UHGV virus genome: UHGV-0866312
Source of the DNA: a virus
Strand: one strand, 5' to 3'
Length of the DNA stretch: 56,697 nucleotides
Program-made: the position numbers and the translations under genes
In this document: positions 1 through 56,697 of the stretch, piece by piece
Layout of the letters: every line of letters begins with the position of its first letter
Position numbering within the stretch: the first letter of the stretch is position 1
Notes under the pieces: generated by a model
Database searches by the model: none
Seen by the model: the letters and a program-made list of their open reading frames with translations, nothing else
Told to the model about the DNA's origin: nothing

Positions 1-33
1 TACCTATTGTAAGACCTAAAAAATATTTGAGGG

Positions 34-450
34 GTGAGGATAATGGCAAGACCTAAAAGAGATAAGCTGACAGCACAGCAAATGGAGTGCATACAATTAC
101 TGATAATGAAAGATATTAACAAGATGAATAACAAAGATATAGCAGAGCATCTAGGTATCAATGAGACTACATTATATAGATGGTATCAGAATGATATGTT
201 TATAGATGAGTTAAACAAAGCTACTGAACAGATGCAAAGAGCATATCTAAATGAAACCTACTTACAGCTTAGAAAGGTAATGAGGAATGGCAATGATACC
301 AGCAAACTAAAAGCCATTGAATTGTTCTTGAAAAACCAAGGCAAGCTAAAGGAACAGCAAGAGACAAAGGTAGAAGTAAAGGTAACTACAGTAGATGACC
401 TAGCAAAGAAATATAATGTAGATATAGACCTAGACAGTGAAGAGGAATAA
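34..450 (+). CDS. terS: putative terminase small subunit (HTH DNA-binding)
   Basis: 138 aa. The N-terminus MARPKRDKLTAQQ..C.Q is typical of TerS, and there is an HTH (NKDIAEHLGINETTLYRWYQ). A pac-like repeat region follows. It is separated from terL by cargo genes. Confidence 0.5.
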   Translation: MRIMARPKRDKLTAQQMECIQLLIMKDINKMNNKDIAEHLGINETTLYRWYQNDMFIDELNKATEQMQRAYLNETYLQLRKVMRNGNDTSKLKAIELFLKNQGKLKEQQETKVEVKVTTVDDLAKKYNVDIDLDSEEE

Positions 451-468
451 AAAGCCTCTTCTTTTTTT
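439..468 (+). terminator. rho-independent terminator (gaagagg-loop-cctcttc + T7)
   Basis: 7-bp perfect stem followed by TTTTTTT directly after the terS stop. Confidence 0.7.
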
Positions 469-531
469 GTCCATTATAATACCCCTTTTAGGAAACAGTA
501 TAATTATTCATGAATTTAAGCAAATATTCAC

Positions 532-726
532 AGCAAGGGTACAGGGTGGGGGCTAGGGGGTATCTGACCAAAAAAACCATGAATATAAAATATCTATGTC
601 AGAAATAACATCCAATAGCAGTGAGGTATCAGTGAGGGTACAGTGAGGTATCAGTGAGGTATCAGCAAGAGTGCTACATTATCTGTTATTACAGTAAGGG
701 TACTGGGGGTACTACTGGGATTGACC
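532..726. repeat. pac/cos-like non-coding structure: two related G-rich boxes (532-571, 691-726) flanking 4 tandem 11-bp repeats cagtgaggtat (619-662)
   Basis: Direct reading. AAGGGTACAGGGTGGGGGCTAGGGGGTATCTGACC and AAGGGTACTGGGGGTACTACTGGGATTGACC, plus cagtgaggtat/cagtgagggta/cagtgaggtat/cagtgaggtat. The G-runs are atypical for this AT-rich genome. Confidence 0.6.
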
Positions 727-1024
727 TTTTATTAAAAGTTAAAACAGCCCACAAAAAATTACATACTGAAAATATGCTGTGAAACAGTGTAACTCTTTTA
801 TAACTCTATAGCAGTCTATTATAGCTGTTTAAATTCAGAGTAAACAAATTATACCTAGAACACACAAAGTCTACTCACAGAGGCACACAGAGAGTTATAG
901 GGCTATTCTAGCAGTCATTAAATGCTGTGGCTGGTGCTGGGCTGGGGCATTCATATTATCTGCTATAACTTCTTTTATTTTATATTTTCTTTATACAAAA
1001 TATCTGTAGTTATATATCTAATAC

Positions 1025-1065
1025 AGGTAAAAATATTGACCTAAAGATAATAACTATATATAACT
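1025..1065 (+). promoter_or_regulatory. near-consensus sigma-A-type promoter (TTGACC-N17-TATAAC); copy 1 of a 41-bp exact repeat
   Basis: -35 TTGACC at 1036-1041, a 17-nt spacer, -10 TATAAC at 1059-1064, and an A-rich upstream stretch. The identical 41 bp recurs at 30464-30504. Confidence 0.65.
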
Positions 1066-1150
1066 TATATTTCTTTGAAATATCTTTATATAACAGTATA
1101 TATACAGAGAATATAAGAGTAATAATGTTATTAAAATTTTTGCTAGTCTT

Positions 1151-1200
1151 TTGTCACAATAATACCCCAGTAGGTATATATTATACTATAAAGATTAAGG
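1151..1200 (+). promoter_or_regulatory. TTGTCACA element + dyad ATACCCCagtaGGTAT + TATAAAGATTAAGG box (class 1 recurring intergenic cassette)
   Basis: Motif shared with 14 other intergenic sites (see findings). Confidence 0.55.
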
Positions 1201-1239
1201 CAGTTAAGATGACTGCTAGTAGTAAGGGGTGTTTGTTTA

Positions 1240-2133
1240 ATGGCAAAAATAATAAGAGGATTTAATTTCAGTGATATTGAGGCTTTTGTTGAGGGGTGCT
1301 ATTTCCTTTGTACTAGTGACTATGGCAACTTTGTTGAGGGCAATATATATGAGGGTGTTTTAGATTTAAACCCTAACACTATTTATCCTTTCTATGTTTT
1401 TGAGGATGATGATGTAGATGAGGCAATGTGGACTGATGCTAGATACTTTGAATTAATCCACAGACCTATTACAGAGGATGACTTAGTAGATGGAATGGTA
1501 TTTAAGGGTTATGGCTTATCTAATAAAGAGTATGTCTTAAATATTGTAGATGGCACTTATTTAATTACTGGTAAAGAGTATGGCACTACTTACTGTGACT
1601 ATAGCACAGTAGCAAGGACATTAAATGCTATGAATAATGTTACTGTATTACCACATCTAACAGTACCACAATATGGCTTTGTACCACTAGGAGTACCAGA
1701 GGCTACAGATGAGCCAGATGATTTAGAATTACCATTACCTAGTTTGTGGGCTGATGATGTTAATTTAGATTTAGGGGCTATTTTAGTCTTTGGTAAAGAT
1801 GGTGAGACATACAAAAATGCTGATTTAGAATTAACAATAACTGATAATGCTATTGTGCTTAATAAGGCTATAGCTGAAATACCTACAAAGGGCTGGCACT
1901 TAGTTACAAAAGAAAAGGTAACTTTAATTACTATTGAGCATAAGCCAAATGGTAAAGGCTATGTATTCAGATTAGCAGATAAGCTAAATAACAGCCCTAT
2001 AGCAGTAGGTAACATTGTAGTTAAAAATGATGTACAAGGTAGAGGCTATGCCAAAGTGCTAAAAGTAGAAGTAGTAGAAATGACAAAAGAAGAGAAAGCA
2101 GAATATAAAGAAATAATTGACATAGTAGATTAA
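1240..2133 (+). CDS. hypothetical protein (297 aa, acidic)
   Basis: Long ORF with an RBS-like AAGGGG upstream. No recognisable motifs. Confidence 0.55.
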   Translation: MAKIIRGFNFSDIEAFVEGCYFLCTSDYGNFVEGNIYEGVLDLNPNTIYPFYVFEDDDVDEAMWTDARYFELIHRPITEDDLVDGMVFKGYGLSNKEYVLNIVDGTYLITGKEYGTTYCDYSTVARTLNAMNNVTVLPHLTVPQYGFVPLGVPEATDEPDDLELPLPSLWADDVNLDLGAILVFGKDGETYKNADLELTITDNAIVLNKAIAEIPTKGWHLVTKEKVTLITIEHKPNGKGYVFRLADKLNNSPIAVGNIVVKNDVQGRGYAKVLKVEVVEMTKEEKAEYKEIIDIVD

Positions 2134-2173
2134 TAGCTGTGGGGCTGGCTGTAGCCCCTGTACATAAAATGGT

Positions 2174-2431
2174 GTGGCTACCATAAAAGCTGAAAGGGTT
2201 TATAGTATGAGTAAAAAATTAAAATTCTACCTAGTAGAGAGGAATGATAGATGCAGTTATGATGAGTTTGATAGCTGTGTAATAACTGCTGACAATGAAG
2301 AAACTGCAAAGGAATTAGCTTATACACTTAATAATAGGTGGCATAAATCTTTTACACCAGAGACAGTAAAAGTAACTGAAATAAAAGCAGTAGAAAATAA
2401 AATAATTCTAGCTAGTTATAATGCTGGTTAA
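2174..2431 (+). CDS. hypothetical small protein (probable start at 2207, MSKKLKF)
   Basis: ORF. Its leader ataaaagctgaaagggttta is identical to the leader of the gene at 55557. Confidence 0.45.
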   Translation: MATIKAERVYSMSKKLKFYLVERNDRCSYDEFDSCVITADNEETAKELAYTLNNRWHKSFTPETVKVTEIKAVENKIILASYNAG

Positions 2432-2445
2432 TAGGGGGTGGGGTT

Positions 2446-2640
2446 ATGGTTAAAGCTAGATATTTTTATGATGATACTTTTTGTTTTAATTTTGATGATG
2501 TTGAAACATTTCAAGATTACTATGACAATATTTTAGCTACTGATGATAATTTAATGGTGCTAGAGTTTGATGGTAACAAGAAACCTAGTGACCCTGTGCC
2601 AGTCAAATTAACAGTTATTAAGGGTGGTCAAAATGATTAA
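2446..2640 (+). CDS. hypothetical small acidic protein (64 aa)
   Basis: ORF with a GGGGTGGGG RBS. Confidence 0.4.
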   Translation: MVKARYFYDDTFCFNFDDVETFQDYYDNILATDDNLMVLEFDGNKKPSDPVPVKLTVIKGGQND

Positions 2641-3151
2641 TGAAATTTGGAAAGATATTGTAGGCTATGAGGGGCTTTATAAAATAAGCAACTTAGGTAA
2701 TATAAAAAGCCTTAACTATAAGAGGACTGGAAAAGCACAGAATTTGTCATTAAGCAAAAATAGGGCTGGTTACTACCATGTATTTCTATATAAAGATAGA
2801 AAAGGTGTAGACTTTGATATACACTGGCTGGTGGCATATCACTTTATAAGTTTTATTCCACAGGTAGGAATTAAATATCATGTAAACCATAAAGATGAAA
2901 ATAAACTTAATAATAGTTTAAGTAATTTAGAAATAATATTAATGCAAGAAAATTTTAATTATGGTACAGCTAGGCAAAGGTCAGCACTGGCACAGAGTAT
3001 ACCAGTGATTTGTATAGAGACTGGTGTGGTTTACTCATCAGCTAGTGAGGCTAGTAGGCAGACTGGTGCAAGGCAAGAAACTATAAATAGGTGCTGTAAG
3101 GGTAAAGCAAAAACATCTAATGGCTATCATTGGAGGTATGCAAATGAATGA
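2633..3151 (+). CDS. HNH homing endonuclease (NUMOD4-like N-terminus + HNH)
   Basis: N-terminal MINEIWKDIVGYEGLYKISNLGNIKS and the NHKDENKLNN motif. Clear paralog of 41896-42414. The ATG at 2633 overlaps the upstream stop. Confidence 0.8.
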   Translation: MINEIWKDIVGYEGLYKISNLGNIKSLNYKRTGKAQNLSLSKNRAGYYHVFLYKDRKGVDFDIHWLVAYHFISFIPQVGIKYHVNHKDENKLNNSLSNLEIILMQENFNYGTARQRSALAQSIPVICIETGVVYSSASEASRQTGARQETINRCCKGKAKTSNGYHWRYANE

Positions 3152-3503
3152 GGATATTGTAGCTAGAATGACCAATTTAGAGGGTAAAATTTGGCTTTAT
3201 AGTATCATCTATTATAGATTAGGTAGCAGTATTGTTACTGATAAAAAATATGATGATATTAGTAAGGAAATGAAGAGGCTAAAAGAGGAATACCCAGAGG
3301 AATTTAAAGCTAGTAAGCATTATGATGTATTTAAAGATTTTGAGTGGCAAAGTGGCTACTATCTACCTTTATATGATATACACATGACTGCTGTAGCAGA
3401 GTTTGTATTAATGGTTAATAATAAAGGTATGGAGGCTTACAAAGACCATGTAGGTAGAGAGCCTATTAAAATAAAAGGAAAAAGAAGAAGAAAGAGAGGG
3501 TAG
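3144..3503 (+). CDS. hypothetical protein, basic C-terminus (KGKRRRKRG)
   Basis: ORF whose start (ATGAATGA) overlaps the HNH stop, suggesting translational coupling. Confidence 0.45.
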   Translation: MNEDIVARMTNLEGKIWLYSIIYYRLGSSIVTDKKYDDISKEMKRLKEEYPEEFKASKHYDVFKDFEWQSGYYLPLYDIHMTAVAEFVLMVNNKGMEAYKDHVGREPIKIKGKRRRKRG

Positions 3504-3523
3504 TAGAAATACTACTCTTTTTT
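3500..3523 (+). terminator. rho-independent terminator
   Basis: ggtagtagaaatactactc followed by TTTTTT. Confidence 0.65.
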
Positions 3524-3594
3524 AATAGTTTTTTGTCACAGATATACCCCACTGGGCATATACTTATAGTATAAAACAAAAAGGGGTGTAATTT

Positions 3595-4479
3595 ATGATA
3601 GTTACAATAGGGAAAAGCAATAGAAAGAGTGATATAAAAGACTTAACAAAGAAAAGAAAGGCTGTGAATTTACCAAAGTCTACAAAGGAATTTGAAAAGC
3701 TAATAGGGCAAGCAGAATACAGCACAAAGAAATACTTAGATAGAAGTAAATTAACTGATAAAGAGTTAATGGCTGTAGATGCTTATGAGAATATCACCAG
3801 CTTTGGTAGTGATGTAGCTGACTGCTTTGAGGACTTATTAGAAGAGTTAGGCAGAATACCTACACAAGAGGAATATGTAAATAGAGGTGTGGAATTAACT
3901 AGCATGTGGTGGTGTGAGGCTATATTAAAGCATGATAATAGGGTACTGGGTATTAACTTTGAGGGTGCTGTAGTGGATGCCTGTAAAGATAGATTAGGCA
4001 GAGGCTACATTAGTATGGTCAATGAATTACACACAAAGCTATTGTTAAAAGAGATTTACCCAAAGGCTAAAGTAATATCACATGACTTACTAGATTTATT
4101 ACTAGGTGTAGATATTGTTTTAGAGTTAGATAAGAAAAGATATTATATTCACATCTTTAAAGATAGTCATTATGGTGTGCAAGCTTTTTACAATAAAGAG
4201 CAAAGAGGTGGCATTAATAAAGATGGTAAGTTTATCAAGTATCAAAGAGACTTTACAGGTGATGTAAGGCTACAATATTTAAGCAGAGATACTAACAGTG
4301 ATAAATGTAAATTCATAAATGGTATGCCAGTGTTTACAAGGGAATGGCTAGAGGGGTACTTATTTATGGTCACTAGGAGCAGTAAATTTGGTGAGAGATT
4401 AGATGCAGAGGATAGCAAGCTGGATAAGTTAAAGGCTTTTGTATTTGATAACTTTGGTCAAAGAGTAGAATTTAAGTAA
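3595..4479 (+). CDS. hypothetical protein (294 aa); possible PD-(D/E)XK-like nuclease motif GVDIVLELDKK
   Basis: ORF preceded by a class 1 GTCACA cassette. The motif assignment is weak. Confidence 0.45.
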   Translation: MIVTIGKSNRKSDIKDLTKKRKAVNLPKSTKEFEKLIGQAEYSTKKYLDRSKLTDKELMAVDAYENITSFGSDVADCFEDLLEELGRIPTQEEYVNRGVELTSMWWCEAILKHDNRVLGINFEGAVVDACKDRLGRGYISMVNELHTKLLLKEIYPKAKVISHDLLDLLLGVDIVLELDKKRYYIHIFKDSHYGVQAFYNKEQRGGINKDGKFIKYQRDFTGDVRLQYLSRDTNSDKCKFINGMPVFTREWLEGYLFMVTRSSKFGERLDAEDSKLDKLKAFVFDNFGQRVEFK

Positions 4480-4559
4480 TTAATTATATGATGGTGTCTA
4501 CTAAATGGTTATATTAGTGGACACTATCAGCATTATAGAGTATGATAGAGGTAGGATTT

Positions 4560-5438
4560 ATGAGTAAGAAAATATTACATTTATTCCAATGGAAATTAAC
4601 AGATATTATTACAGTATTACCAAAGGTAAAAGAGCAAGGCTTTGATGCTATACAAGTATCACCATTGCAAGGTACTAAAGATGCTGGATATGAGTGGTGG
4701 AAATTATACCAGCCCACAAATTTTAAAATAGGTAATTCACAGGTAGGCAGTAGGGATGACCTTATTAAACTTTGTGGCAAAGCACATAACTTAGGTATAG
4801 AGGTTTATGTAGATGTAGTATTAAGGCATGTAGCTGGTGATGATTACCACCATTTAGTACCACATGATACTGTAGATGCAGACATTAAGCCAGAATATTA
4901 TTACTGCTTTGATGAATGTAATGACTACAATAATAGATATGAATATACACATAAATGTACTGGGATGCCTATGCTAAATTATTTTAGTCATGATGTACAA
5001 GATATGTATATTAATTACTTAGATGACCTTGTTTGCTGTGGTGTGGATGGCTTTAGATTAGACCAGCTAAAACACTATGCCTTACCTGTAGAGGGCTGTG
5101 ATTTCCTACCTAGAGTATTTGGTAGATACACTGATAAATATATCTATGGTGAAATTATATTCAGTGATAAGGTGCTGTTAAATGCATATTCAAAATATAT
5201 GAATGTACTAACAGAGGGTAGCTGTGATAATAAAGATAGGCTGGTTACTTTTGTAGAAAGCCATGACAGCTATTTAGAGTTTGGATATACAAAGAATATG
5301 AGTAATGAAATGTTATTAATGGAATATGACCACCTAGTAAATGAATGTGATTTTAATACATTATTCTATGCTAGACCATTTAATAATTTATGGTTATCAA
5401 GTGAAATTAAAAAGATAAATTTGAAAGGATGTATTTAG
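4560..5438 (+). CDS. GH13 alpha-amylase family catalytic-domain protein
   Basis: Conserved GH13 regions: DVVLRH (region I), GFRLDQLKH (region II), GEII (region III), FVESHD (region IV). The N-terminus has the AIQVSPLQ barrel start. There is no domain C. Confidence 0.7.
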   Translation: MSKKILHLFQWKLTDIITVLPKVKEQGFDAIQVSPLQGTKDAGYEWWKLYQPTNFKIGNSQVGSRDDLIKLCGKAHNLGIEVYVDVVLRHVAGDDYHHLVPHDTVDADIKPEYYYCFDECNDYNNRYEYTHKCTGMPMLNYFSHDVQDMYINYLDDLVCCGVDGFRLDQLKHYALPVEGCDFLPRVFGRYTDKYIYGEIIFSDKVLLNAYSKYMNVLTEGSCDNKDRLVTFVESHDSYLEFGYTKNMSNEMLLMEYDHLVNECDFNTLFYARPFNNLWLSSEIKKINLKGCI

Positions 5439-5439
5439 A

Positions 5440-6030
5440 ATGAATAAGGCTTATATGAGATTATCACAAAAGGACAGCATTAAAAATGGCAATGGCTTTG
5501 ACAGGCAAAAGCATTTATTAAAGGATATAGAAATAGATACATGGTATCAAGATGTTATTAGTGGTGCTAAAAGAAATAGACCACAGCTAGATAAGATGCT
5601 GGAAGAGTTAGAGGCTGGGGATATTGTTTATATACCAGCTATTGACAGGTTATCAAGAAGTACAAAAGACCTTTTAGAAATTGTAGAGATAATTAAAAAT
5701 AAGGGTGCTTACTTAGTTAGCATTAATGATACATGGTTAGATACAAGGGCTAGTAACCCTATGTCAGATTTCCTTTTGACTGTTATGGGGGCTATGGCAC
5801 AGCTAGAGAGGGATATGATAGCTAAAAGAATTAAGCAAGGTGTAGAAAATGCTATAGAGCAAGGCAAGGTTATAGGCAGACCACCAGTAAACAGTGACAG
5901 AGTATTAGAGGCTGTCAAGATGTATAAAGAGACTGGTAAGAGCATGAGGGAAATAGAGGCTATTACAGGGGTCAGTAAATCAGCAATATCAAAAGCATTA
6001 AAGAAAAATAAGACAATTTCAGAGCAGTAA
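5440..6030 (+). CDS. small serine recombinase (resolvase/invertase family) with C-terminal HTH
   Basis: YMRLSQKDS with a catalytic Ser context, DRLSRS, and the C-terminal HTH SMREIEAITGVSKSAISKAL. 196 aa. Confidence 0.7.
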   Translation: MNKAYMRLSQKDSIKNGNGFDRQKHLLKDIEIDTWYQDVISGAKRNRPQLDKMLEELEAGDIVYIPAIDRLSRSTKDLLEIVEIIKNKGAYLVSINDTWLDTRASNPMSDFLLTVMGAMAQLERDMIAKRIKQGVENAIEQGKVIGRPPVNSDRVLEAVKMYKETGKSMREIEAITGVSKSAISKALKKNKTISEQ

Positions 6031-6035
6031 ATAAA

Positions 6036-6066
6036 GGGGGTAGCTTTAATAGCTACTCTTTTTTTG
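6036..6066 (+). terminator. rho-independent terminator followed by class 2 element TTGTGCCTATTAGG
   Basis: gggggtagctttaatagctactc followed by TTTTTTT. Confidence 0.65.
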
Positions 6067-6098
6067 TGCCTATTAGGTGTAAGCTAGGAGGTGCAAAA

Positions 6099-7826
6099 AT
6101 GAGCAGAAAACATGAGATTGAGAAAAAGTTAAAACAGATAGAAATGGTTAGGGATAGCATTTTAGCTGAAATAAATAAGGGTAGGACAAAGAAAGCCAGA
6201 AAGCAGAGACTACAGGATTATGCAGAGGACTTAAATGCTATTGAAAGAGAATACAGAAAGACTAGAAGTGAGATAGATGTATTATTCTTTGCTTATGAGT
6301 ATTTCAGTGATGAGAGAAACCCAGACAATGACAATAACTTAATACCACTGGGTGCTACCTTTGAAAATGCCCCAGCTATTCATAGAGAATTATGTACCAT
6401 GCTGGATGCTATTACCTTTGAAGAGCATGACAGTAAAATAGGCTGGTCAGTACCCAGAGGACATGCAAAGTCTACTTATGTATCTAATATCTATCCTATA
6501 CACTGCTGTATTTTTGAGGGTGATACACCACATGGTAGAAAGTATATATTAATCCTTTCAGAGACAGAGGATTTAAGTAAGAAATTTATTGAGTATATCA
6601 AAGACCAATTAAAGCATAATCAAAAGCTTAGAGAGGACTTTGGGGAATTATTAAGTACAAAGAAATTTGAAAATGAAAAGGATAATAGTGGTGAATTTAT
6701 CACTACAAAAGGTACTTTGGTTAGGGCTGGGTCAATTGGTAAAGCTTTAAGGGGTGCTAGAAATAAAGCATACAGACCAGACCTAGTAATATGTGATGAC
6801 CTTGAAAGTATGGAAAATACAAACACACCAGAGTTAAGAGAGAAAAATTTATTCTGGTTTAATTCAGTAGTATCACCAGTAGGTGAAAAAGGCAGAACAG
6901 CATTTCTTTATGTTGGTACTATGGTGCATGGTCAAGGGCTATTACCAGACATATTAAGCAGAATTGATTATAAGAGTAAGATTTATTCAGCTATTGTAGA
7001 GTACCCAGAGGAAACAGACTTATGGCAAAAATATGAGGATATTTTAAGTGATAAGACTGACCCAGATAGAGAGGATAAAGCAGATGCTTTTTACTTTGAG
7101 CATAAAGAGGAAATGGACAAAGGCTGTAAAACACTTTGGTCAGAAAGATGGACTTACAGAGAGTTAATTAAAGAGAAAGTAAAAATAGGTAGTAGGGCTT
7201 TCAGTAGTGAGTATTTAAATTTAGCTAGTGATAAGGAAAGTATGATTTTCCATGATGGTATTTTTACTTACTTTGATGAGCCAGATTTATATGACCAAAA
7301 TGGTAGACCTAGACCTATGGACATTTATGGCTTTTGGGATTTAGCTATTAAGGATAAGAAAAGAAGTGACTTTAATGCCATTGTAATTGTAGGTAGAGAT
7401 AGAATTACAGGGGTAATGTATGTGCTGGATGCATGGAGTGGTAAAGTGCCAGTACACAAAGCATTAGAGCATTGTATAAAAATGATTGAGCAATGGAAAC
7501 CAAAGATACTAGGTGTAGAAACAATACAGGCACAATATGAGTTATACAGACAGCTACAAGAAAAGTTATTCAAGCTGGGTATTTACTATACAAGATTAAA
7601 GCCAGTAAACCCAAAGGCTAAAAAAGAGGAAAGAATTGAGGTACTAGAGCCTTTATTTGAGACTGGTTTTTTAAGAATTAAAAGGACACAAAGAATGTTA
7701 ATAGAGCAGTTAGAACAATTCCCAAATGGTGACCATGATGACCTACCAGATGCTTTAGCATCAGCAGTAGACATAGCTGGGAAACAAAGAAAAAGAAGTC
7801 ACTACAATAAACCTAAAGGACTATAG
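6099..7826 (+). CDS. terL: terminase large subunit
   Basis: Walker A-like VPRGHAKST, a C-terminal nuclease-like acidic region, and a position before the portal gene. The start at ATG 6099 follows a TAGGAGGTG RBS. Confidence 0.85.
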   Translation: MSRKHEIEKKLKQIEMVRDSILAEINKGRTKKARKQRLQDYAEDLNAIEREYRKTRSEIDVLFFAYEYFSDERNPDNDNNLIPLGATFENAPAIHRELCTMLDAITFEEHDSKIGWSVPRGHAKSTYVSNIYPIHCCIFEGDTPHGRKYILILSETEDLSKKFIEYIKDQLKHNQKLREDFGELLSTKKFENEKDNSGEFITTKGTLVRAGSIGKALRGARNKAYRPDLVICDDLESMENTNTPELREKNLFWFNSVVSPVGEKGRTAFLYVGTMVHGQGLLPDILSRIDYKSKIYSAIVEYPEETDLWQKYEDILSDKTDPDREDKADAFYFEHKEEMDKGCKTLWSERWTYRELIKEKVKIGSRAFSSEYLNLASDKESMIFHDGIFTYFDEPDLYDQNGRPRPMDIYGFWDLAIKDKKRSDFNAIVIVGRDRITGVMYVLDAWSGKVPVHKALEHCIKMIEQWKPKILGVETIQAQYELYRQLQEKLFKLGIYYTRLKPVNPKAKKEERIEVLEPLFETGFLRIKRTQRMLIEQLEQFPNGDHDDLPDALASAVDIAGKQRKRSHYNKPKGL

Positions 7827-7841
7827 AAAGGGGGTAATTAT

Positions 7842-9386
7842 ATGTATTATTGTACACAAGGGATAAGCTTTAAAAAGGGTGAGCAATTCCCTTTTAAAAG
7901 TCACTATCCTAGAATTGAAAGATATAGGGAAAATATGAAACTATTCAAAGGTGAGCATTATGATATATTCAGAAAATATAATGTAAAAGCCTTTAATGAT
8001 ATTTACATTGCAGTCAATTTAGCTGGTTTAATTTGCAAAAAGAGTGCTGATTTATTACTAGGGGAAGAGCCTATAATTAGTGCTGGTAAAGAGGATAATA
8101 GTAATGAGCAATTAGCTATAGATAGATTTACAGATAGCAATTACATGGACATTGTAAATTATGAGAGTGCTTTGTTTAATGCTGTCAAGGGTGATAGCTT
8201 TTATAGAGTTAGATATGGTCAAGAAAATGGTGGCATCTTTACTGATGAGGAATATAGAGTATTTATTGAGGGCATAGCACCAGACCATGTATTTCCAGAG
8301 GTATCACCATTAAATAAAAAGCAGATTGTAGTATATCATTACTGTGTACCATCTTATGATGAGAATACAGAAAGCTGGTCATTAATTTGTGAAAGTCATG
8401 GGGCTGGATATGTGCTTTACCATAGCTATGATTTAAAGCCTATACAAGTAAATGTATTAGGTGAGGTAGAAAAGTTTACTATAGGTGATATGATTGATGA
8501 GCCTAAATATACCTTGACAGGGGTTAATAAACCATTAATTGTACACATTCCTAACATGGCTAGTGGTGATAACTGGGAGGGGCTAGATGACCTATCTGAA
8601 AATAAAGGGCTATTTGATGAATTAAATAACAGGCTATCACAAATAGCATCTATCTTAGATAAGCATAGTGACCCAGCACTAGCAGTACCTACAGGATTAT
8701 TACAAGAGGATGAGAATGGTAATACTAAATTTAGGGTAGCTGTAGATAAGGTTTTTGAGGTGCTAGGTAAAGATGATATTATACCACAATACATTACATG
8801 GAATGGTAACTTACAAGAGGCTATTACTGAAATGAAAGAGGTAGTAAATTTAATCTTAATGAATAGTGAAATACCAGCTATAGCACTAGGCTTATCAGAT
8901 ACAGGTACTAGTGGTAGTAGTGGATTATCCATTAAATTCAGAATGAATAGTTTACTATCTAAGATTAAGAGAAAAAGATTATATTACAAGAAAGGATTAA
9001 AACAGGTATACACTGTAGCACAAGAATTAGAGACAGCTTTGGGAATTGCTAATTATGATGTAGTAAACCCACACATTAAGTTTAATGATGGCTTACCTAC
9101 TGATGACTTACAAGATGCTAACATTATGAATGTAAGAACAGGTGGAGCAGTTACAATGTCTCAAAAGACTGCTATTATGAGACTTGACAATATGACAGAG
9201 GAACAAGCAGAGGCAGAATTAAAGAGAATTGAAGAGGAACAGAAAGCAACTGCTAACACCTTTGGTACACCAGATATATTTAACCTTGAAGATGAGGGGC
9301 AAGATGGTGAGGGTGTAGACCCTAGCTTAACTGCTGTTAATGAAGAGGCTAACCAAAATAGTAAAGTACAAGATGCTGAAAATTAA
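7842..9386 (+). CDS. portal protein
   Basis: 514 aa, immediately downstream of terL, with an acidic C-terminus. Confidence 0.7.
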   Translation: MYYCTQGISFKKGEQFPFKSHYPRIERYRENMKLFKGEHYDIFRKYNVKAFNDIYIAVNLAGLICKKSADLLLGEEPIISAGKEDNSNEQLAIDRFTDSNYMDIVNYESALFNAVKGDSFYRVRYGQENGGIFTDEEYRVFIEGIAPDHVFPEVSPLNKKQIVVYHYCVPSYDENTESWSLICESHGAGYVLYHSYDLKPIQVNVLGEVEKFTIGDMIDEPKYTLTGVNKPLIVHIPNMASGDNWEGLDDLSENKGLFDELNNRLSQIASILDKHSDPALAVPTGLLQEDENGNTKFRVAVDKVFEVLGKDDIIPQYITWNGNLQEAITEMKEVVNLILMNSEIPAIALGLSDTGTSGSSGLSIKFRMNSLLSKIKRKRLYYKKGLKQVYTVAQELETALGIANYDVVNPHIKFNDGLPTDDLQDANIMNVRTGGAVTMSQKTAIMRLDNMTEEQAEAELKRIEEEQKATANTFGTPDIFNLEDEGQDGEGVDPSLTAVNEEANQNSKVQDAEN

Positions 9387-9475
9387 TAGATAATTAGCTG
9401 TCACAATAATACCCCTATAGGTATATATTATATTATAAAGATAAATAAATAATAGATACTGAAAGGGGTATAAAT

Positions 9476-9637
9476 ATGAAAGTAGAATTTAAAGAACATG
9501 ATACAGTGAGAGTACAAGGGCAAGACCAATTATATAAGGTAGTCAGTGTTAATGGTAATGAGGTAATAATTGCTAACCATGATGACTACTACAAAGTAAA
9601 TGCTAGTCAGCTAGTGCTAGTAGCATGGCAAGAATAA
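9476..9637 (+). CDS. hypothetical small protein (53 aa)
   Basis: Unlisted small ORF with an AAAGGGG RBS, preceded by a class 1 GTCACA cassette. Confidence 0.4.
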   Translation: MKVEFKEHDTVRVQGQDQLYKVVSVNGNEVIIANHDDYYKVNASQLVLVAWQE

Positions 9638-9697
9638 ACCTAAAGGGGGCTTTAAATAGCCCTCTTTTTTTATTGCTTATAAATAGAGGTGATGAAT

Positions 9698-10615
9698 ATG
9701 AGCAACATACCAGAGCCTACTTATATAAGAAATAAAAAGAAGATAAGCAAATTATATGAGGTGGCATTAAAGGACTTATACAAACTATTGATAAATGCAC
9801 TGGCTTTAAATGGTGCTGGGGATATTAAAACAGTAAATCAAGCTAAATTAATTATACAAATAGAGCAGAGAGTAGCACAGTTACAAGGTGATATAAAGGG
9901 TGAGGTAATAAAGGCATTAAGAGAGGCTTTTACACAAGGTCAGCTAGATTATCTACTAGCAGTACATGAGGCTGACAGCCTAGAGGATGCTATGAAAAAG
10001 GCTGGATTTAATCAGCTACAAATGGATAGGATAGAGGCTATTTTTAGTGACACTTTCAAAGATTTATTAATAGCTACTGAAAATACAAAAGAGAATATTA
10101 AGAAAGTTATAAGACAGACTACCAGCAAATTAATGCAGTATGAAATAGCTGTCAATAACAGTAAACACCAAATGCAAAAGCTATTATATGACCAGCTTGT
10201 AAAGAAAGGATTAAGTAAGACTATTACAGGTGAGGGCTTTGTAGGTGTAATAGATAAGGCTGGTAGGAAGTGGAATTTAAAAACTTATTCAGACATGGTA
10301 GTAAACACTAAGCTACAGCAAGCACATGTAGAGGGTACTACTACAAAGGCACAAGAGTATGGAATGGATTTAGCTATAGTATCTAGTCATGGAGCAAAAG
10401 ACCCTTGTAGAGAATTTGAGGGCATGGTGATTAGTTTGACTGGTGCTACTAAGGGCTTTCCTACTTATAGAGAGTTGAAAGCTACTAAAAAGATTTTCCA
10501 CCCTAACTGTCAGCATAATGTTACACCTATCAGAAACTTTGACAAATTACATTCTAAGACCAGAGAAAAGCACCAAAAGCTGTATGAGGATTATGTAGCA
10601 AATAAAGAAAAGTAA
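9698..10615 (+). CDS. head morphogenesis protein (SPP1 gp7/Mu F-like, inferred from position)
   Basis: About 305 aa, after the portal gene, in the typical gene order. Confidence 0.5.
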   Translation: MSNIPEPTYIRNKKKISKLYEVALKDLYKLLINALALNGAGDIKTVNQAKLIIQIEQRVAQLQGDIKGEVIKALREAFTQGQLDYLLAVHEADSLEDAMKKAGFNQLQMDRIEAIFSDTFKDLLIATENTKENIKKVIRQTTSKLMQYEIAVNNSKHQMQKLLYDQLVKKGLSKTITGEGFVGVIDKAGRKWNLKTYSDMVVNTKLQQAHVEGTTTKAQEYGMDLAIVSSHGAKDPCREFEGMVISLTGATKGFPTYRELKATKKIFHPNCQHNVTPIRNFDKLHSKTREKHQKLYEDYVANKEK

Positions 10616-10693
10616 ATAATACTTTAATTTCATATGACTACTTGACATTTAAATATGTACAGCTATAAAGAGTAAATTTTAGGAGGTTTAACA

Positions 10694-11365
10694 ATGAATA
10701 AATTTTTAAGGATGACATTAGGTCATTTTAATCATATAAATTATGCACCAGATACAGGGGCTAATGGTGGTGCTGGAAATACTGACCCTGTAGACCCAAA
10801 TGCAGAGCCAGCAAAAGGAGCAGAGCCAAAAGCTGACCCAGAGCCAAAAGCTGACCCAGTTAAAGACCCAGAGCCAGCAAAGAAAACAGAGCCAAAGGCA
10901 GAGCCTAAAACAGAGCCAAAGAAAGCTACTAAAAAGACAAAGGCAGAATTAGAGGCAGAGATTAAAAAGCTACAAGAAGAGTATGACAATTACAACAATG
11001 ATGTAACTGAATATACAGCACAAATTGATACTTTAAATACTACTGTAGCAGATTTACAAGGACAAATTACTACTAAAGATACTAGAATTGCAGAATTAGA
11101 GGCAGTGATTATTGATGTAGTAGAGGCAAAGAAAAAGACTGTAGGTGAGGCAGTTACTTCACTTATTCCAGAGAATTTAAATGTACTAGATGTATTGAAA
11201 TTCTTAACTAAGGCAGAGGCACAACAAAGTCAAAGTAAAGAAAATAACCCTAAAGTACAAATAGGTAAAGTAATGAATGTACCTACTGCTGGTGCAAAGG
11301 CTGATGATGATATGTCAGCAGTACAAAAAATATCTAATATTTTTGGAAACTACTTTAAAAAATAA
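10694..11365 (+). CDS. scaffolding protein
   Basis: Low-complexity EPKADPEPKADP repeats, a coiled-coil-rich centre, and a position upstream of the capsid gene. Confidence 0.6.
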   Translation: MNKFLRMTLGHFNHINYAPDTGANGGAGNTDPVDPNAEPAKGAEPKADPEPKADPVKDPEPAKKTEPKAEPKTEPKKATKKTKAELEAEIKKLQEEYDNYNNDVTEYTAQIDTLNTTVADLQGQITTKDTRIAELEAVIIDVVEAKKKTVGEAVTSLIPENLNVLDVLKFLTKAEAQQSQSKENNPKVQIGKVMNVPTAGAKADDDMSAVQKISNIFGNYFKK

Positions 11366-11426
11366 ATAAAAGTAATGGATATATATAGGCAATAAAAATT
11401 TAGCCTAAATAAAGGAGGGGAATAAA

Positions 11427-12287
11427 ATGGCTGGAATTAGTTTAGCACAATCAGCAAAAATGACACAAAATGAGTTACAAGCTGGTGTAATTGAAATACT
11501 AGCAACTGAAAGTAAATTATTAAATATCTTACCATTTATGAATGTTGTGGGTAGTGGATATAGCTACAATGTAGAAAAGAATTTAGGGTCAGCACAATTC
11601 AGAAATGTTAATGAGGCTTATAATAGCAATGCTATTGAAACTGATTTAAGAACAGAGGCACTTGTTATCTTAGGTGATGAGGCTGTAGTAGATACATTCC
11701 AAATTGCTACACACTCTAATGTAAATGACTTAATGGCTATTGAAGTAGCTTTAAGGACAAAAGCAATAGCTAACCAATATGAAAAGTCTTTCATCAATGG
11801 TAAAGGTACTGCAAAAGACTTTAAGGGTATCTTATTTAGATATGAAGATGTATCAGCTAATGAAGTACAAAAAGCACAAGTATTTGAGGCTGGTGATAGC
11901 TTAGTAGATGATATTGATGTTTTATTAGATAGTGTATTAGGTGGAGCAGATGCCTTAATTATGAATAAGAAAACTAGAAGAGCATTAACATCAGTAGCTA
12001 GAACATCATGTGAATATAAACAATATGAATATGGTACACAATTTACATTATATGGTGGATTACCTATTATTGATGTTGAAACTGAAATTTTAGCAGATAA
12101 CTATGTTATTGCTGTTAAGTTTGGTGTTAAAGAGGCTGTATGTGGCTTACAAAATGGTAGTATTCAAGTTACACCATTAGGAGAAATGGAAAGTAGCCCA
12201 GCTTTAAAAACAAGAATTGAATGGTTCTGTGGTATGGCTATTTTCAATGATAAGAAAGTAGCTATCAGAAAACCAAAGGCTGTGTAG
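11427..12287 (+). CDS. major capsid protein
   Basis: 286 aa after the scaffold gene, with a strong RBS AAAGGAGGGG. Confidence 0.6.
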   Translation: MAGISLAQSAKMTQNELQAGVIEILATESKLLNILPFMNVVGSGYSYNVEKNLGSAQFRNVNEAYNSNAIETDLRTEALVILGDEAVVDTFQIATHSNVNDLMAIEVALRTKAIANQYEKSFINGKGTAKDFKGILFRYEDVSANEVQKAQVFEAGDSLVDDIDVLLDSVLGGADALIMNKKTRRALTSVARTSCEYKQYEYGTQFTLYGGLPIIDVETEILADNYVIAVKFGVKEAVCGLQNGSIQVTPLGEMESSPALKTRIEWFCGMAIFNDKKVAIRKPKAV

Positions 12288-12311
12288 GATAAAGTTAAAT
12301 ACTAGAATAAA

Positions 12312-12344
12312 GAGGGGGTAACTTTAAAGTTATCCTCTTTTTTG
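12312..12344 (+). terminator. rho-independent terminator + class 2 element TTGTTGCCTATTATTAGGGGG
   Basis: gagggggtaactttaaagttatcctc followed by TTTTTT. Confidence 0.6.
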
Positions 12345-12369
12345 TTGCCTATTATTAGGGGGTGAAAAT

Positions 12370-12870
12370 ATGAATTTAAGAACAACTTTAAACATGAAAG
12401 AAAACTCTTCACAAGTATTAGCAAGAGTGTCACAGTATTTTAATACTAATGTATTTAATAGTGGTAGCTGGGATAGTTTGACACCAGAATTACAGATTAA
12501 AGCTATTTACAATGCCTATAGGATTTTAACTAATTTGCTACCAGAAATATACTGCTGTGATGCTGATGAAATGACTATAGATATAGATGACCTATGTAGT
12601 GAAATACAATGGATTATACAAAAAGATGACAGTGTACAAAGAGCAGAGCAAGGGGCTACTAGTGTAAGTCTAGGTGATATGTCAATATCTTTTAACTTAG
12701 AAGAGGGGGCAAGATTAATAGCACCTTTCATCAAGCAAAGATATGGACTTAGTGAGACTGGACAGATAAGAAAAGTAGGGCAATATATTACACCTAGAGT
12801 AGATACCTATAGGACTGGTATGCATAGAGGTAATAGAAGATTTATAAGAGGTGGTATATATGGCAAATAA
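12370..12870 (+). CDS. head-tail connector protein (inferred from position)
   Basis: Gene order and size. Confidence 0.45.
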   Translation: MNLRTTLNMKENSSQVLARVSQYFNTNVFNSGSWDSLTPELQIKAIYNAYRILTNLLPEIYCCDADEMTIDIDDLCSEIQWIIQKDDSVQRAEQGATSVSLGDMSISFNLEEGARLIAPFIKQRYGLSETGQIRKVGQYITPRVDTYRTGMHRGNRRFIRGGIYGK

Positions 12871-13219
12871 TTATAGTAGCTTTATAGGCTTACTACCTTT
12901 TAATGATGATGTAACTATTATCAAGCAAGATGATAAACCATCTATAAATGAGTGGGGTGACCCTATATATAACAGTACAGAGACACCATGTAAAGCTAAC
13001 ATCTTTTATAACCATAAGCTAGAAAGCATAGGTACAGCAAATGGTACTACTTTAGTTTATACAGCTACTATCTACTTAAAGGGTGCATGTGCTGTAGAGG
13101 CTAATGACAAAGTTAAATTTACAGATGCTTTAGGTAATGAAGTAGAAAAAACAATAGAGTTAGTAGTGCCAGTACAAGATTTTAGTAGAAGAGTAATAGC
13201 AGTTAAGGTGGTGGTATAA
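12851..13219 (+). CDS. head-tail joining/head closure protein (inferred from position)
   Basis: Gene order. Confidence 0.4.
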   Translation: MVYMANNYSSFIGLLPFNDDVTIIKQDDKPSINEWGDPIYNSTETPCKANIFYNHKLESIGTANGTTLVYTATIYLKGACAVEANDKVKFTDALGNEVEKTIELVVPVQDFSRRVIAVKVVV

Positions 13220-13648
13220 ATGGCTAATGTAGAAATTAAATCCACTATTGATGTTACTAATATAGATGCAGATGCTACAGAGGCTATTAAAAATGCTGTA
13301 GTAGATGTAACTACTGACCTATTAGCAGTAGCCAGAGCCACAGCACCACACTGGCAAGGTGACTTAGAGAAAGGCATAGTAGATAATTATAGCTTTGGTG
13401 ATGAAATGCTAGGGATGGTAGGTGTAAGTGCTATAGGTGCTAATGGCTATGATTATGGTGTATTGAGGCATGACCATCCATTTAATTTAGGTGAAAAGTC
13501 AATAGCTAAAGGTAGTGGTAGTAGCCCTATGTTTGGTGGTGGCTTTGCTGTAGGTTATGAGTTTATTACTAGACCAGCAGAGACACTAGAGGATGACTAT
13601 TTAAAATATATAGAGGATGAGTTTTATAATGCTTTAGGTGGTGAGTAA
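13220..13648 (+). CDS. neck/tail-head adaptor protein (inferred from position)
   Basis: Gene order. Confidence 0.4.
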   Translation: MANVEIKSTIDVTNIDADATEAIKNAVVDVTTDLLAVARATAPHWQGDLEKGIVDNYSFGDEMLGMVGVSAIGANGYDYGVLRHDHPFNLGEKSIAKGSGSSPMFGGGFAVGYEFITRPAETLEDDYLKYIEDEFYNALGGE

Positions 13649-14030
13649 AAGAATGTTAGATATACAAGAATTTTTAAAGGTAATGAAAGAAATAGTACCA
13701 GCAGTATATTACCCTATGACCTTTCCAGCTACAGGTGAGGATAACTGTGTAGTAGCTACATTTTCACCTGTAATATCTAGTAAGGGTGATATTAAAACTA
13801 TTGATACTATTTTTTATATAAGAAATGCAAGCACACAGGAATGTGTGACCATAGGTAAAAATTTAATAGAGACTTTAGATTATAAGACAAACTTGTATGT
13901 TAAAGATGTACAGATAATATTGCTAACAGCAGTAGACACTATGCCTAACTTTCAAGGTAAAGATAGCAATGGTTTATATATTTATAAAGTACAAATAAGG
14001 ATGTTGGTAGATATACCACTAAAAAGATAG
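13638..14030 (+). CDS. tail completion protein (inferred from position)
   Basis: Gene order. Confidence 0.4.
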   Translation: MVSKRMLDIQEFLKVMKEIVPAVYYPMTFPATGEDNCVVATFSPVISSKGDIKTIDTIFYIRNASTQECVTIGKNLIETLDYKTNLYVKDVQIILLTAVDTMPNFQGKDSNGLYIYKVQIRMLVDIPLKR

Positions 14031-14048
14031 AGTTAAGGAGGGATTAGC

Positions 14049-14465
14049 ATGGCTAAAATAGCTGGTGTAGATGTACTAGTAATGGTAGACACAAGTGATG
14101 GAGTGGCAGAGGCTAAATATACACCTGTAGGTGGACAAAAAGGGGCAACATTAAATAGGTCAGCAGAGACTATTGATGTTACTGATAAAAATAGTAATGG
14201 ATGGTCAGAGAATATGGCTGGTATTAAATCATGGTCATTAGACTGTGATGGATTTGTAGTGTTAGATGATACAGCACTAGAAAAATTGGAGGATGCTTTT
14301 GAAAATAGAACACCTGTAAAAGTGCAAATGGCTATAGGTAAGAAACAATATTCTGGTGAGGGTTATATAGTAGATTTCCCACTTGAAGCCCCACTAGATG
14401 ATGCAGTAACTTACAGCTTATCTATTGTAAATGCAAGCCCACTAACATCAGCCCCAGTGGTTTAA
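14049..14465 (+). CDS. major tail (tube) protein
   Basis: 138 aa with the pattern typical of siphovirus tube proteins. It sits upstream of the chaperone pair. Confidence 0.65.
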   Translation: MAKIAGVDVLVMVDTSDGVAEAKYTPVGGQKGATLNRSAETIDVTDKNSNGWSENMAGIKSWSLDCDGFVVLDDTALEKLEDAFENRTPVKVQMAIGKKQYSGEGYIVDFPLEAPLDDAVTYSLSIVNASPLTSAPVV

Positions 14466-14475
14466 AAACATTAAG

Positions 14476-14504
14476 GAGTGTCAGAAATGGCACTCTTATT
14501 TTTT
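14476..14504 (+). terminator. rho-independent terminator
   Basis: gagtgtcagaaatggcactc + ttatttttt, immediately followed by GTCACA. Confidence 0.6.
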
Positions 14505-14581
14505 GTCACAGATTATACCTATTAGGGTATTTAATATCATAAGAAAACAGTTAATAGCTGTGATGATAAGGAGTGATTTAA

Positions 14582-14935
14582 ATGGCTAAAAAGGAAATGC
14601 CTAGAGCAAAAAAGAAAAGAGTTATAAATGTTGGTAAAAAGACATCAATTATTTTAAATGATGAGGAAATGTTTTTAGTATTCAATATGTATGCCCTTGA
14701 AAAATTAGAGGATATGGGTATAGATATAATGAAACTAGATACTGATAATGTCAAGATTAAAGATTTAGTAAGCATTATTTACTGTGGCTTACTTTGCTAT
14801 GATGAGGATATTGAGAGAATTGATGTAGCTAAAATGATTGACCTTAACAATATTGATTATGTATCAGAAAAGCTAACAGAGGCTTTAAATAAAGATACAA
14901 AAGGTGATATGGAAGTAGAAGAGGGAAAAAACTAG
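14582..14935 (+). CDS. tail assembly chaperone (gpG-like)
   Basis: 117 aa, acidic. It ends just after the slippery heptamer A_AAA_AAC (14926-14932). Confidence 0.7.
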   Translation: MAKKEMPRAKKKRVINVGKKTSIILNDEEMFLVFNMYALEKLEDMGIDIMKLDTDNVKIKDLVSIIYCGLLCYDEDIERIDVAKMIDLNNIDYVSEKLTEALNKDTKGDMEVEEGKN

Positions 14936-15312
14936 TAACCCTAGCTGGCATAGCTGGTAACAATAAATACAAGTTAGGATATGGACTATTAGGGCTGTCA
15001 GTAGATGAGTTTTATGGCATGAGAATTAAAGACTTTTTAAATATGGTTAATGGTAAATTGCTATATGAAACTAACTACAATGATACTAGGATGGACATTA
15101 ATTTAATGTGGTTAAGCCATTTCTTTGCTTGTAACATGTTAGCTAGTGGGAACATGAAAAAAGGAATGACCCCAGAAAAAATAAGAAAGAATTATCTATA
15201 TATGACAGAGGATGAAAGAGAGAAAGAGACACAACCAAAGGTACACAAAGTAGATAGGGAAAAACTAGAGGCTGAAAAAGAGGCATTAAGAAAACAATTT
15301 AATTTAGACTAA
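14582..15312 (+). CDS. tail assembly chaperone -1 frameshift product (gpGT-like)
   Basis: Frame 1 is open from 14908 through 15312 and overlaps the chaperone 3' end. The canonical X_XXY_YYZ heptamer AAAAAAC lies in the overlap. Confidence 0.65.
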
Positions 15313-15350
15313 CTGGGGGTGCTTAATGTACCCCTTTTATTATATGTGAG

Positions 15351-16010
15351 GTGAATGATATGTATGGAAAAATTAAAGATGATAAATTAATATATGCCCC
15401 AGTAAATTATCTAACATCAGAGGGTAAAATGATATTTAATTTTAATGAAAATGTTGAGGCTATGAAAGCCAATGGATTTAAAGAGGTAATAGATGATATA
15501 CCTAAATATGATGAGAATATTTATAAACTAAAGTTTGATGGCTACAATGAGACAGCTACAAACATTATAGTAGTGTATACTACAGAGCCTTTAGAATTAA
15601 CACCAGAGCAAAAGAAAGCTTATGAGCAAAAGTTAGCATTGACATTTTTAGGTGATATGCTTACTGATGAGCAAGCCTTACAAGTACCTAGCATTTTTAA
15701 TGAGTGGCAAGCTGGTGTAGGTTATAAGACTGGTACTAAGCTTTTATATAATGGTGTTTTGTATAAGGTATTACAAGACCATAGCAGTCAAGCAGACTGG
15801 ACACCAGACAAAGCACCTAGCTTATTTGCAAAAGTTATCAATGAGACATTAGAGGGTGATATACCAGACTGGGTACAGCCAGATAGCACTAACCCTTATA
15901 TGACAGGTGATAAGGTGAAATTTGAGGGTAAAGTATATGAGAGTTTAATAGATAATAATACATGGTCACCTACTGAATATCCTACAGGGTGGAAAGAATT
16001 AGCACAGTAA
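15351..16010 (+). CDS. protein with two CBM5/12 (chitin-binding type 3) domains
   Basis: YNGVLYKVLQDHSSQADWTPDKAPSLF and YMTGDKVKFEGKVYESLIDNNTWSPTEYPTGW match the ChiC-type CBM5/12 consensus. Confidence 0.7.
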   Translation: MNDMYGKIKDDKLIYAPVNYLTSEGKMIFNFNENVEAMKANGFKEVIDDIPKYDENIYKLKFDGYNETATNIIVVYTTEPLELTPEQKKAYEQKLALTFLGDMLTDEQALQVPSIFNEWQAGVGYKTGTKLLYNGVLYKVLQDHSSQADWTPDKAPSLFAKVINETLEGDIPDWVQPDSTNPYMTGDKVKFEGKVYESLIDNNTWSPTEYPTGWKELAQ

Positions 16011-16120
16011 AATAAACTGGCACTCACAGCAATGTGGGTGCTTTTTAGCTTTAAAAGAATATTCCTACATGGTAACTATTATAGGATAGAATACTACAAA
16101 TATTTACAGGAGGGAGTGAA

Positions 16121-16828
16121 ATGAATTTTAATCCTACAGACAGAGTATATAGCATCTACCTAGATGTAATGACTGGGTTAGGCAGTGGCAGTGGTAGTGC
16201 TACTTTTTACAATACTGATAACCTAACATGTTATATAGTGCTTTATTTAACTAATGGTAATACTGCTATTGATATGACTAGCTATAACTATATTTTAAGT
16301 ACAGAGAAACCAGATGGAACAGTATACAGAGACAACTACACTACTACTGATGCAGATAGCTTAGTAATACAGCTTACTACTGATATGTTATCAGCCATAG
16401 GTACTGTAAAATGTCAATTATATATTATGGATGATACAAAGAGGACAACTATTATACCTTTTACCTATAAGGTAAGTGCTGGTTTATATAATGAGTTAGC
16501 ACCAGAAAGTGAAAATCATGATAGCTTTTACACAGAGTTAAAGGCTACTATTGACCATATTATAGGTGAGGGTGGTGTACTAGATACAGCAAATGCATAC
16601 ACAGATACTAAGGTTAATGAGGCAAAGAAATATACAGATACAAAGATAATTGAGGCAAATAGTTATACTGATGAAAAAGTTAAGGTGGTATCAGATATTT
16701 TAGAAAATATGAATAAAAAAGAATTAGTTACACACTTTAATTATTCCACAGTAGCACTTACATTAGACCCTTACCAATATGTTAATATCACTAATGATAC
16801 TACCTTTACATTACCTACAGCCCCCTAA
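16121..16828 (+). CDS. tail structural protein (Ig/BppU-like, YTDTK repeats)
   Basis: 235 aa. Ends ...GCC CCC TAA. Confidence 0.5.
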   Translation: MNFNPTDRVYSIYLDVMTGLGSGSGSATFYNTDNLTCYIVLYLTNGNTAIDMTSYNYILSTEKPDGTVYRDNYTTTDADSLVIQLTTDMLSAIGTVKCQLYIMDDTKRTTIIPFTYKVSAGLYNELAPESENHDSFYTELKATIDHIIGEGGVLDTANAYTDTKVNEAKKYTDTKIIEANSYTDEKVKVVSDILENMNKKELVTHFNYSTVALTLDPYQYVNITNDTTFTLPTAP

Positions 16829-17678
16829 CCTTACTGAATTACACTTATATTGTAATATAAATAGCTTTGTACAAATGTTAGTATTTCCCCTAGATGTAAA
16901 ATGGATTAATCAGCCACCTATTTACACACATTCTCTTATAGAATACAAACTTACAAAGTTACCAGATACATGGATATGCAATGCTACAGCATACCCAGTC
17001 AGCCCAAAATTAGTTGAAAATGGTATAAAGTTTAATTACAATGCTGATGGTATATCTGGTGAAAATTGGTATGACACTGACAATAAATCTTATTGGTATA
17101 GCACTATAAGTGGTGTAACAATAGATGAATACCTAAATGGATTTAGGCTAATACAAAGGACTACAATATCAAATACATGGATAAGAATGCCTAAACAGCC
17201 TATCACATTAGAAATGTATTTACTTTTAGAAAGTGTAAAAGAGGGTGTAAAAGTACCTTTATTTACAAATTACAGCAGTGATACTTATTTATTTGTGATA
17301 AATATTTCTGGTGGCTTTGTTTATTTCTACTATAAAAATAATGCTGGTAGCACTACTTTTAGCTATGTTACCCTTTGCCCAGTTAGTAAGCTTACAGATG
17401 GTAATATGCATCACTTTGCATTAGTAGTGAATGAGAATAAAGAGATTAATTTTTACCTAGATGGTATATTGCAAGTCAGTGTAGTAGCAAGTGATTATAA
17501 TATTACTGATACTGCTACAGGAAATGGTCAATTTAAATTAGGAGCATCCACAGATAATGGCAATACCATCTATGATGTTGCTGGATGTATATATAATTTA
17601 AAATTATATTATAGGACATTATCACAAGAAGAAATACAAACAAACTATCTATATGAGGCATCAAAGGAATGGAGATAG
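16121..17678 (+). CDS. putative +1 frameshift fusion: tail protein + C-terminal LamG/ConA-like lectin domain
   Basis: The downstream ORF in the +1 frame has no RBS or plausible start; its in-frame first ATG gives a hydrophobic non-protein-like N-terminus. CCC_UAA lies at the overlap, and the C-terminal region has LamG-like features (FALVVNENKEINFYLDG). Confidence 0.45.
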
Positions 17679-17761
17679 TTAAAAACTATTAGAGGGCAGA
17701 AATGCCCTTTATTTTTATGCCTTTTACTGGGTCATTTATTGACTATGTAGGAGGTGAGTAC

Positions 17762-20671
17762 ATGGCTGGAATTGGAGAAATTAAAGCTAAGATTTCTATA
17801 GATTTAAGTGGCTTAAAGAAAGGACTACAAGAAGTAGGTAGCAGTATAGCTAGTGCTACAAACAATATTAAGGGTATGACTACTACACTTAATCAAGTAG
17901 AAACTAGAGCAGAGCATACAGGTACTAGCATTAGAGGTATTGGTGATGATGCTAATACAGGTGCTAATAATACTAGGTCAGCATTAAGTAGGATAGAAAC
18001 TGCTTTTGGTGGCATTAAGTCAGCTTGTAGCAATGCTGGTACAAAGATTAAAGAGACTTTTAAGAGCAGTCAAAAGTCTATTAAGGAATTTACTGATAAG
18101 CTGGATGAGACTGGTGATAAGCTTAGTGAGTTAGGTGATAGCATAACCCCTATAACTACTGCATTAGCTGGCTTTGCTATTGCTGGTGTAGGTGCTAGTG
18201 AGAATATAGATAATGCATTAAAGAATGTAAATACACAATTAGGGCTTACAGGTGATAATGCTGATGCATTAAAAGAGAATATCAGCAATGTAGCTAAGAC
18301 AGGTGTAGGTGGCTTTGATGAGGTAGCTGAAAGCCTAGTTATTGTTAAAAAGAATTTCAAGGACTTAGATGGTAAAGAGTTAGAAGATATGACCATTAAG
18401 GCTATGCATTTAGCTGATGTTACTGGGTCAGATGTAAATGAGACAATGAGAACAGCATCACAGTTAGCTAATAACTTTGGTATATCTGGTGATAAGGCAA
18501 TGGACTTAATCACTAAAGGCTTTCAAAATGGCTTAAATAATGCTGATGACTTTAATGACACCATTAAGGAATATTCACAGGATTTTAAGGGGCTAGGATT
18601 TACCAGTGAGGAATTTTTCAGCATCCTTGATAATGGCTTAAAAAATGGTGCTATGAATACTGATGTAGTAGCTGATGCATGGAGAGAATTTGGTATTAAA
18701 GTTAGAGAGGGAGAGGACACAGTAGGGGAGGCATTTAAGACTGCTGGTGTCAACTACAATGATTTTATTACTGAATTTAATAAGGGTGGAGAAAGTAGCC
18801 AGCAAGCAATACAAGGACTTGTAGAGAAAGTAATGGCTATTGAAGACCCTATTAAAAGACAGCAAACAGCAGTAGCTATCTGGGGTACTAAAGTTGAGGA
18901 TATGGGATTAGGTGTTATTGATGTATTTGATGGTGTAGGTAATAAATATGATGATGTTGCTGGTAGTGCTGAAAAGTTAGCTAAAGATAATGAAAGCTTT
19001 ACACAAAGGATGCAAGGTGCATGGAATACATTACAAGAGGCTATTAAGCCTGTAGGTGATGTAATTAAAAACATGATAGCTGGTGCTGTAGAGGCTATAG
19101 TACCAATAGTAGAAAAGCTGGGTACTGCTTTTGCTAACCTACCAGCACCTATACAAAATGCTATTGTAATTATTGGTGGTGTCATTGCTGGTATAGCCCC
19201 TGTATTACTGGGTGTAGCTGGTGGTGTTAAGTTATTTAGTGGTGTACTAAAAACATTATCACCTGTTATCAGTGGTATAAAGGCTGGCTTTACTGGATTA
19301 GCTACAGCTATAGGTGGAATTTCAGCACCAGTATTAGCAGTAGTAGCAGTCATAGCAGTATTAGTAGGTGCTTTTATATATGCATGGAATAATGTTGATG
19401 GCTTTAAAGAGGGTGTCATAAATGCATGGAATGTCATTAAGGATGCTGTCACAACTGCTGTACAGGCTGTGTGGTCAACTATTCAAGATGTTTGGTCAGC
19501 TATAAAGCCTTATGTAATGGACACTTTTAACTCTATAAAGGAAATAATATCATCAGTATTTACTACTGTGGTAACTGTAGTAACTACTGTAGTAACTGCT
19601 GTATGGAATGTAATACAAACTGTGTGGGGCTTAATTCAGCCTTATATAACAACTATCTTTACTGGTGTATTCACTGTAATTAGTGGTATCTGGCAAACTA
19701 TTTCTAGTTTTATTTCTGGGATAATGAATGTCATCAAAGATATTTTTACAGGTAACTGGGATGCTATTGGTGGTCACATTAAAGAGGCTTGTAGTGGTAT
19801 CTGGGAGGGCATACAAACTATCTGGGATGGTATTAAAACTTACTTATCTGGTATGATGGGTGCTTTAGGTGATTTAATAAAAGCTGGATGGCAAGTAGTT
19901 AAATCAGTTACAACAAGTATCTTAAATGTTGTTAAATCAGTAATTAGTAGTATTTGGAATAGTATTAAATCAGTAATTAGCAATGTCTTAAATGCTATTA
20001 AGTCAGTGATAAGCAGTGTGTGGAATGGTATTAAGTCTACTATCACAAGCATTTTAAATGGTATTAAGTCTACAGCATCTAGTATATGGAATGGTATTAA
20101 GTCTACTATTAGCAGTATAGTAAATGGTATCAGCAGTACAGTATCTAGTGTATTCAATGGCATTAAGTCTACTGCTACATCTATCTGGAATGGTATTAAA
20201 TCAGCTATTACCAGCCCTATAGAAAGTGCAAAAAGTACAGTATTAGGCATTGTAGATAATATTAAAAGTGCTTTTAATAACATGAAAATCAGCATACCAA
20301 AGCCTAAATTACCACATATCAGTGTAGGTAGTAAATCATTCTTAGGTGGTAAGGTGTCTATACCTACATTCTCTATTGACTGGTATAAAACTGGTGGTAT
20401 AGCTACTGGTGCTAGTGTAGTAGGTGTAGGTGAGAAAGGTGATGAGGCTATAGTACCTTTGAGTGATAAGCATAGAATGAAACCTTTTGCAAGTGCTGTA
20501 GCTGATATGATACAAGAGCATGATGGTGGTAATGATGGTGATGGTGGCAAAGTTGAAAATAACTTTAATATAAGCAGTTTGGTAGTAAGGGAAGAGGCTG
20601 ACATAGATAGAATAGCAGAAAAATTAGAAACCCTACAAAGGAGAGAAAAGAGAAAAAGGGGGTTAAAGTAA
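17762..20671 (+). CDS. tail tape measure protein
   Basis: About 970 aa, Gly/Ala/Ser-rich with TM-like stretches and about 9 tandem 11-aa repeats (WNGIKSxISSI). AGGAGGTG RBS before ATG 17762. Confidence 0.85.
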   Translation: MAGIGEIKAKISIDLSGLKKGLQEVGSSIASATNNIKGMTTTLNQVETRAEHTGTSIRGIGDDANTGANNTRSALSRIETAFGGIKSACSNAGTKIKETFKSSQKSIKEFTDKLDETGDKLSELGDSITPITTALAGFAIAGVGASENIDNALKNVNTQLGLTGDNADALKENISNVAKTGVGGFDEVAESLVIVKKNFKDLDGKELEDMTIKAMHLADVTGSDVNETMRTASQLANNFGISGDKAMDLITKGFQNGLNNADDFNDTIKEYSQDFKGLGFTSEEFFSILDNGLKNGAMNTDVVADAWREFGIKVREGEDTVGEAFKTAGVNYNDFITEFNKGGESSQQAIQGLVEKVMAIEDPIKRQQTAVAIWGTKVEDMGLGVIDVFDGVGNKYDDVAGSAEKLAKDNESFTQRMQGAWNTLQEAIKPVGDVIKNMIAGAVEAIVPIVEKLGTAFANLPAPIQNAIVIIGGVIAGIAPVLLGVAGGVKLFSGVLKTLSPVISGIKAGFTGLATAIGGISAPVLAVVAVIAVLVGAFIYAWNNVDGFKEGVINAWNVIKDAVTTAVQAVWSTIQDVWSAIKPYVMDTFNSIKEIISSVFTTVVTVVTTVVTAVWNVIQTVWGLIQPYITTIFTGVFTVISGIWQTISSFISGIMNVIKDIFTGNWDAIGGHIKEACSGIWEGIQTIWDGIKTYLSGMMGALGDLIKAGWQVVKSVTTSILNVVKSVISSIWNSIKSVISNVLNAIKSVISSVWNGIKSTITSILNGIKSTASSIWNGIKSTISSIVNGISSTVSSVFNGIKSTATSIWNGIKSAITSPIESAKSTVLGIVDNIKSAFNNMKISIPKPKLPHISVGSKSFLGGKVSIPTFSIDWYKTGGIATGASVVGVGEKGDEAIVPLSDKHRMKPFASAVADMIQEHDGGNDGDGGKVENNFNISSLVVREEADIDRIAEKLETLQRREKRKRGLK
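19900..20215 (+). repeat. 33-bp (11-aa) tandem repeats within the tape measure gene
   Basis: Repeating ...IKSVISSIWNSIKSVISNVLNAIKSVISSVWNGIKST... Confidence 0.7.
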
Positions 20672-20672
20672 T

Positions 20673-21467
20673 ATGAGTTTTTTATTAAAGTTTAACAATG
20701 TTGAGATACCTAGTTTTGTAAGGGTGCTTAGTGTAAATACTAGCATCCTACCAGCTATTACACATAGAAAGGCTGTAATACCTAACCATTTTGGTAATGT
20801 GGATGGTGGTGTAGAATTTGGGTCAAAAGCATTTAATATAAAAATATTGATAATAAAAGATAGCAAGAATGATGATGAATATTATACAAGAGAATTAGCA
20901 AAATGGTTAAGGGGTGACAATTTTAATATCAGTAAGCTAGAGTTAGATGATACTGGAAAATACTATAAGGCTAGATGTACTGATGCTGTAGATGTAGATG
21001 ACCTAGTAATGTATGGTACTGGTACTTTAGTATTTACAGCCAGTGACCCTAGAAGATATAACAATGTAGTTACTAAGCAAACTATATATTCAACTGGTCA
21101 GACTAATGGTAATACATCTATTGATGAGGTAGCAAATTCAATTACCTTTAAATACACTTATACTGGTGATATAAATGCATTACCTAAATATACTATTACT
21201 TTTGATAACACATGCACTAATGTTAAGATAGCTAATACTACACTAGGATTAACCAGCAATATTACAAATAGCTTTAAGGCTGGGGATGTATTAATAGTAG
21301 ATAACATTACTAAGAAAATAAGGCTAAATGATGCAGATGCTATGGAATTATTTAATATAGATGGTGACTTTACAAAGATACAAGAGGGTAAAAATGAAAT
21401 AGTCTTTACCTTTACTGGTAACTTACCAAAGTCAATAGTAATGGAATATATAGCAGTATACTTTTAA
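20673..21467 (+). CDS. distal tail protein (Dit)
   Basis: 264 aa immediately after the TMP gene, with the start overlapping the TMP stop. Confidence 0.6.
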   Translation: MSFLLKFNNVEIPSFVRVLSVNTSILPAITHRKAVIPNHFGNVDGGVEFGSKAFNIKILIIKDSKNDDEYYTRELAKWLRGDNFNISKLELDDTGKYYKARCTDAVDVDDLVMYGTGTLVFTASDPRRYNNVVTKQTIYSTGQTNGNTSIDEVANSITFKYTYTGDINALPKYTITFDNTCTNVKIANTTLGLTSNITNSFKAGDVLIVDNITKKIRLNDADAMELFNIDGDFTKIQEGKNEIVFTFTGNLPKSIVMEYIAVYF

Positions 21468-21573
21468 GTCACAGTTAAACACTGTGGCTTTTTTATTTAG
21501 TGACCTTAAAAATGCCAGTTTAAAAGAGTAATTAAAAGACTAAAAGGAGTGAAGAAATAAGGAGGGTATAAGT

Positions 21574-24500
21574 ATGTTTTATTTATATGAGGGTGGTGGA
21601 AATAAACCAAAATTATTAGGTGTCCTAGATACTGATGTAGATAGTACAGAAAGCTGTTTAGTATTGTCAGCAATAGCAAAGCACAAAGTAAATAGTATTT
21701 CTACTTTAGACATTGCTATACCAGCAGACCACAGCTTAAATAGCTTAATTACTGATACTACAGATATAGTATTCTTTGACACTTATGGTGAGCCACAAGA
21801 GTACCATATTACAGAGATTGAGGATATACATGATGATAGCCTAGACAGGTATTTATATTGTGAACATTCAGCAATAGAATTAAATGACAGTATCATTACA
21901 GAAACTATGAGCAATGCCAGCAGTGGTGACCCAGCAGACTATTTAGCATTTATCTTATCATTTACAAGATGGCAAGTAGGTACAGTGGATGAGGGTGTAT
22001 ATAACTCTAAGTGGAATGGTATAAATGACCTTGTAGGTAAAAATTGTATGGTAGCTTTGGGTGAGTTTATCAGCAAGTATAACTGTGAGGTATCTTATAG
22101 ATTTACTATTAAAGATAATGTTATTACTGGTAGATATGTTGATATTAAAAAGCAAGTAGGTAATGACTATGGTAAAAGATTTAGCTATGAAAAGGACATT
22201 AATTCATTAAAAAGGACTGTAGATGCTAGTGGTGTTAAAACTGCTATTTTCCCTAGAATTGCTGTAAATAATTCTAGTGAGGAAAGTGGAGAAAGTAGCA
22301 CATCATATATTACTATAGCTAATGTAACATGGAATACTGCAAATGGTAACCCAGTTAATAAGCCTTTAGGTGATGTTATCCTAGTTAATTCTGATATTTC
22401 CTATAAGTATCAAAGATTAGATAAAGCTACAGGTAAATTAATTCACAGGGTTATGTATGCAGAATGGACACAGGAAACTGCTACAGATGCAAATGATTTA
22501 ATTAATCAAGCATGGTTAATCCTAAGAGCAAACAGCACACCTAAAATAAACTATGAATGTAATGCCAGTGACTTATATTTATTGAGTGGTAAAGATGTTA
22601 ATTTATCACATGAGCATGTAAAGCTAGGTGACAGGGCTGTAATTCTTGATAAAGCTTTTAAACCAGAGATAAGAGTTAAGAGTAGAATAATGGAAATGAC
22701 AGAGGATTTATTAGACCCTACTGCTAATAATTTTGTTTTTGGTAATACAAAAGCTACTTTAAGTACATCTAGTGTAGACCAGCAACAAAGCTTAGAGGAA
22801 CAATTACACCAATTAGAGAACAAATTACCAGAGTACACATTACCTTTCCAAAATGGTAAGCCTTACTATGATGCTATCAAGCAAGAGTTAAAAGATGAAT
22901 TTGTTACATCTAGTGGCTATGTAATGATAGAGAATGATAATGGACTTTGGGTATTTGATAGACCAGCAGATTTACAACCTACAAAAGCTGTAATTGTTAA
23001 GGGTGGTAATATTGGTTTAGCTAAATGGAATACACAAACATCTAGCTGGGAATTAGGTACTTTTATTAATGGTACTAGTGTTAATGCTGACTTTATCACT
23101 ACAGGTCATTTAAGTGGTGATGTTATTGAGGGTCACAGCATCACAGCAGACCATTTAACTGTAGAGGCAATAGAATTTATTAAGACTGGTTTAGCTAGTG
23201 AGGATGACTTAAATAAGGCTGTAGAGGATATTACAAAGGTTAAGGATGATATTACTGGTATTAATAATGAAATTACTAATATTAATAAGACTATTGATGA
23301 GGCTATAAAAGGTACACTAGATGCTAGTAAATTGAATATCATTAATAATAACTTATTATTGTTAGATGCAGAGTATAACAATTTAATAGCTAGAGCAAAC
23401 AGTGTATATAATAATCAGTATTTAATAGGACAAAATAAGGTAGATTTAGACACAGCTAGAACAGCTTACAAAACTGCTTACACTGAATACACAACTTATG
23501 TAAATACTATTATTGCTGATAAGTTAGTAACTGATGCAGAATACACAGAATATGTACAAAAAACTACTACTTATAATACTGCTTTAGTGGCTATTAATAC
23601 TGCTATTGAAGATGCTAACACTGATATTATCAATAATGTATATGCACAAGCTAGACAGGGGCTAGTAACTACAGCAGATTTAGAGGTAAATAATCAAAGT
23701 GTAATTGCTAGTGCTAAGTTAGGTATGGTTAGTACAGGTGATATGACAGAGGCTATACAAATGGCTACAAAGGATTTAGTAGCTACTGGTGAATTACAAG
23801 AAATTATAGATAAGGCTACTAGTGATTTAACTACTACAGATGAATTAACAGCAGAAATTACAAAGGCTAAAATAGCATCAATACAAGAAACATTTAAGCC
23901 TATCACTACAGAGTATAAAGGGAATTTACAACAAGCAAATACCATTTATGCAAATGCTAATTTAACTGGTACAGCTAAGACAAATTTGAATACTGCTAAG
24001 ACTGATTACACAAGCAAGTATAATGCTTTAGCTACAGCTATCAAGAATATTGTAGATAATAATTCAATAGCAGAGACTTATATGACAGCTTATAATACTG
24101 CTTTAGCTAATTTACAAACAGCTACTACTACTTTAGGTCAAAGACTACAAGAGGCAATAGCAAGTATTAACAATGCTATTTACAGCAATGCTAAAAATTA
24201 TGCAGATGGATTAAAGACTACAATAGATGCCAGCATTAAAGATGTAGCAGATAGTGTAGGTGGATTAAGGGAAGAGGTTACCACTTCTTTTAAAGATGGT
24301 ATCATTTCACAAGCAGAGACAATAGCTTTACAAAAGCAAATAGATTTACTTACTAAGGAAAAGAATAGTATAGATACAGAGTTTACTACTGTTTATGAAA
24401 ATACTGACTTGACTGGTACACCTAAGACTGATTTAAATACTAAGAAAACTGCTTATAATACAGCACACACTAATTTAATAACAGCTATCAATACTGCTAT

Positions 24501-27500
24501 TAAAGATAATAGTATTACTAGTGATGAGAGCAATGATGTAAATGCTAAATTTACTGCATATTGTTCAGCTTTATGTGAGGTTAAATGTGCTTTACAAACT
24601 GCTATAGATGCCATTGCTGATGCTAAAAGTAATGGTGCTTATACTAATGCTAAAAAATATGCTGATGGATTAAAAACTACTACAGATAAAAGTATCAGTG
24701 ATGTTAATAGTGCTGTAGGTACTTTAAGAAAGGATGTAACTACTACTATTAAAGATGGCATAGTATCAGAGGCAGAGGCTTTAGCAATTAAGTCTAATAT
24801 TCAAGTATTAAACAGTGAGAAAGCTGATATTGATAAAGAATTTACTACTATCTATGCAAATGGTAATTTAACTGGTACAGCTAAAACAGACCTTAACAGT
24901 AAAAAGACAGCTTATAATACAGCACACACAAATTTAATAAATAGTATTAACAATGCTACTGCTGATGGTAAAGTAACTACTACTGAAAAGGCTGATATAG
25001 ATAGCAAGTTTACTGCTTATAGCACTGCTTTAGCTAACTATAAAGGTGCTTTACAAACTGCTATAGATAATATTGCTAGTAATAAAAGTAATACTGTTTA
25101 CACTAATGCTAAGAAGTATGCAGATGATTTAAAAACTGCTACAGACAAAAGCATAAGTGATGTTAATAGTGCTGTAGGTACTCTAAGGAAAGATGTTACT
25201 ACTAGTATTAAAGATGGTATTGTATCAAATGCAGAGGCATTGTCTATAAAGAGTAATATAGATGTTTTAAACATGGAGAAAGCTGATGTAGATAAGGAAT
25301 ACACTACTTTGTATGCTAATGCTAACTTGACTGGTACACCTAAAACAGAATTATCATCTAAGAAAACTGCTTATAATACAGCACATACAAATTTAATAAA
25401 TAGTATCAATAATGCTGTTAAAGATAATGTAGTTACTACTGCTGAAAAGACAGATATAAATAGTAAAATGACTGCTTATTCTACTGCTTTAGGTAACTAC
25501 AGGGTAGCTGTACAAAATGCTATTGATGCTATAGCTAGTAATAGGGCTAATAGTGCTGTAAATAATCTTATTGTAGGTGCAAGAAATTTAGCATTAAAGA
25601 CTAGTAATGACTGGGTATCATTTACTAACTTTACTGGTATAACTAATGACTGTAGAGGTGGTTATACTGTTTTAACTGATGGATTAAATGTAGGTGATAG
25701 CATCACTATTACCTTTGAGTATAAGTTAGAAAATATGACTTATTCTACTGCTGGTAATATAAGATTTTATCTACAAGGTAGTGGGGATGTTACAGCATGG
25801 AATAGTGGTAGTTTTCCATCATCACCAGTACCTAGTATGGTAGCTAATGCTACTGGTACAGTAAGCTACACAGCTAAAATAACTGCTGACCATTTAAAAA
25901 ATAGTAGCTGGGGTACAAACTTTAGAACAGATTACATTACTGGGGGTAAAATTTCAGTAAGAAGAGTAAGAGTTACAAAGGGTAATAAGCAAATTGACTG
26001 GACACCAGCACCAGAGGACACTACAAGTGCTATTAACAATGCTGTAAAAGATTTAGCTAGTCTAAATGATGTAACTACAGCCCAAAATAATGCAGTTATA
26101 AAAGCAAATATTGAGGCTATTAAACAGACTTATTCTGCTGTTAAGACTGAATATAACAATAACTTACAACAAGCCACAACAACTTACAATAACAGTTACC
26201 TAGCTGGTACTGCTAAAAGTTATCTTAATAGTGCTATTACTGGGTATAAAGAAAAATTTAGTGCTGTTACTACTGCTTACAATAATATTGTTACTGATAA
26301 TACACTATCATCTAGTGAGTTATCAGCATGGAATACAGCTATAACAAACTTACAAAGCTATACTACTACACTAGCTTTAAGATTATCAGAGGCTATAAAC
26401 TATATTAATACTGCTGTGTATAATGCTAGTAAAAAATATACTGATGAAACTATTCCAGATAAATTGACTGGATATGCTAAAACTAGCTATGTAGATGATG
26501 CAAAGGCACAAGCTATTAAAGATGCAAAAGCTGGCATGGTATCTACTAGTGATTTACAAGTAAATAATAGTGAGATACTAATGACTACATCTAAGATGGG
26601 TCAGTACAATATGCTTAAAAATACAGACTATAGAAATGGTACAGACCATTGGAGTAAATATAGTGTACCTAGTGGAGTAAACTGGGATATAGTAACTGAT
26701 ACTGATGCCTGTGTTATTGCTGGTGAAAAAGCTTTTAGAGTAGGCTTTACATCAAGCACAGCAAATAAATATGTAAGTTATGGTATGTCACAAACAGTAG
26801 CATTAAAGGCTGGTGTATCTTACACATTAAGCTACTGGTTAAATACTCTTAATGCTGAAGCAAGGGTTAGTATTTTTAACCCACCTTTTAGTAGTGAAAT
26901 AGCATCTAAGACATATGGTGCTACTAATGGTAACAACAAAAGGGAGACACACAAGTATGACAGCATAACATTTACACCTACTATATCTGGTAGCTATCAC
27001 ATTGTATTTACTATCAATAAGGCTATTAATGCTAGCTGGGCTGGTATATTTGTAACTAAGCCTATGCTATGTACTGGTATCAATGCACAAGCATGGACAG
27101 GTCACCCAGATGAGATATATGTAGGGGTAGTTAGTATTACAGAGGAACATGGTATTAAGGTAGAGCATAGTGATGCAAATACCTACAGTAGTTTAGATGC
27201 TACTGGCTTAAAGATTTGGGAATATAACAATGATAACCCTGTGGCATCTTTTGGTGATGGTAATACTGCTTATATAAGCACTGTTAATACAAAGAAATTA
27301 ATTGCTGATAATGTTACACCTACAATAACAGTAGATGGTAACTATTCTTATTACTTTAGCAATACTGGTAGTGGTGACTATTCTGGTAAAGATAGTAGTA
27401 ACTGCTGTGCTGGGTTTACAGGTGCTATGGCTAGAATGTGTGATGATTTTGGTATAGATAGGACACACACAAAGGGTAATTTTTTCATGCAAGGTAATGG

Positions 27501-28521
27501 TACTTTAAATTTCTTTTGTCATGGTAGTGTACATGATGAGGATTTTTATTTAGAAAATATCTATGGTACTGCTAAAATTACTTTTGGTTTTGTAAAAGAA
27601 TTAACTATGTCTGGCTCATTTAAAATGCTTAATATTCAATGTCCATTTAGAATGTTTGGTAATAGAAGTAGCAATAATGTTAATGAGGGTTGTTTATTCA
27701 AAAGAAATGGTAGTCAAGATGGTATTTATTTAAGGCACTGTAGTTCAGTAGAGATAGAGGGATTTAGATTTAATAGTACAAGTAATGCATCACAATCTGG
27801 TATAGCCTGTGTAGATGGTACTGTAGCATGGATAACAAACTGTGATGTATATAACTACAAGTGGGGTATATATATTGCTAGACAGGCTACTGTATATATG
27901 AAAGATAATAGAGGTACAAGTGGTTCTTGTGGGACTTATTTGCCAGATAGAGGTATATGTGTTTATGGTGGTACTATATGTGCTGGTAACATTAATAACA
28001 CTGTACCTTACAATATTTTTATTGCTAATAACAGTGCTGTTAGATTAACAGATACAGGAGGGTCACCAGCTTATTCATTACAAGGTGCAAAGCCTATAAC
28101 ATCACAAACAATTACTAACTCATTCTCACCTACTGCTTATAGATGTGTGGCTAATTACACTATTGATGGTGAGATAAGACAGGGTAGCTGGAATGGTGCT
28201 ACTAGTGACTGGACTGGGTATATTTACTTTGGGTCAGCACCACAAAGCTTTTTAAGTGGTGGGTCAAACTCATCAGCACAAATATACCTACAAAGAAGAG
28301 GTACAGCACATGGTTACTATTCAGCAGTACCAGTAATTATAGCTGGCACTAATGTAGGCTCATTGTCAATAGGTGAGGGTAAATGGTTTAGCTTACCATC
28401 ATCAGCACTATCAGCTATTGCTAGTGGTAACCCTGTGACATTAACAGGTAAAGGTAACTCACAATATATTAAATTTGAAAGTAATTCAAGTGTTAGAATA
28501 ACAACAACAAAAAGGGTATAG
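21574..28521 (+). CDS. giant tail fiber/Tal-like receptor-binding protein (2315 aa)
   Basis: Position after Dit. Central coiled-coil region with 3 tandem ~153-aa repeats. Two jelly-roll CBM-like modules (...IDWTPAPED). C-terminal right-handed beta-helix-like region with NxxG/Cys-rich repeats. Confidence 0.8.
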   Translation: MFYLYEGGGNKPKLLGVLDTDVDSTESCLVLSAIAKHKVNSISTLDIAIPADHSLNSLITDTTDIVFFDTYGEPQEYHITEIEDIHDDSLDRYLYCEHSAIELNDSIITETMSNASSGDPADYLAFILSFTRWQVGTVDEGVYNSKWNGINDLVGKNCMVALGEFISKYNCEVSYRFTIKDNVITGRYVDIKKQVGNDYGKRFSYEKDINSLKRTVDASGVKTAIFPRIAVNNSSEESGESSTSYITIANVTWNTANGNPVNKPLGDVILVNSDISYKYQRLDKATGKLIHRVMYAEWTQETATDANDLINQAWLILRANSTPKINYECNASDLYLLSGKDVNLSHEHVKLGDRAVILDKAFKPEIRVKSRIMEMTEDLLDPTANNFVFGNTKATLSTSSVDQQQSLEEQLHQLENKLPEYTLPFQNGKPYYDAIKQELKDEFVTSSGYVMIENDNGLWVFDRPADLQPTKAVIVKGGNIGLAKWNTQTSSWELGTFINGTSVNADFITTGHLSGDVIEGHSITADHLTVEAIEFIKTGLASEDDLNKAVEDITKVKDDITGINNEITNINKTIDEAIKGTLDASKLNIINNNLLLLDAEYNNLIARANSVYNNQYLIGQNKVDLDTARTAYKTAYTEYTTYVNTIIADKLVTDAEYTEYVQKTTTYNTALVAINTAIEDANTDIINNVYAQARQGLVTTADLEVNNQSVIASAKLGMVSTGDMTEAIQMATKDLVATGELQEIIDKATSDLTTTDELTAEITKAKIASIQETFKPITTEYKGNLQQANTIYANANLTGTAKTNLNTAKTDYTSKYNALATAIKNIVDNNSIAETYMTAYNTALANLQTATTTLGQRLQEAIASINNAIYSNAKNYADGLKTTIDASIKDVADSVGGLREEVTTSFKDGIISQAETIALQKQIDLLTKEKNSIDTEFTTVYENTDLTGTPKTDLNTKKTAYNTAHTNLITAINTAIKDNSITSDESNDVNAKFTAYCSALCEVKCALQTAIDAIADAKSNGAYTNAKKYADGLKTTTDKSISDVNSAVGTLRKDVTTTIKDGIVSEAEALAIKSNIQVLNSEKADIDKEFTTIYANGNLTGTAKTDLNSKKTAYNTAHTNLINSINNATADGKVTTTEKADIDSKFTAYSTALANYKGALQTAIDNIASNKSNTVYTNAKKYADDLKTATDKSISDVNSAVGTLRKDVTTSIKDGIVSNAEALSIKSNIDVLNMEKADVDKEYTTLYANANLTGTPKTELSSKKTAYNTAHTNLINSINNAVKDNVVTTAEKTDINSKMTAYSTALGNYRVAVQNAIDAIASNRANSAVNNLIVGARNLALKTSNDWVSFTNFTGITNDCRGGYTVLTDGLNVGDSITITFEYKLENMTYSTAGNIRFYLQGSGDVTAWNSGSFPSSPVPSMVANATGTVSYTAKITADHLKNSSWGTNFRTDYITGGKISVRRVRVTKGNKQIDWTPAPEDTTSAINNAVKDLASLNDVTTAQNNAVIKANIEAIKQTYSAVKTEYNNNLQQATTTYNNSYLAGTAKSYLNSAITGYKEKFSAVTTAYNNIVTDNTLSSSELSAWNTAITNLQSYTTTLALRLSEAINYINTAVYNASKKYTDETIPDKLTGYAKTSYVDDAKAQAIKDAKAGMVSTSDLQVNNSEILMTTSKMGQYNMLKNTDYRNGTDHWSKYSVPSGVNWDIVTDTDACVIAGEKAFRVGFTSSTANKYVSYGMSQTVALKAGVSYTLSYWLNTLNAEARVSIFNPPFSSEIASKTYGATNGNNKRETHKYDSITFTPTISGSYHIVFTINKAINASWAGIFVTKPMLCTGINAQAWTGHPDEIYVGVVSITEEHGIKVEHSDANTYSSLDATGLKIWEYNNDNPVASFGDGNTAYISTVNTKKLIADNVTPTITVDGNYSYYFSNTGSGDYSGKDSSNCCAGFTGAMARMCDDFGIDRTHTKGNFFMQGNGTLNFFCHGSVHDEDFYLENIYGTAKITFGFVKELTMSGSFKMLNIQCPFRMFGNRSSNNVNEGCLFKRNGSQDGIYLRHCSSVEIEGFRFNSTSNASQSGIACVDGTVAWITNCDVYNYKWGIYIARQATVYMKDNRGTSGSCGTYLPDRGICVYGGTICAGNINNTVPYNIFIANNSAVRLTDTGGSPAYSLQGAKPITSQTITNSFSPTAYRCVANYTIDGEIRQGSWNGATSDWTGYIYFGSAPQSFLSGGSNSSAQIYLQRRGTAHGYYSAVPVIIAGTNVGSLSIGEGKWFSLPSSALSAIASGNPVTLTGKGNSQYIKFESNSSVRITTTKRV
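24187..25565 (+). repeat. three tandem ~459-bp repeats inside the tail fiber gene
   Basis: Repeat starts at 24187, 24646 and 25106 (aatgctaaaaaWtatgcWgatg...). Partial additional copies lie at about 23880-24180 and 26100-26440. Confidence 0.75.
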
Positions 28522-28528
28522 GACATTT

Positions 28529-28556
28529 AGGGGGCTTTAAAACAGCCCTCTTTTTT
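28529..28556 (+). terminator. rho-independent terminator + class 2 element TTGTGCCTCTTTATAGAGG
   Basis: agggggctttaaaacagccctc followed by TTTTTT. Confidence 0.6.
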
Positions 28557-28581
28557 GTGCCTCTTTATAGAGGTGATGTAG

Positions 28582-28833
28582 ATGATAGAAGTTATAGACA
28601 ATAAAAACTTTGTTGCTACTAAAACAATTACAGTTACTAATGAGGATGGCACTGTAATAGAAATAGCTACTTTATATGGTGGTGTGGAATTAGAAAGGAG
28701 TACATCATATAATTTTACTATTTTAAATAAGGAATTATATTTAGCAAACAAAGAGGCAATACAGCTACAAGTAGATGCCTTTGTAGCAGAAATACAAGCA
28801 AAGATTGAAGAGTTAGGGGGCTTGAAATTTTAA
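28582..28833 (+). CDS. hypothetical protein (XkdX-like position before the holins)
   Basis: 83-aa ORF. Confidence 0.4.
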   Translation: MIEVIDNKNFVATKTITVTNEDGTVIEIATLYGGVELERSTSYNFTILNKELYLANKEAIQLQVDAFVAEIQAKIEELGGLKF

Positions 28834-28845
28834 GGGGGGTTAGAA

Positions 28846-29094
28846 GTGGATGGCAATTTAGTAGATTACAAAATACAAGAGCATGATAAGAGATTAGATG
28901 AGCATGATGTGAAATTCAAAGAGCAAGATGAAAAAATTGTAATGCAAGATAAAAGTATCATTAAGCTTGCATCTAGTATAGATAATTTGACTAATAAATT
29001 GAGCAGTGGATTTGGTTTAATTAAATGGTTTACTGGGATATTCCTAGTAGAGTTAGTGGGATTTTTCTTTTTTATGATTAAATCATTATTTTAG
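28846..29094 (+). CDS. XhlA-like hemolysin/holin accessory protein (coiled coil + C-terminal TM)
   Basis: Charged coiled-coil N-terminus and a single C-terminal TM helix (FTGIFLVELVGFFFFMI). Confidence 0.55.
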   Translation: MDGNLVDYKIQEHDKRLDEHDVKFKEQDEKIVMQDKSIIKLASSIDNLTNKLSSGFGLIKWFTGIFLVELVGFFFFMIKSLF

Positions 29095-29105
29095 GAGGGG
29101 GTTAC

Positions 29106-29390
29106 ATGAATAATTACAAAGATGATTTATTAGACCTGTTAAAAAGGTTAAGACACCCTAGCACTATCATAGCTTTAGTAAGTGCTGTGTTATTTGTTTT
29201 AAATAACTTTGGTGTGATTACTAATAATGAGCAAGTTATTAATATAGCTACTGGGCTTTGTTCTATAGGTGTGCTATTAGGTATTTTAAATAATCCTACA
29301 GGTGATGGCTTATATTTACCTTTTGTACCTAAGAAACCTACAGATAATACAGAAAATACAGAAAGTGAGGAAGATAACAAGGAGGAATAA
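29106..29390 (+). CDS. holin
   Basis: 94 aa with two predicted TM helices and a charged C-terminus, immediately upstream of the endolysin. Confidence 0.6.
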   Translation: MNNYKDDLLDLLKRLRHPSTIIALVSAVLFVLNNFGVITNNEQVINIATGLCSIGVLLGILNNPTGDGLYLPFVPKKPTDNTENTESEEDNKEE

Positions 29391-29392
29391 AA

Positions 29393-30085
29393 ATGGCTTA
29401 TAATCAAGTTAATATTTCAAGTGGTCATAGCATTAATTGTCAAGGTGCTAGTGATATTGTAAATGAGGTAACAGAGGCTAGAAAGGTGGTAGATACAGTT
29501 TATCAAATGGTTAAGGAATGTGGTAAGGGTGCTTATAAGTACCATGATACAGCATCATCATCTAGTCAAAATTTAGCTAATATAGTAAACTGGCATAATG
29601 CTTTTAAGGATGGTATAGATGTATCAGTGCATTTTAATGCCTATCAACATACTAGCAATGGTATGGGTGTAGAGGTGCTTTATTATGGTGGTAGCACACA
29701 AGCTTTAGCAAGTCAAATGGCTACAGCTATATCTAATGCAAGTGGCTTAAAAAACAGAGGTGCAAAGCAAAGGACTGGATTATACTTTTTGAGAAACACT
29801 GTTAAACCAGCTATCTTAATTGAGGTATGTTTCTGTGATAGTGTCAAAGATGTTGAATTATATAGAGCAAAATACAATGAAATTTGTAAGGCTATATGTA
29901 AGACATTAATAGGTGTAGCACCAGCAGATAAAACACCTACACAACCATCTAAGCCAGTAACACCACAAGGAGATACATTATATAGGGTAGTAGCTGGAAG
30001 TTATAAAAATAAAGCTAATGCAGAGGAACAAGTAAAGAAACTGAAAGCAAAGGGCTTTGATGCTTTTATAATGGCAGTTAAATAG
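29393..30085 (+). CDS. endolysin: N-acetylmuramoyl-L-alanine amidase (amidase_2/PGRP-like) + C-terminal SPOR domain
   Basis: The SPOR-like C-terminus YRVVAGSYKNKANAEEQVKKLKAKGFDAFI, plus position after the holin. Confidence 0.65.
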   Translation: MAYNQVNISSGHSINCQGASDIVNEVTEARKVVDTVYQMVKECGKGAYKYHDTASSSSQNLANIVNWHNAFKDGIDVSVHFNAYQHTSNGMGVEVLYYGGSTQALASQMATAISNASGLKNRGAKQRTGLYFLRNTVKPAILIEVCFCDSVKDVELYRAKYNEICKAICKTLIGVAPADKTPTQPSKPVTPQGDTLYRVVAGSYKNKANAEEQVKKLKAKGFDAFIMAVK

Positions 30086-30094
30086 TGATATAAG

Positions 30095-30121
30095 AGGGTA
30101 GCAGAAATGCTACTCTTTTTG
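30095..30121 (+). terminator. rho-independent terminator gggtagcagaaatgctactc+T (sequence reused at 41209 and 45026)
   Basis: Stem-loop followed by a T-run after the endolysin. Confidence 0.7.
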
Positions 30122-30463
30122 TTTGCCCCTACAATGCCCCTAGAGGCTTTTATAACAGCTTTTATTATAGAGTAGACTTACTAGACCTTTAAATTAAAGT
30201 CTATTCCTAGAGGCTGTTAGGGCTATTTATAAAGGTGGTTTACAATATTTTTCTAGTAAAACAAGAATGGCACTATCACTGGCTTATAAAAAATAGAGTT
30301 ACATATTAATTCAGCAAAGAGGCTGATAGGTTAAAAGGCTATTGTTATGTATACCATATGTCACAGAAAATAGGACAGGTGCATATATTAATAGGTGAGG
30401 ATATAACTGCTATAACTTCTTATATCTTTTATATATAACAACAAAGTAACTGTTAAATAATAG

Positions 30464-30504
30464 GTAAAAATATTGACCTAAAGATAATAACTATATATAA
30501 CTAT
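30464..30504 (+). promoter_or_regulatory. near-consensus sigma-A-type promoter (TTGACC-N17-TATAAC); copy 2 of the 41-bp exact repeat
   Basis: Identical to 1025-1065. Its upstream ~60 bp (ctgctataacttctt...) is also similar to 961-1024. Confidence 0.65.
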
Positions 30505-30608
30505 TTATTTTGTATTATCTTACAGTAAAATATTTTACCTTTATTAAAAATGTCACAGTATCAAATAAAATGCTTATTTAATAGTAAAGAATGATTGAGG
30601 TGATATTT

Positions 30609-30950
30609 ATGAATAAACTTAATTTATTTTCTTACTATAAGAATGTTGATAATACAGAGGTAAATGGTGTGCTAGTAAATAGTAAACTTTTTGAAAGTGG
30701 TGCTTTAGGTGAGATAGGTGTTAATAATTTTATAGTGCTTTGTTGTATCTATTCATACAAAGATAATTCTAACATTAGCCATATTAGTATTAGGAATATA
30801 GCTAGTTTAACAGGATTTTCAACAACTACAGTACAAAAATGTATTAAAGAGTTAAAAAATTATGGCTATTTCACAGTTAAACAAGTTAAAGAAAAAGGGT
30901 CAAACTTCATACAAAATGTATATGACTTTACTGAATGTAAGGGGGCTTAA
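30609..30950 (+). CDS. winged-helix protein, paralog of the replisome organizer N-terminal domain
   Basis: NSKLFESGALGEIGVNNFIVLCCIYSY...TTTVQKCIKELKNYGYF aligns with 30953 (KDLFESGAIKELGINKFTVLSCIY...PTVIKCIKELENDGYF). Confidence 0.55.
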   Translation: MNKLNLFSYYKNVDNTEVNGVLVNSKLFESGALGEIGVNNFIVLCCIYSYKDNSNISHISIRNIASLTGFSTTTVQKCIKELKNYGYFTVKQVKEKGSNFIQNVYDFTECKGA

Positions 30951-30952
30951 AT

Positions 30953-31678
30953 ATGCAAGAGTTAAACAGATATATAGAGTTTAATAGTGTAGGTAATATT
31001 ATTGGTGCTGGTGTGAAACTTAATAAAGACTTATTTGAAAGTGGGGCTATTAAGGAATTAGGTATTAATAAATTCACTGTATTAAGCTGTATCTACTGCT
31101 TTATCAATAGTGATTATGAAAGTTACCCTAGTATTAGGACAATAGTAAAACTTACAGGTATTTCAAAGCCTACAGTAATAAAGTGCATCAAGGAATTAGA
31201 GAATGATGGTTATTTCAAAGTTAAAAACATCAAGGAAAATGGTGCTATATATATTCACAATGTTTATGAATTTCCAGCACCTAGTAAAGTTGATACAAAG
31301 GGATATGATGAGCCAGATAATGAAAAGGCTTTGACAGCTAGAGACTACATTAGCTTATGGTGTAGCAAATATAGTGAGGCTTTTGGACACAGCTATACAC
31401 CTAACTATAGGAAAGATTGTAGTATGTTTAAAAATAAGATAATGGCTAATTATGAGCAAGCTGACATTATTAAAATGTTAGATATTCTATTCACTCAATA
31501 CAGTAGAAAGTGGAGCAAGAAAGGATATGAGTACCCCACTATAGGTGCTTTTTGTTCATGGTTATATCAAGAATGTTATAGAGAAATTCAGCTAAACAAA
31601 GATAAAGAGGAAAGAATGAAAGAAGTAGCAAGAAAGGCAGAGGATAATGATACCTTTGATAAATTTATGAATATGTAG
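30953..31678 (+). CDS. phage replisome organizer/replication initiator (N-terminal winged helix)
   Basis: Phage_rep_org_N-like N-domain and position before the helicase loader. Confidence 0.55.
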   Translation: MQELNRYIEFNSVGNIIGAGVKLNKDLFESGAIKELGINKFTVLSCIYCFINSDYESYPSIRTIVKLTGISKPTVIKCIKELENDGYFKVKNIKENGAIYIHNVYEFPAPSKVDTKGYDEPDNEKALTARDYISLWCSKYSEAFGHSYTPNYRKDCSMFKNKIMANYEQADIIKMLDILFTQYSRKWSKKGYEYPTIGAFCSWLYQECYREIQLNKDKEERMKEVARKAEDNDTFDKFMNM

Positions 31679-31690
31679 GAGGTGTAGCCT

Positions 31691-32458
31691 ATGGCAGTAG
31701 AATGTAAGGAATGTTGCTTTTATGATACCTGTAAAAAGAGAGATAACAGCACTGGCACATGTTATCCAAATGTGCTGATGTATGGTGCAAAAGGTAATAC
31801 AGGAATATGGAAAGCAGTAGGAGTACCAAAAAGGTATAAAAAGTGTAGATTAGATAATTTACCAATTAAAGCAGAAAACCCAAAAGTATATAAGATGGTA
31901 GAAAAGTATATAGGTAATGTCATTGCTAATGTACTAGATAAAAATATTAGCTTGTATTTATATTCAATACCTGTGCCAGACAATAAATTAGGTGTAGGTA
32001 ATGGAAAGACCACCACAGCAGTAACTATATTAAATCATTTCACTATTGAGATATGTAGGGCTTATTTAAAAGGTCAATATAAAGACTTGTTTAATCAAAC
32101 TAACCCTAGCTTATTTGTAAAATGTAGTGAATTTCAAAATGTATATAATGCACAATTTAGAGGTAATGAAATGCAAAAGGAAGATGCCAGCATTAGGTAT
32201 TATTCATTAAAAAACAGTATGAAAAAAATACCCCTACTGGTATTAGATGATATTGCTATAAGAAATAGTACAGAGGCTTTTTTAAATGAATTATATGAGG
32301 TTATAGATGCCAGAGTAAATGAGGAATTAACTACTATCTACACTAGTAATGTCACACTAGAAGAGGTTAGCAGTATCTTAGATGATAGAGTGAGCAGTAG
32401 GATTAGTAGCAACTGTGTCATTATTGGTATGACTGGTAAAGACCACAGAGGACTATAG
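31691..32458 (+). CDS. DnaC/IstB-like helicase loader ATPase with N-terminal Cys cluster
   Basis: Walker A GVGNGKTTTAV and Walker B LLVLDDIA. Confidence 0.65.
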   Translation: MAVECKECCFYDTCKKRDNSTGTCYPNVLMYGAKGNTGIWKAVGVPKRYKKCRLDNLPIKAENPKVYKMVEKYIGNVIANVLDKNISLYLYSIPVPDNKLGVGNGKTTTAVTILNHFTIEICRAYLKGQYKDLFNQTNPSLFVKCSEFQNVYNAQFRGNEMQKEDASIRYYSLKNSMKKIPLLVLDDIAIRNSTEAFLNELYEVIDARVNEELTTIYTSNVTLEEVSSILDDRVSSRISSNCVIIGMTGKDHRGL

Positions 32459-32469
32459 GGGGTGAATGA

Positions 32470-33723
32470 ATGTTAGAATGTAAATTATTATCAAAAGTAA
32501 TTACAGAGCATTGCTACTTTGAATTGAATAGATACAATGTAGGCTATGGTGATTTTTACACTCAAAAGAAAGCATACAAATTTATAAAGGAATATGTAGC
32601 AGAGTTTAAGCAAGTACCCTCTTATGAGACTGTGGTAGCAGAGTGTGAGGACTTTGACTATATACCAGAGGTAGCAGATAGTATAGGTTATTTATGTAAG
32701 ACCTTAAAGAGTAACAGGGCTAGGAGAGAGGCTTTTGATTTACTACAAAATAAAGCCAGTGACCAATTTAATAAGCTAAAAGGTAATGACTTCATTAACT
32801 GGCTATGTGAGGAAACCCAAAAGATAAAAGATGTAACAGAGGCTACCAGCTATACAGGTAGTAACTGGGCTAAAAATGGTGAGGAAAGAAAGAATAGATA
32901 TGAAGAGGCTAAAAGAGGTGAAAGCATCATAATACCTACACCTTATAACAAGCTAAATAAGGGCTTTGCTGGTGGTATGTATGGTGGTGACTATTTAATG
33001 CTTTTTGCTTTTACTAACAAAGGTAAGTCATGGATATGTTGCCAATTTGGTGTAACTGCATGGACTAATAATTTTGATGTATTACACTACAGCCCAGAGG
33101 AAAACAGGGCAAAGGTAGAAAGTAGATTAGATACAGTATTAGGACATTTCAGTAATACTCATATCAAGAAAGCTGACCTATATAATGAGGATGAATATTT
33201 TGGATATTTAAGTGCTTTCAATGAAAATACACAGCATGACTATTTAATAAAGACAATGGAAGATTTACCAAAAGGGTTAAGCTGTGATGTTATAGAGGCT
33301 GACTTATTAGCACACCCAAATACTAAAATGGTTATAGTGGATGGATTAAACCTTATGAGAGGAATAAGCAATAATAACAGGGATAACATCACATATAACA
33401 GTAGAAGAATAAGACAAATGGCAAATAGGTACAATGTAGTATTTGTAGTATCACATCAAGTCAGTAAGCAAGGAATGAAAGAAAGTGAGTTTACTGATGA
33501 AAGTGGATTAAGAATAGTAAGCCCACCAAAGCTAGACAGCTACAGTGAGGGCATAGCTACAATACAAGACCCTACAGCAGTATTAAGCTATGACTATAGT
33601 GATGGTATTGGTAAATTCCTTGTAGCTAAAAGTAGGGATAACAATAAAGATGATGAGATAGAGTTACAAGTACAGTATGATACTGGATATATTACAGAGG
33701 TAGAGGAATGTGATTTTATCTAA
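32470..33723 (+). CDS. DnaB-like replicative helicase
   Basis: RecA-like domain with TNKGKS Walker A, 417 aa, positioned after the loader. Confidence 0.55.
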   Translation: MLECKLLSKVITEHCYFELNRYNVGYGDFYTQKKAYKFIKEYVAEFKQVPSYETVVAECEDFDYIPEVADSIGYLCKTLKSNRARREAFDLLQNKASDQFNKLKGNDFINWLCEETQKIKDVTEATSYTGSNWAKNGEERKNRYEEAKRGESIIIPTPYNKLNKGFAGGMYGGDYLMLFAFTNKGKSWICCQFGVTAWTNNFDVLHYSPEENRAKVESRLDTVLGHFSNTHIKKADLYNEDEYFGYLSAFNENTQHDYLIKTMEDLPKGLSCDVIEADLLAHPNTKMVIVDGLNLMRGISNNNRDNITYNSRRIRQMANRYNVVFVVSHQVSKQGMKESEFTDESGLRIVSPPKLDSYSEGIATIQDPTAVLSYDYSDGIGKFLVAKSRDNNKDDEIELQVQYDTGYITEVEECDFI

Positions 33724-33852
33724 TAGTAAGGGTGACACAATATTGTCACTCTTTTTCTATGTTTGGGTGTTTGAATATTCAAAAATGTCACAGCATGTAT
33801 GTTACTGAATATAATTATATTAGAAAATTGAAAATAGAAGTGGGGTGGTAAT

Positions 33853-34254
33853 ATGTTAAAGAGTAGCATGTATTTAAGGGCTACAGAGGATATAGAAAAT
33901 TACTATATTGCTAAAACATTTAAAAAGGTTTATGTATCACATCCTTTTCAAAATAAAGTAGAAAATGTGATAGCAATTAAACAAATAATTAAGGATTTAA
34001 CAGTAGGGCATTTAAAGGCTAATGTAAATGACCTTTTATTTATAAGCCCTGTATTACTATTTGGTCATATGTACAATGATACAGATTATGACTATGGCTT
34101 ATGGATGTGCTTAGATATTCTTAAAGACTGTGATTATATCATCATGGCTGGGGAGTGGAGAAAGTCAAGGGGCTGTATGGCTGAATACTATTACTGCAAA
34201 GCAAATAATATACCAATATATTTGCTGGGGGATGTAATTAATGAAAGTGAATAA
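33853..34254 (+). CDS. hypothetical protein, nucleoside 2-deoxyribosyltransferase-like fold (weak)
   Basis: Pattern VYVSHPF...ISPVLLFG...DYIIMAGEW..SRGCMAEYYYC...NIPIY resembles Rossmann-like deoxyribosyltransferase/DUF4406. Confidence 0.3.
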   Translation: MLKSSMYLRATEDIENYYIAKTFKKVYVSHPFQNKVENVIAIKQIIKDLTVGHLKANVNDLLFISPVLLFGHMYNDTDYDYGLWMCLDILKDCDYIIMAGEWRKSRGCMAEYYYCKANNIPIYLLGDVINESE

Positions 34255-35203
34255 TATGGATATTCCAGTAAATGTGCTGGAAGAGTTAGAGCCATATTTT
34301 GACCAGTTACAAAAGTATGTTGTAAGAGGTAATAAACTACAAGCCTGTAGCCCTTTTAGAATTGATAAAAAGCCTAGCTTTGCAGTCAACCTAGATAATG
34401 GCACATTTATTGATAGTGGTAATGATAATCCAGAATACTACAAAGGCAACTTTGTTAAACTACTGGCTTATTTAAGGCAAGAAAGTTATGAGGATGCTTT
34501 ACAGTATTTAATGGATAAATATAATTTAGTGCTACAAGATGTGGATGCATTACACTTACAACTTAATTTACAAGATGATGAAAAGTCTTATAACACTTTT
34601 AACTGGACTACTGACCTAAAGTATTTGCATTTTAGGTCAAAGTATTTAGGTACTAGGGGCATTACAGAAAAAGTGCAAAGGCTTTTTTTTGTGGGCTTTG
34701 ATAGAGAAAAGAAAGCAGTAGCTATGTGCTGGCATGATGTTAATGGACAGATTATTAATGTCAAATTTAGGTCAACTACTGGCAAGCAATTTGCTTATAT
34801 GCCAGATGGTCAGCTAGTTAGAAACCATATATATGGACTATATCAATGTATTAAATATGGCTATAAGGATGTGGCATTAGTTGAGGCTGAAATAGACTGC
34901 ATGTACTTATGGTCAAATGGTATACCAGCCATTGCAGTAGGTCACAGTGGTATCACATCCATACAGTTAAAACTATTACAAAGGTATGTAACAAGTATAA
35001 CCATAGCTAGTGATAATGATGGTGCTGGTAATAGATTTAGAAAACAGCTAAAAGAAATACTACCAAAACACTTTACTACCTATGATATTGACATACCAAA
35101 GGGGTGCAAAGATGTTAATGAGGTATCACCAGAGCAAATAAAGCTAACATTTTCTCAAAGAAAACCAGTGTTATTTGATAATTTAATAAAACTATCATTG
35201 TAA
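34241..35203 (+). CDS. DNA primase (DnaG-like zinc finger + Toprim)
   Basis: CSPFRIDKKPSFAV zinc-finger motif. Toprim motifs VEAEIDCMY and IASDNDGAGN. Confidence 0.75.
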   Translation: MKVNNMDIPVNVLEELEPYFDQLQKYVVRGNKLQACSPFRIDKKPSFAVNLDNGTFIDSGNDNPEYYKGNFVKLLAYLRQESYEDALQYLMDKYNLVLQDVDALHLQLNLQDDEKSYNTFNWTTDLKYLHFRSKYLGTRGITEKVQRLFFVGFDREKKAVAMCWHDVNGQIINVKFRSTTGKQFAYMPDGQLVRNHIYGLYQCIKYGYKDVALVEAEIDCMYLWSNGIPAIAVGHSGITSIQLKLLQRYVTSITIASDNDGAGNRFRKQLKEILPKHFTTYDIDIPKGCKDVNEVSPEQIKLTFSQRKPVLFDNLIKLSL

Positions 35204-35235
35204 TATTACTAAACTACTAAACTTTTCCAAAAGTA

Positions 35236-35264
35236 TTAACATTTAGAAACTATTCTAATATAAT
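35236..35264 (+). promoter_or_regulatory. sigma-A-type promoter TTAACA-N17-TATAAT
   Basis: Direct reading, upstream of 35333. Confidence 0.5.
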
Positions 35265-35332
35265 AATAGTGTAAACAGAATTTACAGAAAATACAAATAA
35301 AATAAAAATATTATGAAAGGATAGAGAGTGTT

Positions 35333-36025
35333 ATGGTAGAAAAATTTACAGAGAGGGTTAATAATATTGCTTATGCATTAGCAACTATGGAGGATAAAGA
35401 AAGCTACTTATATCAAATAAAATGGTCAGACCTTTATGACTTAATTCATGAAAGGGTTTGTAATAGATGTGAGAGGCTTTATAGACACTATTCAATTGAA
35501 TGTAGACTAAATATAGAAAAAGAGGCTTTTGAGGAAATAGGTTTAACAGCAAAAATTAAAGCTGTAAATGGTTATGATATTACAAAAGGTGACTTTATGG
35601 CTAGATTGAATTTAATCATAGACCAACAAGCTAAAACATTAGTAAGGGATGCACAAAGTAATAAGAGGCTTGCAATGACTTATTGTAGCACTTCACTGGA
35701 TGCACCTACCATCCATGCTAAAGATGATGACCTATGCTTAATGGACACTTTACAAGATGAAAGTGCTGATACAGAGGTGTTAGTAATTAGCAAACAAAAT
35801 AACTTATTAAAAGCATTAAAGAATTGGTCATTAATCAATAAAAAGACTTTGAGAGATAGCAGACTAATTTATATCAATATGATAGTAGTAGATAAGGATG
35901 CTAAAAGGGATGCTTTATGTAAGATAACTGCTAAAAACTGGGTGACTACAAGAAAAGCATTATCAAGGGCTAACCAAAACTTTGTAAAGTATTTAAATGA
36001 AAATCAAATAGAAATAGCTGGTTAA
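35333..36025 (+). CDS. hypothetical protein, possible transcription regulator (weak sigma-like features)
   Basis: ORF with its own consensus-like promoter. Similarity is weak. Confidence 0.3.
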   Translation: MVEKFTERVNNIAYALATMEDKESYLYQIKWSDLYDLIHERVCNRCERLYRHYSIECRLNIEKEAFEEIGLTAKIKAVNGYDITKGDFMARLNLIIDQQAKTLVRDAQSNKRLAMTYCSTSLDAPTIHAKDDDLCLMDTLQDESADTEVLVISKQNNLLKALKNWSLINKKTLRDSRLIYINMIVVDKDAKRDALCKITAKNWVTTRKALSRANQNFVKYLNENQIEIAG

Positions 36026-36155
36026 TAAAAATGAGGGTGCTACTTTAAAGCATCCTCTTTTTTTGTCTTTTATATATGTCACAGTAGAAATTAAGTGAGT
36101 ATTTAATACTATGAAAGAGATTTCTGAATTATTAGAAAATAAGGAGTGAATGAAT

Positions 36156-36920
36156 ATGAGTTTAATTCAAAAGAAAGGAAATGAAGTAGCTGAAAGTGTA
36201 AATAAAAAGGATATTGATTTTAAAACAGTCTTTATCAGATTAAAAGATGGTGAGGCTATCAAAGTTAGATTTTTAGGTGTTAGTGATTATGTGGAATATA
36301 AAGCACATTCTAATGGATTTGCTTACAAAGTATATACACAGCCTTGCAGTGAGCCTATTGGTCAAGAATGTCCATTATGCAAAGCTTATAAATATGGATT
36401 ATCAAAATTAGAAAAAGGGCAACCAGCTAAAGAAAGTGAATACTATGATTTAAGACCTAGCAAAAGATATTTAGTAGCTATGGTAGATTTGGAAATGGAT
36501 AGTATCAGAGTGTGGGATTGCAGTAAAACACAATTAAAGAATTTTATTTCTCAATTAGAAGAATATAAGGAAATGATAGAAGAGGGTGAGGAATGTTATT
36601 TCACTTTCAAAAGAACAGGTACAGCCACTAGTACCACTTATACTTTATCACCTATCATGCCTACTGGTAAAAAGAATTTAGCTATCATTGATAAGATTAA
36701 GCCAGTATATGAAAAGTGGGAAGATGAGGTAATAAATGATGATTTCTATGAGGATGTATTACAAGTAAGAAAACCAGAGTTGTTAATTGAAACACTTAAA
36801 ACTGCTGGTTTACCAACAGAAGAAATATTCCCAGAGTATGAGGCTACTTTTGTAAATGAGGATGCTGATGCTGATACTGATGAGGGTGAGCCTATTGATG
36901 ATGGTGATATGCCATTTTAA
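36156..36920 (+). CDS. putative ssDNA-binding protein (Zn-ribbon; acidic C-terminal tail ...DDGDMPF)
   Basis: The C-terminal acidic tail ending in MPF resembles the SSB DDDIPF tail. A CxxxxxxCPLC zinc motif is present. Confidence 0.4.
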   Translation: MSLIQKKGNEVAESVNKKDIDFKTVFIRLKDGEAIKVRFLGVSDYVEYKAHSNGFAYKVYTQPCSEPIGQECPLCKAYKYGLSKLEKGQPAKESEYYDLRPSKRYLVAMVDLEMDSIRVWDCSKTQLKNFISQLEEYKEMIEEGEECYFTFKRTGTATSTTYTLSPIMPTGKKNLAIIDKIKPVYEKWEDEVINDDFYEDVLQVRKPELLIETLKTAGLPTEEIFPEYEATFVNEDADADTDEGEPIDDGDMPF

Positions 36921-37000
36921 TAAAATAAAACATTAAAGGGTGGCTTAAAAAAGTCACTCTTTTTTGTACTTATAAATAGGAAAGAAAGGAGGTAAGGAAT

Positions 37001-37969
37001 ATGGCAAGATTGACCAGTAAAGCAAAAGCACAAAAGGTAGTTAAAGAGGAATTACATGGAATTGAGGACAATAAATATTCTATTGAAATTATAGAGGCAT
37101 TTAATAAATTTCATGCTATGAATATCTATGATGATTATAGTATAGAGCAAGATATTTTATCACAAGATGCCTTAGATATTGAATTGATTAAGACCAGAGA
37201 GCCTAAAGACCCTAACTTAATTTTGTTTAATCCTAGTGGTGCTAGTAAATGCCCTAGAGAGTTATTTTATAAGCTGACAAAAATGGAAGAGGACAAAAGT
37301 GGTAATGTACCATTTCAGAAAAGATGGACTAGAAACAGTACAGCAGTGCATAAAGCAATACAAAGAGATTTACTTTATATGGACAAATATTTAAGTAATT
37401 ATCATTTTAGAGTAGCTAGAGCAGAGGAATTACCTAGCATAGAAATTGACCCTAGCAGATTTACATTACCAGCATGGGAAAACAATATATTGACTACTAA
37501 AATGTTTAGCTATGGTGGCTATACCTTTGCTATTAGGGGCATGATGGATGGTAATTTAATATATAAACCAGAGAAAAAATTAATAGGATTTGAGATTAAA
37601 ACAAAAAGCACTACTATTGCTAGTGTAGGTGATTACAAGTTAAGGACACCTATGGATAGTCATATAGAGCAATGTGTGTGCTATAGCTTGCTATTTAGAG
37701 GTGACCCACTAGATATTAACAGAGTAGATACATTCATTATCTTTTATGAAAGTGTAGCTAAAGACCAGTGGAGCAAGGGCAAGGATGCTAGACCAGACTT
37801 AAAAGCCTTTGAGGTAAATGTAACTTATGAGGATAGAATTAGATTGTTAGACAAATTTGCCACAGTTTGTGAGTATGTAGCAAATGGTGAGATACCTGTA
37901 GGTAACTTTGATAAATGCTTATTCTGTGGATTTAAAAATATTTGTCAAGGAGAGGGGGCAAATGGCTGA
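37001..37969 (+). CDS. PD-(D/E)XK exonuclease, Cas4/RecB-like with Cys cluster
   Basis: D...EIK motif (MMDGNLIYKPEKKLIGFEIKTK). Cys at CPRE plus C-terminal CLFCGFKNIC. Confidence 0.6.
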   Translation: MARLTSKAKAQKVVKEELHGIEDNKYSIEIIEAFNKFHAMNIYDDYSIEQDILSQDALDIELIKTREPKDPNLILFNPSGASKCPRELFYKLTKMEEDKSGNVPFQKRWTRNSTAVHKAIQRDLLYMDKYLSNYHFRVARAEELPSIEIDPSRFTLPAWENNILTTKMFSYGGYTFAIRGMMDGNLIYKPEKKLIGFEIKTKSTTIASVGDYKLRTPMDSHIEQCVCYSLLFRGDPLDINRVDTFIIFYESVAKDQWSKGKDARPDLKAFEVNVTYEDRIRLLDKFATVCEYVANGEIPVGNFDKCLFCGFKNICQGEGANG

Positions 37970-38477
37970 TTATGATTTTTGTATTTTAGCACTGGACTTA
38001 TCTTTAAATTGTAGTGGCTATGCAGTATTACATTATGAGCATGGCTTTGTAGAGATAGTAGAGAAAGGTGTTATTAATAATAAGAAAATACCATCTAGTG
38101 AATGTCCAAAGAAATTGAATGTCATTAGAGATAAAATAGATGATTTATTAAAGACTTACAATACTAAGGCAGTAGCCAAAGAAAGGGGCTTTAGTAATGG
38201 TAATGCTAGGGCTGGACAACAGCTTTACAAAGTGCATGGTGTAGCTGATGAGGTCAGCTTTACACATGGATTTATAGTAGATGAAATAGCTACTACAAGT
38301 ATTAAAAAGAATGTAGGTGGTAATGGTAAGTGTACTAAAGAGGATGTAGAGAATAATTTACCTTACTATGTAGGGAAACAAAAATATAAGACCAATGATG
38401 AAAGTGATGCAGTAGCAGTAGGTTTAACATGGCTAATGCTGAATGGCTTTCATGTGGATATTAGGGAAGTGGCTTAA
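37962..38477 (+). CDS. RuvC-like Holliday junction resolvase
   Basis: N-terminal ILALDLSLNCSGYAVL (RuvC motif I) and an acidic D/E near the C-terminus. GAGGGGG RBS before ATG 37962. Confidence 0.6.
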   Translation: MADYDFCILALDLSLNCSGYAVLHYEHGFVEIVEKGVINNKKIPSSECPKKLNVIRDKIDDLLKTYNTKAVAKERGFSNGNARAGQQLYKVHGVADEVSFTHGFIVDEIATTSIKKNVGGNGKCTKEDVENNLPYYVGKQKYKTNDESDAVAVGLTWLMLNGFHVDIREVA

Positions 38478-38564
38478 TTGCTACTTTCCTTTTTTGCCCT
38501 GTAATGTCACAGCTACTATAACAGTGAATATATGAAACTATAAGGATAATTTGAGGTGATAGAT

Positions 38565-38804
38565 ATGGAAAAAGGATTAAAAGTATTTGGTACTAATAAC
38601 TGTCCACAATGTAAAATATGCAAAAAGTTATTTGATAATAAGGGCATCAATTATGAATATGTAGATTTAAATACTTTACCAGAGGATGAATATACAGACT
38701 TGATTGAAACAGCAACTAAGCAAGGCTTTCATGGCTTACCTTTGGTATATGACTATCTTAGTGATAGCTTTGTAGACTGGCATGAGGTAATAAAACAATG
38801 TTAA
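38565..38804 (+). CDS. nrdH: glutaredoxin-like protein NrdH
   Basis: CPQC active site in thioredoxin-fold context, upstream of nrdG/nrdD. Confidence 0.65.
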   Translation: MEKGLKVFGTNNCPQCKICKKLFDNKGINYEYVDLNTLPEDEYTDLIETATKQGFHGLPLVYDYLSDSFVDWHEVIKQC

Positions 38805-39253
38805 GGGTGCATGATATAGATAGTTTAGACTGCATTAATACAGATAGTGTAGCTTTGACTATCTATTTTAAAGGATGTTGCTTTAATTGTAAGGGATGCC
38901 ACAATAAGGACTTACAAACATTCACAGGTGGTACATTGTATACACCACAAGACCTGTATGAGTATTTAATAAATCACTATGACCTACAGGAATATGACAC
39001 TGTATGCTTTTTAGGTGGTGAGCCTACATTACAGCATAAAGAGGATATGATTGACCTTACTTATTTGCTGTATGAGGCTGGCTACAAAGTATGGCTATAT
39101 ACTGGGCTAGACTATGATGCTGTACCACAGTTTTATAAAGACTGGTGCTATTGTATCAAGGCTGGAAAATATGACACTAGCTATCCTAAAGTGGGTAAGC
39201 TGGCTACAGGTAACCAAAGCTATTATTTTAAAGATGGAAGAATTGAGAAATAA
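38798..39253 (+). CDS. nrdG: anaerobic ribonucleotide reductase activating protein
   Basis: Cysteine cluster CCFNCKGC (CxxxCxxC), about 150 aa, adjacent to nrdD. Confidence 0.7.
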   Translation: MLRVHDIDSLDCINTDSVALTIYFKGCCFNCKGCHNKDLQTFTGGTLYTPQDLYEYLINHYDLQEYDTVCFLGGEPTLQHKEDMIDLTYLLYEAGYKVWLYTGLDYDAVPQFYKDWCYCIKAGKYDTSYPKVGKLATGNQSYYFKDGRIEK

Positions 39254-39265
39254 GGGGGTATAAAT

Positions 39266-41203
39266 ATGAAAATAGATTTAACATTCAGTGATAATTTTGA
39301 TAAATTATATGACAGCTTTTTAAAAGATGAAAAGGGTGAGAAACTATTAAAACTAGAGGGCATCCACCCTACACAATTAGATATAGGGCATATGTCACAT
39401 GAATACTTTATTAAAGAGGTATGTGATATGTCAGTAGATGCAAATGCTAACTCTAATGAGGATAACTGTTATAACAATTATCAAGCTGAAATTACAAAGG
39501 GTGTACACAAGCTAGAGGGCTACTATTTACTATATAGGTATGCAGAAAAGAAATATAATACAGCTACAGCAGATGCCTTGCTAACAGCTATTATAAATGG
39601 TGATTTATATTTCCATGACCCTACAAAAATACAAATACCTTATTGCTTTGCTTACAGCACTGCTTTTGTAATGAATGAGGGTAGACCATATGGACAATTA
39701 AAGAGTGTAGCACCTAAAAGAAGTGATAGCTTTGTAGCAGAGGTAATAGAGACTACTATGGATTTATCACAGGAATTTGCTGGGGCTATTGCTATGGGTG
39801 ACTTTATTGTAAATCTATGCTGGTATTTAAAGAATGAGGGTTATGGTAGAAAAGATAGCTATAATAATGTATCTTTTAATACTTTAGAAAAAGCTTATAT
39901 AGTAAACCAATTCCAAAAGCTAGTACATGTTATGAATAACAAATTTAGGCTAGGTGGGGAAAGCCCTTTTAGTAACATCAGTATTTTTGATAGAAGTAAC
40001 TTAGAAAAGCTGTTTACTGACTATTATTATCCAGATGCTACACAGCCAGACTTTGACTATATATTAGCTGTACAGGATTTATTTATGGAATTTTTTAGTA
40101 AGGGGCAACCAGATACAAACTTACCTTATAGATTTCCTGTAGTAACTGTTAATATGGCTGTAGATGACAATAGAAAGCCTTTAGATATGAATTTTGCAGT
40201 AAGAGTAGCAAAATATAACAGACCACTAGGATGCTTTAATATTTATGCTAATAAGGGTAGTAAAATTGCTATGTGCTGTAGGTTTGTTAATGATGCTGAA
40301 AGAATGGACTTTAAGCAAGATAGCTTTGGTAATGGTGGTATGAATATAGGGTCACACAGGGTAGTAACAATTAACCTACCTAGATTAGCTTTATTATCAG
40401 TTAATAATATGCTAGATATGGATGCAAAAGATGTATTCTTTATGCTATTAGGTGAGCAACTAGAAAACTGTAAAAAGCTATTATTAGTGCATAGAGAGGA
40501 AATATTAGAAAGAAGAGTAAAGAAAGGCTTTTTAAAATTCTTTGACCCAAAACAAGTAGGCTGGTTTAGCTTAGATATGATGTTTAGCACTATTGGTATT
40601 GTAGGTGTACATGAAATGTGTCATTTCTTTGGGTATGAGATTACAAGCAAAGAGGGTACAGAGTTTGTAGCAAAGGTGTTAAAGTATATTGATGATAAGG
40701 CTGTAGAGTATAGCAAAGAGACTGGACACAGCTTTAATACAGAGGAAATACCAGCAGAAAATACAGGGGTTAAGTTAGCTAAAAAGGACAGTTTGACTTT
40801 TGAAAATAATTGTGCTATGTATTCTAACCAATATATACCACTAGCTGTAGATGTACCATATATGACTAGAATTAAGCTTACTGGTAAATTCATGAGCCTA
40901 GTAAGTGGTGGTGGCATCATGCATCTAAACATTAAAGAGAAAATAGATACTGATGAGAAAATGTTAAAACTAATGCTTACAGCTTTAAAATATGGTATAG
41001 AACATTTTGCAATTAACTACAGCTTTTGTGAGTGCATTAATGGTCATGTAACTGTAGGTGGTAACAATATGAAAATATGTCCACATTGTGGTGAGCCTAT
41101 CACAGATTACATTACTAGAGTAGTAGGATTTTTTACAAGAGTTAGTAACTGGTCAGAGACTAGAAAAGAGGAATTTAAAAACAGAGATTTTAAAGAGGTG
41201 TAA
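39266..41203 (+). CDS. nrdD: anaerobic ribonucleoside-triphosphate reductase (class III)
   Basis: C-terminal Zn ribbon CxxC...CPHCG and glycyl-radical motif TRVVGFFTR. 645 aa. Confidence 0.85.
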   Translation: MKIDLTFSDNFDKLYDSFLKDEKGEKLLKLEGIHPTQLDIGHMSHEYFIKEVCDMSVDANANSNEDNCYNNYQAEITKGVHKLEGYYLLYRYAEKKYNTATADALLTAIINGDLYFHDPTKIQIPYCFAYSTAFVMNEGRPYGQLKSVAPKRSDSFVAEVIETTMDLSQEFAGAIAMGDFIVNLCWYLKNEGYGRKDSYNNVSFNTLEKAYIVNQFQKLVHVMNNKFRLGGESPFSNISIFDRSNLEKLFTDYYYPDATQPDFDYILAVQDLFMEFFSKGQPDTNLPYRFPVVTVNMAVDDNRKPLDMNFAVRVAKYNRPLGCFNIYANKGSKIAMCCRFVNDAERMDFKQDSFGNGGMNIGSHRVVTINLPRLALLSVNNMLDMDAKDVFFMLLGEQLENCKKLLLVHREEILERRVKKGFLKFFDPKQVGWFSLDMMFSTIGIVGVHEMCHFFGYEITSKEGTEFVAKVLKYIDDKAVEYSKETGHSFNTEEIPAENTGVKLAKKDSLTFENNCAMYSNQYIPLAVDVPYMTRIKLTGKFMSLVSGGGIMHLNIKEKIDTDEKMLKLMLTALKYGIEHFAINYSFCECINGHVTVGGNNMKICPHCGEPITDYITRVVGFFTRVSNWSETRKEEFKNRDFKEV

Positions 41204-41208
41204 AAGTA

Positions 41209-41238
41209 AGGGTAGCAGAAATGCTACCTTTTCTTTTT
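41209..41238 (+). terminator. rho-independent terminator (gggtagcagaaatgctacc + T-run) directly abutting GTCACA
   Basis: Direct reading. Confidence 0.65.
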
Positions 41239-41303
41239 GTCACAATACATACTGGTGTGGGTATTTATAACTATAAAGATTAAGACAAAGGGGAATTAAG
41301 ATT

Positions 41304-41903
41304 ATGGCAAATGTGATTAATAACAAAGATAGATTAGCAATATTTGAAAAGGAATTAGGCTTTTACCACAGTAATAATATCAGAGAATTTGCAAAGCTAT
41401 TAGTAGCTGAATTACCTAACTATTTCTTTTTTGTAGCCAGCAGTGCTACAGGTAAATATCACCCAGAATATGCAAATGGTGAGGGTGGCTTAGTAAGACA
41501 TACACAGGCTGGTATGAGAATAGCTAAAAGCTTATTTACTATTAGTGACTTTACTATAGAGGAAGAGGATTTAATTTTATTGGCTTTACAATTTCATGAC
41601 AGCATTAAAAGGGGTAGAGGCATTGACAGTGGACATACAGTGTATTTGCATCCTATCTATGCTAGTAGATTTATTATGCAGTATTACTATGACCATATTG
41701 AAATAACAAAGACACTTATTACTGGTGAGGATTTAGAAATAGTTTGTAGAGCAATACAGAGCCATATGGGGCAATTCAATAAGGATGGTGAGGGTTACCC
41801 TATTCTACCTGTACCAGTTACACCACTACAAAAATTTGTACATGAATGTGATTATTTAGCATCAAGGGCATTTTTAGAGGTGAATTTTAATAAAAATGTG
41901 TAA
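41304..41903 (+). CDS. HD-domain phosphohydrolase
   Basis: H...HD motif (KYHPEY...LQFHDSIKRG). Confidence 0.6.
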   Translation: MANVINNKDRLAIFEKELGFYHSNNIREFAKLLVAELPNYFFFVASSATGKYHPEYANGEGGLVRHTQAGMRIAKSLFTISDFTIEEEDLILLALQFHDSIKRGRGIDSGHTVYLHPIYASRFIMQYYYDHIEITKTLITGEDLEIVCRAIQSHMGQFNKDGEGYPILPVPVTPLQKFVHECDYLASRAFLEVNFNKNV

Positions 41904-42414
41904 TGAAGTGTGGAAAGATATTCCTAACTATGGTGGAGTATATCAAATTAGCAATTTAGGAAGAGTTAGGAGTTTTAAGTATGGTAGAGAGCATATATTA
42001 AAATCTTATATAAATAGTACTGGTTATCTATATGTAACATTAATGAAAGATAATAATAGGCATCAAGTAGCTATACATTATCTATTAGCATATTGTTTTA
42101 TTGTCTTTGTGCCACAAAAAGGTGTTAGATATGCTGTAAACCATAAAGATGAAGTTAAGACAAATAACATTTTGAGTAATTTAGAAATTATAACAGAGGT
42201 AGCAAATTTGAATTATGGAACAGCTAGAGAAAGACAGAGATTATCTGTTAGTAAACCAGTTAAATGTATTGAAACTGGTATTTCTTATAAATCAGCTAAA
42301 GAGGCAGAGAGGCAAACAGGAATATATCAAGGTAATATAAATCAATGTTGTAATGGTAGCCATAGGAGAAAAACTGCTGGTGGTTATCATTGGATATTTA
42401 TAAGTGAGGTGTAG
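41896..42414 (+). CDS. HNH homing endonuclease (paralog of 2633-3151)
   Basis: MCNEVWKDIPNYGGVYQISNLGRVRS; NHKDEVKTNN; a C-terminus about 60% identical to the first HNH. Confidence 0.8.
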   Translation: MCNEVWKDIPNYGGVYQISNLGRVRSFKYGREHILKSYINSTGYLYVTLMKDNNRHQVAIHYLLAYCFIVFVPQKGVRYAVNHKDEVKTNNILSNLEIITEVANLNYGTARERQRLSVSKPVKCIETGISYKSAKEAERQTGIYQGNINQCCNGSHRRKTAGGYHWIFISEV

Positions 42415-42616
42415 AGATATGGAAGAGTTATCAAGAATTGAAGAGGCTGTTTATTCAATAGAAAATATCATAAATCAAAGTGATATGAAAGCTACAGATA
42501 GATTAAGTCTTATATATACAGCATCACAGATTATTAAGGATGCTTTAAAGAATTATGTAGATGCATTACCAGAGGAAAATGACCATGTAGCTGGATTTAG
42601 GCAAGGGGGTAGATAA
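42404..42616 (+). CDS. hypothetical small protein
   Basis: 70-aa ORF. Confidence 0.35.
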   Translation: MRCRDMEELSRIEEAVYSIENIINQSDMKATDRLSLIYTASQIIKDALKNYVDALPEENDHVAGFRQGGR

Positions 42617-42618
42617 TT

Positions 42619-43296
42619 ATGTTTATGAATGAGGGTAAAATTAAATTTGAAAATGTAGAGATAGCTGGATTTAAGACAGCAATAAGGGGGATGAGAAACC
42701 CTTTAGATAGCTGGCATAAGGCTGATAGTCATTCCATTGTATCAATAGATGAAAATGGTAATTTAGCTGAAAAGTTTATTATAGGTGAAAATGATATGAA
42801 TTTAGCACAAAGGCTTATTAAAGGTGGGGATGAACATGCTAAATTTATTAGGCAAATTTATGTAGGTGTAGACATTACACTACCTAGATATGTATGGTCA
42901 GAATTTGACACCTACCACTTTAATACAAAGAATAGCTGTAGCACCATGCATACTTTATTAAGCAGTAAGAAACCATTAACACTAGATATGTTTGTGTACT
43001 GCATGGATGATGTTAATAAAATACAAAAAGCAATAGATGACATTAATTATATAGCTAAAAAATATAGAGGTGAGTGTGAAACAACTTACACAAAGCCAGA
43101 ATTAAAAAGAAGAGCAAAACAGTTACTACCAGAGGGCTTTTTACAAATGAGAACAGTAAGCACTAATTATGGTGAGTTAAGAAATATGTATTTTCAAAGA
43201 AAAAACCATCAGCTACCAGAATGGTCAAAGTATTTTGTAGACTGGATAAATACACTACCATATGCAGATGAATTAATTAAATATACAGGCAAATAA
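42619..43296 (+). CDS. divergent ThyX-like (flavin-dependent thymidylate synthase-like) protein
   Basis: The C-terminal N..ELRNMYFQRKNHQLPEW resembles the ThyX N.RSL.NF..LR....AQ.E block. The canonical RHR motif is replaced by PRY, so it may be non-canonical. Confidence 0.4.
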   Translation: MFMNEGKIKFENVEIAGFKTAIRGMRNPLDSWHKADSHSIVSIDENGNLAEKFIIGENDMNLAQRLIKGGDEHAKFIRQIYVGVDITLPRYVWSEFDTYHFNTKNSCSTMHTLLSSKKPLTLDMFVYCMDDVNKIQKAIDDINYIAKKYRGECETTYTKPELKRRAKQLLPEGFLQMRTVSTNYGELRNMYFQRKNHQLPEWSKYFVDWINTLPYADELIKYTGK

Positions 43297-43396
43297 AAGT
43301 TAAGGACAGCTAAAAATGCTGTCCTATTTTTATGTCACAAATACCTACAAGGGGTATATATAATATTATCAAATATTTAAGGAGTGATTAGGTAGT

Positions 43397-44080
43397 ATGA
43401 ATAAAATAGAATGTATCAGAGAATTTAGAGAGTGCTTTACTGTAGGTAAAAGCTATGAGGTAAAAGTTAATCATTACTGGGGTGGTGTAACTGTAAAAGA
43501 TGATGATGAGGATTTATATTATATCTGTAATGCTGATTTAGATAAGTATTTCTGTAGTAAGGATAGCTGTAAAGACTGTGATAATTCAACCTGTGACCAT
43601 TACCATGAGCCAGTAAATAACAGCATCCATATGAGAATTAAGTATTTTGATGGTGCTACAAAGTTAAAAAAGATTAGTAAAGGTAATTGGATAGATGTGT
43701 ATGCTAACAAAGATATGATTATCTATGAGGGTGAGAGGGCTATGATACCTTTGGGCTTTGCACTTGAATTACCAGAGGGCTATGAGGGGCATTTAGCACC
43801 TAGAAGTAGCACATTCAAAAGCTGGGGTATTATTCAGACTAATTCAGTAGGTGTGGTAGATGATAGCTATATAGGTGATAATGATGAGTGGCACATGCCT
43901 GTATATTGTTTAGAGGGCAAGGATGCTACAGAGGATGGCTTAATATTCACTGAAATTAAAAAGGGTGACAAAATAGGTCAATTTAGAATTATAGAAGTTA
44001 TGCCAGAGATTACATTAGAAGAGGTGGAGGTGTTTGGTAATGAGGACAGAGGTTCTTTTGGAAGTACTGGAACAAGATAG
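43397..44080 (+). CDS. dut: dUTPase with N-terminal Cys-rich extension
   Basis: dUTPase motifs PRSSTFKSWGI and VGVVDDSYIGDNDEW. The N-terminal ~75 aa carry CxxC...CxDC...C.H.H. Confidence 0.75.
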   Translation: MNKIECIREFRECFTVGKSYEVKVNHYWGGVTVKDDDEDLYYICNADLDKYFCSKDSCKDCDNSTCDHYHEPVNNSIHMRIKYFDGATKLKKISKGNWIDVYANKDMIIYEGERAMIPLGFALELPEGYEGHLAPRSSTFKSWGIIQTNSVGVVDDSYIGDNDEWHMPVYCLEGKDATEDGLIFTEIKKGDKIGQFRIIEVMPEITLEEVEVFGNEDRGSFGSTGTR

Positions 44081-44468
44081 AGGATGCTTTATTCCTCTTG
44101 ATTGCTTAGATGTTAAAGGTGACATCTATTTGATAAATGAATTTGGTGATATTTATTCATTAGTAAGGAATAGGCTGTTATCTAAATGTAGTGACAAAGA
44201 TGGTTATAAATATACCACCTTACAAAATAGTAAAGGAGATAGATGGTGCTATAGAGTGGCTACTCTTGTAGCATTAACATTCATAGGTAAGCCACCAGAT
44301 GATATGATTGACCCTACAATAGACCATATAGACAGTAATAAAGTTAATAACTATTACAAAAATTTAAGATGGATGGAAAGGGGCAAAAATTCATCTATTA
44401 GAAAGAAATTTCCACCTAGAGATAATTTGGGTAGATTTTGCAAAAAGAAAAAGCAATTAATTGAGTAA
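44040..44468 (+). CDS. HNH endonuclease
   Basis: IDHIDSNKVNNYYKNLRWMERGKN HNH motif. GGAGGTG RBS before ATG 44040. Confidence 0.7.
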   Translation: MRTEVLLEVLEQDRGCFIPLDCLDVKGDIYLINEFGDIYSLVRNRLLSKCSDKDGYKYTTLQNSKGDRWCYRVATLVALTFIGKPPDDMIDPTIDHIDSNKVNNYYKNLRWMERGKNSSIRKKFPPRDNLGRFCKKKKQLIE

Positions 44469-44513
44469 ATAGAATTATGGTAATATAATGATATTAAAAG
44501 GGGGATATAAAAA

Positions 44514-45023
44514 GTGAAAAAGAGTAAAGGAAAGAAAATATTAATAGGTGTAGCCATATTATTTGTATTAGGGATTATAGGTGCTGTATTTGGTGAGGAT
44601 GCCCCAGCACCAGAGGAAAGCAAGCCAGCAGTGGCAGAGCAACAAGAGGAAACAAAATACACTAGTGAGTATGGCTTTAAAGATACTAAACACTATACAG
44701 CAGAGGAACAGGATAAAATCTATAAGACTGGTTTACTGTATATTGATTTGCATAAGGAAGATATAACAGATGCAGAGAAAGAGGATATACAAAAGCAATT
44801 AGCTGATATTAGGACAGGAATAGAGCAAGAAACATTAAACCTATTAAATGTAGCTGGTAGCACTTTCAATAAAGTTAATTGGTCATTACAGCCTAGCACT
44901 GGTAGCAGTGAGGAAAAAATGAAAGATAAGCTACATGATGTAGTTAAGAATGGTGCTAAATATGATGAGTTAAATGATAGATTACAGCAGTATAAAGAAA
45001 CAATAGAAATATATTTAGACTAA
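44514..45023 (+). CDS. membrane-anchored protein (N-terminal TM, exported acidic domain); GTG start
   Basis: N-terminal KKILIGVAILFVLGIIGAVFG TM/signal. AAAGGGGGA RBS before GTG. Confidence 0.5.
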   Translation: MKKSKGKKILIGVAILFVLGIIGAVFGEDAPAPEESKPAVAEQQEETKYTSEYGFKDTKHYTAEEQDKIYKTGLLYIDLHKEDITDAEKEDIQKQLADIRTGIEQETLNLLNVAGSTFNKVNWSLQPSTGSSEEKMKDKLHDVVKNGAKYDELNDRLQQYKETIEIYLD

Positions 45024-45103
45024 CAGGGTAGCAGAAATGCTACTCTTTTTTTGTCACAAAAATAAACTATTTCCATATATTGATAGTATAAGGAGGTGGT
45101 TAG

Positions 45104-45727
45104 ATGCTAGGTAAGAAAACTAGAAAGCTACTAGCTAGTATATTGCTGGGGCTTACTGTAGGTGGCTTATTTGGTGGGCTATTTGTAAAGGCTAATAACC
45201 CAGAGCCACAGCAGTACCACACAGTACCTATAGAGCAACAAGTACAGGTAGACTACACTGATACAGTGCTATCAGAATTAACATCTATCAATAAGCTAGA
45301 AATATATCAAGCTTACTTAAAGAATACTGTGACCATTAAGAAAGGCTTTGATAATAAATTCTTTAGGAATAATAAAAGCATAGATATGTATGCCACAGGT
45401 ATCTATAAGCTAGATTTAAATAACATTGATAAAGATTTAGTTATGAGTGGTAACAGTGTGGTAGTAATAGCATCTATTGAGCATGATGTAATTGTACATG
45501 AGAATAAGTTTAAATTTACAGAGGAAAAAGGCTGGCTTACCTTTGGTGATGTAGAAGTAACACCAGAGGAAATGACTGCTATAACCCAGCAGACTAAAGA
45601 CCAGATGACCAGTAAGATGCTATCAGATGAATACTTAGAAACTGTTAAGGAAAAAGCAACATACATTATTGTAGATAGATTAAGAGATATTAACCCAGAA
45701 TTTAATATAAAGGTGGTATGGAAATGA
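45104..45727 (+). CDS. membrane-anchored DUF4230-like protein
   Basis: N-terminal TM LLASILLGLTVGGLFGGLF, about 200 aa. Confidence 0.45.
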   Translation: MLGKKTRKLLASILLGLTVGGLFGGLFVKANNPEPQQYHTVPIEQQVQVDYTDTVLSELTSINKLEIYQAYLKNTVTIKKGFDNKFFRNNKSIDMYATGIYKLDLNNIDKDLVMSGNSVVVIASIEHDVIVHENKFKFTEEKGWLTFGDVEVTPEEMTAITQQTKDQMTSKMLSDEYLETVKEKATYIIVDRLRDINPEFNIKVVWK

Positions 45728-46347
45728 TTAAAAGGACTTTAGCAATTATGTTATTAACAGGGGCTATAGCAAGCTGTGTACCAGCTAATATTACTGCTGT
45801 AGCAGATTATAGACAGCCTACAATTATAATGGATATGGCACACAGAGATACTATTAATGACTGTGGGGCATCCTATCAGATATGGAATGAGAGGGATATA
45901 GTAAACCCTATTACAGAGAGGGTGGCAAATATATTAGTCAATAAAGGCTTTAATGTACTGCTTACTAGGGAATATGATAAGCCTATCAGTATTAATGAGA
46001 GAATAGCATTAGCTAATAGGACTGATTATGACTACTATATATCTATTCATGCTAATTCATGTGAAGAGGCTAACAAAGGTACTGGTATTGAGGCTTTTTA
46101 TAATGGTAAAGGGGCAGAGTTATTAGGTGAGACTATGTTAAATGCCTATAATGAGGAATTTGGGTCAGTGATTAGAAGAAATGAAGAGACACCCTATTAT
46201 ACAAGGCATATAGATAATAGTGTTTTATTAGAAATAGGCTTTATAAATAATGACAATGATAGAAAGATAATGTTAGAAAATCAAGAGGAAATAGCACAGC
46301 TAATGGCTGATACAATCATACAGCATTATGCTGAACAAACTAAATAG
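45718..46347 (+). CDS. lipoprotein N-acetylmuramoyl-L-alanine amidase (amidase_3, CwlD/AmiC-like)
   Basis: Signal peptide with lipobox-like IASC. Amidase_3 motifs MDMAHRD...ERVANIL...YISIHANS...GIEAFY. Confidence 0.65.
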   Translation: MEMIKRTLAIMLLTGAIASCVPANITAVADYRQPTIIMDMAHRDTINDCGASYQIWNERDIVNPITERVANILVNKGFNVLLTREYDKPISINERIALANRTDYDYYISIHANSCEEANKGTGIEAFYNGKGAELLGETMLNAYNEEFGSVIRRNEETPYYTRHIDNSVLLEIGFINNDNDRKIMLENQEEIAQLMADTIIQHYAEQTK

Positions 46348-46424
46348 AAATTTTTGAGAGGGGAAATGTCACCCCTCTTTTTTATTTGTGTATAAATTAC
46401 TAACAGTAGAAAGGATGTGATTAT

Positions 46425-48749
46425 ATGACAGCATTGAAATTAAATTTAAGTATGGATGCTGATAAGAAGAAAGAGGCTAGAGTAAAAGAGGCTGTAAAAA
46501 AGGTAAAGGCATCAGATTATGAGCCTACATGGTCAGAGGTGTGGAATGGCTACACTAACCCTATTAGTGGCACTGCTAAAAAAGGTATATTCCAGCTTAA
46601 AAATACTGCTAATGATTTAAAGAAATTAAAAGCAGTAAAGAAAGCTATTGAAAGTGAAGAATTAGGCACTAATGTTACTAGCTTAAAGAAATTCAGTAAA
46701 ACACATGCACTAGGCTTATATGCAGTTTTAGTAGAGCAACAAAAAGAGGCTACTATAAAAGAAATGATAGAGAATAAGCCAGATAATTACCACCTAGTAG
46801 ATAATACTGTATCTTTATTTGATATGTGCCAAAAGCTAAATGATGAGGAAATAATAGCACTAGATACAGAGACTACAGGGGTAGAGCATAAAGATGTAAC
46901 AGTAGGTATGTCCTTAACATTACCAAAGGCTGACCAACACTATTATATTCCATATAGACATACTACAGGTGAGAAACAATTAGCACCAGAGATAGTATTT
47001 AAAGCAGTTAAGCCACATTTAGAGAGGCTAGACCTAGTATTACACAATGCTAAATTTGACTATAAAATGTTAATTAAAGATGGCATTGAGTTAAAGAATA
47101 TCAAGGCAGATACTATGGTATTAATGCACATTTTAAATGAGAATGAAATGTCATTAAAATTAAAAGATTTGGCTAATAAATATGGTCACAAATTTGGTTA
47201 TGAGCATCCTAGTATGACTTATGAGGAATTGTTTGGTAATGGTGGCTTTGAGGCTACACCACTTGAAATAGGGCATATCTATGCATGTAAAGATACACAT
47301 TTAACATGGCTATTATATCAATGGCAATTAAGTTATTTAGATAAGATGCCAAAAGTAAAAAGTGTATTCTTTGATATAGAAATGAAACTAATGCCAGTAT
47401 TATTAAAAACTGAATTAAGGGGCTTTGATGTAGACCTAGATTATTCAGAGCAATATAAAAAGCAGTTATCTGGTGAGATAGCTGAAATGGAAAAGAAACT
47501 AGATGAATTTTTCCCAGATATAAACCTAAATAGTAATCAGCAATTAGCTTATTATTTATTTGAGGTAATAGGGCTGGATAGAGTAAAAGGTGACAGTGTA
47601 GATAAAGAGGTATTAAATGTACTAGCTGATGACTATGAGGGTATCAAAGTATTATTAGAGTACAGAAAATTAACAAAATTATTAAGCACCTACATTGAGC
47701 CACTACCTAAAATGGTGTGGGAGGATGGCTTTTTACATGGTGAGTTAAATCAGATAGGTACTAAAACAGGTAGATTAGCAAGTAATAACCCTAACCTACA
47801 AAATATACCCCCACAGGCTAGAAAGATATTTGTAGCACCAAAAGGTAAATTATATATGTCATGTGACTTTAGTAAGATGGAGGTATTTTTAGCATGTGAG
47901 TTAAGTGATGACCCTAACTTATATGAGGCTTTACATGGTGGTCATGATGTGTATAGTGTGCTGGCATCAAAGTCATATCACTTACCTATAGAGCAATGTG
48001 GTGATGGTACTATTTACAGAAAGCACAGTAAAACAGCATTACTAGGATGTATGTATGGTGCTTTACCTTTTACTATAGCTAAACAAGTAAATGTATCTGT
48101 AGAAGAGGGAGAGGAAATTTTAAATAGCTTTTTTGATGGTAACCCAGTCTTAACACAGTCTATCCATAATTGTCATGACCTTGTAGCTAAACAAGGATAT
48201 GTAGAGACTATTACAGGTAGAAAAAGAAGATTTCCAGAGATACCAAAGCTATGCAAGCTGTTAGATAAAATCAATAGAGAAATTAAGAGAATGACAGGTA
48301 AGACTGGTGATGAGTGGTGTAAGGAATATAACAGCATATTCCAGATACCTAAAAAGCTACCTTATGAGGTTAAGCAACAATATCACAGCACTAATAAAAC
48401 TATCCAGAAAGCCTTTAGACAGTCATTTAATGCTACTGTACAAGGCAGTGGTGGTGATATATGCAAGATTGCTTTAATAAACTTGCAAAACTACTTTGAT
48501 GAGTTAAATAAGGACTTACCAGAGTGGAAACACTATCATATTATTTCATCTATTCATGATGAGCAGTTAATGGAAGTACCAGAGGATATACCAGCAGAGG
48601 TAATAAAGCAAATTGATTACATCATGTGTAACACTATGCCTTTAAAGGTGCATATGAAAACAGATATAGAGTTTTATAAAAGATACTACCATGATGGTAA
48701 ATCTATAGCACAGGTATTAGCTGGTGACCTACCAAAAGCTGACCTTTAA
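46425..48749 (+). CDS. family A DNA polymerase with 3'-5' exonuclease domain
   Basis: Exo I ALDTETTG. Motif A CDFSKMEV, motif B RKHSKTALLGCMYG, motif C SIHDE. Confidence 0.9.
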   Translation: MTALKLNLSMDADKKKEARVKEAVKKVKASDYEPTWSEVWNGYTNPISGTAKKGIFQLKNTANDLKKLKAVKKAIESEELGTNVTSLKKFSKTHALGLYAVLVEQQKEATIKEMIENKPDNYHLVDNTVSLFDMCQKLNDEEIIALDTETTGVEHKDVTVGMSLTLPKADQHYYIPYRHTTGEKQLAPEIVFKAVKPHLERLDLVLHNAKFDYKMLIKDGIELKNIKADTMVLMHILNENEMSLKLKDLANKYGHKFGYEHPSMTYEELFGNGGFEATPLEIGHIYACKDTHLTWLLYQWQLSYLDKMPKVKSVFFDIEMKLMPVLLKTELRGFDVDLDYSEQYKKQLSGEIAEMEKKLDEFFPDINLNSNQQLAYYLFEVIGLDRVKGDSVDKEVLNVLADDYEGIKVLLEYRKLTKLLSTYIEPLPKMVWEDGFLHGELNQIGTKTGRLASNNPNLQNIPPQARKIFVAPKGKLYMSCDFSKMEVFLACELSDDPNLYEALHGGHDVYSVLASKSYHLPIEQCGDGTIYRKHSKTALLGCMYGALPFTIAKQVNVSVEEGEEILNSFFDGNPVLTQSIHNCHDLVAKQGYVETITGRKRRFPEIPKLCKLLDKINREIKRMTGKTGDEWCKEYNSIFQIPKKLPYEVKQQYHSTNKTIQKAFRQSFNATVQGSGGDICKIALINLQNYFDELNKDLPEWKHYHIISSIHDEQLMEVPEDIPAEVIKQIDYIMCNTMPLKVHMKTDIEFYKRYYHDGKSIAQVLAGDLPKADL

Positions 48750-48799
48750 TGTCACAAATAATACCCCCTAGAGTATTTATTACCACAGGGGGTGTGCAT

Positions 48800-49141
48800 G
48801 TGAGTTATGAAAAAGTAATGTCAATGACAATTTATCAAGGGATTAAACAAAATATAGCTAGTGGATGCTGGTATATAGATATAGATAAAGGCATTGTAAT
48901 GAACAGTAAAAGAATGAAACCAATAACAGCAGTAAATAGCAGTGGCTACTATGTCATAAGGGGTGCTGATAAGGTGCTGTATTATATGCACCAGATTATA
49001 GCTGTAGCTGGTGGCTTAAATCCAGTAGGGTATCAAGTAGACCACAAGAATAGAAATAGGCTAGATAACAGATTTGATAATTTAAGATGTGCCACACCAG
49101 CAGAGAATTTAGCTAATAGAGGTGGTATGTATGAAATGTGA
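48800..49141 (+). CDS. HNH endonuclease (probable GTG start; listed ORF starts inside the GTCACA element)
   Basis: VDHKNRNRLDNRFDNLRCATPAENLANRG HNH motif. Confidence 0.65.
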   Translation: MSYEKVMSMTIYQGIKQNIASGCWYIDIDKGIVMNSKRMKPITAVNSSGYYVIRGADKVLYYMHQIIAVAGGLNPVGYQVDHKNRNRLDNRFDNLRCATPAENLANRGGMYEM

Positions 49142-49322
49142 ATATTGTAACAGCAAAATACCCAAAGGTGCTGATATGCATGTAATGAGTGAGGCTTACT
49201 TTAAATCATACTTTTGCTGTGATGAGTGCCTACAGGAATACATGAGAGAAAATTATGGCTGGGATGAGTGGGAATATATTGACACTTATATAGAAGAGAA
49301 TGACCCAGAAAATTTTATATAG
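49122..49322 (+). CDS. small zinc-ribbon protein (CxxC...CxxC)
   Basis: CEYCNSK...CCDEC. Confidence 0.45.
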   Translation: MVCMKCEYCNSKIPKGADMHVMSEAYFKSYFCCDECLQEYMRENYGWDEWEYIDTYIEENDPENFI

Positions 49323-49641
49323 AGGTGATGGAATGTTAGAGATGATTATTTTTATTGTATTAATTAATTTAGCTATTGGACTATTAAATTTTTCATTAGT
49401 GAATATCAAAGCCAAAAAGACAGAAAACATTAACCAGATGGTATTAGATACAGCCAGAGAGGTAGAGAATGATGATAATGAGGATGCTGGCTTTTTTGCA
49501 AAGATATTCAAATGTTATTTTAAGCTTTGCTTTACACATCCTTACCTAGCTTTATTACTATTAATCTTATTTTACTCAATACCTATATTTAATGCTTGTT
49601 TATTAGGAATATTAGCAAGAGATTTAAGGGGGAATAATTAG
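49300..49641 (+). CDS. small membrane protein
   Basis: Two hydrophobic helices. Confidence 0.4.
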   Translation: MTQKILYRGDGMLEMIIFIVLINLAIGLLNFSLVNIKAKKTENINQMVLDTAREVENDDNEDAGFFAKIFKCYFKLCFTHPYLALLLLILFYSIPIFNACLLGILARDLRGNN

Positions 49642-49642
49642 T

Positions 49643-49813
49643 ATGTTTGGATTATCAATATTAGAAATAGTTTTATGTTTAGTAGGTGCATTACTCTTTA
49701 TATATTTAATACCTTATTTAATAGGCTTAGTGCTTATTGTAGGTGGTTTATTAGTCACTTTAATATGTGCATTAGTTGAGGGAATAAAAGTGTTATTAGG
49801 AGGTAGAAAGTAA
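49643..49813 (+). CDS. small membrane protein (56 aa, 2 TM), unlisted ORF
   Basis: ATG after a GGGGGAA RBS-like stretch. Entirely hydrophobic helices. Confidence 0.35.
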   Translation: MFGLSILEIVLCLVGALLFIYLIPYLIGLVLIVGGLLVTLICALVEGIKVLLGGRK

Positions 49814-50407
49814 ATGAAATTAAATATAAATTTTGATGAATGTAGCTTAAACAATAGATGTAGATTAGGAATGTTATTAGTAAAAGCTTTTAACAGTGCT
49901 ATGCTGGAATTAGAAGAATATAACCCAGAATTATCAGAGGCTATAGAGGAAAAATGTAAGGGTGTATTAGTTAAGAGTGCCAGCCTAGAGTTACAATTTG
50001 ATATAGAGGGCTATGATGACAAAGTAGTATTAACAGCTAATCATAATGGTGTAGAGGAATTATTAGTATATACAGTGGATATGGATGCCAGTGGTAATAT
50101 AGTTAAAACAGATAATAATGATGAGGCACAAGGTAAAGATAGCCTATTTAGTGATATGGACAGAATTATATACAATGGTGCTACTGGCTTACACTTTGAG
50201 CCTATAGAAAGTGAGTATATTGATTTACCAGACTTTGAATATGCTGACCATGTATTAATAGGAGATATGGAAATAGCCTCTTATGATGTTATTACTGATA
50301 AGGGTGATATGGCATTAGTAAGGGTATTCAGTGATAGTAAGCTAGTGCAAGAGTTTGAATGTAGCAGAGAGGATGCAAAAGCAATACTAGATAAATATAG
50401 AATGTAA
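49814..50407 (+). CDS. hypothetical acidic protein
   Basis: 197-aa ORF. Confidence 0.45.
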   Translation: MKLNINFDECSLNNRCRLGMLLVKAFNSAMLELEEYNPELSEAIEEKCKGVLVKSASLELQFDIEGYDDKVVLTANHNGVEELLVYTVDMDASGNIVKTDNNDEAQGKDSLFSDMDRIIYNGATGLHFEPIESEYIDLPDFEYADHVLIGDMEIASYDVITDKGDMALVRVFSDSKLVQEFECSREDAKAILDKYRM

Positions 50408-50409
50408 GC

Positions 50410-50441
50410 AAGGGGCTGATTATTTCAGCCTCTTCTTTTTT
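50410..50441 (+). terminator. rho-independent terminator abutting GTCACA
   Basis: aggggctgattatttcagcctctt followed by cttttttt. Confidence 0.6.
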
Positions 50442-50501
50442 GTCACAATGTATACCTACTAGGGTATTTATAACTATAAAGATTTAAAGGGGATGCAGTA
50501 A

Positions 50502-50837
50502 ATGAAAATTAGTGATGAGTACAGCATAGAGGCTATTGATTATGACAATGTAACACTATTACAGGCTTATACAGATAAGAAAGGTAAACCAGCTACTAAG
50601 ATAATTGGTTACTTTCCTAGTATTGGTAAAGCACTTAACTACATGATAATTCACAGCATCAATGGTACAGGGCTTAAAGATGTGAATGAGGTAGTTAAAA
50701 AGATTATGACCCTAAAGGAAATGATAAACCTTTTAGATACTGATGGACTACAAAAGGCACTTAATGAAAATAGAGATTTAAAAAAGAGAATTTCAGAATT
50801 AGAGAGTAAGGGGGATATGAAAAATGGAAGTAAATAA
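50502..50837 (+). CDS. hypothetical protein
   Basis: ORF after a class 1 cassette. Confidence 0.45.
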   Translation: MKISDEYSIEAIDYDNVTLLQAYTDKKGKPATKIIGYFPSIGKALNYMIIHSINGTGLKDVNEVVKKIMTLKEMINLLDTDGLQKALNENRDLKKRISELESKGDMKNGSK

Positions 50838-51384
50838 GATTTGTTTATGTGGTCAATTAAGAAGTGGTAAGGACACTTTAGGCAAGCTTTTAGTTAATAA
50901 TTGTGGATTTACTAGGGTAGCTTTTGCTGACCCTATTAGAGCCATTGTTAAAGAGTATTTCCCAGACTTACCAGAGAATGAAAAGCCTAGAGAATTACTT
51001 CAATTTATAGGTGAGGGCTTTAGAAAGTATGACCCTTATGTATGGATAAAAGCAATGGAAAGACAAATAAGAGAGCATCAGCAGTATGACCCTCTAAGCA
51101 GTTATAGAAATAGTAAATTTGTTATTACTGACTGTAGATATATGAATGAATTGGAATGGTGCAAGGCTAATGGCTTTATTACTATCAAAATAGAGGCTGA
51201 TGACAGTATAAGACTTGAAAGAGCCTTAAAGGATAATCCTAGTTTTGACTGGCACTTAATGTATGACCCTAGTGAGTTAGAAGTACCCCACATGGTAACA
51301 GATTACACCATAACTAATAATGGTAGCTTTGACAGCTATTTAGATGACACTACTGAATTGCTTAAATATTTAGGTTTGATGTAG
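50824..51384 (+). CDS. deoxynucleoside monophosphate kinase
   Basis: P-loop CGQLRSGKDT and DCRYMNE, typical of the phage dNMP kinase family. Confidence 0.6.
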   Translation: MEVNKICLCGQLRSGKDTLGKLLVNNCGFTRVAFADPIRAIVKEYFPDLPENEKPRELLQFIGEGFRKYDPYVWIKAMERQIREHQQYDPLSSYRNSKFVITDCRYMNELEWCKANGFITIKIEADDSIRLERALKDNPSFDWHLMYDPSELEVPHMVTDYTITNNGSFDSYLDDTTELLKYLGLM

Positions 51385-51395
51385 GGGGTGGGCTT

Positions 51396-51719
51396 ATGTT
51401 TATGGATTATAACAGCTATGACATTAATGATATATACAGAGCCTTAAAGTGCAAAGATGCTTATAAGGGTATAGCTGGTGCTACTGGTGATTATACTTTC
51501 AGTGATATTGTCATGGATGCAGAAACCATTATAAAAGAGGCTAACTTAACTGAAAGACAAAGACTAGTAATTAAGCTTTACCATGAGGATGATTTAACAT
51601 TAGCTACTATTGGTGAAATGCTAGGCATCACACATCAAGCAGTTAAAGACTGTTTAAATCAAGCTAGTAAAAAGATTAATAAAGTATTGGAGGGGTGGAA
51701 AGATGGCAGTACAATATAG
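51396..51719 (+). CDS. sigma-70 region 4-containing transcription regulator (ArpU/RinA-like late activator candidate)
   Basis: ERQRLVIKLYHEDDLTLATIGEMLGITHQAVKDCLNQASKKI is a classic sigma70 r4 HTH. Confidence 0.55.
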   Translation: MFMDYNSYDINDIYRALKCKDAYKGIAGATGDYTFSDIVMDAETIIKEANLTERQRLVIKLYHEDDLTLATIGEMLGITHQAVKDCLNQASKKINKVLEGWKDGSTI

Positions 51720-52152
51720 ACTTTATTCTATTGAAGATGTACAAAGTGCTTTATGTGGTATCTCACATTTAGGAATGGATGACTATAAGAAAGAGGTACA
51801 AGATTTAGTATATGGACTACAGCAAACAGCACTAAGCCTTTTACCCTCTTTAGATGAAAGAAAAGAGATATGTAATTATATTACTGACCATTATATATGC
51901 AAGATGAATAGCCAGCCTACAAACTACATTTTATATGGCTTAGGTAGTTATTTGTTACTGGACTATATCAAAGAGAAATACAAGGATAGAAATGCTGATA
52001 ATCAATTCTTAACTACAAAGCAAACAAGTAGAAGAATGGCAAGAGAGTTGATTACTGGTGAGGATAATTTAAATTACTTTAATGCCTTATATAACTACTC
52101 TATAGATAGCTTGCACAAGAAAGGTAGTGAGATAAATGACTATAATAAGTAG
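51703..52152 (+). CDS. hypothetical protein
   Basis: ORF. Confidence 0.4.
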   Translation: MAVQYRLYSIEDVQSALCGISHLGMDDYKKEVQDLVYGLQQTALSLLPSLDERKEICNYITDHYICKMNSQPTNYILYGLGSYLLLDYIKEKYKDRNADNQFLTTKQTSRRMARELITGEDNLNYFNALYNYSIDSLHKKGSEINDYNK

Positions 52153-52450
52153 GATTATAAGCCATATTAAAGCCCACCTAGTGTATAAGAGGTTACTAGA
52201 TAGCCTCTTTACCTATGAGGGTGCTACTGCTACCTATATGTATTATGTAGTGAATATAGAGAACATCAAAGGCAATAGTAGCTTAGAAAAGCTGTATAAG
52301 ATATTAAATTATCTAATGGATTTATCTATAAGATGTAGTGATAACAAAAATAGTAGAGAGGCTATTTTAATGATAAATGATGTGCTTTCCAAAGAATGTG
52401 CTAGATACAGATTTTACTTTATTGAAAAGGAATTAGAAAAATTTAAATAG
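52136..52450 (+). CDS. hypothetical protein
   Basis: ORF. Confidence 0.4.
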   Translation: MTIISRIISHIKAHLVYKRLLDSLFTYEGATATYMYYVVNIENIKGNSSLEKLYKILNYLMDLSIRCSDNKNSREAILMINDVLSKECARYRFYFIEKELEKFK

Positions 52451-52532
52451 TAGAATGTCACAGCAATTAATTATATGAATATAACTTATTATAAGAAATT
52501 TTTAATTAATAATTTAAAAGAGAGGTATTAGA

Positions 52533-52919
52533 ATGTTTAATGAATTATTTAATGTATTAGGACTAGGATTAAATCAAAGGATTACTTTAGCAATGTCATT
52601 GTATATGGATATTGAAAGAAAGATTATTGAAAAGATGGAAGAGGATAAACCAATGGTAGCAGAGGCAACAAAGTATATGGCATCACAAGCATATGACTGC
52701 AATAGCTTAAAAGATATTGAAGAAATGACACCACCTATCATGCTAGAAAAATTAATAAGATTTTATGGTAAACCTACTAAAGAATTTATTAATGACTATA
52801 CTAAAGAATATGAAAAAGCTAGTAGCAATGGTGATGCTATTAAGTTACTAATGAAATATAATCTAGGAAAAGCCTTAGAGCAAACAGGTACATTAGATTA
52901 TGTGGAAAAACATTTCTAA
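52533..52919 (+). CDS. hypothetical protein
   Basis: ORF after a GTCACAGC-type element. Confidence 0.4.
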   Translation: MFNELFNVLGLGLNQRITLAMSLYMDIERKIIEKMEEDKPMVAEATKYMASQAYDCNSLKDIEEMTPPIMLEKLIRFYGKPTKEFINDYTKEYEKASSNGDAIKLLMKYNLGKALEQTGTLDYVEKHF

Positions 52920-53141
52920 TACAGAGGTACATGAGGTAGGTAAGCCAAATGTAAAAGAGTTAATTAAAAGGGTGCTAGAATTAATCTAGTGCCTTTTTTG
53001 TTGCCTATTTATCAAGGTTAGAGTAGTATACTAATAGATACCCCTACTTTATAAGGTGTTATGAATAGCATCTTATTTAGTGGGAGTGTCACAGAAACCT
53101 ATTACTGTGGGTATTTCCCTACTAGAAAGGATGTTTTTTGT

Positions 53142-54602
53142 ATGAGAAAAAAGTTATTACTTTATGCCAGAAAATCTAGGATTAAAAAGAATGAAATGTC
53201 ACTAGAGGCACAAGTAGAATTACTAATTAAATACTGTAATGACCATGACTATGACTATGTTATTTACAGTGAAGAGGGTAGTAGTGAAAACTGGGAAAGA
53301 CCAGAATTTCAGAAAATGATGGAAGAGGGTAAAAAAGGTATTTATGATGGTGTACTGGTAACAGTCACAGACAGAATAAGCAGAAAAGGACTAGTATGGT
53401 ATAGCTTTGTTGAGTATTGTTTAGACTATGGCTTATTATTATTCACACTAGATAAGATTTATGACTTTACTAATGATGATGATATTTTAGTTACTGGTAT
53501 TCAGTCAGAAATGAATAGTTTGTTTATGAGGGTCACAAAGAAGAAATTAAAAAGAGGGGTAGAGTTAGCTGTACAAAAAGGTATCTATATGGGTACTGTA
53601 CCTTTTGGATATACCAAAGATAAAAGCAAGCATCTTATACCAGACCCAGAGACAGCACCAGCAGTAAATATTATATTCAAAAAGTTTTTAGAGGGTTATA
53701 ATCAAGTACAGATAGCAGAATATTTGAATAACAGAGGTTATAAAACAATTGATGGTAATATCTTTACTAATGTAGCTGTAAGAGATATTTTAATGAATAT
53801 CACATATACTGGTAGCATCCTATGGAATGGCATTTTTGTTGCTGATGCACACCCAGCCTTAATAGATACAGAAACCTATAATAAGGTTAAAGCTATCAAG
53901 GATAAACAGAAAGCACCAGCAGAGTATAAAAAAGCTAAATACCCTTTGACTGGGCTTTTAAAATGCCATGAATGTGGTCAGACATTATCACTTAAAAGAG
54001 ATACTAAGAATAAGAAAGTATATGTTTCTAACTGTCTTAGGAGTGCTGTGTCTAGGAGTGAGGCAAAATTAAATAAAATCAAATGCACTACTAAGGGCTG
54101 TGATATGGCTAGATTATTACCTATAGTTTATGATGCCCTTAGAAAGCATATGATTAGTATAGATGAACAGATAGAGGCTGTATTATCAGATACTAACATG
54201 CTAATTGATGAAATAGCAACAGAAATGGAACAGCTAGAGCATAGAAAGGCTGAATTAATTAAACAAAAGCAAAGAATACAAAAGGGCTTTATTGCTGGCA
54301 TCTTATCAGAGGATGAGGCAAAGGAAGAAAAGAAAGACTGTGAAATACAGATAAATTCTGTAGATAATGAAATATTAATCTTAAAGAATAAAGATGTAAA
54401 AGGTGAGGTAAGCAAGCTAGAAAAAGTTAAACTGACAATAGAACAGCTTTTAACAGGGAATTTAAAGAATGAGGACAGCAATAGACTGTTAAAGAGTATT
54501 ATAGACCACATAGACTTTAAAAAGACTGAAAGAGACATTTACAACCATAAAGACCCAGATAAAAGGTATGCACCTGTAAAATTAACAATTCACTATAAGT
54601 AA
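53142..54602 (+). CDS. large serine recombinase (integrase family)
   Basis: N-terminal LLYARKSR...SLEAQ catalytic Ser region, recombinase domain, Cys-rich zinc module CHECGQ...C and a coiled-coil C-terminus. A GTCACA element at 53088 suggests the start at ATG 53142. Confidence 0.75.
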   Translation: MRKKLLLYARKSRIKKNEMSLEAQVELLIKYCNDHDYDYVIYSEEGSSENWERPEFQKMMEEGKKGIYDGVLVTVTDRISRKGLVWYSFVEYCLDYGLLLFTLDKIYDFTNDDDILVTGIQSEMNSLFMRVTKKKLKRGVELAVQKGIYMGTVPFGYTKDKSKHLIPDPETAPAVNIIFKKFLEGYNQVQIAEYLNNRGYKTIDGNIFTNVAVRDILMNITYTGSILWNGIFVADAHPALIDTETYNKVKAIKDKQKAPAEYKKAKYPLTGLLKCHECGQTLSLKRDTKNKKVYVSNCLRSAVSRSEAKLNKIKCTTKGCDMARLLPIVYDALRKHMISIDEQIEAVLSDTNMLIDEIATEMEQLEHRKAELIKQKQRIQKGFIAGILSEDEAKEEKKDCEIQINSVDNEILILKNKDVKGEVSKLEKVKLTIEQLLTGNLKNEDSNRLLKSIIDHIDFKKTERDIYNHKDPDKRYAPVKLTIHYK

Positions 54603-54654
54603 GAGTAATAGAGGTTATCAGCTATTAAGCTGGTAGCCTCTTCTTTTTATTATT

Positions 54655-54790
54655 TTGTCCACTTTATTTTAATACCTTTTAGTGGACAGAAACATAAATA
54701 AGGTGTATACTATAAATATAGTAAGAAATAAATTTTTTTCCTACTTTGTCCACTAAACTAGTCACACTTTAGTAGACAGATGCATATAAT
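54655..54790 (+). promoter_or_regulatory. operator/promoter region 1: dyads GTCCACT-N17-AGTGGAC and GTCCACTAAA-cta-GTCACA-c-TTTAGTAGAC; GTCACA-N18-TATAAT
   Basis: Direct reading. The 10-bp dyad arms flank GTCACA, with a perfect TATAAT at 54785-54790. Confidence 0.6.
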
Positions 54791-54824
54791 AAAGTATAAA
54801 GATTAAGAGAAAGGAATGATTTAA

Positions 54825-55076
54825 ATGACAATCACAATGACAAAGGAAAGCTACAAAAAAGAGGGTAAGAAATGGATGCTAACAGCTACAGAAACTAAGG
54901 AGATAACAGAAACACAATATCACAGCATTATAGATGCTAAACACTTCTTTACTAACTTAGGAGGATATGAAAGACACACTAAAAGCTATACAAGTGCTGG
55001 CTACCTAGTAACTAAGATAAACAGCATATCACCAGATAAGGAAAATAAATCAGTTTATCAATTTAATATCAAATAA
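54825..55076 (+). CDS. hypothetical small protein
   Basis: ORF with an AAAGGAATG RBS, downstream of operator/promoter 1. Confidence 0.45.
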   Translation: MTITMTKESYKKEGKKWMLTATETKEITETQYHSIIDAKHFFTNLGGYERHTKSYTSAGYLVTKINSISPDKENKSVYQFNIK

Positions 55077-55081
55077 TACAA

Positions 55082-55106
55082 GGGGGCTGATTTTTTAGCC
55101 CCTTTT
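55082..55106 (+). terminator. rho-independent terminator
   Basis: gggggctgattttttagcccc followed by tttt. Confidence 0.6.
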
Positions 55107-55198
55107 GTCCACTAAATTATTTTTAGGGATTTAGGAAACATTTAATAGATTACTGCATATAATATAGTATAAAGACAAAGAGGAAAGGAATGGTAAAT

Positions 55199-55414
55199 AT
55201 GAAAACAACAAAGAAAGAATACAAAGAGGAAATAAGGACAATGACAAAGATGATATTTAATAGTAAGAATACAGAGGCAGTAGAGCAACTAAATAAAGCA
55301 TATAGCAGTAATTTAGATGGTAGATTATTCATTCATAGCAAAGCTACATTAGGACAGCTAGAAAGCTTATATGAGGCTGTAGTAAATCTAGTAAGTGATT
55401 ACAGAATAGCATAA
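55199..55414 (+). CDS. hypothetical small protein
   Basis: ORF downstream of a TTGTCCACTAAA half-operator and a TATAAT. Confidence 0.4.
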   Translation: MKTTKKEYKEEIRTMTKMIFNSKNTEAVEQLNKAYSSNLDGRLFIHSKATLGQLESLYEAVVNLVSDYRIA

Positions 55415-55456
55415 CAGAAAGGGGCTGATAAAAGCCCCAGTACATATTTTATAAAA

Positions 55457-55501
55457 TTGTCCACTAAAATAGTCACAATTTAGTAGACACCTACATATAA
55501 T
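55457..55501 (+). promoter_or_regulatory. operator/promoter region 3: GTCCACTAAA-ata-GTCACA-a-TTTAGTAGAC; GTCACA-N18-TATAAT
   Basis: Direct reading. The dyad has one mismatch. Confidence 0.6.
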
Positions 55502-55556
55502 ATATTATAAAGATTAAAAAGTCATGGCAGACTATAAAAGCTGAAAGGGTTTAAAT

Positions 55557-55922
55557 ATGGCAGTAAAGGTAAGTGATAATTTTAAGGGCATTATAGAAAA
55601 GACATATAATATTCTAGTTAATTATTGTGGTGTACAAAGAGTACCAGTTAAATACAGTAGGGCATTAAGCTACTGTGGATGCTGTGACCTAGAGGCAGAT
55701 GATGAAAATGGAGAAAGCTACCATCCTTTATGTATCAGAATAAGCTACAAGATACATGACAAAGGTGATGACCTTAATAGATGGTCACAGAATGATATAG
55801 ATGACCTTATAGACACTGTATGTCATGAGGTAGCACATTTTTATTACTGGAAACACAATTCAGCACATAAAGAATTAACAGAGGAATATAAGGACATAGT
55901 TAAAAACTGCTGGGCTGATTAA
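55557..55922 (+). CDS. putative Zn-metallopeptidase (HExxH; SprT/ImmA-like)
   Basis: Motif CHEVAHFYYWKH plus an upstream Cys cluster YCGCCD. Confidence 0.4.
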   Translation: MAVKVSDNFKGIIEKTYNILVNYCGVQRVPVKYSRALSYCGCCDLEADDENGESYHPLCIRISYKIHDKGDDLNRWSQNDIDDLIDTVCHEVAHFYYWKHNSAHKELTEEYKDIVKNCWAD

Positions 55923-55962
55923 CAGCCCTTTACATACACATAAAAACTAAAGGGGTGATAAG

Positions 55963-56208
55963 GTGAGTAAAAAGAAAAAGACAGCACCAGCAGTCATAGC
56001 AGATAATGAGCCACCATTAATAGTAAAGACTAAATGCAGAATGATGTATATAGATGTTAAAAGTGATATTCTTTTTGCTGATGACCATGTATATTATTAC
56101 AGCTATATAAATGGTAAATATAGAGTGTATGAGCATAAGCCAGACAGCAATAATAACAGCAAGTATGCAGAATTAGACTATAAGCATTTTCTAATATATT
56201 TCAAGTAA
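55963..56208 (+). CDS. small basic protein (GTG start)
   Basis: AAAGGGG RBS then GTG. Lysine-rich N-terminus. Confidence 0.4.
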   Translation: MSKKKKTAPAVIADNEPPLIVKTKCRMMYIDVKSDILFADDHVYYYSYINGKYRVYEHKPDSNNNSKYAELDYKHFLIYFK

Positions 56209-56223
56209 ATAAGAGATAGAGAG

Positions 56224-56260
56224 AGGTAATTACAGCTAACTAACTGTAGTTACCTTTTTT
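56224..56260 (+). terminator. rho-independent terminator
   Basis: aggtaattacagctaactaactgtagttacc followed by tttttt. Confidence 0.6.
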
Positions 56261-56261
56261 G

Positions 56262-56690
56262 CTGTTATTTCAGATAATGGCTACTGGTAATTAATGATTA
56301 ATGACAGTAAGACTTGCATTAATAAATAGGCTTTAAGCTATTAAGTAGCAAGGTAAATTTAAAGGTATTTGCAGTAGGTAATAAAAGGCTGTAAAGGCTG
56401 ATATATCAATGCTTTGGGGCAGTCTCATTAACAGATAATAATGTCAGATAATTAGCTTATATTTGTCTTTTAATAACTGGTAATAGGGCATAATTAATGC
56501 TATAAATAGCTGATAATTTACAGATAATTAAGCAGTTAAAATAGAATAATGTTACTGATAATTAAGCAGATATTGTAGCAGATAATGTATAGATAATAGG
56601 CTGTAATAGCAGATAATGTAGCCTATAGATAGCTTATAATAAGCTGATAGATAACTGATAATAAGCTGATAATTAACTGTAAATATTCCC
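56262..56690. repeat. iteron-like array: at least 13 copies of C(A/T)GATAAT in about 430 bp
   Basis: Copies include cagataatgg, cagataataatg, cagataattag, ctgataattta, cagataattaag, ctgataattaag, cagataatgtat, agataatagg, cagataatgtag, ctgatagataa, ctgataataag, ctgataattaac. Confidence 0.65.
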
Positions 56691-56697
56691 TTGCACC

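Follow-up and report, generated by a model that had tools for sequence, protein, structure and literature searches.

A G-rich box and tandem-repeat array beside a 2AO9-type terS gene, a candidate DNA-packaging region in a temperate gut phage

Packaging sites beside the small-terminase gene terS, and short terminal repeats, are both well-known kinds of phage element. The pac site of SPP1 and SF6 (pacL, pacC and pacR) places short boxes, which are not G-rich, on both sides of a central segment beside terS, and the terS product, the ring-shaped oligomeric helix-turn-helix protein G1P, binds there; in SPP1 headful packaging is initiated at this site, which is located at the 5′ end of gene 1 or inside it. 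In the Halcyone cluster, pile-ups of reads and a doubling of coverage have defined terminal repeats of 377–378 bp (PMC4706335; PMC6070908). A short terminal repeat is usually taken as a sign of T7-like packaging (PMC9703825). Here we describe an ORF-free region beside terS in the window, by which we mean the whole stretch of viral DNA analysed (56,697 nt), and compare it with these systems.

The terS gene and the repeated G-motifs behind it

The phage genome (56.7 kb, 33% G+C) has a positive GC skew throughout and carries all substantial ORFs on the plus strand; a search of it for tRNAs and Rfam families found none. The gene at 34–450 (plus strand) encodes a protein with an N-terminal helix-turn-helix and probably starts at the ATG at 43, giving 135 aa, since P0002, a 135-aa protein 100% identical to it, begins MARPK. 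The first-pass annotation had called this gene terS, and the assignment is borne out by comparison with protein families: the product scores 87.9 bits against Pfam PF13022, above the cut-off of 27.9, and matches PHROG terS families at 6e-14, 9e-11 and 1e-10 and PDB entry 2AO9 by sequence at E=2e-5. Its AlphaFold model (mean pLDDT 74) has a helix-turn-helix at residues 14–52 followed by long helices at 54–101, and in Foldseek all nine 2AO9 chains came top (probability 1.00, TM 0.57–0.62 on target) as the only significant matches. A Bacillus cereus prophage is given as the source of this structure, which is regarded as a putative nonameric TerS (PMC7672466). The large terminase (TerL) of that prophage, phBC6A51, is 39.5% identical to the TerL of the window, and the PF13022 cut-off is also passed by the TerS counterparts of Tripp, FA70, PK2 and L040. 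Judged by sequence and predicted fold, the 34–450 product is a 2AO9-type, PF13022 small-terminase homologue.

An ORF-free gap of 790 nt (451–1239) separates this 135–138-aa helix-turn-helix protein gene (34/43–450) from the gene at 1240–2133. A terminator-like hairpin, GAAGAGG-N9-CCTCTTC followed by T7, can be read from the sequence at 439–468 (plus strand), overlapping the terS stop codon; a consensus terminator scan missed it because its loop limit was 8 nt. Analogous hairpin and T-run sites occur in relatives, often made of copies of the G-motif described below. Between the terminator and the first box, an inverted G-motif, ATACCCC, is found at 479–485, and a CA-rich stretch (857–893) lies between the second box and a third G-run. 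An inverted repeat (I3, 451–476 and 1238–1263, 81% complementary) brackets the entire gap.

G-rich boxes bracketing four 11-bp repeats near terS had been reported previously for this sequence, and we confirmed them with small coordinate offsets, all on the plus strand. Box 1 (CAGCAAGGGTACAGGGTGGGGGCTAGGGGGTATCTGACC, 531–569) contains GGGTAC, GGGTGGGGGCTA and GGGGGTATC, terminates in CTGACC and is followed by A-rich AATATAAAATATC, as are the boxes of relatives. Four tandem 11-bp units follow at 619–662 (CAGTGAGGTAT, CAGTGAGGGTA, CAGTGAGGTAT and CAGTGAGGTAT), directly after which comes a degenerate fifth unit (CAGCAAGAGTG, 663–673); TRF reports the array as 619–665, with a period of 11, 4.3 copies and a score of 78. 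Box 2 (CAGTAAGGGTACTGGGGGTACTACTGGGATTGACC, 692–726) contains GGGTAC, GGGGGTAC and GGGATTGACC. The strings quoted for the two boxes in the first-pass annotation begin at 535, rather than 532, and at 696. The further G-run placed there at 925–948 is also present (GCTGTGGCTGGTGCTGGGCTGGGGC, 924–948), at +474 to +498 nt from the terS stop.

A single motif family, (A/G)GGG(G)TA(C/T), takes in both boxes and 11-bp units, with eight or nine same-strand copies between 537 and 712, of which the 11-bp units are weak copies of the GGGTAY motif of the boxes. The 17-nt leader of the boxes, ACAGYAAGGGTACWGGG, matches exactly at 530 and 691 and with three mismatches at 629, inside the repeats; genome-wide, five matches were found at up to three mismatches against 0.58 expected, a number reached in none of 100 shuffles. 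Both occurrences of AAGGGTAC in the 56.7 kb are within the boxes, and across the whole genome the exact 11-mer is restricted to the tandem array. G-richness by itself is a different matter, and we rejected G-run density as evidence in its own right: the genome has two clusters of three runs of at least three G where a first-order Markov model predicts 2.3, and the densest 200-nt window, which is here, has eight G-runs compared with seven in another window elsewhere in the genome. What goes beyond chance is the 160-nt proximity of the two clusters, their common leader, their common ...TGACC ending and their conservation in relatives. The weight of the boxes thus lies in the repeated motif, their proximity and, above all, their conservation. 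The motifs show weak helical phasing (P=0.085 in the window, 0.02 in L008, absent elsewhere), and we dropped it as a sign of DNA wrapping round a ring since it is not significant overall. The pattern of a G-quadruplex (G3 or more, N1–7, four times) is matched by box 1, but not by all of the relatives' boxes.

Such elements could also act in transcription, as operator or activator sites flanking a promoter for the cargo and late genes, bound by phage sigma-like or helix-turn-helix regulators or by the TerS-like protein acting as a regulator. Indeed, box 1 offers CTGACC-N16-TAAAAT, which agrees with the sigma-70 consensus at nine of 12 positions, box 2 ends in TTGACC, a TTGACA is found beside the GC box of relatives, and L024 has TTGAAA-N16-TATAAG after its box. 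The terminator precedes the region, so that a new promoter is needed before 1240, and one source labels TerS homologues as 'AcrR family transcriptional regulator'. However, promoter-like matches in 1–1400 are at shuffle level (7 against 7.0), the geometry from hexamer to box differs between clades, and the neighbouring protein is a TerS of the 2AO9 type. The boxes are absent elsewhere in the genome, and such uniqueness is expected of a single-copy packaging signal and not of a general promoter. A better promoter candidate is the conserved TATATAACAGTATATA block by the first gene after the gap. This block is at the right gap edge, ahead of the gene at 1240–2133, where the AT-rich part of the gap with its TATATAAC repeats (about 960–1200) includes TATATAAC(A/T)GTATATA-type repeats on the plus strand (1050–1105); it is the best-conserved stretch in comparison with the gaps of most relatives compared (L002, L004, L007, L008 and L040). 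We regard 1050–1105 as a candidate promoter or activator region on the strength of its sequence, within the same conserved gap and probably with a function separate from that of the boxes, and a transcriptional role for the boxes themselves as unlikely.

Conservation of the array with terS

No DNA-level relative was found among GenBank phages by megablast with 1–8000 or by blastn with 440–1250, and exact-pattern searches and a single-protein terS search of IMG/VR gave no match. Scans with a terS profile identified three loci in IMG/VR, three in JGI metagenomes and four in GTDB genomes. TerS homologues of about 50% identity are encoded on contigs of 46–56 kb, of which at least some derive from human-gut metagenomes, with a common order of a SprT-like gene, a gap of about 800 nt, terS, a gap of 650–1275 nt, small genes, a resolvase, terL and portal. 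An independent, 92%-identical contig (L001) crosses the junction between the end and the start of the window without a break, so that the map is circular or concatemeric and the window boundary is uninformative on physical DNA ends. Relatives of 92–99% identity stem from the sequencing runs ERR13984608 and ERR13991072.

GGGTAY, GGGG(G/C)TA and GGGCTA motifs are concentrated behind terS: in nine relatives we counted 2–12 GGGG(G/C)TA and GGGCTA copies in the 300 nt after the terS stop, compared with 0.2–1.0 per 300 nt elsewhere. A single copy of the G-motif is found in L002, and single motif units have been gained or lost between the close relatives L004 and L005. In a distant clade from Clostridia MAGs, whose TerS is 42–44% identical, AGTGAGGGTATCC occurs at the terS stop codon, and there is a triple-run box, GGGGGTACATGGGGGAGTGGGGGTATC, with CAAAAATATACAAC after it, in close likeness to box 1 of the window. 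Box 1 also aligns with the triple-G-run boxes of distant relatives, agreeing with TGGGGGAGTGGGGGTATC of L024 at 15 of 18 positions, and AGTGAGGGTA is found after terS in the distant L017/L023 clade as well. For box 2, TACTGGGGGTACTA agrees with L016 at 13 of 14 positions and TGGGGGTACTACT with L012 at 12 of 13. The link between a G-motif array and terS that had been proposed for this locus thus extends across the family, in the counted relatives and in the clade with 42–44% TerS identity. Full-text literature searches aimed at neither subject contained no description of the GGGTAY motif family or of its link to PF13022 TerS.

The arrangement of box and repeats recurs with other repeat sequences. 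The Clostridium phages FA70 and FA67 have a G-box, AATATACAAC, an 18-bp tandem repeat in three and two copies, respectively, and then GGAAGGGTACGGAAGGGGTAC; this 18-bp repeat is unrelated to the 11-bp repeat of the window. The L040 clade from pig and human gut (TerL 63% identical) has GAGGGGGCACCCAGGGGGGAGGGGGG, an A-rich stretch and 22-bp tandem repeats upstream of terS. The position just downstream of terS given in the first-pass annotation is therefore right for the window and for the relatives counted, but not for the L040 clade. A G-rich box is present in PK2, and Tripp has a G/C-mixed box.

A second conserved feature lies further from terS. In seven gut lineages, a lone GC island is found at +416 to +537 nt after terS (for example, CCCACCCCAAGGGGGACACCCCC in L010), and a GC island or box is at +424 in FA70, +438 in FA67 and +426 to +488 in Tripp; the third G-run of the window is at about +475. 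Altogether, 10 lineages have a GC island at a matching distance after terS. In the 92%-identical relative, the third G-run is extended to GGGCTGGGCTGGGGCATTGCTAGTGCCACCCCAC, a palindrome of a G-run and a C-run. A reverse-complement resemblance between 905–950 and the GC box of L010 was not recovered by BLAST.

It could be asked whether slippage repeats and compositional noise in a fast-evolving spacer would suffice to explain this region without any function. G-run density is inside the genome range, indels of 13–19 nt are tolerated between the 92%-identical phages, and the number of repeat copies differs between FA67 and FA70. The motif, its link to terS and the order of box, repeat and box nevertheless persist where TerS and TerL are only 25–60% identical and the DNA is unalignable, which makes the absence of any function very unlikely; box and repeats stay with terS across lineages even though the surrounding DNA cannot be aligned. 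Relative to the 92%-identical phage, the gap is about 84–100% identical per 50-nt bin, apart from the indels of 13–19 nt, and the four 11-bp units are kept with substitutions; differential conservation in this comparison is uninformative, as there is too little divergence.

The same comparison between lineages bears on the idea that the gap is transcribed into a structured non-coding RNA or into an array bound by proteins at the RNA level. The ORF-free stretch is long and conserved in position, and the 11-nt repeats, rich in GAG/GGU, bear a superficial resemblance to binding arrays of RNA-binding proteins. Against this, a search of Rfam 15 gave no match either at the gathering threshold or at E≤1, folding energy shows no advantage over shuffles (z = +1.28 on the plus strand and +0.11 on the minus strand), and the arrays stand before, inside or after the terS terminator depending on the lineage, which argues for a role at the DNA level. 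We consider an RNA function the least probable of the readings discussed here.

A further possibility is that the boxes are recombination sites of the small serine recombinase encoded at 5440–6030 (PHROG 'DNA invertase', 7e-53), in the form of a res-like site or an invertible promoter segment. Most gut relatives encode a resolvase/DNA-invertase homologue after the gap and before terL, and the gap is bracketed by the inverted repeat I3. The boxes are direct and not inverted repeats, however, and neither the ten contigs compared from a single clade nor the comparison of lineages revealed an inverted variant; minus-strand homology is absent both within and between clades. Moreover, boxes are present in FA70 and FA67 (in which ORF1 encodes a helix-turn-helix protein), PK2 and Tripp, which have no small serine recombinase at this place: the recombinase of PK2 is of the tyrosine type and on the opposite strand, and the left end of Tripp is without an annotated recombinase. 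We therefore view a recombination site as improbable to a degree only slightly less than a region free of function.

Ends of related phages and packaging in the gap

The large-terminase gene, terL (6066–7826), follows a 4.8-kb cargo island that encodes an HNH/NUMOD4 endonuclease, a stand-alone ligase Ia domain, an amylase-like protein and the small serine recombinase. That terS is split from terL by the gap and a cargo island, as noted previously, agrees with a layout conserved in relatives, in which the cargo is variable. The genome also encodes an SPP1-type portal and a member of the gp7-like minor head protein family. TerL, which has no PDB sequence match, is 59% identical to that of FA70 and FA67, 52% to that of Bacillus phage PK2 and 45% over 99% of its length to that of the Halcyone cluster, whose phages are its best characterised matches. 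The next tier, at about 30%, consists of Mu-like phages. Headful packaging is the rule in Mu-like phages. The packaging mode of the window is uncertain, because TerL is only 45% identical to that of terminal-repeat phages and its deeper relatives are Mu-like.

Among these relatives, genome ends have been measured in Tripp and the Halcyone cluster. The records of FA70 and FA67, PK2 and the Halcyone cluster all close with a PF13022 terS gene and have terL near the left end, 1.3–2 kb from it in Tripp and Halcyone. The window's TerS shares 25% identity with gp92 of Tripp (E=6e-6). Both copies of the 378-bp direct terminal repeat agree exactly in the Tripp record. The repeat sets in 110 nt downstream of the terS stop and has GGGAGCCCACCCCCAAGGGCCCCCATCGAGGGGCTGCGTC at its end; it covers +111 to +488 relative to that stop, and the elements of the window cover +81 to +498. 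The virion ends of Tripp and the Halcyone cluster thus fall in the terS–terL interval, and none of the TerL relatives with known ends is a cos phage. In reading the sequence around the boxes, we noticed no evident cosN-like dyad. By position, the third G-run (924–948) would match the GC island of relatives and the GC box that closes the Tripp repeat on the right, and the boxes and 11-bp repeats would fall in the interior or the left part of that repeat. The GC box of Tripp matches the gut-phage boxes in short strings and at a similar distance, with no significant alignment.

Other potential signs of ends did not hold up. A GGGCTGCGT repeat flanking the Tripp terminal repeat was dropped, as by our own estimate about 0.5 matches are expected by chance. 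A contig break inside the 11-bp repeats was rejected as a physical end, since L001 and L051 overlap there by 24 nt and the break is repeat-induced. The record ends of FA67 and FA70 differ by 30 nt and are therefore arbitrary, while a break of the PK2 record in its own G-box comes with a 44-G artefact and is suggestive, yet unusable as evidence of an end. Contigs of relatives either continue through the region or break within repeats, and the scatter of their ends fits permutation and equally circular assembly under any packaging type.

These measured ends also bear on a replication origin, in which the 11-bp units and boxes would be iterons and the AT-rich stretch at 960–1200 an unwinding element. 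Short same-strand repeats about one helical turn apart do lie beside a very AT-rich, repeat-rich stretch, and long AT-rich tracts occupy the same gap in relatives. Iteron origins combine an AT-rich element with iterons by the initiator gene; here the array is linked to terS, and the HTH_36 protein, DnaC-like loader, DnaB-like helicase, primase and PolA are encoded 30 kb away, with the initiator, loader and helicase genes at 30.9–33.7 kb in a replication region of about 30–35 kb. A separate ORF-free stretch near these genes (30086–30590) has its own short repeats and falls in the 1-kb bin of lowest G+C. In addition, the motif follows terS when G-box and repeats switch side, and the corresponding interval of Tripp is a terminal repeat. 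An origin at this place is in our view quite unlikely.

Taken together, sequence and analogy make it about an even call that 531–726 and 924–948 together act in cis as the DNA-packaging region of a temperate phage whose hosts are Clostridia-like gut bacteria. We are somewhat more confident that the virion ends, or the start of packaging, lie in the gap downstream of terS. If they do, we would rank a terminal repeat above pac, and pac well above cos. The first-pass annotation had suggested a pac/cos recognition region, which stands as to place and general function; the label itself is less apt, as the characterised relatives use direct terminal repeats of 377–378 bp. As at pac sites, reiterated motifs are found beside terS, and as in Halcyonevirus, the region is between terS and terL at the position of the measured terminal repeat.

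From the elements, their conserved layout, the homology of TerS and TerL to those of terminal-repeat phages and the presence of those phages' ends in the same interval, we infer, by analogy, a scheme of TerS binding, cutting here, terminal-repeat mode and boundaries. A ring-forming TerS would recognise the reiterated GGGTAY and GGGG(G/C)TA motifs of the two boxes and their weaker 11-bp copies, and its binding would position TerL for cutting replicated concatemers in the gap. The cargo island and terL would then come first on the virion DNA, and terS last. By analogy with Tripp, the ends would most likely be a short direct terminal repeat of about 350–420 bp, with its left boundary at about box 1 (near 560), its right boundary a little beyond the third G-run (near 950), and the boxes and 11-bp repeats inside it or at its left edge.

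A second array might compete for the role of recognition site. Twelve C[AT]GATAA[TC] copies, all on the plus strand, lie just upstream of terS across the junction (56432–56675), contiguous with position 1 on a circular or concatemeric map. This array is stronger than that of the boxes, and at the same place its repeated word differs between lineages. It could be the site that determines TerS specificity, in which case the G-boxes might serve TerL or end formation. The near-invariant helix-turn-helix region of TerS fits the conserved G-motif slightly better than it fits the lineage-variable upstream array, which is a weak indication in favour of the boxes.

If the packaging interpretation is correct, GGGTAY arrays with a GC island beside a PF13022 terS would be a signature of true ends or of the packaging start in a common but uncultured group of gut phages. 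With such a signature, metagenomic phage genomes could be linearised correctly, the packaging mode, and through it the potential for generalised transduction, could be predicted, and packaging-competent vectors could be designed. It would also explain the build-up of cargo (homing endonucleases, restriction-modification genes and recombinases) in the terS–terL interval, which would be an end of the packaged chromosome. The general principles of phage packaging are unchanged by this finding.

A more far-reaching version is that the unit of G-box, short tandem repeat and G-box is a portable packaging cassette, common to a wide group of mostly uncultured Bacillota phages, that travels with PF13022 terS, defines the boundaries of short terminal repeats and is recognised through a strand-specific G-run (G-quadruplex-like) structure, of the kind suggested for herpesvirus pac1, and not by read-out of the duplex. 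We consider this speculative and distinctly unlikely as a whole. The phage hosts concerned are gut Clostridia, Clostridium tyrobutyricum, Bacillus and perhaps Paenibacillus, with the unit downstream or upstream of terS according to clade.

Comparison with known packaging regions

Reiterated or G-rich elements at packaging sites are known from several systems. In herpesviruses, the pac1 and pac2 elements of the terminal repeats have G- and C-runs flanking a T- or A-rich core, and the terminase is an ATPase-nuclease of the same lineage. These are eukaryotic viruses with no sequence homology to the region described here, and the likeness of box 1 as a potential quadruplex is one of pattern. The P1 pac site has clusters of short motifs, Dam-methylation-regulated TGATCA/G hexamers, on both sides of the cut region inside pacA, and packaging is headful. 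With this site the window shares a reiterated motif by the small-terminase gene; the proteins are not homologous.

At the concatemer junction of T7 and T3, a 160-bp terminal repeat is bordered by arrays of a 7-bp repeat (SRL and SRR), whose role is only partly defined, and concatemers are packaged. The terminases and gene order of these phages are unrelated to those of the window, and the T7 repeats differ in sequence. The likeness to SPP1 is in reiterated boxes beside terS, the SPP1-type portal and the gp7-like protein family, whereas TerL is not SPP1-like and its nearest characterised relatives use terminal repeats.

Halcyonevirus, which includes Tripp, Halcyone, Unity and other phages of Paenibacillus larvae, comes closest. 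Tripp differs in that it is without an obvious GGGTAY array, 11-bp repeats or a cargo island, and its genome has 48% G+C against 33% in the window, with DNA that cannot be aligned. The terminal repeat was measured in the Halcyone cluster, while that of the window is proposed by analogy. With these phages the window shares a TerS of the same family, an order with terS last and terL near the left end, an ORF-poor terS–terL interval and a GC-rich box about 430–490 nt after terS.

Repeats on either side of terS and its gap

Comparison of the ORF-free gap downstream of terS with the gaps of related phages shows that the DNA best kept in most relatives compared is a set of TATATAAC(A/T)GTATATA-type repeats at its right edge (1050–1105). 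These repeats always lie just upstream of the first post-gap gene, and we consider them candidates for either a late promoter or an activator site. On the other side of terS, we noticed an array of the word C[AT]GATAA[TC] at 56432–56675, which runs on into position 1 of the circular map. All 12 copies within the ~250 nt upstream of terS are on the same strand, and the opposite strand of the array region carries none. Relatives have other repeated words at the same position upstream of terS (TAATGTAAAAG, AGTAAATGA, TTAAATGACTG and CGTTAAATA). The array could represent a second protein-binding array, possibly a lineage-specific TerS site or an operator for a regulator.

Cargo and recombinase genes around terL

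The interval spanning terS, terL and the portal gene holds homing-endonuclease genes whose place within it varies among relatives; examples of HNH/NUMOD4, I-HmuI-like and GIY-YIG types were found at 2624–3151 in the window, in two relatives (L033, 2846–3403; L044, 5392–5940) and in Clostridium phage FA70 (55296–56042). In the distant relative L023, located within a 486-kb MAG scaffold, the cargo of this interval includes a C5 methylase, an NgoFVII-like restriction enzyme and a Z1 protein. The window also encodes a 127-aa stand-alone NAD-ligase Ia domain protein (Nlig-Ia; 3120–3503), from which the ligase catalytic domain is absent. Several clades keep Nlig-Ia near terS, and in the pig and human gut clade that includes L040 its gene directly follows terS.

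Directly upstream of terL, and in the same place in most gut relatives, lies a gene for a small serine recombinase (5440–6030) with a Resolvase domain and a match to the PHROG family 'DNA invertase' (7e-53). It is absent at the left ends of Paenibacillus phage Tripp and FA70, and no inversion polymorphism was seen among ten contigs of one clade or between lineages. A large serine recombinase (53061–54602), containing Resolvase, Recombinase and zinc-ribbon domains, is the probable integrase and so implies that the phage is temperate.

Candidate origin and repeats within large genes

An ORF-free stretch at 30086–30590, in the genome's lowest-GC 1-kb bin (27.5%), contains short tandem repeats and lies directly upstream of genes for an HTH_36 protein, a DnaC-like loader, a DnaB-like helicase and a primase. 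This stretch is a candidate replication origin or early control region, and a better one than the G-rich boxes and repeats beside terS. Repeats also occur inside large ORFs: a 459-bp tandem repeat (24369–25543; 2.6 copies, 77% match) within a 2315-aa ORF (21574–28521) encoding a putative giant tail or host-interaction protein, and 33- and 66-bp arrays (19899–20196) within a 989-aa ORF.

Contig and record ends near the gap

Four contigs, each from a different sample (L034, L035, L037 and L039), share their starting nucleotide, except that one begins 2 nt earlier, and a fifth from another lineage (L050) starts ~25 nt away, at the gap's right edge; position 1 of these contigs is homologous to ~1122–1147 of the window. 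This recurrent assembly break may stem from low-complexity DNA, from a boundary in a mosaic of strains or from a genuine discontinuity. The deposited record of Bacillus phage PK2 (GenBank OM112210.1) begins with a 44-G run (L027, 1–52) and ends with GGGGGTACGGAGGGGGGGG (L028, 3382–3400), placing an assembly break with a poly-G artefact inside PK2's own G-box, 193 nt after a terS-like gene annotated as a TetR regulator.

Follow-up and report, generated by a model that had tools for sequence, protein, structure and literature searches.

In Bacillus phage SPP1, gp38 binds repeats at two places in the genome, at oriL, which lies in gene 38, and at oriR (PMC6316719). oriR is situated in an island of moron genes within the late region, and it has been proposed to stall replication forks and to prompt the change to the concatemeric mode of replication (PMC6316719). 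In λ, the O protein binds 19-bp imperfect inverted-repeat iterons that adjoin an A+T rich region (PMC7466680). Here we compare with these and other systems a 41-nt sequence that is present twice in a phage genome of 56,697 nt (the whole stretch of DNA that was analysed, called the window below). Classical origins have 3–6 iterons. Comparisons of λ, φ80 and 82 showed the N-terminal, DNA-binding part of the O initiator to be lineage-specific and the C-terminal part to be conserved. The stoperators of cluster A mycobacteriophages and the C1 operators of P1 comprise 10–30 dispersed sites together with a repressor gene, and the sequence of these sites differs between related phages along with the DNA-binding protein.

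The window is the genome of a Clostridium-type siphophage (about 56.7 kb, 33% G+C), in which every gene is on the + strand and the Shine-Dalgarno sites are strong. The nearest described phages are the Clostridium phages vB_CtyS-FA70 (FA70 below) and FA67, with 59% protein identity in TerL and 46% in DNA polymerase I. The contig of a relative crosses from the last bases of the window into its first bases, and the map is therefore circular or permuted. The gene order begins with terS (34–450), a non-coding region of 789 nt (451–1239) and an accessory island (1240–6030), the latter encoding unknown proteins, an HNH endonuclease, a ligase-like fragment, an amylase-like protein and a small serine recombinase. 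The terL, portal, head, tail and lysis genes come next and extend up to 30085, where another non-coding region starts (30086–30590; 505 nt, or 523 nt if the first gene begins at an RBS-preceded ATG at 30609). It is followed by two winged-helix initiator-type genes and by genes for a DnaC-like helicase loader and a DnaB-like helicase. Downstream of the helicase are the primase, recombination and nucleotide-metabolism genes and that of PolA, and towards the window end a protein consisting of sigma-70 region 4 only, a large serine recombinase and then small genes. The recombination functions include a PDDEXK exonuclease and a RuvC-like resolvase, and there are also several HNH homing endonucleases. 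Because of the large serine recombinase, the phage is probably temperate.

The 41-mer, AGGTAAAAATATTGACCTAAAGATAATAACTATATATAACT, has exactly two copies in the whole window, both on the + strand, at 1025–1065 (copy A, between terS and the accessory island) and at 30462–30502 (copy B, ahead of the replication genes). An earlier note on this DNA had described an exact 41-bp duplication, and our whole-window search confirmed it: there were no matches in 100 shuffles, and no third copy with up to three mismatches in the window. The position given for the first copy was right, and that for the second (30464–30504) was 2 nt off. A similar stretch said to lie upstream of each copy is real, and is a 15-mer, CTGCTATAACTTCTT, on the + strand at 960–974 and 30407–30421, or 50 and 40 nt ahead of the 41-mer. 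The distance from 15-mer to 41-mer differs by 10 nt between the copies, which is one helical turn. Both copies do lie in long non-coding regions, as had been noted, but these are not clearly the two largest: a region that wraps around the ends of the map (56209–56697 plus 1–33) is 522 nt and about equal in length to the region with copy B.

An alignment of five sequences indicates that the duplicated module is a single unit of about 105 nt or more. At copy A its 15-mer box includes a TATAAC box. The 41-mer itself is made of two parts with different histories in the relatives (see below), a variable 28 nt and a conserved 13-nt box. The variable part, AGGTAAAAATATTGACCTAAAGATAATA, occupies 1025–1052 in copy A and 30462–30489 in copy B, and carries a -35-like TTGACC (1036–1041 and 30473–30478) and an 18-bp imperfect dyad, AGGTAAAAATATTGACCT. 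The conserved box, ACTATATATAACT, occupies 1053–1065 and 30490–30502, with a -10-like TATAAC at 1059–1064 and 30496–30501. In copy B the variable part is also the left arm of an inverted repeat, whose other arm is an imperfect third copy on the - strand at 30513–30540. The match is 21/28, a value reached by one of 2000 shuffles (P ~0.0005). The two arms flank the conserved box, and the inverted copy falls in a stretch that differs from the relatives. Within it, at 30525–30538, is a perfect palindrome, GTAAAATATTTTAC, found nowhere else in the window. The modules are 82% A+T and their flanks 85–88%, compared to 67% for the genome, and both modules rank among the four most A+T rich stretches of 100–150 nt in the window. 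Three or more TATAAC boxes per 200 nt are seen only at the two modules; this clustering is suggestive only, since block shuffles reach three or more in 40 of 200 cases and two boxes per module are the duplication itself.

Relatives show which parts of the module are maintained. A sister phage, recovered from two Logan samples, has about 90% nucleotide identity to the window, and most of its proteins are 95–100% identical. Its contigs cover locus A (L008) and locus B (L002 and L003), which gives one full evolutionary contrast, the window versus the sister lineage. A third lineage (L013), from another sample, covers locus A alone. The earlier note had proposed a search of related phages for the duplicated region as a check; the sister loci turned out to share the module, but with the 5′ 28 nt swapped at both. 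At locus A, a discrete island (~996–1060) is replaced in L008, and both flanks are at least 90% identical. The downstream gene has a separate diverged patch 550 nt further on. Since the island is discrete between conserved flanks, the swap did not come about as part of a larger exchange. The 15-mer box is kept in L008 as CTGTTATAACTTCTT and is replaced in L013, and the conserved 13-nt box has one change in L008. At locus B, identity is ~100% in L002 and L003 up to 30443, with an identical 15-mer box. Beyond this edge about 100 nt are unrelated, and similarity returns at a GTCACA element (considered below). The divergent tract as a whole (30436–31330) comprises the cassette and the part of the downstream coding sequence that specifies the winged helix.

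Both loci have received the same replacement. In place of the 5′ 28 nt, the sister phage has a cassette, CTGTGTCACTA(A/G)CTGTCAC..., that is common to locus A (L008, CTGTGTCACTAGCTGTCACTAAACTAGATACTGTATATAACT) and locus B (L002/L003, CTGTGTCACTAACTGTCACTTAACTAGATACTGTATATCTAT); the variable 28 nt of copy B read CTGTGTCACTAACTGTCACTTAACTAGAT in L002 and L003. Its homology to the 41-mer of the window is limited to the last 13 nt, ACT(A/G)TATATAACT. The 5′ 28 nt have thus been exchanged in concert at loci that are 29 kb apart. At locus A of L013 yet another cassette, CCTGTATCATTTTTAATACTAAAGATAATACTGTATCTAACT, lies between conserved flanks, and it has neither the -35 nor the -10 hexamer. The sister phage has two tandem boxes at A and three boxes at B, the third B box matching at 13/18 (P ~0.01). 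Its cassette has direct TGTCAC repeats and no dyad, and TGTCAC is similar to the -35-like part of the promoter class that dominates in the window.

More distant genomes share less of this arrangement. The duplication of A and B is absent from FA70, and the boxes are absent from the group of relatives at the TerS-50% level. The 13-mer ACTATATATAACT also lies ahead of the initiator gene in FA70 and after terS in L005, a TerS-50% relative, each time in the equivalent non-coding region. In both, a different dyad-like sequence lies about 10–14 nt upstream of it, as judged by eye. The 41-mer and a 25-mer from its conserved flank were absent from IMG/VR, the JGI metagenomes and the GTDB genomes, and protein-guided scans of the same three collections found no relatives. 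Neither non-coding region had a match among the INPHARED phages. Exact look-ups of further window proteins, aimed at more lineages, returned nothing, and cluster look-ups returned only the two known samples and the one third lineage (locus A only).

The protein that changes with the cassette is the replication initiator (241 aa; 30953–31678, + strand). It has an O-like/DnaD-like winged helix (~aa 35–107), a linker and a helical C-terminal domain, and it matches PHROG 270/678 (~1e-10), Pfam HTH_36 and, by tblastn, the N-termini of proteins annotated as phage replication protein O. A structural model of low confidence (pLDDT 63) likewise has a helix-turn-helix and wing (38–106), joined by a disordered linker to a C-terminal domain of helices, and its fold matches are generic winged-helix DNA binders. 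Identity between the window and the sister phage is ~45% in the N-terminal domain and ~98% in the C-terminal half, and the predicted recognition helices are SKPTVIK (window) and STTTVQK (relatives). This protein comparison covers the relatives' genomes outside ~41.2–54.1 kb, a segment that includes the sigma-like gene and in which another diverged DNA-binding protein may lie. Immediately before the initiator gene is an ORF that encodes a winged helix only (113 aa from an RBS-preceded ATG; 30609–30950, + strand; HTH_36 3e-9; PHROG O-like/DnaD-like). It is a paralogue of the initiator N-terminal domain, is missing from the relatives, and is ~50% identical to the initiator N-terminal domains of both the window and the relatives. 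It carries the recognition helix of the relatives, though the relatives' cassette is absent from the window.

Recognition by the initiator best explains a site that is matched at two loci and that is swapped along with the initiator's DNA-binding domain. From the sequence comparisons we estimate a probability of about 0.5 that the 41-mer is part of initiator-binding, origin-type sites like oriL and oriR of SPP1. The two loci would most likely add to a known kind of system, in which initiator-binding, origin-type sites come in pairs and their recognition sequences are lineage-specific. The initiator with its DNA-binding domain is encoded near the loader and helicase genes, an A+T rich region adjoins both modules, and the site co-varies with the DNA-binding domain of the initiator, in a single evolutionary contrast. 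Some features speak against this explanation. The lineage-specific element is present three times in the window (as A, B and the inverted copy B′), fewer than in classical origins, with a single dyad at locus A and two at locus B. The recognition helix of the 113-aa paralogue belongs to phages whose cassette the window lacks, the sister cassette has direct repeats instead of a dyad, FA70 does without the duplication, and the cassette of the window does resemble a sigma-A promoter with an A-tract.

The resemblance to SPP1 is one of layout, and the function here is a predicted one. As in SPP1, there are two distant A+T rich loci, one at the initiator gene and the other in a non-coding segment amid accessory ("moron") genes, and the segment of accessory genes interrupts the packaging and morphogenesis region. 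All genes are on one purine-rich strand in both phages. The toolkit is also alike: initiator, helicase loader, DnaB-type helicase, SSB, 5′–3′ exonuclease and Holliday-junction resolvase. Unlike oriL, which is inside gene 38, the site at locus B is ~90–150 nt upstream of the genes, and in place of the direct repeats of SPP1 there is a long dyad-containing element, with one or two per locus. The phage described here, moreover, has a large serine recombinase.

The protein and the element itself are closer to λ. The N-terminal domain of the window initiator is O-like by profile and by tblastn, the protein has two domains and its C-terminal part is the conserved one, as in O. The proposed site, like the λ iteron, is an inverted repeat with imperfect arms and an A/T tract at its center, beside A+T rich DNA. 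λ differs in having at least four tandem iterons, within the O gene, and one origin, whereas here one or two sites are present per locus and the two loci are outside the gene. With stoperators and the C1 operators of P1, the module shares identical, asymmetric or dyad sites that are far apart and that co-vary with a DNA-binding protein. It differs from them in being confined to two loci and in that the co-varying protein is a replication initiator; it is another palindrome family of this genome that appears operator-like.

The 41-mer is the core of a module of ~105–150 bp, in which the 15-mer box and an A+T rich spacer precede the variable 28 nt and ACTATATATAACT. If the loci are initiator-binding sites, it is these 28 nt that the phage's own initiator would recognize, in a phage-specific manner, through its winged-helix domain, and the 113-aa paralogue possibly binds there too. 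Locus B, with two inverted AGGTAAAA(A)TATT..ACCT dyads flanking the conserved box in A+T rich DNA, upstream of the genes for initiator, loader and helicase, is probably the primary origin. Dimers of the initiator would bind there and the A+T rich DNA would open, after which the conserved C-terminal domain of the initiator may bring in the DnaC-like loader and the DnaB-like helicase. Locus A, with one dyad and in the accessory-gene island between terS and terL, would be a second initiator-binding locus comparable to oriR. Replication could start here as well, or the bound initiator could be a roadblock that aids the switch to concatemer synthesis. Initiator bound over the TTGACC-N17-TATAAC look-alike could also make transcription autoregulated and co-ordinated in this lineage, and the window's cassette perhaps has promoter activity alongside initiator binding.

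A bolder proposal, which we offer tentatively and would not expect to hold at even odds, is that the ~28-bp hypervariable element is a "replicon-specificity cassette", matched at two loci and swapped, as one unit, along with the part of the initiator that binds DNA. Loci A and B are nearly opposite on the circular map. If the proposal is true, close phages that co-infect a cell would be mutually blind in replication initiation, and perhaps in early transcription, and the exchange would be the phage counterpart of the switching of plasmid incompatibility groups by swaps of small cassettes within regulatory DNA that is conserved otherwise. Should the origin reading be right, the lineages are a clean natural experiment on the co-evolution of initiator and site, as the same backbone and flanks carry two to three alternative cassettes and winged-helix domains, and the pairs of cassette and domain would be candidate orthogonal replication modules. 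Both sites of replication control in an uncultivated Clostridium-type phage would in that case have been located from the sequence alone. The two-origin layout of SPP1 would then extend to a different phage group, which bears on how theta replication gives way to concatemeric replication.

The earlier note had taken the repeat for a duplicated promoter module recognized by host RNA polymerase, and a plain sigma-A early promoter is one alternative. RNA polymerase would start about 7 nt past TATAAC in both copies, 1240–3503 and 30591–33723 would be transcribed early, and the 41-nt identity would stem from recent copying or gene conversion. The orientation of the repeat with the genes, its A+T rich intergenic setting and the layout of the hexamers all agree with this. 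A TTGACC-N17-TATAAC can indeed be read in both copies, with AAAAATA just upstream, and the -35 matches at 5/6 with a 17-nt spacer. In the TTGACC, the spacer length, the A-tract and the intergenic position in sense orientation it is like the sigma-A early promoters of Firmicute phages (PE of SPP1 and a TTGACA pair in FA70). The two copies are also the only TTGAC-type sites that head gene blocks, the other recurrent elements being all of the GTCACA class, and FA70 has two textbook TTGACA-N17-TATACT/TATAGT promoters beside its GTCACA class, an indication that both types are used. "Near-consensus", however, was an overstatement. In the -10 of sigma-A promoters, TATAAT, the A at position 2 and the T at position 6 hardly ever vary. 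Both copies have C at position 6, and so lack the -7 T, and no alternative -10 hexamer is present at 16–18 nt spacing. A sigma-70 scan omits the site because it requires the final T of the -10. By a rough sigma-A matrix, assembled from published consensus frequencies and approximate, the site ranks only ~42nd–43rd on the + strand. Sigma-70-like matches in general are at the chance level (16, 20, 44 and 33 against shuffle expectations of 15.2, 17.6, 42.4 and 35.9).

The relatives weigh further against a host promoter. The hexamers at the orthologous position are CTGTCA/TATAAC in L008, CTGTCA/TATCTA in L003 and TAATAC/TCTAAC in L013, and so are not conserved, and the in-register scores of the relatives are 2.7–5.5, as against 8.75 for the window. 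The early promoters of Firmicute phages differ from the repeat on these points, as TATAAC lacks the -7 T, its hexamers are unconserved and the upstream 28 nt are swapped in concert. The promoter explanation does not account for that concerted swap at two loci, nor for the inverted third copy at B. The genes downstream, besides, already own a conserved promoter-like element. The dominant class of such elements, GTCACA-N16–18-TATWTA or CATAnnnTA, has at least 17 occurrences in the window, mostly just past terminators, and is present also in FA70; a copy lies 30–60 nt ahead of the RBS of the genes downstream of A and of B. On the + strand, a GTCACA-N18-TATATT element at 1153–1182 directly precedes the gene at 1240–2133 and is conserved in L007, L008 and L013. 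Another GTCACA-N18-TATATT (30360–30389) is upstream of module B and 100% conserved in L002 and L003, and a GTCACA-N17-TATTTA (30552–30580), conserved in the same two contigs, is directly before the first replication gene. The claim that the two copies head the two halves of the genome does not hold: with these other elements punctuating the genome, and with the first + strand terminators already at 3492–3523 and 33728–33753, a transcript from either copy would cover a few genes and not half the genome. The suggestion in the same note that selection acts on more than the hexamers, for example on an overlapping protein site, is favored by the comparative data. We consider a plain host promoter unlikely, the reading of TTGACC-N17-TATAAC as a promoter being a weak possibility on sequence grounds. 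If it is right instead, the finding is ordinary. The case shows that a promoter look-alike in A+T rich DNA can mislead.

The variable 28 nt might instead bind a phage-specific transcription regulator and have no origin function. The regulator, for example the 113-aa winged-helix-only protein or one from the ~41.2–54.1 kb segment of the relatives' genomes, would activate or repress from the ACTATATATAACT region and so co-regulate the accessory island and the replication operon. The variable part is placed as a -35 or as a class II activator site would be, upstream of a -10-like box, it has dyad symmetry and changes in concert at two loci, and the layout of a phage-specific dyad upstream of ACTATATATAACT recurs in FA70 and L005, again by eye. 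Yet the conserved box never has the -7 T (it is TATAAC or TATCTA) and is a poor -10 in every lineage; relatives without the 113-aa ORF still keep the pair of cassettes; and an obvious operator family is already present elsewhere. A regulator site of this kind is doubtful in our judgment. It is very unlikely that the sequence has no specific function at all, being a duplicated A+T rich spacer whose copies are homogenized by gene conversion over short homologies, with neutral mosaicism behind the lineage differences. The phage does have recombination genes and HNH homing endonucleases, mosaic patches occur elsewhere in the genome, and the short shared boxes that flank the cassette (the 15-mer and TATATAACT) could guide conversion. 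But the island is replaced between strongly conserved flanks in three lineages, both cassette types have an extra lineage-specific copy at locus B, and conversion over ~28 nt of full heterology would need very short guide homologies in each lineage. Recognition by the initiator remains the explanation that we prefer.

Several other candidates were rejected. A structured RNA is not indicated in either non-coding region: there was no Rfam match at E ≤ 1, the fold z-scores were -1.4 and -2.0 with structures that differ between the copies, and the downstream stretches had z ~0. The repeat is not a res/hix-like site for the small serine recombinase (5440–6030), which is 98% identical in L008 despite the different cassette. 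The stretch with its recognition helix, ITGVSKSAISKALKK, is unchanged there, with one E-to-K change just before. Recombination between the copies would split the genome, as they are direct repeats 29 kb apart. Nor is the repeat a pac site, TerS being 100% identical in the sister lineage (L004), which has a different cassette. TerS and the small recombinase are thus both excluded as the specificity factor, since they are nearly unchanged where the cassettes differ. Copies of TTGACCTAAA in the primase gene (34611–34775) were considered as extra binding sites; they code for a Phe-Arg-Ser motif that recurs in the protein, and the relative with the other cassette has them unaltered. The sister cassette is not a promoter of the GTCACA class either, as the spacing to its -10-like hexamers is 13–15 nt, not 17–18 (by eye). 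A repressor operator was dropped as the main reading, because a different palindrome family fits the regulatory genes, and is retained only within the regulator alternative above. That family, TGTCCACTAAA..TTTAGTGGACA, accompanies small regulatory genes at 54.6–55.5 kb and looks like an operator set.

The main promoter-like class in the window has the form (T)GTCACA-N16-18-TATWTA or CATAnnnTA and is present in at least 17 copies on the + strand, at 1153, 3535, 9400, 14503, 30360, 30552, 33787, 36076, 38508, 41237, 43335, 45053, 48750, 50441, 52456, 54766, and 55478. Most of these elements lie directly 3′ of terminator hairpins and 30-60 nt 5′ of a ribosome-binding site. The same class is carried by a more distant relative, Clostridium phage vB_CtyS-FA70, as TGTCACAAT...CCTACATATAAT in at least nine copies. 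We take the class to be closer to the sporulation sigma-K-type consensus than to that of sigma-A. The window also encodes, at 51396-51719, a 107-aa protein that consists of sigma-70 region 4 only.

Some of the elements are associated with an operator-like palindrome family, TGTCCACTAAA-N10-TTTAGTRGACA, found at 54650-55520 and 4492-4535. In the former region, the palindromes wrap three or four GTCACA-N18-TATAAT elements 5′ of the small genes at 54825-55922. One more copy precedes a gene of the accessory island (4542-5438), whose product matches an alpha-amylase catalytic domain (Pfam, 2e-11) and is kept in the sister phages. The conserved flanks of cassette A, the variable 28 nt of the 41-mer at 1025-1065, can be read as the arms of an imperfect inverted repeat (29-31 nt, 74-76% complementary) that brackets it, both in the window (965-995/1101-1131) and in the sister-phage contig L008 (332-360/470-498).

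Directly 3′ of terS lie G-rich tandem repeats that differ in sequence by lineage but keep their position: CAGTGAGGTAT in about five copies at 600-680 of the window, CAGAGGGCTAA at 480-560 of L013 (a third lineage), and CACCCAAC at 10990-11040 of the distant relative L012. They may be a pac or terminase recognition array. At the other end of the window, the non-coding stretch 56209-56697 has at least 12 (C/T)(A/T)GATAAT-type repeats directly before the junction with the window start and terS.

The winged-helix domain of the initiator is doubled in tandem, a stand-alone 113-aa ORF (30609-30950) preceding the copy at 30953-31300. The two are about 50% identical in protein, and the corresponding nucleotide repeat, D6, is 71% identical. 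In its recognition helix, the ORF agrees with the initiator of the sister phages and not with the window's own initiator.

The window encodes a small serine recombinase of the resolvase/invertase type (5440-6030) and a large one (513 aa; 53061-54602). The small one is retained between terS and terL even where TerS identity is only 50%; serine recombinase loci in relatives are L005 3585-4499 and L014 13290-14114. The large one is probably an integrase and as such suggests that the phage is temperate.

An HNH endonuclease gene (2624-3151) is missing from the sister phages (contigs L007, L008, and L013), the neighboring genes being otherwise kept, and looks like a recent homing-endonuclease insertion. 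Next to it is a ligase-like fragment, with an identity of just 70%. A paralog lies at 41896-42414 (70-73% nucleotide identity over aligned stretches); 44034-44468 and 48749-49141 are listed alongside. When sister phages are compared, the structural gene that varies most, at 82% and 66% identity, is 21574-28521, encoding a 2315-aa tail-fiber-like protein with three internal repeats of 459 nt.

Follow-up and report, generated by a model that had tools for sequence, protein, structure and literature searches.

We report here that the window, i.e., the whole stretch of 56,697 nucleotides analyzed from the virus genome UHGV-0866312, contains a repeated GTCACA motif. The repetition is real, and the cassette built around this hexamer would be the core promoter of a phage-specific class of about 18 promoters, read by a phage sigma factor after host sigma-A has transcribed the sigma gene. 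Judging from the sequence, we give this reading a probability of about 0.62. In a preliminary description of this DNA, the motif had been taken for a phage-specific promoter whose -35-like element is not of the sigma-A type, with a phage sigma-like reader and a dyad suggestive of a dimeric regulator, and the strand specificity, the fixed spacing, the position upstream of ribosome-binding sites and the conservation presented below all agree with this proposal. The coordinates of the features are collected in Table 1.

TABLE 1. Candidate promoters and associated genes in the window.
Feature	Position	Strand	Remarks
GTCACA promoter	1153..1197	+	Dyad ATACC-N6-GGTAT at 1162-1177; TATAAAGATTAAGG box; 87 nt to start 1240
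GTCACA promoter	3535..3580	+	Dyad 3544-3559, 1 mismatch; abuts terminator 3492-3523
GTCACA promoter	9400..9445	+	Dyad 9409-9424; near-identical to 1153 cassette
GTCACA promoter	14505..14545	+	Dyad 14515-14530; abuts terminator 14474-14497
GTCACA-N18-TATATT site	30360..30400	+	No dyad; next gene 231 nt downstream
GTCACA promoter	30552..30590	+	No dyad; precedes DnaD/DnaC/DnaB replication genes
Class b promoter GTCACAGC-N13-TGAATATAAT	33787..33830	+	Precedes deoxyribosyltransferase and primase genes
Host sigma-A-type promoter TTAACA-17-TATAAT	35236..35264	+	Upstream of sigma gene; 11/12 matches
Gene of predicted divergent sigma-70-family factor	35333..36025	+	230 aa; sigma-2 and sigma-4 domains; proposed GTCACA reader
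GTCACA promoter	36078..36120	+	No dyad; precedes SSB-like gene
Class b promoter GTCACAGC-N13-TGAATATATG	38506..38550	+	Precedes thioredoxin and NrdG/NrdD genes
GTCACA promoter	41239..41285	+	Dyad 41249-41264, 1 mismatch; TATAAAGATTAAG box; abuts terminator 41208-41231
GTCACA promoter	43334..43375	+	Dyad 43341-43357 (N7); abuts terminator 43303-43325; precedes dUTPase gene
GTCACA promoter	45053..45095	+	No dyad; abuts terminator 45025-45046
GTCACA promoter	48751..48795	+	Dyad 48761-48776, 1 mismatch; overlaps polA stop codon
GTCACA promoter	50442..50490	+	Dyad 50452-50467; abuts terminator 50410-50434
Gene of region-4-only (YlxM/UPF0122-like) helix-turn-helix protein	51396..51719	+	107 aa; alternative or auxiliary reader
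Gene of 149-aa protein	51703..52152	+	Neighbours the region-4 protein in all three aligned metagenomic relatives (L019, L021, L023)
Class b promoter GTCACAGC-N13-TGAATATAAC	52457..52500	+	
GTCACA-N18-TATTTC site	53088..53130	+	Weak dyad; precedes large serine recombinase gene (real start 53142)
GTCACA-N18-TATAAT promoter	54746..54806	+	GTCACA 54761 at centre of inverted repeat GTCCACTAAA...TTTAGTAGAC (candidate operator); then TATAAAGATTAAG box
Operator-embedded GTCACA-N18-TATAAT promoter, second copy	55457..55517	+	GTCACA at 55472

Enrichment and Position of the GTCACA Motif

The window holds 39 copies of GTCACA for 14.9 expected, and none of 100 shuffled sequences reached 39. GTCACA is the most over-represented intergenic hexamer, with 19 intergenic copies on the + (gene) strand (0.57 expected) and 0 on the - strand. 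The motif is thus well above what base composition and shuffling would give, which is the check that the preliminary description had proposed, and all of the 17 positions it listed were found on the + strand. Three sites were absent from that list: 30360, which is intergenic, 12429, which is intragenic and has a -10-like box, and 21468, which lies within a terminator hairpin and has no -10 box.

Of the composite GTCACA-N16-18-TAT[AT]NN there are 20 copies on the + strand and 0 on the - strand, for a simulated mean of 0.34 and a maximum of 2. Eighteen of these 20 composites are intergenic, with start codons 39-87 nt downstream (231 nt in one case). Two conserved blocks separated by a nearly constant 16-18 bp spacer are the organization of a sigma-70-type bipartite promoter, and the TATAAT-like hexamer earlier noticed 18 nt from several GTCACA copies corresponds to a -10-like box at this distance. 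Also, the composites have the location of promoters, on the coding strand, upstream of genes and ahead of ribosome-binding sites. Within the hexamer, G1 and C3 are invariant at the 18 window sites (18/18) and in all relatives (five lineages).

The motif had been described as lying almost always 0-5 nt from a terminator T-run, which was an overstatement: 6 of the 18 sites abut a predicted terminator tail (Table 1), those at 33787, 36078, and 38506 are located 10-33 nt downstream of a predicted terminator, and the remaining ones come after stop codons or operators. It is highly improbable, in our opinion, that GTCACA is not a promoter but a signal for RNA processing, antiterminator loading or replication/packaging. 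Such a role would fit the frequent proximity of terminators, the likeness of a second -10-like box (described below) to the pause-inducing element known from lambda-type late promoters, and the weak Phage_antitermQ match (E = 1e-4) of ORF67 of Clostridium phage FA67. It does not fit the fixed distance to the -10-like box and the position 39-87 nt upstream of start codons, nor the fact that only a third of the sites (6/18) abut terminators. The arms of the dyad presented below are conserved in sequence and do not covary, and neither the Rfam nor the tRNA scan of the window gave any match.

Genes Located Downstream of the Promoters

The unit behind the promoter at 3535 comprises two unknown ORFs, an invertase-like gene and the large ORFs 6066-7826 and 7842-9386, which are candidate packaging genes by position only. 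A search of IMG/VR with ORF 6066-7826, the presumed large terminase, returned no relatives. By gene order and size only, the block behind the promoter at 14505 would consist of tail genes. The promoter at 45053 precedes a 207-aa gene, which corresponds to DUF4230 in the relative L019, and an amidase homologue, the one at 48751 an HNH-family gene (Pfam HNH_3 in L019) whose start was shifted by eye from 48749 to 48806, and the one at 50442 a unit that includes the genes of the dNMP kinase and the region-4 protein and the 149-aa and 104-aa genes.

Boxes of the Cassette and ATACC/GGTAT Dyad

GTCACA would act as a -35-type element, and the TAT(A/T)- or CATA-type box located 16-18 nt downstream as the -10 element. 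The window -10 boxes TATAAT, TATATT, and TATTTA would also be acceptable to sigma-A. A further TATAA(A/G) box follows GTCACA by 27-29 nt in 10 of the 18 promoters, and in the window lineage this third element of the cassette would lie at about the transcription start. It was rejected as the true -10 because FA67 and Bacillus phage PK2 lack it and have their -10 boxes at the position of the first box. The hexamer TTGTCA was also rejected as the -35, as the spacer would become 18-20 nt.

The two subclasses of cassettes distinguished in the preliminary description were both recovered. Subclass (b), GTCACAGC-N13-TGAATATA, is present at 33787, 38506, and 52457. Subclass (a), defined by the dyad ATACC-N6/7-GGTAT, includes eight promoters (Table 1) and a weak ninth at 53088. 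In the eight promoters, the dyad starts 3-4 nt after GTCACA (1 nt at 43334) and has at most one mismatch, with conserved arms and variable centres. The two halves co-occur (contingency table 9, 2, 1, 6; Fisher p = 0.013). Inverted half-sites, constant spacing and conserved arms are the sequence features of an operator for a dimeric repressor, and in 8-9 promoters the dyad covers the spacer together with the edge of the -10 box. All four promoters in the 1-15 kb arm carry it, and none in the replication module does. It is also absent from the 74% and 63% clades described below, though the region-4 protein occurs there, and no candidate binder correlates with it. The dyad thus sets a promoter sub-class apart, and it probably serves as the operator of a dimeric phage regulator, by which the timing of this sub-class would be set. 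An RNA hairpin was rejected because the arms are conserved without covariation and are located upstream of the likely start.

Conservation of the Motif in Related Phages

GTCACA is conserved at intergenic sites in relatives down to 41% PolA identity, and the motif was found in every related phage lineage fetched, i.e., two gut-metagenome clades, Clostridium phage FA67 and Bacillus phage PK2. The intergenic copies on the + and - strands were 6 to 9 and 0 in the 74% PolA clade (0.2 expected), 8 and 1 to 2 in the 63% PolA clade (0.2-0.35 expected), 10 and 0 in FA67 (0.03 expected), and 12 and 1 in PK2 (0.0 expected). The search with the DNA polymerase gave well over 100 metagenomic proteins with identities of 62-65%. 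Most of them are encoded on partial contigs, the longest being of 56-69 kb. No match was obtained by megablast of both window halves against 50,697 phage records, and a literature search on GTCACA, phage and promoter, also on FA67, gave nothing relevant. A degenerate pattern of the cassette, run over IMG/VR, returned 18 single matches which are apparently due to chance, because none of them shows local GTCACA enrichment.

The promoters of PK2 read GTCACA-N14-16-CGTTG, with CGTTG in place of the TATA-like box. Reading of this -10 box by host sigma-A would not be expected. The -10 box would change along with the sigma factor: no similarity is detectable between the sigma-2 regions of the PK2 and window sigmas.

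These data bear on the idea that the sites are ordinary host sigma-A promoters, whose -35 would be a phage-lineage variant xTxACA and for which a phage factor would be unnecessary. GTCACA is identical to TTGACA at 4/6 positions and lies 16-18 nt from TATAAT-like boxes, eight sites score 9-10 out of 12 in a sigma-70-type consensus scan, and homologous early promoters in L035 have GTAACA or TTGACA in the same place. Given the 4/6 identity, some sites could be read by the host holoenzyme, especially those at 54761 and 55472 (10/12). Nevertheless, we consider this idea unlikely as a general explanation. The strongest sigma-A contacts in the -35 are T-35 and G-33, the best-conserved positions of TTGACA, and these are the two replaced by the invariant G1 and C3 at 18/18 sites and in five lineages; the GTCACA sites do not have the TTGACA-centred -35 of a host sigma-A promoter. 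Canonical TTGACA/TTAACA promoters exist in the same genomes, at sigma genes and early blocks, PK2 couples GTCACA with CGTTG, and sigma-70-type matches are not above shuffles (81 vs. 86.6, 84 vs. 99.3, 62 vs. 68.0).

A Candidate Phage Sigma Factor

The product of ORF 35333-36025 is a predicted divergent sigma-70-family factor, with moderate E-values. A profile built from its three closest homologues matches the sigma-H region 2 structure 3mzy (E = 0.0015). An exhaustive HMMER search gave 34 relatives, and in an alignment of 36 sequences (the window protein, 33 HMMER relatives, FA67 ORF33 and the PK2 sigma), Pfam Sigma70_r2 was found in 21 members and Sigma70_r4 in 13. The window protein itself gave no direct Pfam or PHROG match and no Sigma70_ECF match. 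Word-indexed protein searches reached less far than HMMER, with a single homologue for the region-4 protein and two for the sigma, and the sigma profile found no relatives in IMG/VR or in GTDB genomes. The AlphaFold model has a pLDDT of 80.8; an earlier one from 3 sequences (pLDDT 58.6) was too poor for use. The top 50 PDB matches of this fold are all sigma factors, with modest scores (best E 4e-3), and the viral fold library returned mostly phage sigma factors, also with modest scores (best E 3e-4). The fold matches span all sigma groups, the best sequence match being sigma-H.

As expected at the sequence level for a phage-encoded sigma cascade, this protein has both sigma-2 and sigma-4 domains and its gene is preceded by a host-type promoter. 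The spacer of this promoter is filled by the palindrome TTAGAA-N4-TTCTAA, and the promoter is the only intergenic 11/12 match in the scanned regions, which covered all but 19-28 kb. Host-type promoters were also found at the sigma genes of relatives, TTGACA-17-TATTAT in FA67 and TTGACG-17-TATACT in PK2, with a weaker candidate in L028. Primase and sigma genes stand in this order in the window, L028, L029-31, FA67 (ORF33, found by tblastn, E = 1e-6) and PK2 (annotated sigma). All these sigmas, PK2's included, have R-(K/Q)-x-x-(S/Q)-R as a motif of the sigma-4 recognition helix. The window and PK2 sigmas gave no significant match by BLASTP and hhalign, and no similarity was detectable between their sigma-2 regions; their link consists of synteny, family membership and the short helix motif only.

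The motif and the primase-adjacent sigma co-occur in four lineages, which is a small sample; the loci of the 63% clade end just short of the sigma gene position. GTCACA is absent as a motif from Listeria phage LP-037 and B. subtilis phage phi18-2, both of which have a region-4-only protein and lack the primase-adjacent sigma, and from Lietuvens, where the annotated sigma is not in this position.

The Region-4-Only Protein

Two candidate readers had been named at the outset, the products of ORFs 35333-36025 and 51396-51719. The latter has a Sigma70_r4/UPF0122 domain (E = 2.9e-11; PDB 1s7o, E = 2.7e-12). It occurs in the window, L021, L023, L035, FA67 (ORF67) and PK2, i.e., in every GTCACA-bearing phage examined, and could for this reason be a co-reader. 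It could also bind GTCACA in the manner of a class-II-type activator, or stand in for sigma-4, with host sigma-A reading the -10 and ORF 35333 having another role. This arrangement, which we regard as unlikely, would agree with its clear helix-turn-helix domain, its occurrence and the sigma-A-like -10 boxes of the window. However, homologues are found in the motif-free LP-037 and phi18-2, the helix of phi18-2 being similar (ITQKNV vs. ITHQAV), a phyletic contrast with the sigma that is drawn from these two phages. Also, the gene lies downstream of the GTCACA promoter 50442 and has no host-type promoter of its own, and in PK2 the CGTTG box is unfit for sigma-A, yet GTCACA is kept at the same distance. 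Of the two candidates, ORF 35333-36025 is the stronger: it has sigma-2 and sigma-4 domains and its own host-type promoter, and the other candidate loses weight by its presence in two motif-free phages. A "split sigma" role for the adjoining 149-aa protein was unsupported, as a profile search of the PDB gave no match.

Proposed Transcription Scheme

We hypothesize that host RNA polymerase with sigma-A transcribes ORF 35333-36025 from the TTAACA-17-TATAAT promoter. The phage sigma would then bind the host core polymerase, with sigma-4 reading GTCACA and sigma-2 reading the -10 box, and about 18 transcription units would fire. These units would serve replication, nucleotide metabolism and lysis, and also, to judge by position, the structural-gene arm. 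Intrinsic terminators before many cassettes would insulate the units from each other.

A host sporulation sigma of the sigma-K type might also read these promoters and tie phage expression to sporulating mother cells. C. difficile sigma-K promoters are described with a -35 "AC" box and a -10 "CATATAAT" box (PMC3789822). The combination of a -35 "AC" with a -10 "CATA---T(A)" placed 16-17 nt away is found at 5 of the 18 window sites and at most sites of FA67 and of the 63% clade, and GTCACA-N15-18-CATA(T/C)xxT at 54761, 55472 and, again, most FA67 and most 63%-clade sites. The chances of this explanation are nevertheless very small, as the phage has its own sigma, replication and structural genes are needed in vegetative cells, most window -10 boxes begin with G or A instead of C, the FA67 spacing is 1-2 nt above the sigma-K norm, and nothing marks ORF 35333 as a sigma-K orthologue.

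Concerning the variants of the cassette, the gut Clostridia phages have -10 boxes of the TATA/CATA type, and Bacillus phage PK2 has CGTTG. GTCACA and the sigma-4 helix might form a conserved module that is combined with different sigma-2 regions and -10 boxes. As cassettes with the CATA-type box look like sigma-K promoters, mother-cell genes of the host might be cross-activated by the phage sigma, or host sigma-K might transcribe genes of the phage in sporulating cells. We put this forward as a rather speculative idea; if true by either route, it would link a widespread gut-phage clade to host sporulation control.

Redirection of host RNA polymerase by a phage sigma is a known viral strategy, and the candidate sigma of the window was previously unrecognized. 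For a phage that is uncultured, the scheme provides a transcription map open to testing, in which about 18 units are accompanied by candidates for the sigma and for an operator, and this map extends to relatives, as the -35 element is common to those sampled and to the cultured phages FA67 and PK2. It also gives a candidate function to a protein family devoid of Pfam or PHROG annotation. Lastly, a short orthogonal sigma/promoter pair could serve genetic tools in Clostridia.

Comparison with Known Systems

Bacillus phage SPO1 uses gp28 for middle genes and gp33/gp34 for late genes, and its promoter consensus elements are AGGAGA and CGTTAGA, unlike the GTCACA of the window. In the cascade of this phage of a Gram-positive host, a small sigma-70-family protein replaces sigma-A on the host core and recognizes a non-host -35, after host-driven early expression (PMC13401047). 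The window would share with this cascade a phage sigma, a non-host -35 and a preceding host-driven expression, here proposed from sequence alone. In contrast to SPO1, no named phage sigma family could be matched to the window sigma by sequence (no PHROG match), and one promoter class apparently spans replication and structural genes, with sub-classes set apart by an operator-like dyad and not by a second sigma.

The mother-cell promoters of sigma-K and sigma-E in Bacillus and Clostridia have a -35 "AC" and a -10 "CATAT(A/T)AT", about 16-17 nt apart (PMC3789822). A similar form is seen in FA67, in the 63% clade and at the window sites 54761, 55472, 3535, 30360, and 45053. However, the invariant GTCACA has a far greater specificity than "AC", the -10 boxes of the window mostly read G/A-TAT(A/T)T, and the proposed reader here is a phage sigma.

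The consensus of ECF-type promoters is AAC-N16-CGT, and GTCAC with CGTTG at 16 nt in PK2 has this geometry. The window differs by its AT-rich, TATA/CATA-type -10 and by a sigma without a Sigma70_ECF match.

To our knowledge, no phage sigma factor has been identified in Streptomyces phage phiC31, whose sequence, host and proteins are unrelated to those of the window. Nevertheless, phiC31 has one transcription orientation, a serine recombinase, many near-identical promoters of non-host consensus and an inverted-repeat operator at a subset of them, and the window resembles it in its single orientation, its serine recombinase, its repeated promoters and the candidate operator present at a subset of these promoters.

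GTCACA Cassettes in the Window

GTCACA was the most over-represented intergenic hexamer, and it was found on the + strand at every site named in the preliminary description. It occurred 39 times in the window against 14.9 expected; in the 4,974 intergenic bases the + strand carried 19 copies (0.57 expected) and the - strand none. The composite GTCACA-N16-18-TAT(A/T)NN was present 20 times on the + strand and 0 times on the - strand; first-order Markov simulations averaged 0.34 copies and never exceeded 2. Eighteen copies were intergenic, 39-87 nt 5' of the next start codon except for one at 231 nt. Both proposed sub-classes proved real: the dyad ATACC-N6/7-GGTAT (at most one mismatch) stood at a fixed offset after GTCACA in 8 promoters, and GTCACAGC-N13-TGAATATA was common to 3. 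The adjacency to terminators, said to be almost constant, was overstated, as 6 cassettes abutted a predicted terminator tail and 3 more lay 10-33 nt behind one.

Also, cassette-like sequences were observed at other places. An intragenic GTCACA-N17-TATTTA at 12429-12460, within ORF 12370-12870, could be an internal promoter, and a degenerate copy (GTCCATTATAATACCCC…CAGTATAAT), in which GTCCAT replaces GTCACA, was found behind the small-terminase terminator at 469-502. The terminator stem GTAGCAGAAATGCTAC recurred at several terminator-promoter junctions (30098, 41212 and 45028, with variants near 3500 and 14478), and cassettes 1153 and 9400 were ~93% identical across 44 nt, which suggests a spread of cassettes by duplication. 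An identical 40-nt block holding a sigma-A-like TTGACC-17-TATAAC occurred at 1025-1064 and 30462-30501, followed 50-90 nt downstream by GTCACA promoters 1153 and 30552, respectively; each pair may combine an early promoter with a phage-sigma promoter in tandem.

Conservation in Related Phages

The window (56.7 kb, 33% G+C, every gene on the + strand) is a tailed-phage genome. Besides the genes tabulated below, it encodes an anaerobic ribonucleotide reductase (NrdD/NrdG), a dUTPase, a Pol I DNA polymerase, an amidase homologue and several HNH endonucleases, three identified by PHROG and a fourth by homology to the metagenomic relative L019. The annotated start of the large serine recombinase ORF, 53061, is probably wrong, the tabulated one being the true start. 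No near-identical relative was found among 50,697 deposited phages. The nearest cultured phages by DNA polymerase were Clostridium phages vB_CtyS-FA67 and FA70 (46% identity) and Bacillus phage PK2 (41%), and metagenome assemblies provided L019 (95-99%), a clade at 74% PolA identity (L021, L029-31) and a large clade at ~63% (including L023 and L035).

Location of the main features.
Feature	Position	Strand	Remark
Small terminase gene	34-450	+	
Serine recombinase gene, invertase-like	5440-6030	+	within unit headed by promoter 3535
Two DnaD-like proteins, DnaC, DnaB, primase	30.6-35.2 kb	+	
Large serine recombinase gene	53142-54602	+	own GTCACA promoter
dNMP kinase/region-4 gene string, window	50824-52450		
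Same string, L021	13885-15552		
Same string, L023	15331-16459		
Same string, L035	7697-9369		

All related lineages fetched (the 74% and 63% clades, FA67 and PK2) had intergenic GTCACA ahead of genes. The lineage-specific composites were defined after the sites had been seen, so that their statistics, tabulated here, are partly circular; the excess is very large. Their comparison indicates that the upstream element is fixed and that the downstream box varies by lineage. The motif was not found in Listeria phage LP-037, Sporosarcina phage Lietuvens or B. subtilis phage phi18-2. We estimate the probability that the GTCACA cassettes are promoters at about 0.9.

GTCACA composites of the related lineages.
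Lineage	Composite	Sites on +	Sites on -	Expected
74% clade	GTCACA-N14-GG(T/A)TATATAAGTATAA	6-9	0	~0.2
63% clade	GTCACA-N15/16-CATAyxxT…TATAAGA	8	1-2	0.2-0.35
FA67	GTCACAATC-N11-CCTACATATAAT	10	0	0.03
PK2 (43% G+C)	GTCACA-N14-TCGTTG	12	1	0.0

In the 63% clade, GTCACA-N4-6-(T)GTGAC palindromes were observed (L023 at 9950 and 12334; L035 at 3465, 5995 and, on the - strand, 12774), of which the -35 element itself forms one half; they may be operator sites competing with sigma. Also, the - strand of L035, a genome that uses GTCACA elsewhere, carries three tandem sigma-A-type promoters at 15585-15989 (one TTGACA, two GTAACA), all with an A-tract upstream and TATAAT at a distance of 17-18 nt. The small genes driven by them form a divergent block that looks like the early region.

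Candidate Readers of GTCACA

ORF 35333-36025 (230 aa) had no match in Pfam or PHROG. It holds the position, directly after the primase gene, of a PK2 gene annotated as RNA polymerase sigma factor, and homologues lie behind the primase gene in the relatives L028 and L029-31 and in FA67 (ORF33, 26% identity, tblastn E = 1e-6). Its alignment showed a region 2 signature (…GLTAKIKAV..YD..KG.F..RL…I.Q……RDAQ) and a C-terminal helix-turn-helix, and a profile built from it and its two closest homologues matched the sigma-H region 2 structure 3mzy (E = 0.0015). An exhaustive HMMER search gave 34 relatives. Of the 36 sequences in an alignment to which FA67 ORF33, the PK2 sigma and the window protein were added, 21 matched Sigma70_r2 and 13 Sigma70_r4, the window protein itself matching neither. 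The AlphaFold model (14 sequences, pLDDT 80.8) consisted of two helical domains. With this model, the top Foldseek matches were sigma factors only in the PDB and mostly phage sigma factors in the viral library. The scores were modest: the best E-values were 4e-3 and 3e-4, respectively, and the TM-scores lay near 0.3, which we ascribe to flexibility of the interdomain linker.

The other candidate reader is the 107-aa protein of 51396-51719, a region-4-only helix-turn-helix protein (Pfam Sigma70_r4, E = 2.9e-11) whose closest structures are YlxM/UPF0122. Both proteins were present in the GTCACA-bearing lineages checkable for both, the sigma gene of the 63% clade being unconfirmed. LP-037 and phi18-2, which lack the motif, possess the region-4-only protein, with a recognition helix in phi18-2 similar to that of the window, and lack the primase-adjacent sigma. 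A GTCACA promoter precedes the region-4 gene, which has no host-type promoter of its own. Since the CGTTG box of PK2 is not a sigma-A -10 element, a non-sigma-A sigma must act, at least in PK2. The sigma-2 parts of the PK2 and window sigmas are unrelated in sequence, which fits their different -10 boxes, and their sigma-4 recognition helices have R-(K/Q)-x-x-(S/Q)-R in common, which fits the common GTCACA. These data support and sharpen the earlier interpretation of phage-specific promoters read by a phage sigma-like protein, with ORF 35333 as the stronger candidate; that this sigma reads the GTCACA promoters we consider somewhat better than an even bet.

The region-4 gene belongs to a conserved string encoding a dNMP kinase, the region-4-only protein, a ~148-aa protein for which no homologue of known structure was detectable, and a 104-122-aa protein. 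PK2, FA67 and LP-037 share the pair of kinase and region-4 genes.

Candidate Promoters of the Sigma Gene

Sigma-70-type consensus matches, scanned in the window except 19-28 kb, were no commoner than in shuffled sequence (81 vs 86.6, 84 vs 99.3 and 62 vs 68.0). Within the scanned regions, the single intergenic + strand match at 11 of 12 positions, TTAACA-17-TATAAT at 35236, lies directly upstream of the sigma gene. Host-type promoters were also found at the sigma genes of FA67 (TTGACA-17-TATTAT) and PK2 (TTGACG-17-TATACT), with a weaker candidate in L028 (TTGCAC-18-TATGAT); the 74% clade showed a TATAAT box only, without a convincing -35. In FA67, PK2 and L028 a GTCACA promoter lies closer to the sigma gene than the host-type one, which suggests positive autoregulation. 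The palindrome TTAGAA-N4-TTCTAA (35243-35258) coincides exactly with the spacer of the window's host-type promoter, and could be an operator for sigma expression or a chance occurrence in AT-rich DNA.

Dyad, Third Box and Other Repeats

The halves of ATACC-N6-GGTAT co-occurred (Fisher p = 0.013). The dyad, whose arms are conserved and whose centre varies, overlaps the spacer and the -10 box edge at a fixed position; a ninth, weak example is site 53088. The dyad was present at all four promoters (1153, 3535, 9400, 14505) of the 1-15 kb arm. By its gene order and the sizes of its ORFs we take this arm for the packaging and structural module, annotation extending to the ORF that ends at 6030. In the replication and ribonucleotide-reductase module (30.4-38.5 kb), no promoter had the dyad. 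It is also lineage-specific, being absent from the 74% and 63% clades, and some 63%-clade promoters carry GTCACA-N4-6-TGTGAC palindromes instead. We infer that the dyad is a putative operator for a dimeric regulator, marking a temporal sub-class.

A third box, TATAA(A/G), was found in 10 promoters 27-29 nt after GTCACA, about where transcription would be expected to start. It also stands behind the early, sigma-A-type promoters in L035, and FA67 and PK2 lack it; thus it is not specific to the phage sigma; start-site context, 5' leader and pause element are its candidate roles.

Next to the large serine recombinase gene, 54642-55520 has the look of a repressor/operator switch. It contains 4 copies of the half-site TTGTCCACT(A/T)A (54657, 54748, 55107, 55459). 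Paired with AGTGGAC or AGTAGAC in inverted orientation, these copies make up large inverted repeats that enclose three promoter cassettes of 61 nt (54746, 55119, 55457), similar to one another and preceding small genes of 83, 74 and 121 aa. Other repeats lie near the window ends. About five tandem 11-bp iterons, CAGTGAGGTAT, lie at 616-672 in the long non-coding DNA that immediately follows the small-terminase gene; a role in packaging or replication is possible. GATAA(T/G) occurs 11 times (~1 expected) in 56209-56697, partly at 11-nt spacing (56625-56676), and in a circularly permuted genome this cluster would adjoin the small-terminase gene.

Comparison with Known Systems

Our literature search found no description of a GTCACA phage promoter. 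Sigma-K promoters are characterized by 'AC' plus 'CATATAAT' (PMC3789822), and the GTCACA promoters of FA67 and the 63% clade, with a few sites in the window, resemble them; no result identified the phage sigma as a sigma-K orthologue. From sigma-A promoters, the window cassettes differ at the -35 element. As in SPO1-type cascades, the phage sigma is proposed to redirect the core polymerase of the host.

Follow-up and report, generated by a model that had tools for sequence, protein, structure and literature searches.

The α-amylase family GH13 (clan GH-H) comprises more than 30 specificities. Domain C is typical of α-amylases and is no catalytic requirement for membership of the family; in the GH13_28-type amylases, a Tyr and a Gln of the β2 loop form subsite −1. 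Cytoplasmic α-amylases of bacteria, such as E. coli AmyA, are members without a signal peptide whose presumed substrates are the glycogen or maltodextrins inside the cell, but they are full-length proteins of ~495 aa with A, B and C domains, they belong to a different GH13 subfamily, and the phage protein described here showed no specific similarity to them in any search. The closest sequence and fold matches of this phage protein are B. subtilis AmyE (1BAG/1UA7) and R. bromii Amy16 (9QF9), which are assigned to GH13 subfamily 28, and Amy16 is described as promiscuous, acting on both α-1,4 and α-1,6 linkages (PMC12663171). Virus-encoded GH13 genes have been listed as auxiliary metabolic genes (AMGs) in a mangrove soil virome (PMC6460857) and in gut prophages, where they are frequent among the manually confirmed AMGs and form the second commonest confirmed CAZyme family of the catalogue (PMC10508911). 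Like the gene presented here, these are flanked by phage genes and have been proposed to boost the carbohydrate catabolism of the host during infection; they are catalogue annotations that carry neither biochemistry nor architecture. We found no description of a 285-aa GH13 form lacking domain C in the searchable virome and prophage AMG literature, no case of an active natural GH13 enzyme without domain C in a literature search, and nothing specific in a search on phage amylase and glycogen. Gut surveys already contain phage GH13 genes; the miniature form appears to be undescribed.

The gene lies in the virus genome UHGV-0866312, that of a tailed phage of gut type, which was analysed over 56,697 nucleotides (the window). 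The open reading frame runs from 4542 to 5438 (+ strand) and could encode 298 aa, but ATG 4560 is the better start, since it has a ribosome-binding site, AGAGGTAGG, upstream and since homologues begin with MKILHLFQW at the equivalent position. The protein is therefore 292 aa long and not 293, as was originally predicted, because the 293 codons of 4560–5438 include the stop. The open reading frame is a real gene, and its features are as follows.

4547–4555, + strand: Shine-Dalgarno-like AGAGGTAGG, read from the sequence, with its GAGG core 8 nt 5' of ATG 4560
4560–5438, + strand: compact GH13 coding sequence, 292 aa plus stop; the in-frame alternative ATG 4542 gives 298 aa
4695–4715, + strand: WWKLYQP in the β2 loop, residues 46–52, aligned to AmyE NWYWLYQP; W46, W47, Y50 and Q51 invariant
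4812–4829, + strand: region I, DVVLRH, residues 85–90; Arg89 at the place of the Ca-ligand Asn (AmyE N101)
4965–4979, + strand: degenerate region V in domain B, MPMLN versus LPDLN; Met138 at the place of the Ca-ligand Asp (AmyE D146)
5049–5075, + strand: region II, GFRLDQLKH, residues 164–172; Asp168 is the nucleophile, aligned to AmyE D176, with Arg166 and His172 kept
5148–5159, + strand: region III, GEII, residues 197–200; Glu198 is the general acid/base, aligned to AmyE E208
5160–5249, + strand: shortened β5-to-β7 segment; 33 residues from region III to region IV versus 53–69 in long relatives
5250–5267, + strand: region IV, FVESHD, residues 231–236; Asp236 is the transition-state stabiliser, aligned to AmyE D269, with His235 kept
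5355–5435, + strand: β8 (LFYARP, aligned to AmyE LFFSRP) and a short terminal helix (residues 281–288), ending where domain C would start

The prediction of a GH13 catalytic domain was borne out by profile, sequence-to-PDB and fold searches alike. Pfam PF00128 (Alpha-amylase) matched residues 14–174 with 44.3 bits against a cutoff of 22 (E 2e-11), and phmmer against the PDB found R. bromii Amy16 at 6.6e-38 and B. subtilis α-amylase at ~1e-26, so the GH13 match is far beyond chance. The AF2 model (pLDDT 90.5, pTM 0.90) is a (β/α)8 barrel with a domain B inserted after β3, at about residues 91–143, and without helix α6, and superimposes on 1bag/1ua7 with a TMq of 0.84–0.85. Many GH13 equivalogs of NCBIfam matched far below threshold and none near its cutoff, which gives no subfamily name. 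The four signature regions that had been read from the sequence (DVVLRH, GFRLDQLKH, GEII and FVESHD) are all where they are expected, and the Asp/Glu/Asp triad, which in GH13 has its nucleophile on β4, its acid/base on β5 and its transition-state stabiliser on β7, is intact: Asp168, Glu198 and Asp236 align to AmyE D176, E208 and D269. The triad, R166, H90, H172, H235 and the WWxLYQP loop are invariant among homologues (121 and 40 sequences, ~55% identity), as are D85, R89 and H90 in the 40 homologous sequences and, in the family alignment, G164–Q169, K171 and H172 of region II, G197 and E198 of region III, and E233, H235 and D236 of region IV. Region I is non-canonical in carrying Arg89 where GH13 normally has Asn, the sole deviation when regions I–IV were tested. 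A dN/dS of 0.16 against the orthologue of a close relative (L005) reveals purifying selection on the gene.

The lack of a C domain, also part of the original prediction, is confirmed by the model, in which the protein ends 21 residues past β8 with one short helix; it consists of barrel and domain B only, and the TMt of the match to a full-length amylase is just 0.59 because domain C of the target stays unmatched. In common with the GH13_28 amylases it has the triad, the Arg and His of regions I, II and IV, the WWxLYQP loop and a short domain B with an R-x-x-x-T motif (TMq 0.81–0.85). Unlike them, it has no signal peptide, domain C, CBM or dockerin and is only 25–31% identical in sequence. It also lacks ~22–30 residues between regions III and IV, corresponding to helix α6; in the DSSP assignment of the AF2 model, strand 215–217 is followed by strand 228–232 with no helix between them. 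The nucleophile is followed by DQLKH, where the long relatives have DAAKH. Finally, whereas nearly all long relatives keep both Ca ligands, the side chains of both are replaced in the phage protein (MPMLN, DVVLRH): Asn101 of AmyE by Arg89, and Asp146 by Met138. Because the canonical Ca2+ site is abolished, the predicted enzyme would probably work independently of Ca2+; one idea is that Arg89 sits at the former Ca2+ position.

Nothing in the protein points to export. Since β1 begins at residue 4 there is no room for a signal peptide, and none was found, nor any CBM or virion-anchoring domain. In compact forms the WWxLYQP motif follows the N-terminus at a median distance of 45 residues, versus 97.5 in secreted relatives, and compact forms contain 2.4% Cys versus 1.1% in the long secreted ones (p=1e-19); the phage protein itself has 10 Cys (3.4%). 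A cytoplasmic location would fit these features.

The compact architecture is not peculiar to this phage. Hundreds of proteins, falling into ~90 clusters at 50% identity, form a compact GH13 clade of ~280–335 aa without signal peptide or domain C; in the ~90 representatives the domain-B Asp is lost and the α6 segment deleted, with few exceptions, whereas the 66 long secreted relatives all have the longer segment (66/66) and the region-I Asn, and nearly all have the domain-B Asp. In a custom neighbour-joining (NJ) tree of p-distances, without bootstrap, the compact proteins are separated by one bipartition from the 66 long GH13_28-like sequences, although the top matches of the phage protein are GH13_28, and proteins with Arg in region I (Arg-type) form one clade. 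The compact proteins of Bacillota with Asn in region I (Asn-type; ~295–320 aa, for example P0377, P0304, P0299, L008 and L023) share architecture, triad and clade with the phage protein, to which they are 40–46% identical, and have likewise lost α6 and the domain-B Asp. They differ from it in keeping the region-I Asn, in having GFRFDAAK(H/S/N) as region II, and in their chromosomal housekeeping neighbourhoods (Lon, TilS, ProRS, TsaD, Dxs), and they are equally uncharacterised. These contexts indicate that the compact architecture may serve an intracellular role in bacteria. The compact form is no phage invention, as chromosomal bacterial genes have it too. The Arg-type subclade, to which the present gene belongs, turned up on phage contigs only, and these represent at least three unrelated architectures. 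In two of these the gene adjoins nucleotide-supply genes (dUTPase and RNR in one, ThyA in the other). The carriers include siphoviruses like the present phage, phages of ~59 kb that have RNR and dUTPase genes, and at least one contig of ~277 kb. No glg or mal neighbours of compact genes, phage or bacterial, were present at any locus examined.

Amylase-family genes had been described as rare in phages, which holds for reference collections but not for metagenomes. The protein was unmatched in PHROGs, no compact homologue was present in INPHARED (50,697 records), and a fold search of BFVD returned just a giant-virus GH13 and generic TIM barrels, the gene being absent from the phage entries. The four tblastn matches in INPHARED were all UNVERIFIED faecal scaffolds; two of them (H1 and H2), considered as compact relatives, were rejected as long amylases with signal peptides, probably from bacterial DNA. 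On metagenomic phage contigs, by contrast, there are hundreds of close homologues.

Within the window, the gene stands in the packaging region of a phage, as follows.

34–450, + strand: small terminase subunit (TerS), left edge of the 5.6-kb terS–terL island that holds the GH13 gene
3492–3580, + strand: terminator-like hairpin (3492–3523), then a promoter-like element (~3530–3580); one copy of a repeated phage element
3595–4479, + strand: 294-aa protein without assigned function, immediately 5' of the GH13 gene throughout the lineage (synteny)
4489–4529, + strand: 16-bp hairpin/palindrome in the 80-nt spacer between the 294-aa ORF and the GH13 gene; dG −21.6 kcal/mol, z −3.3, no T-run after it
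5440–6030, + strand: small serine recombinase/invertase, separated from the GH13 stop by 1 nt; throughout the lineage it keeps its place between GH13 and TerL
6066–7826, + strand: large terminase subunit (TerL), right edge of the terS–terL island

There are phage genes on both sides, TerS and an HNH gene upstream and the recombinase, TerL and the portal (7842–9386) downstream, so the gene is phage-encoded; it also lies ~9 kb upstream of the tail module (14049–28521), in agreement with the prediction that it is not part of the tail. The same synteny is repeated in L005, L051, L061 and L062. Across the lineage the GH13 proteins are 56% identical and TerL, portal and MCP 59–64%, and this divergence in step argues for long-term vertical retention of the gene. 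We considered whether the adjacent serine recombinase carries the gene as mobile cargo and rejected this, since the cassette is syntenic and has co-diverged across the lineage. The 294-aa upstream protein has only 7 homologues and, despite a confident model, no family, no PDB sequence match and no significant fold match; a PD-(D/E)xK-like motif in it is a visual impression only. Elsewhere the window encodes an endolysin (29393–30085), ~24 kb from the GH13 gene, a large serine recombinase (53061–54602) with Resolvase, Recombinase and Zn-ribbon domains, and a Tal protein with enzymatic GDPD-like domains of its own; tRNA and Rfam scans of the window were empty. Our best guess for the host, from TerL similarity, 33% GC and NrdD, is a Clostridium-like anaerobe. 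An exact-sequence look-up of the GH13 gene and the integrase found no prophage junction on record.

The promoter-like element repeats at 1148, 9396, 14500, 41234 and 50437 and is common to the structural and replication modules. The copy at ~3530–3580 is probably the start of a transcription unit comprising the 294-aa ORF, GH13, the recombinase and TerL, and the apparent co-transcription with packaging genes suggests late expression of the GH13 gene. As a dedicated promoter, TGGACA-17-TATGAT at 4518–4546 was rejected, the sigma-70 scan being not above shuffle expectation.

Taken together, we favour, at somewhat better than even chances, a compact cytoplasmic α-glucan hydrolase with which the infecting phage taps the glycogen or maltodextrin of its host. 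The protein would be an active, retaining GH13 enzyme reduced to barrel and domain B, made inside the infected cell from a transcript that probably starts at the ~3530 element and includes the packaging genes. It would cut α-1,4 linkages in the storage glucan of the host (glycogen/granulose) or in imported maltodextrins; the oligosaccharides released would pass through host phosphorylases and glucosidases into glycolysis and the pentose-phosphate pathway, from which phage replication may draw energy and nucleotides. The gene would then count as an auxiliary metabolic gene that benefits the phage. Among the roles first suggested, degradation of intracellular glycogen thus fits best, while action on surface glucans or exopolysaccharide (EPS) is less likely because the protein has no signal peptide, CBM or virion-anchoring domain. 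Some observations run against a role in glycogen breakdown: compact genes, in phages and bacteria alike, have no glg or mal neighbours at the loci examined, our literature search met with no active natural GH13 enzyme lacking domain C, the apparent late expression would be late for energy supply, and, GH13 being polyspecific, DQLKH and the deleted α6 could mean a specificity other than that of an endo-amylase.

Such a specificity, for example that of a transglycosylase, of an α-1,6- or oligosaccharide-specific hydrolase, or of an enzyme for small α-glucosides (sucrose/trehalose), seems unlikely to us. It would suit a polyspecific family, the D-Q-L-K-H motif and deleted β6–β7 segment that differ from all long amylase relatives (D-A-A-K-H), the lack of any NCBIfam equivalog near cutoff, and the promiscuity of Amy16 for α-1,4 and α-1,6 linkages (PMC12663171). 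However, every one of the closest sequence and fold matches is an α-amylase, of GH13_28 or of the animal/Pseudoalteromonas type, conservation extends to the −1 subsite residues and to domain B, and there were no matches favouring the oligo-1,6-glucosidase, sucrose-active or trehalose-active subfamilies. The enzyme might also be released at lysis and act on extracellular α-glucan EPS, biofilm matrix or dietary starch, thereby freeing virions or exposing hosts. Endolysins likewise reach their substrate through holins or lysis without signal peptides, late co-transcription with packaging genes, if real, would suit a late-acting enzyme, and those of its closest relatives that have been characterised degrade starch outside the cell. 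Against this, domain C and the Ca site, lost here, are near-universal in the 66 long extracellular relatives; neither a CBM nor a starch-binding domain is present in the phage protein, its 3.4% Cys is atypical of extracellular Gram-positive proteins, its gene is outside the lysis cassette, marked by the endolysin at 29393–30085, and bacterial members of the clade stand in housekeeping contexts without export signals, all of which makes this reading rather unlikely.

A lysogenic-conversion or fitness factor, by which an amylase expressed from the prophage would aid the maltodextrin use or glycogen turnover of the lysogen, is decidedly unlikely: the position between terS and terL, after a terminator and a shared promoter-like element, is typical of lytic-cycle transcription, the gene has no obvious independent promoter, and the ~59-kb RNR/dUTPase phages and the 277-kb contig look virulent. 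It is nevertheless supported by the large serine recombinase at 53061–54602, which suggests a temperate lifestyle, by the frequency of GH13 among confirmed gut prophage AMGs (PMC10508911), and by the fact that bacteria have kept this compact enzyme on their chromosomes. The compact form itself could be taken for a decaying, non-catalytic remnant of a captured bacterial amylase, as it is without domain C, α6 and the Ca site, elements usually held necessary for amylase stability, and as the Pfam alignment covers only residues 14–174. We consider this very improbable and rejected the reading as a truncated pseudogene on family-wide length conservation and purifying selection: length and architecture are common to hundreds of proteins in ~90 clusters, the catalytic residues are invariant with a dN/dS of 0.16, the confident AF2 model closes the barrel, and the gene was kept vertically while its neighbours diverged to ~60% identity. 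Least probable of all, and extremely so, is a virion-associated depolymerase that cuts surface α-glucan at adsorption or entry. Phage glycoside hydrolases are often tail-associated and the gene is in the late region beside packaging genes, but head genes lie in the ~9 kb between it and the tail module, the 292-aa single-domain TIM barrel has no N-terminal anchor, β-helix or trimerisation domain, the gene stands among nucleotide-metabolism genes in other phage lineages, and Tal already carries its own GDPD-like enzymatic domains.

The preferred reading, a cytoplasmic hydrolase of host α-glucan, can be extended to the subclade as a whole. More tentatively, and with less than even chances, we propose that diverse gut phages share an Arg-type, minimal, Ca-independent GH13 clade that liquidates host glycogen or granulose for nucleotide synthesis. 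The clean division between Asn-type genes on bacterial chromosomes and Arg-type genes in phages lends itself to the study of how a host gene is captured and then specialised in phages. An active enzyme would be a minimal GH13 scaffold of ~285 aa that helps to understand the contribution of the accessory elements of amylases and is useful for engineering small, Ca-independent amylases, as well as a concrete, testable member of the GH13 AMGs that virome surveys list without biochemistry. If the wider proposal is true, it would be the first natural proof of a GH13 amylase working without domain C, α6 and structural Ca2+. With an active enzyme, the mobilisation of storage glucan would be added to the means by which gut phages take over host metabolism; if the clade as a whole behaves as proposed, it would be a widespread and so far unrecognised strategy among them.

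An ORF lies on the plus strand at 4542..5438, with ATG 4560 the likelier start because AGAGGTAGG precedes it at 4547-4555 and homologues start at the same point (MKILHLFQW). The original prediction had this ORF right but not its length, giving 293 aa instead of 292 because the stop codon had been counted. The four GH13 motifs it had read were all found: DVVLRH (region I, residues 85-90), GFRLDQLKH (region II, 164-172), GEII (region III, 197-200) and FVESHD (region IV, 231-236). Profile searching placed the protein in GH13, with Pfam Alpha-amylase (PF00128) at 44.3 bits (cutoff 22), and PDB sequence and fold matches agreed. With phmmer against PDB sequences, the GH13 domain of Ruminococcus bromii Amy16 was found at 6.6e-38 and Bacillus subtilis alpha-amylase (AmyE) at about 1e-26. 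Searches for a PHROGs family or an NCBIfam equivalog covering the protein returned none.

An AlphaFold2 model built with 40 homologues was confident (pLDDT 90.5, pTM 0.90), and its best PDB folds were 1ua7, 1bag and 3dc0 (TMq 0.84-0.85) and 9qf9 (TMq 0.81). By counting positions in the HMMER alignment from the PDB phmmer search, we mapped D168, E198 and D236 of the phage protein onto the AmyE triad D176, E208 and D269, which indicates that the Asp/Glu/Asp triad on which the original prediction depended is intact. By the same count, H90 corresponds to AmyE H102, R89 to N101 and M138 to D146. Both N101 and D146, the residues whose side chains we take to coordinate the structural Ca2+ in AmyE, are thus substituted in the phage protein. 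The model has no helix between beta6 (215-217) and beta7 (228-232), and therefore the deleted segment is alpha6; beyond beta8 there is one short helix (281-288) and nothing more. Against the 96%-identical orthologue of L005, a close relative of this phage, dN/dS is 0.16. Judged from sequence and model, the protein has a GH13 fold, its catalytic centre is complete and strongly conserved, and the gene evolves under purifying selection.

A word-indexed protein search (clusters at 90% identity, E<=1e-5) gave 357 clusters, the best 120 of which are all 281-314 aa long and 52-56% identical to the phage protein (one 96%). The 121-sequence alignment shows no or almost no variation at the triad, at R166, H90, H172 and H235, in the WWxLYQP loop or at R89. 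An exhaustive search of 1.84 billion representatives (clusters at 50% identity) gave 2057 relatives; among the best 150, about 90 are compact (276-335 aa, starting at the barrel) and the remainder long and multidomain. The bacterial relatives at 29-34% identity, which stem from Ruminococcus, Anaeroplasma, Clostridia and Treponema, are classical secreted amylases with signal peptides, domain C, and CBMs or dockerins. Across the extracted bacterial relatives and the compact sequences, motifs split the two forms cleanly.

Motifs of long and compact GH13 forms
Region I: long, DxVxNH in nearly all; compact, 31 representatives with Asn, 38 with Arg, others with T/H/E/D/G/A/V/S
Domain-B motif: long, G[LM]PD[LI]N in nearly all; compact, Asp missing except in rare cases such as P0166 and P0193
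Spacing of regions III and IV: long, 53-69 residues; compact, 30-39 residues

A variable region-I residue is what would be expected in compact forms after prior loss of the Ca site. The phage protein has 10 Cys in 292 residues, and Cys content is 2.4% in compact proteins vs 1.1% in the catalytic regions of secreted ones (p=1e-19), a twofold enrichment consistent with a reducing, cytoplasmic location. A bootstrap-free neighbour-joining tree groups the compact proteins in a single bipartition and, inside it, the Arg-type proteins, with Arg at the R89 position, in a single clade (Jaccard 0.97 for each). The gene thus belongs to an extensive clade of compact GH13 proteins that had no name before and that occurs both on Bacillota chromosomes and in phages, whose copies make up a distinct Arg-type subclade. 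Two proteins inside the compact clade, P0171 (438 aa) and P0225 (669 aa), carry additional C-terminal sequence, and the compact core is therefore occasionally fused to other domains.

The window is a unidirectional, siphovirus-type genome of 33% GC, organized as follows.

Gene map of the window
34-450, TerS
2624-3151, HNH/NUMOD4 endonuclease
3120-3503, stand-alone Nlig-Ia domain
3595-4479, unknown 294-aa protein (ORF294)
4560-5438, plus strand, GH13 gene
5440-6030, small serine recombinase
6066-7826, TerL
7842-9386, SPP1-type portal
9689-10615, minor head protein
11427-12287, major capsid protein
14049-14465, major tail protein
17702-20671, tape measure
20673-21467, Dit
21574-28521, Tal, 2315 aa
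29393-30085, endolysin
30953-48749, replication genes, NrdD, dUTPase, Amidase_3, PolA
53061-54602, large serine recombinase

From this order the GH13 gene lies in a 5.6-kb terS-terL island, outside the tail, as originally proposed, and outside the lysis module too. Ranked by TerL similarity, the isolated phages closest to this one are Clostridium phage vB_CtyS-FA70 and FA67 (59%) and Paenibacillus larvae phages (45%); the island was looked for in FA70 and is not there. Upstream, a strong terminator-like hairpin (3492-3523) is followed by one of six copies of a promoter-like element (1148-1198, 3530-3580, 9396-9445, 14500-14547, 41234-41281, 50437-50484), each heading a gene block. The element reads TTTTTGTCACA ... 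ATACC-N-GGTAT ... TATA(A/C)TATAAAGAT, with an internal palindrome, and its strict pattern matches 3 times in the window but not once in 100 shuffles. The copies may make up a set of promoters or operators specific to the phage. ORF294, GH13, recombinase, TerL and portal probably form a single transcription unit.

The spacer between ORF294 and GH13 contains a 16-bp hairpin at 4489-4529 (GGTGTCTACTAA...TTAGTGGACACT region; dG -21.6 kcal/mol, z -3.3) with no T-run, which could serve in RNA processing or stability or as a binding site for a protein; L061 and L062, two relatives in which ORF294 and GH13 nearly abut, do not have it. ORF294, the constant immediate upstream neighbour of GH13 in this lineage, has just 7 homologues in 5.8 billion proteins and a confident AlphaFold2 model (pLDDT 84), with no significant PDB fold match and no match in Pfam, PHROG or NCBIfam. 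Its invariant residues include D167, D173, E177, K181, H186 and K189, which by eye hint at a possible PD-(D/E)xK nuclease. The small recombinase, of invertase/resolvase type, is kept between GH13 and TerL lineage-wide (63-68% identity).

Elsewhere, the 127-aa product of 3120-3503 contains nothing but the N-terminal, NAD+-binding domain Ia of an NAD-dependent DNA ligase (PF22745, 2.5e-18). The two NUMOD4/HNH homing-endonuclease genes (2624-3151 and 41896-42414) have a 162-nt stretch in common (2818-2979 vs 42072-42233, 73% identity). The first is missing from L005, elsewhere 96-99% identical to the window, and the adjoining Nlig-Ia gene has just 70% identity in that genome, a pattern suggesting that the endonuclease gene homed in recently, with recombination at its flanks. 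Tal, a giant tail-tip protein, has three tandem 459-nt repeats (24369-25586) and also matches a glycerophosphodiester-phosphodiesterase PHROG, which hints at a Gram-positive host with teichoic acid. The tape-measure gene carries eight to nine 33-nt (11-aa) tandem repeats (19949-20245). An exact 41-nt direct repeat, AGGTAAAAATATTGACCTAAAGATAATAACTATATATAACT, which includes a TTGAC motif, occurs in intergenic positions 29 kb apart (1025-1065 and 30462-30502) and may be a duplicated regulatory site. Two separate genes encode peptidoglycan hydrolases, the endolysin past the tail module and an Amidase_3 protein (45718-46347) within the replication module, adjoining a DUF4230 protein.

Every Arg-type locus with sufficient flanks, the window included, is on a phage or viral contig (locus L007 was too short to judge). 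Four relatives (L005, L051, L061, L062) share the order TerS ... ORF294 - GH13 - serine recombinase - TerL - portal - capsid - tail, at identities of 54-56% for GH13, 62-65% for TerL, 59-60% for portal and 62-64% for capsid; GH13 has here diverged in step with TerL, portal and capsid. In an unrelated set of phage contigs of 58-60 kb, from the gut of pigs and humans, the gene comes after dUTPase and ribonucleotide reductase; one protein of this set, P0069, accounts for 89 contigs by itself. A 277-kb contig has the gene near thymidylate synthase, and it also occurs on IMG/VR contigs of 52-126 kb. Several phage lineages have retained it long-term. Asn-type compact genes have neighbourhoods of ordinary bacterial chromosome type: one contig of 425 kb has Lon, TilS, YutD and ProRS, another of 173 kb has TsaD and TsaE, and in other cases the neighbours are Dxs with a sigma factor, TyrRS with PrsW, or a transposase with EamA and malic enzyme. 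This distribution points to the compact architecture as a bacterial cytoplasmic invention, with the phage forms a specialised offshoot. No glg or mal genes adjoined the compact GH13 gene at the loci examined.

Amy16 and the B. subtilis enzyme belong to GH13_28 (PMC12663171), whose alpha-amylases are closest to the phage protein in similarity and presumably alike in mode of action. Unlike the characterised members, which have Ca-binding region V, the region-I Asn and domain C and are secreted, the phage protein has none of these features, and its clade appears separate; we therefore file it as GH13 without subfamily. Virus-encoded GH13 genes are a category already known: they are listed in mangrove-soil and rumen viromes (PMC6460857), and among gut prophage AMGs GH13 ranks second in abundance of manually confirmed CAZyme families (n=80, 15 bacterial taxa; PMC10508911). 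None of the 50,697 INPHARED records holds a compact homologue. INPHARED gave four matches, all of them 'UNVERIFIED Bacteriophage sp.' faecal scaffolds; the two examined (MT839943, 1505-3166; MT835768, 656-3787) encode long secreted amylases (553 and 1043 aa, with signal peptides) and are probably bacterial DNA in virus-like-particle preparations. In BFVD the sole match was a giant-virus GH13. Our literature search, mostly outside subscription journals, found no paper on GH13 enzymes that lack domain C and none on amylases of phages with glycogen as substrate.

The original observation and interpretation hold as a whole, and the protein is very probably an active alpha-glucan-active GH13 enzyme. 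On sequence grounds, export signal, carbohydrate-binding or virion-anchoring module and Ca ligands are all absent. A virion depolymerase is poorly supported, and so is a decaying remnant, given the low dN/dS. Loss of domain C, alpha6, Ca site and signal peptide points to an intracellular role. On balance we consider it somewhat more likely than not that the enzyme is a Ca-independent cytoplasmic hydrolase of alpha-1,4-glucan, with glycogen or granulose of the host or imported maltodextrins as substrate, and that the released sugar would feed glycolysis and the pentose-phosphate pathway while infection runs. The RNR, dUTPase and ThyA genes beside it in other phages suit a role in nucleotide supply, as do the NrdD and dUTPase that this phage itself encodes.

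Rival readings are a different GH13 specificity, as both DQLKH past the nucleophile and loss of alpha6 are out of the ordinary; attack on extracellular alpha-glucans after lysis; and lysogenic conversion, since the large serine recombinase near the right end (Resolvase, Recombinase and Zn-ribbon domains), probably an integrase, suggests a temperate phage. The compact phage GH13 is of value mainly for GH13 structure-function work and as a testable case of a gut-phage carbohydrate AMG.
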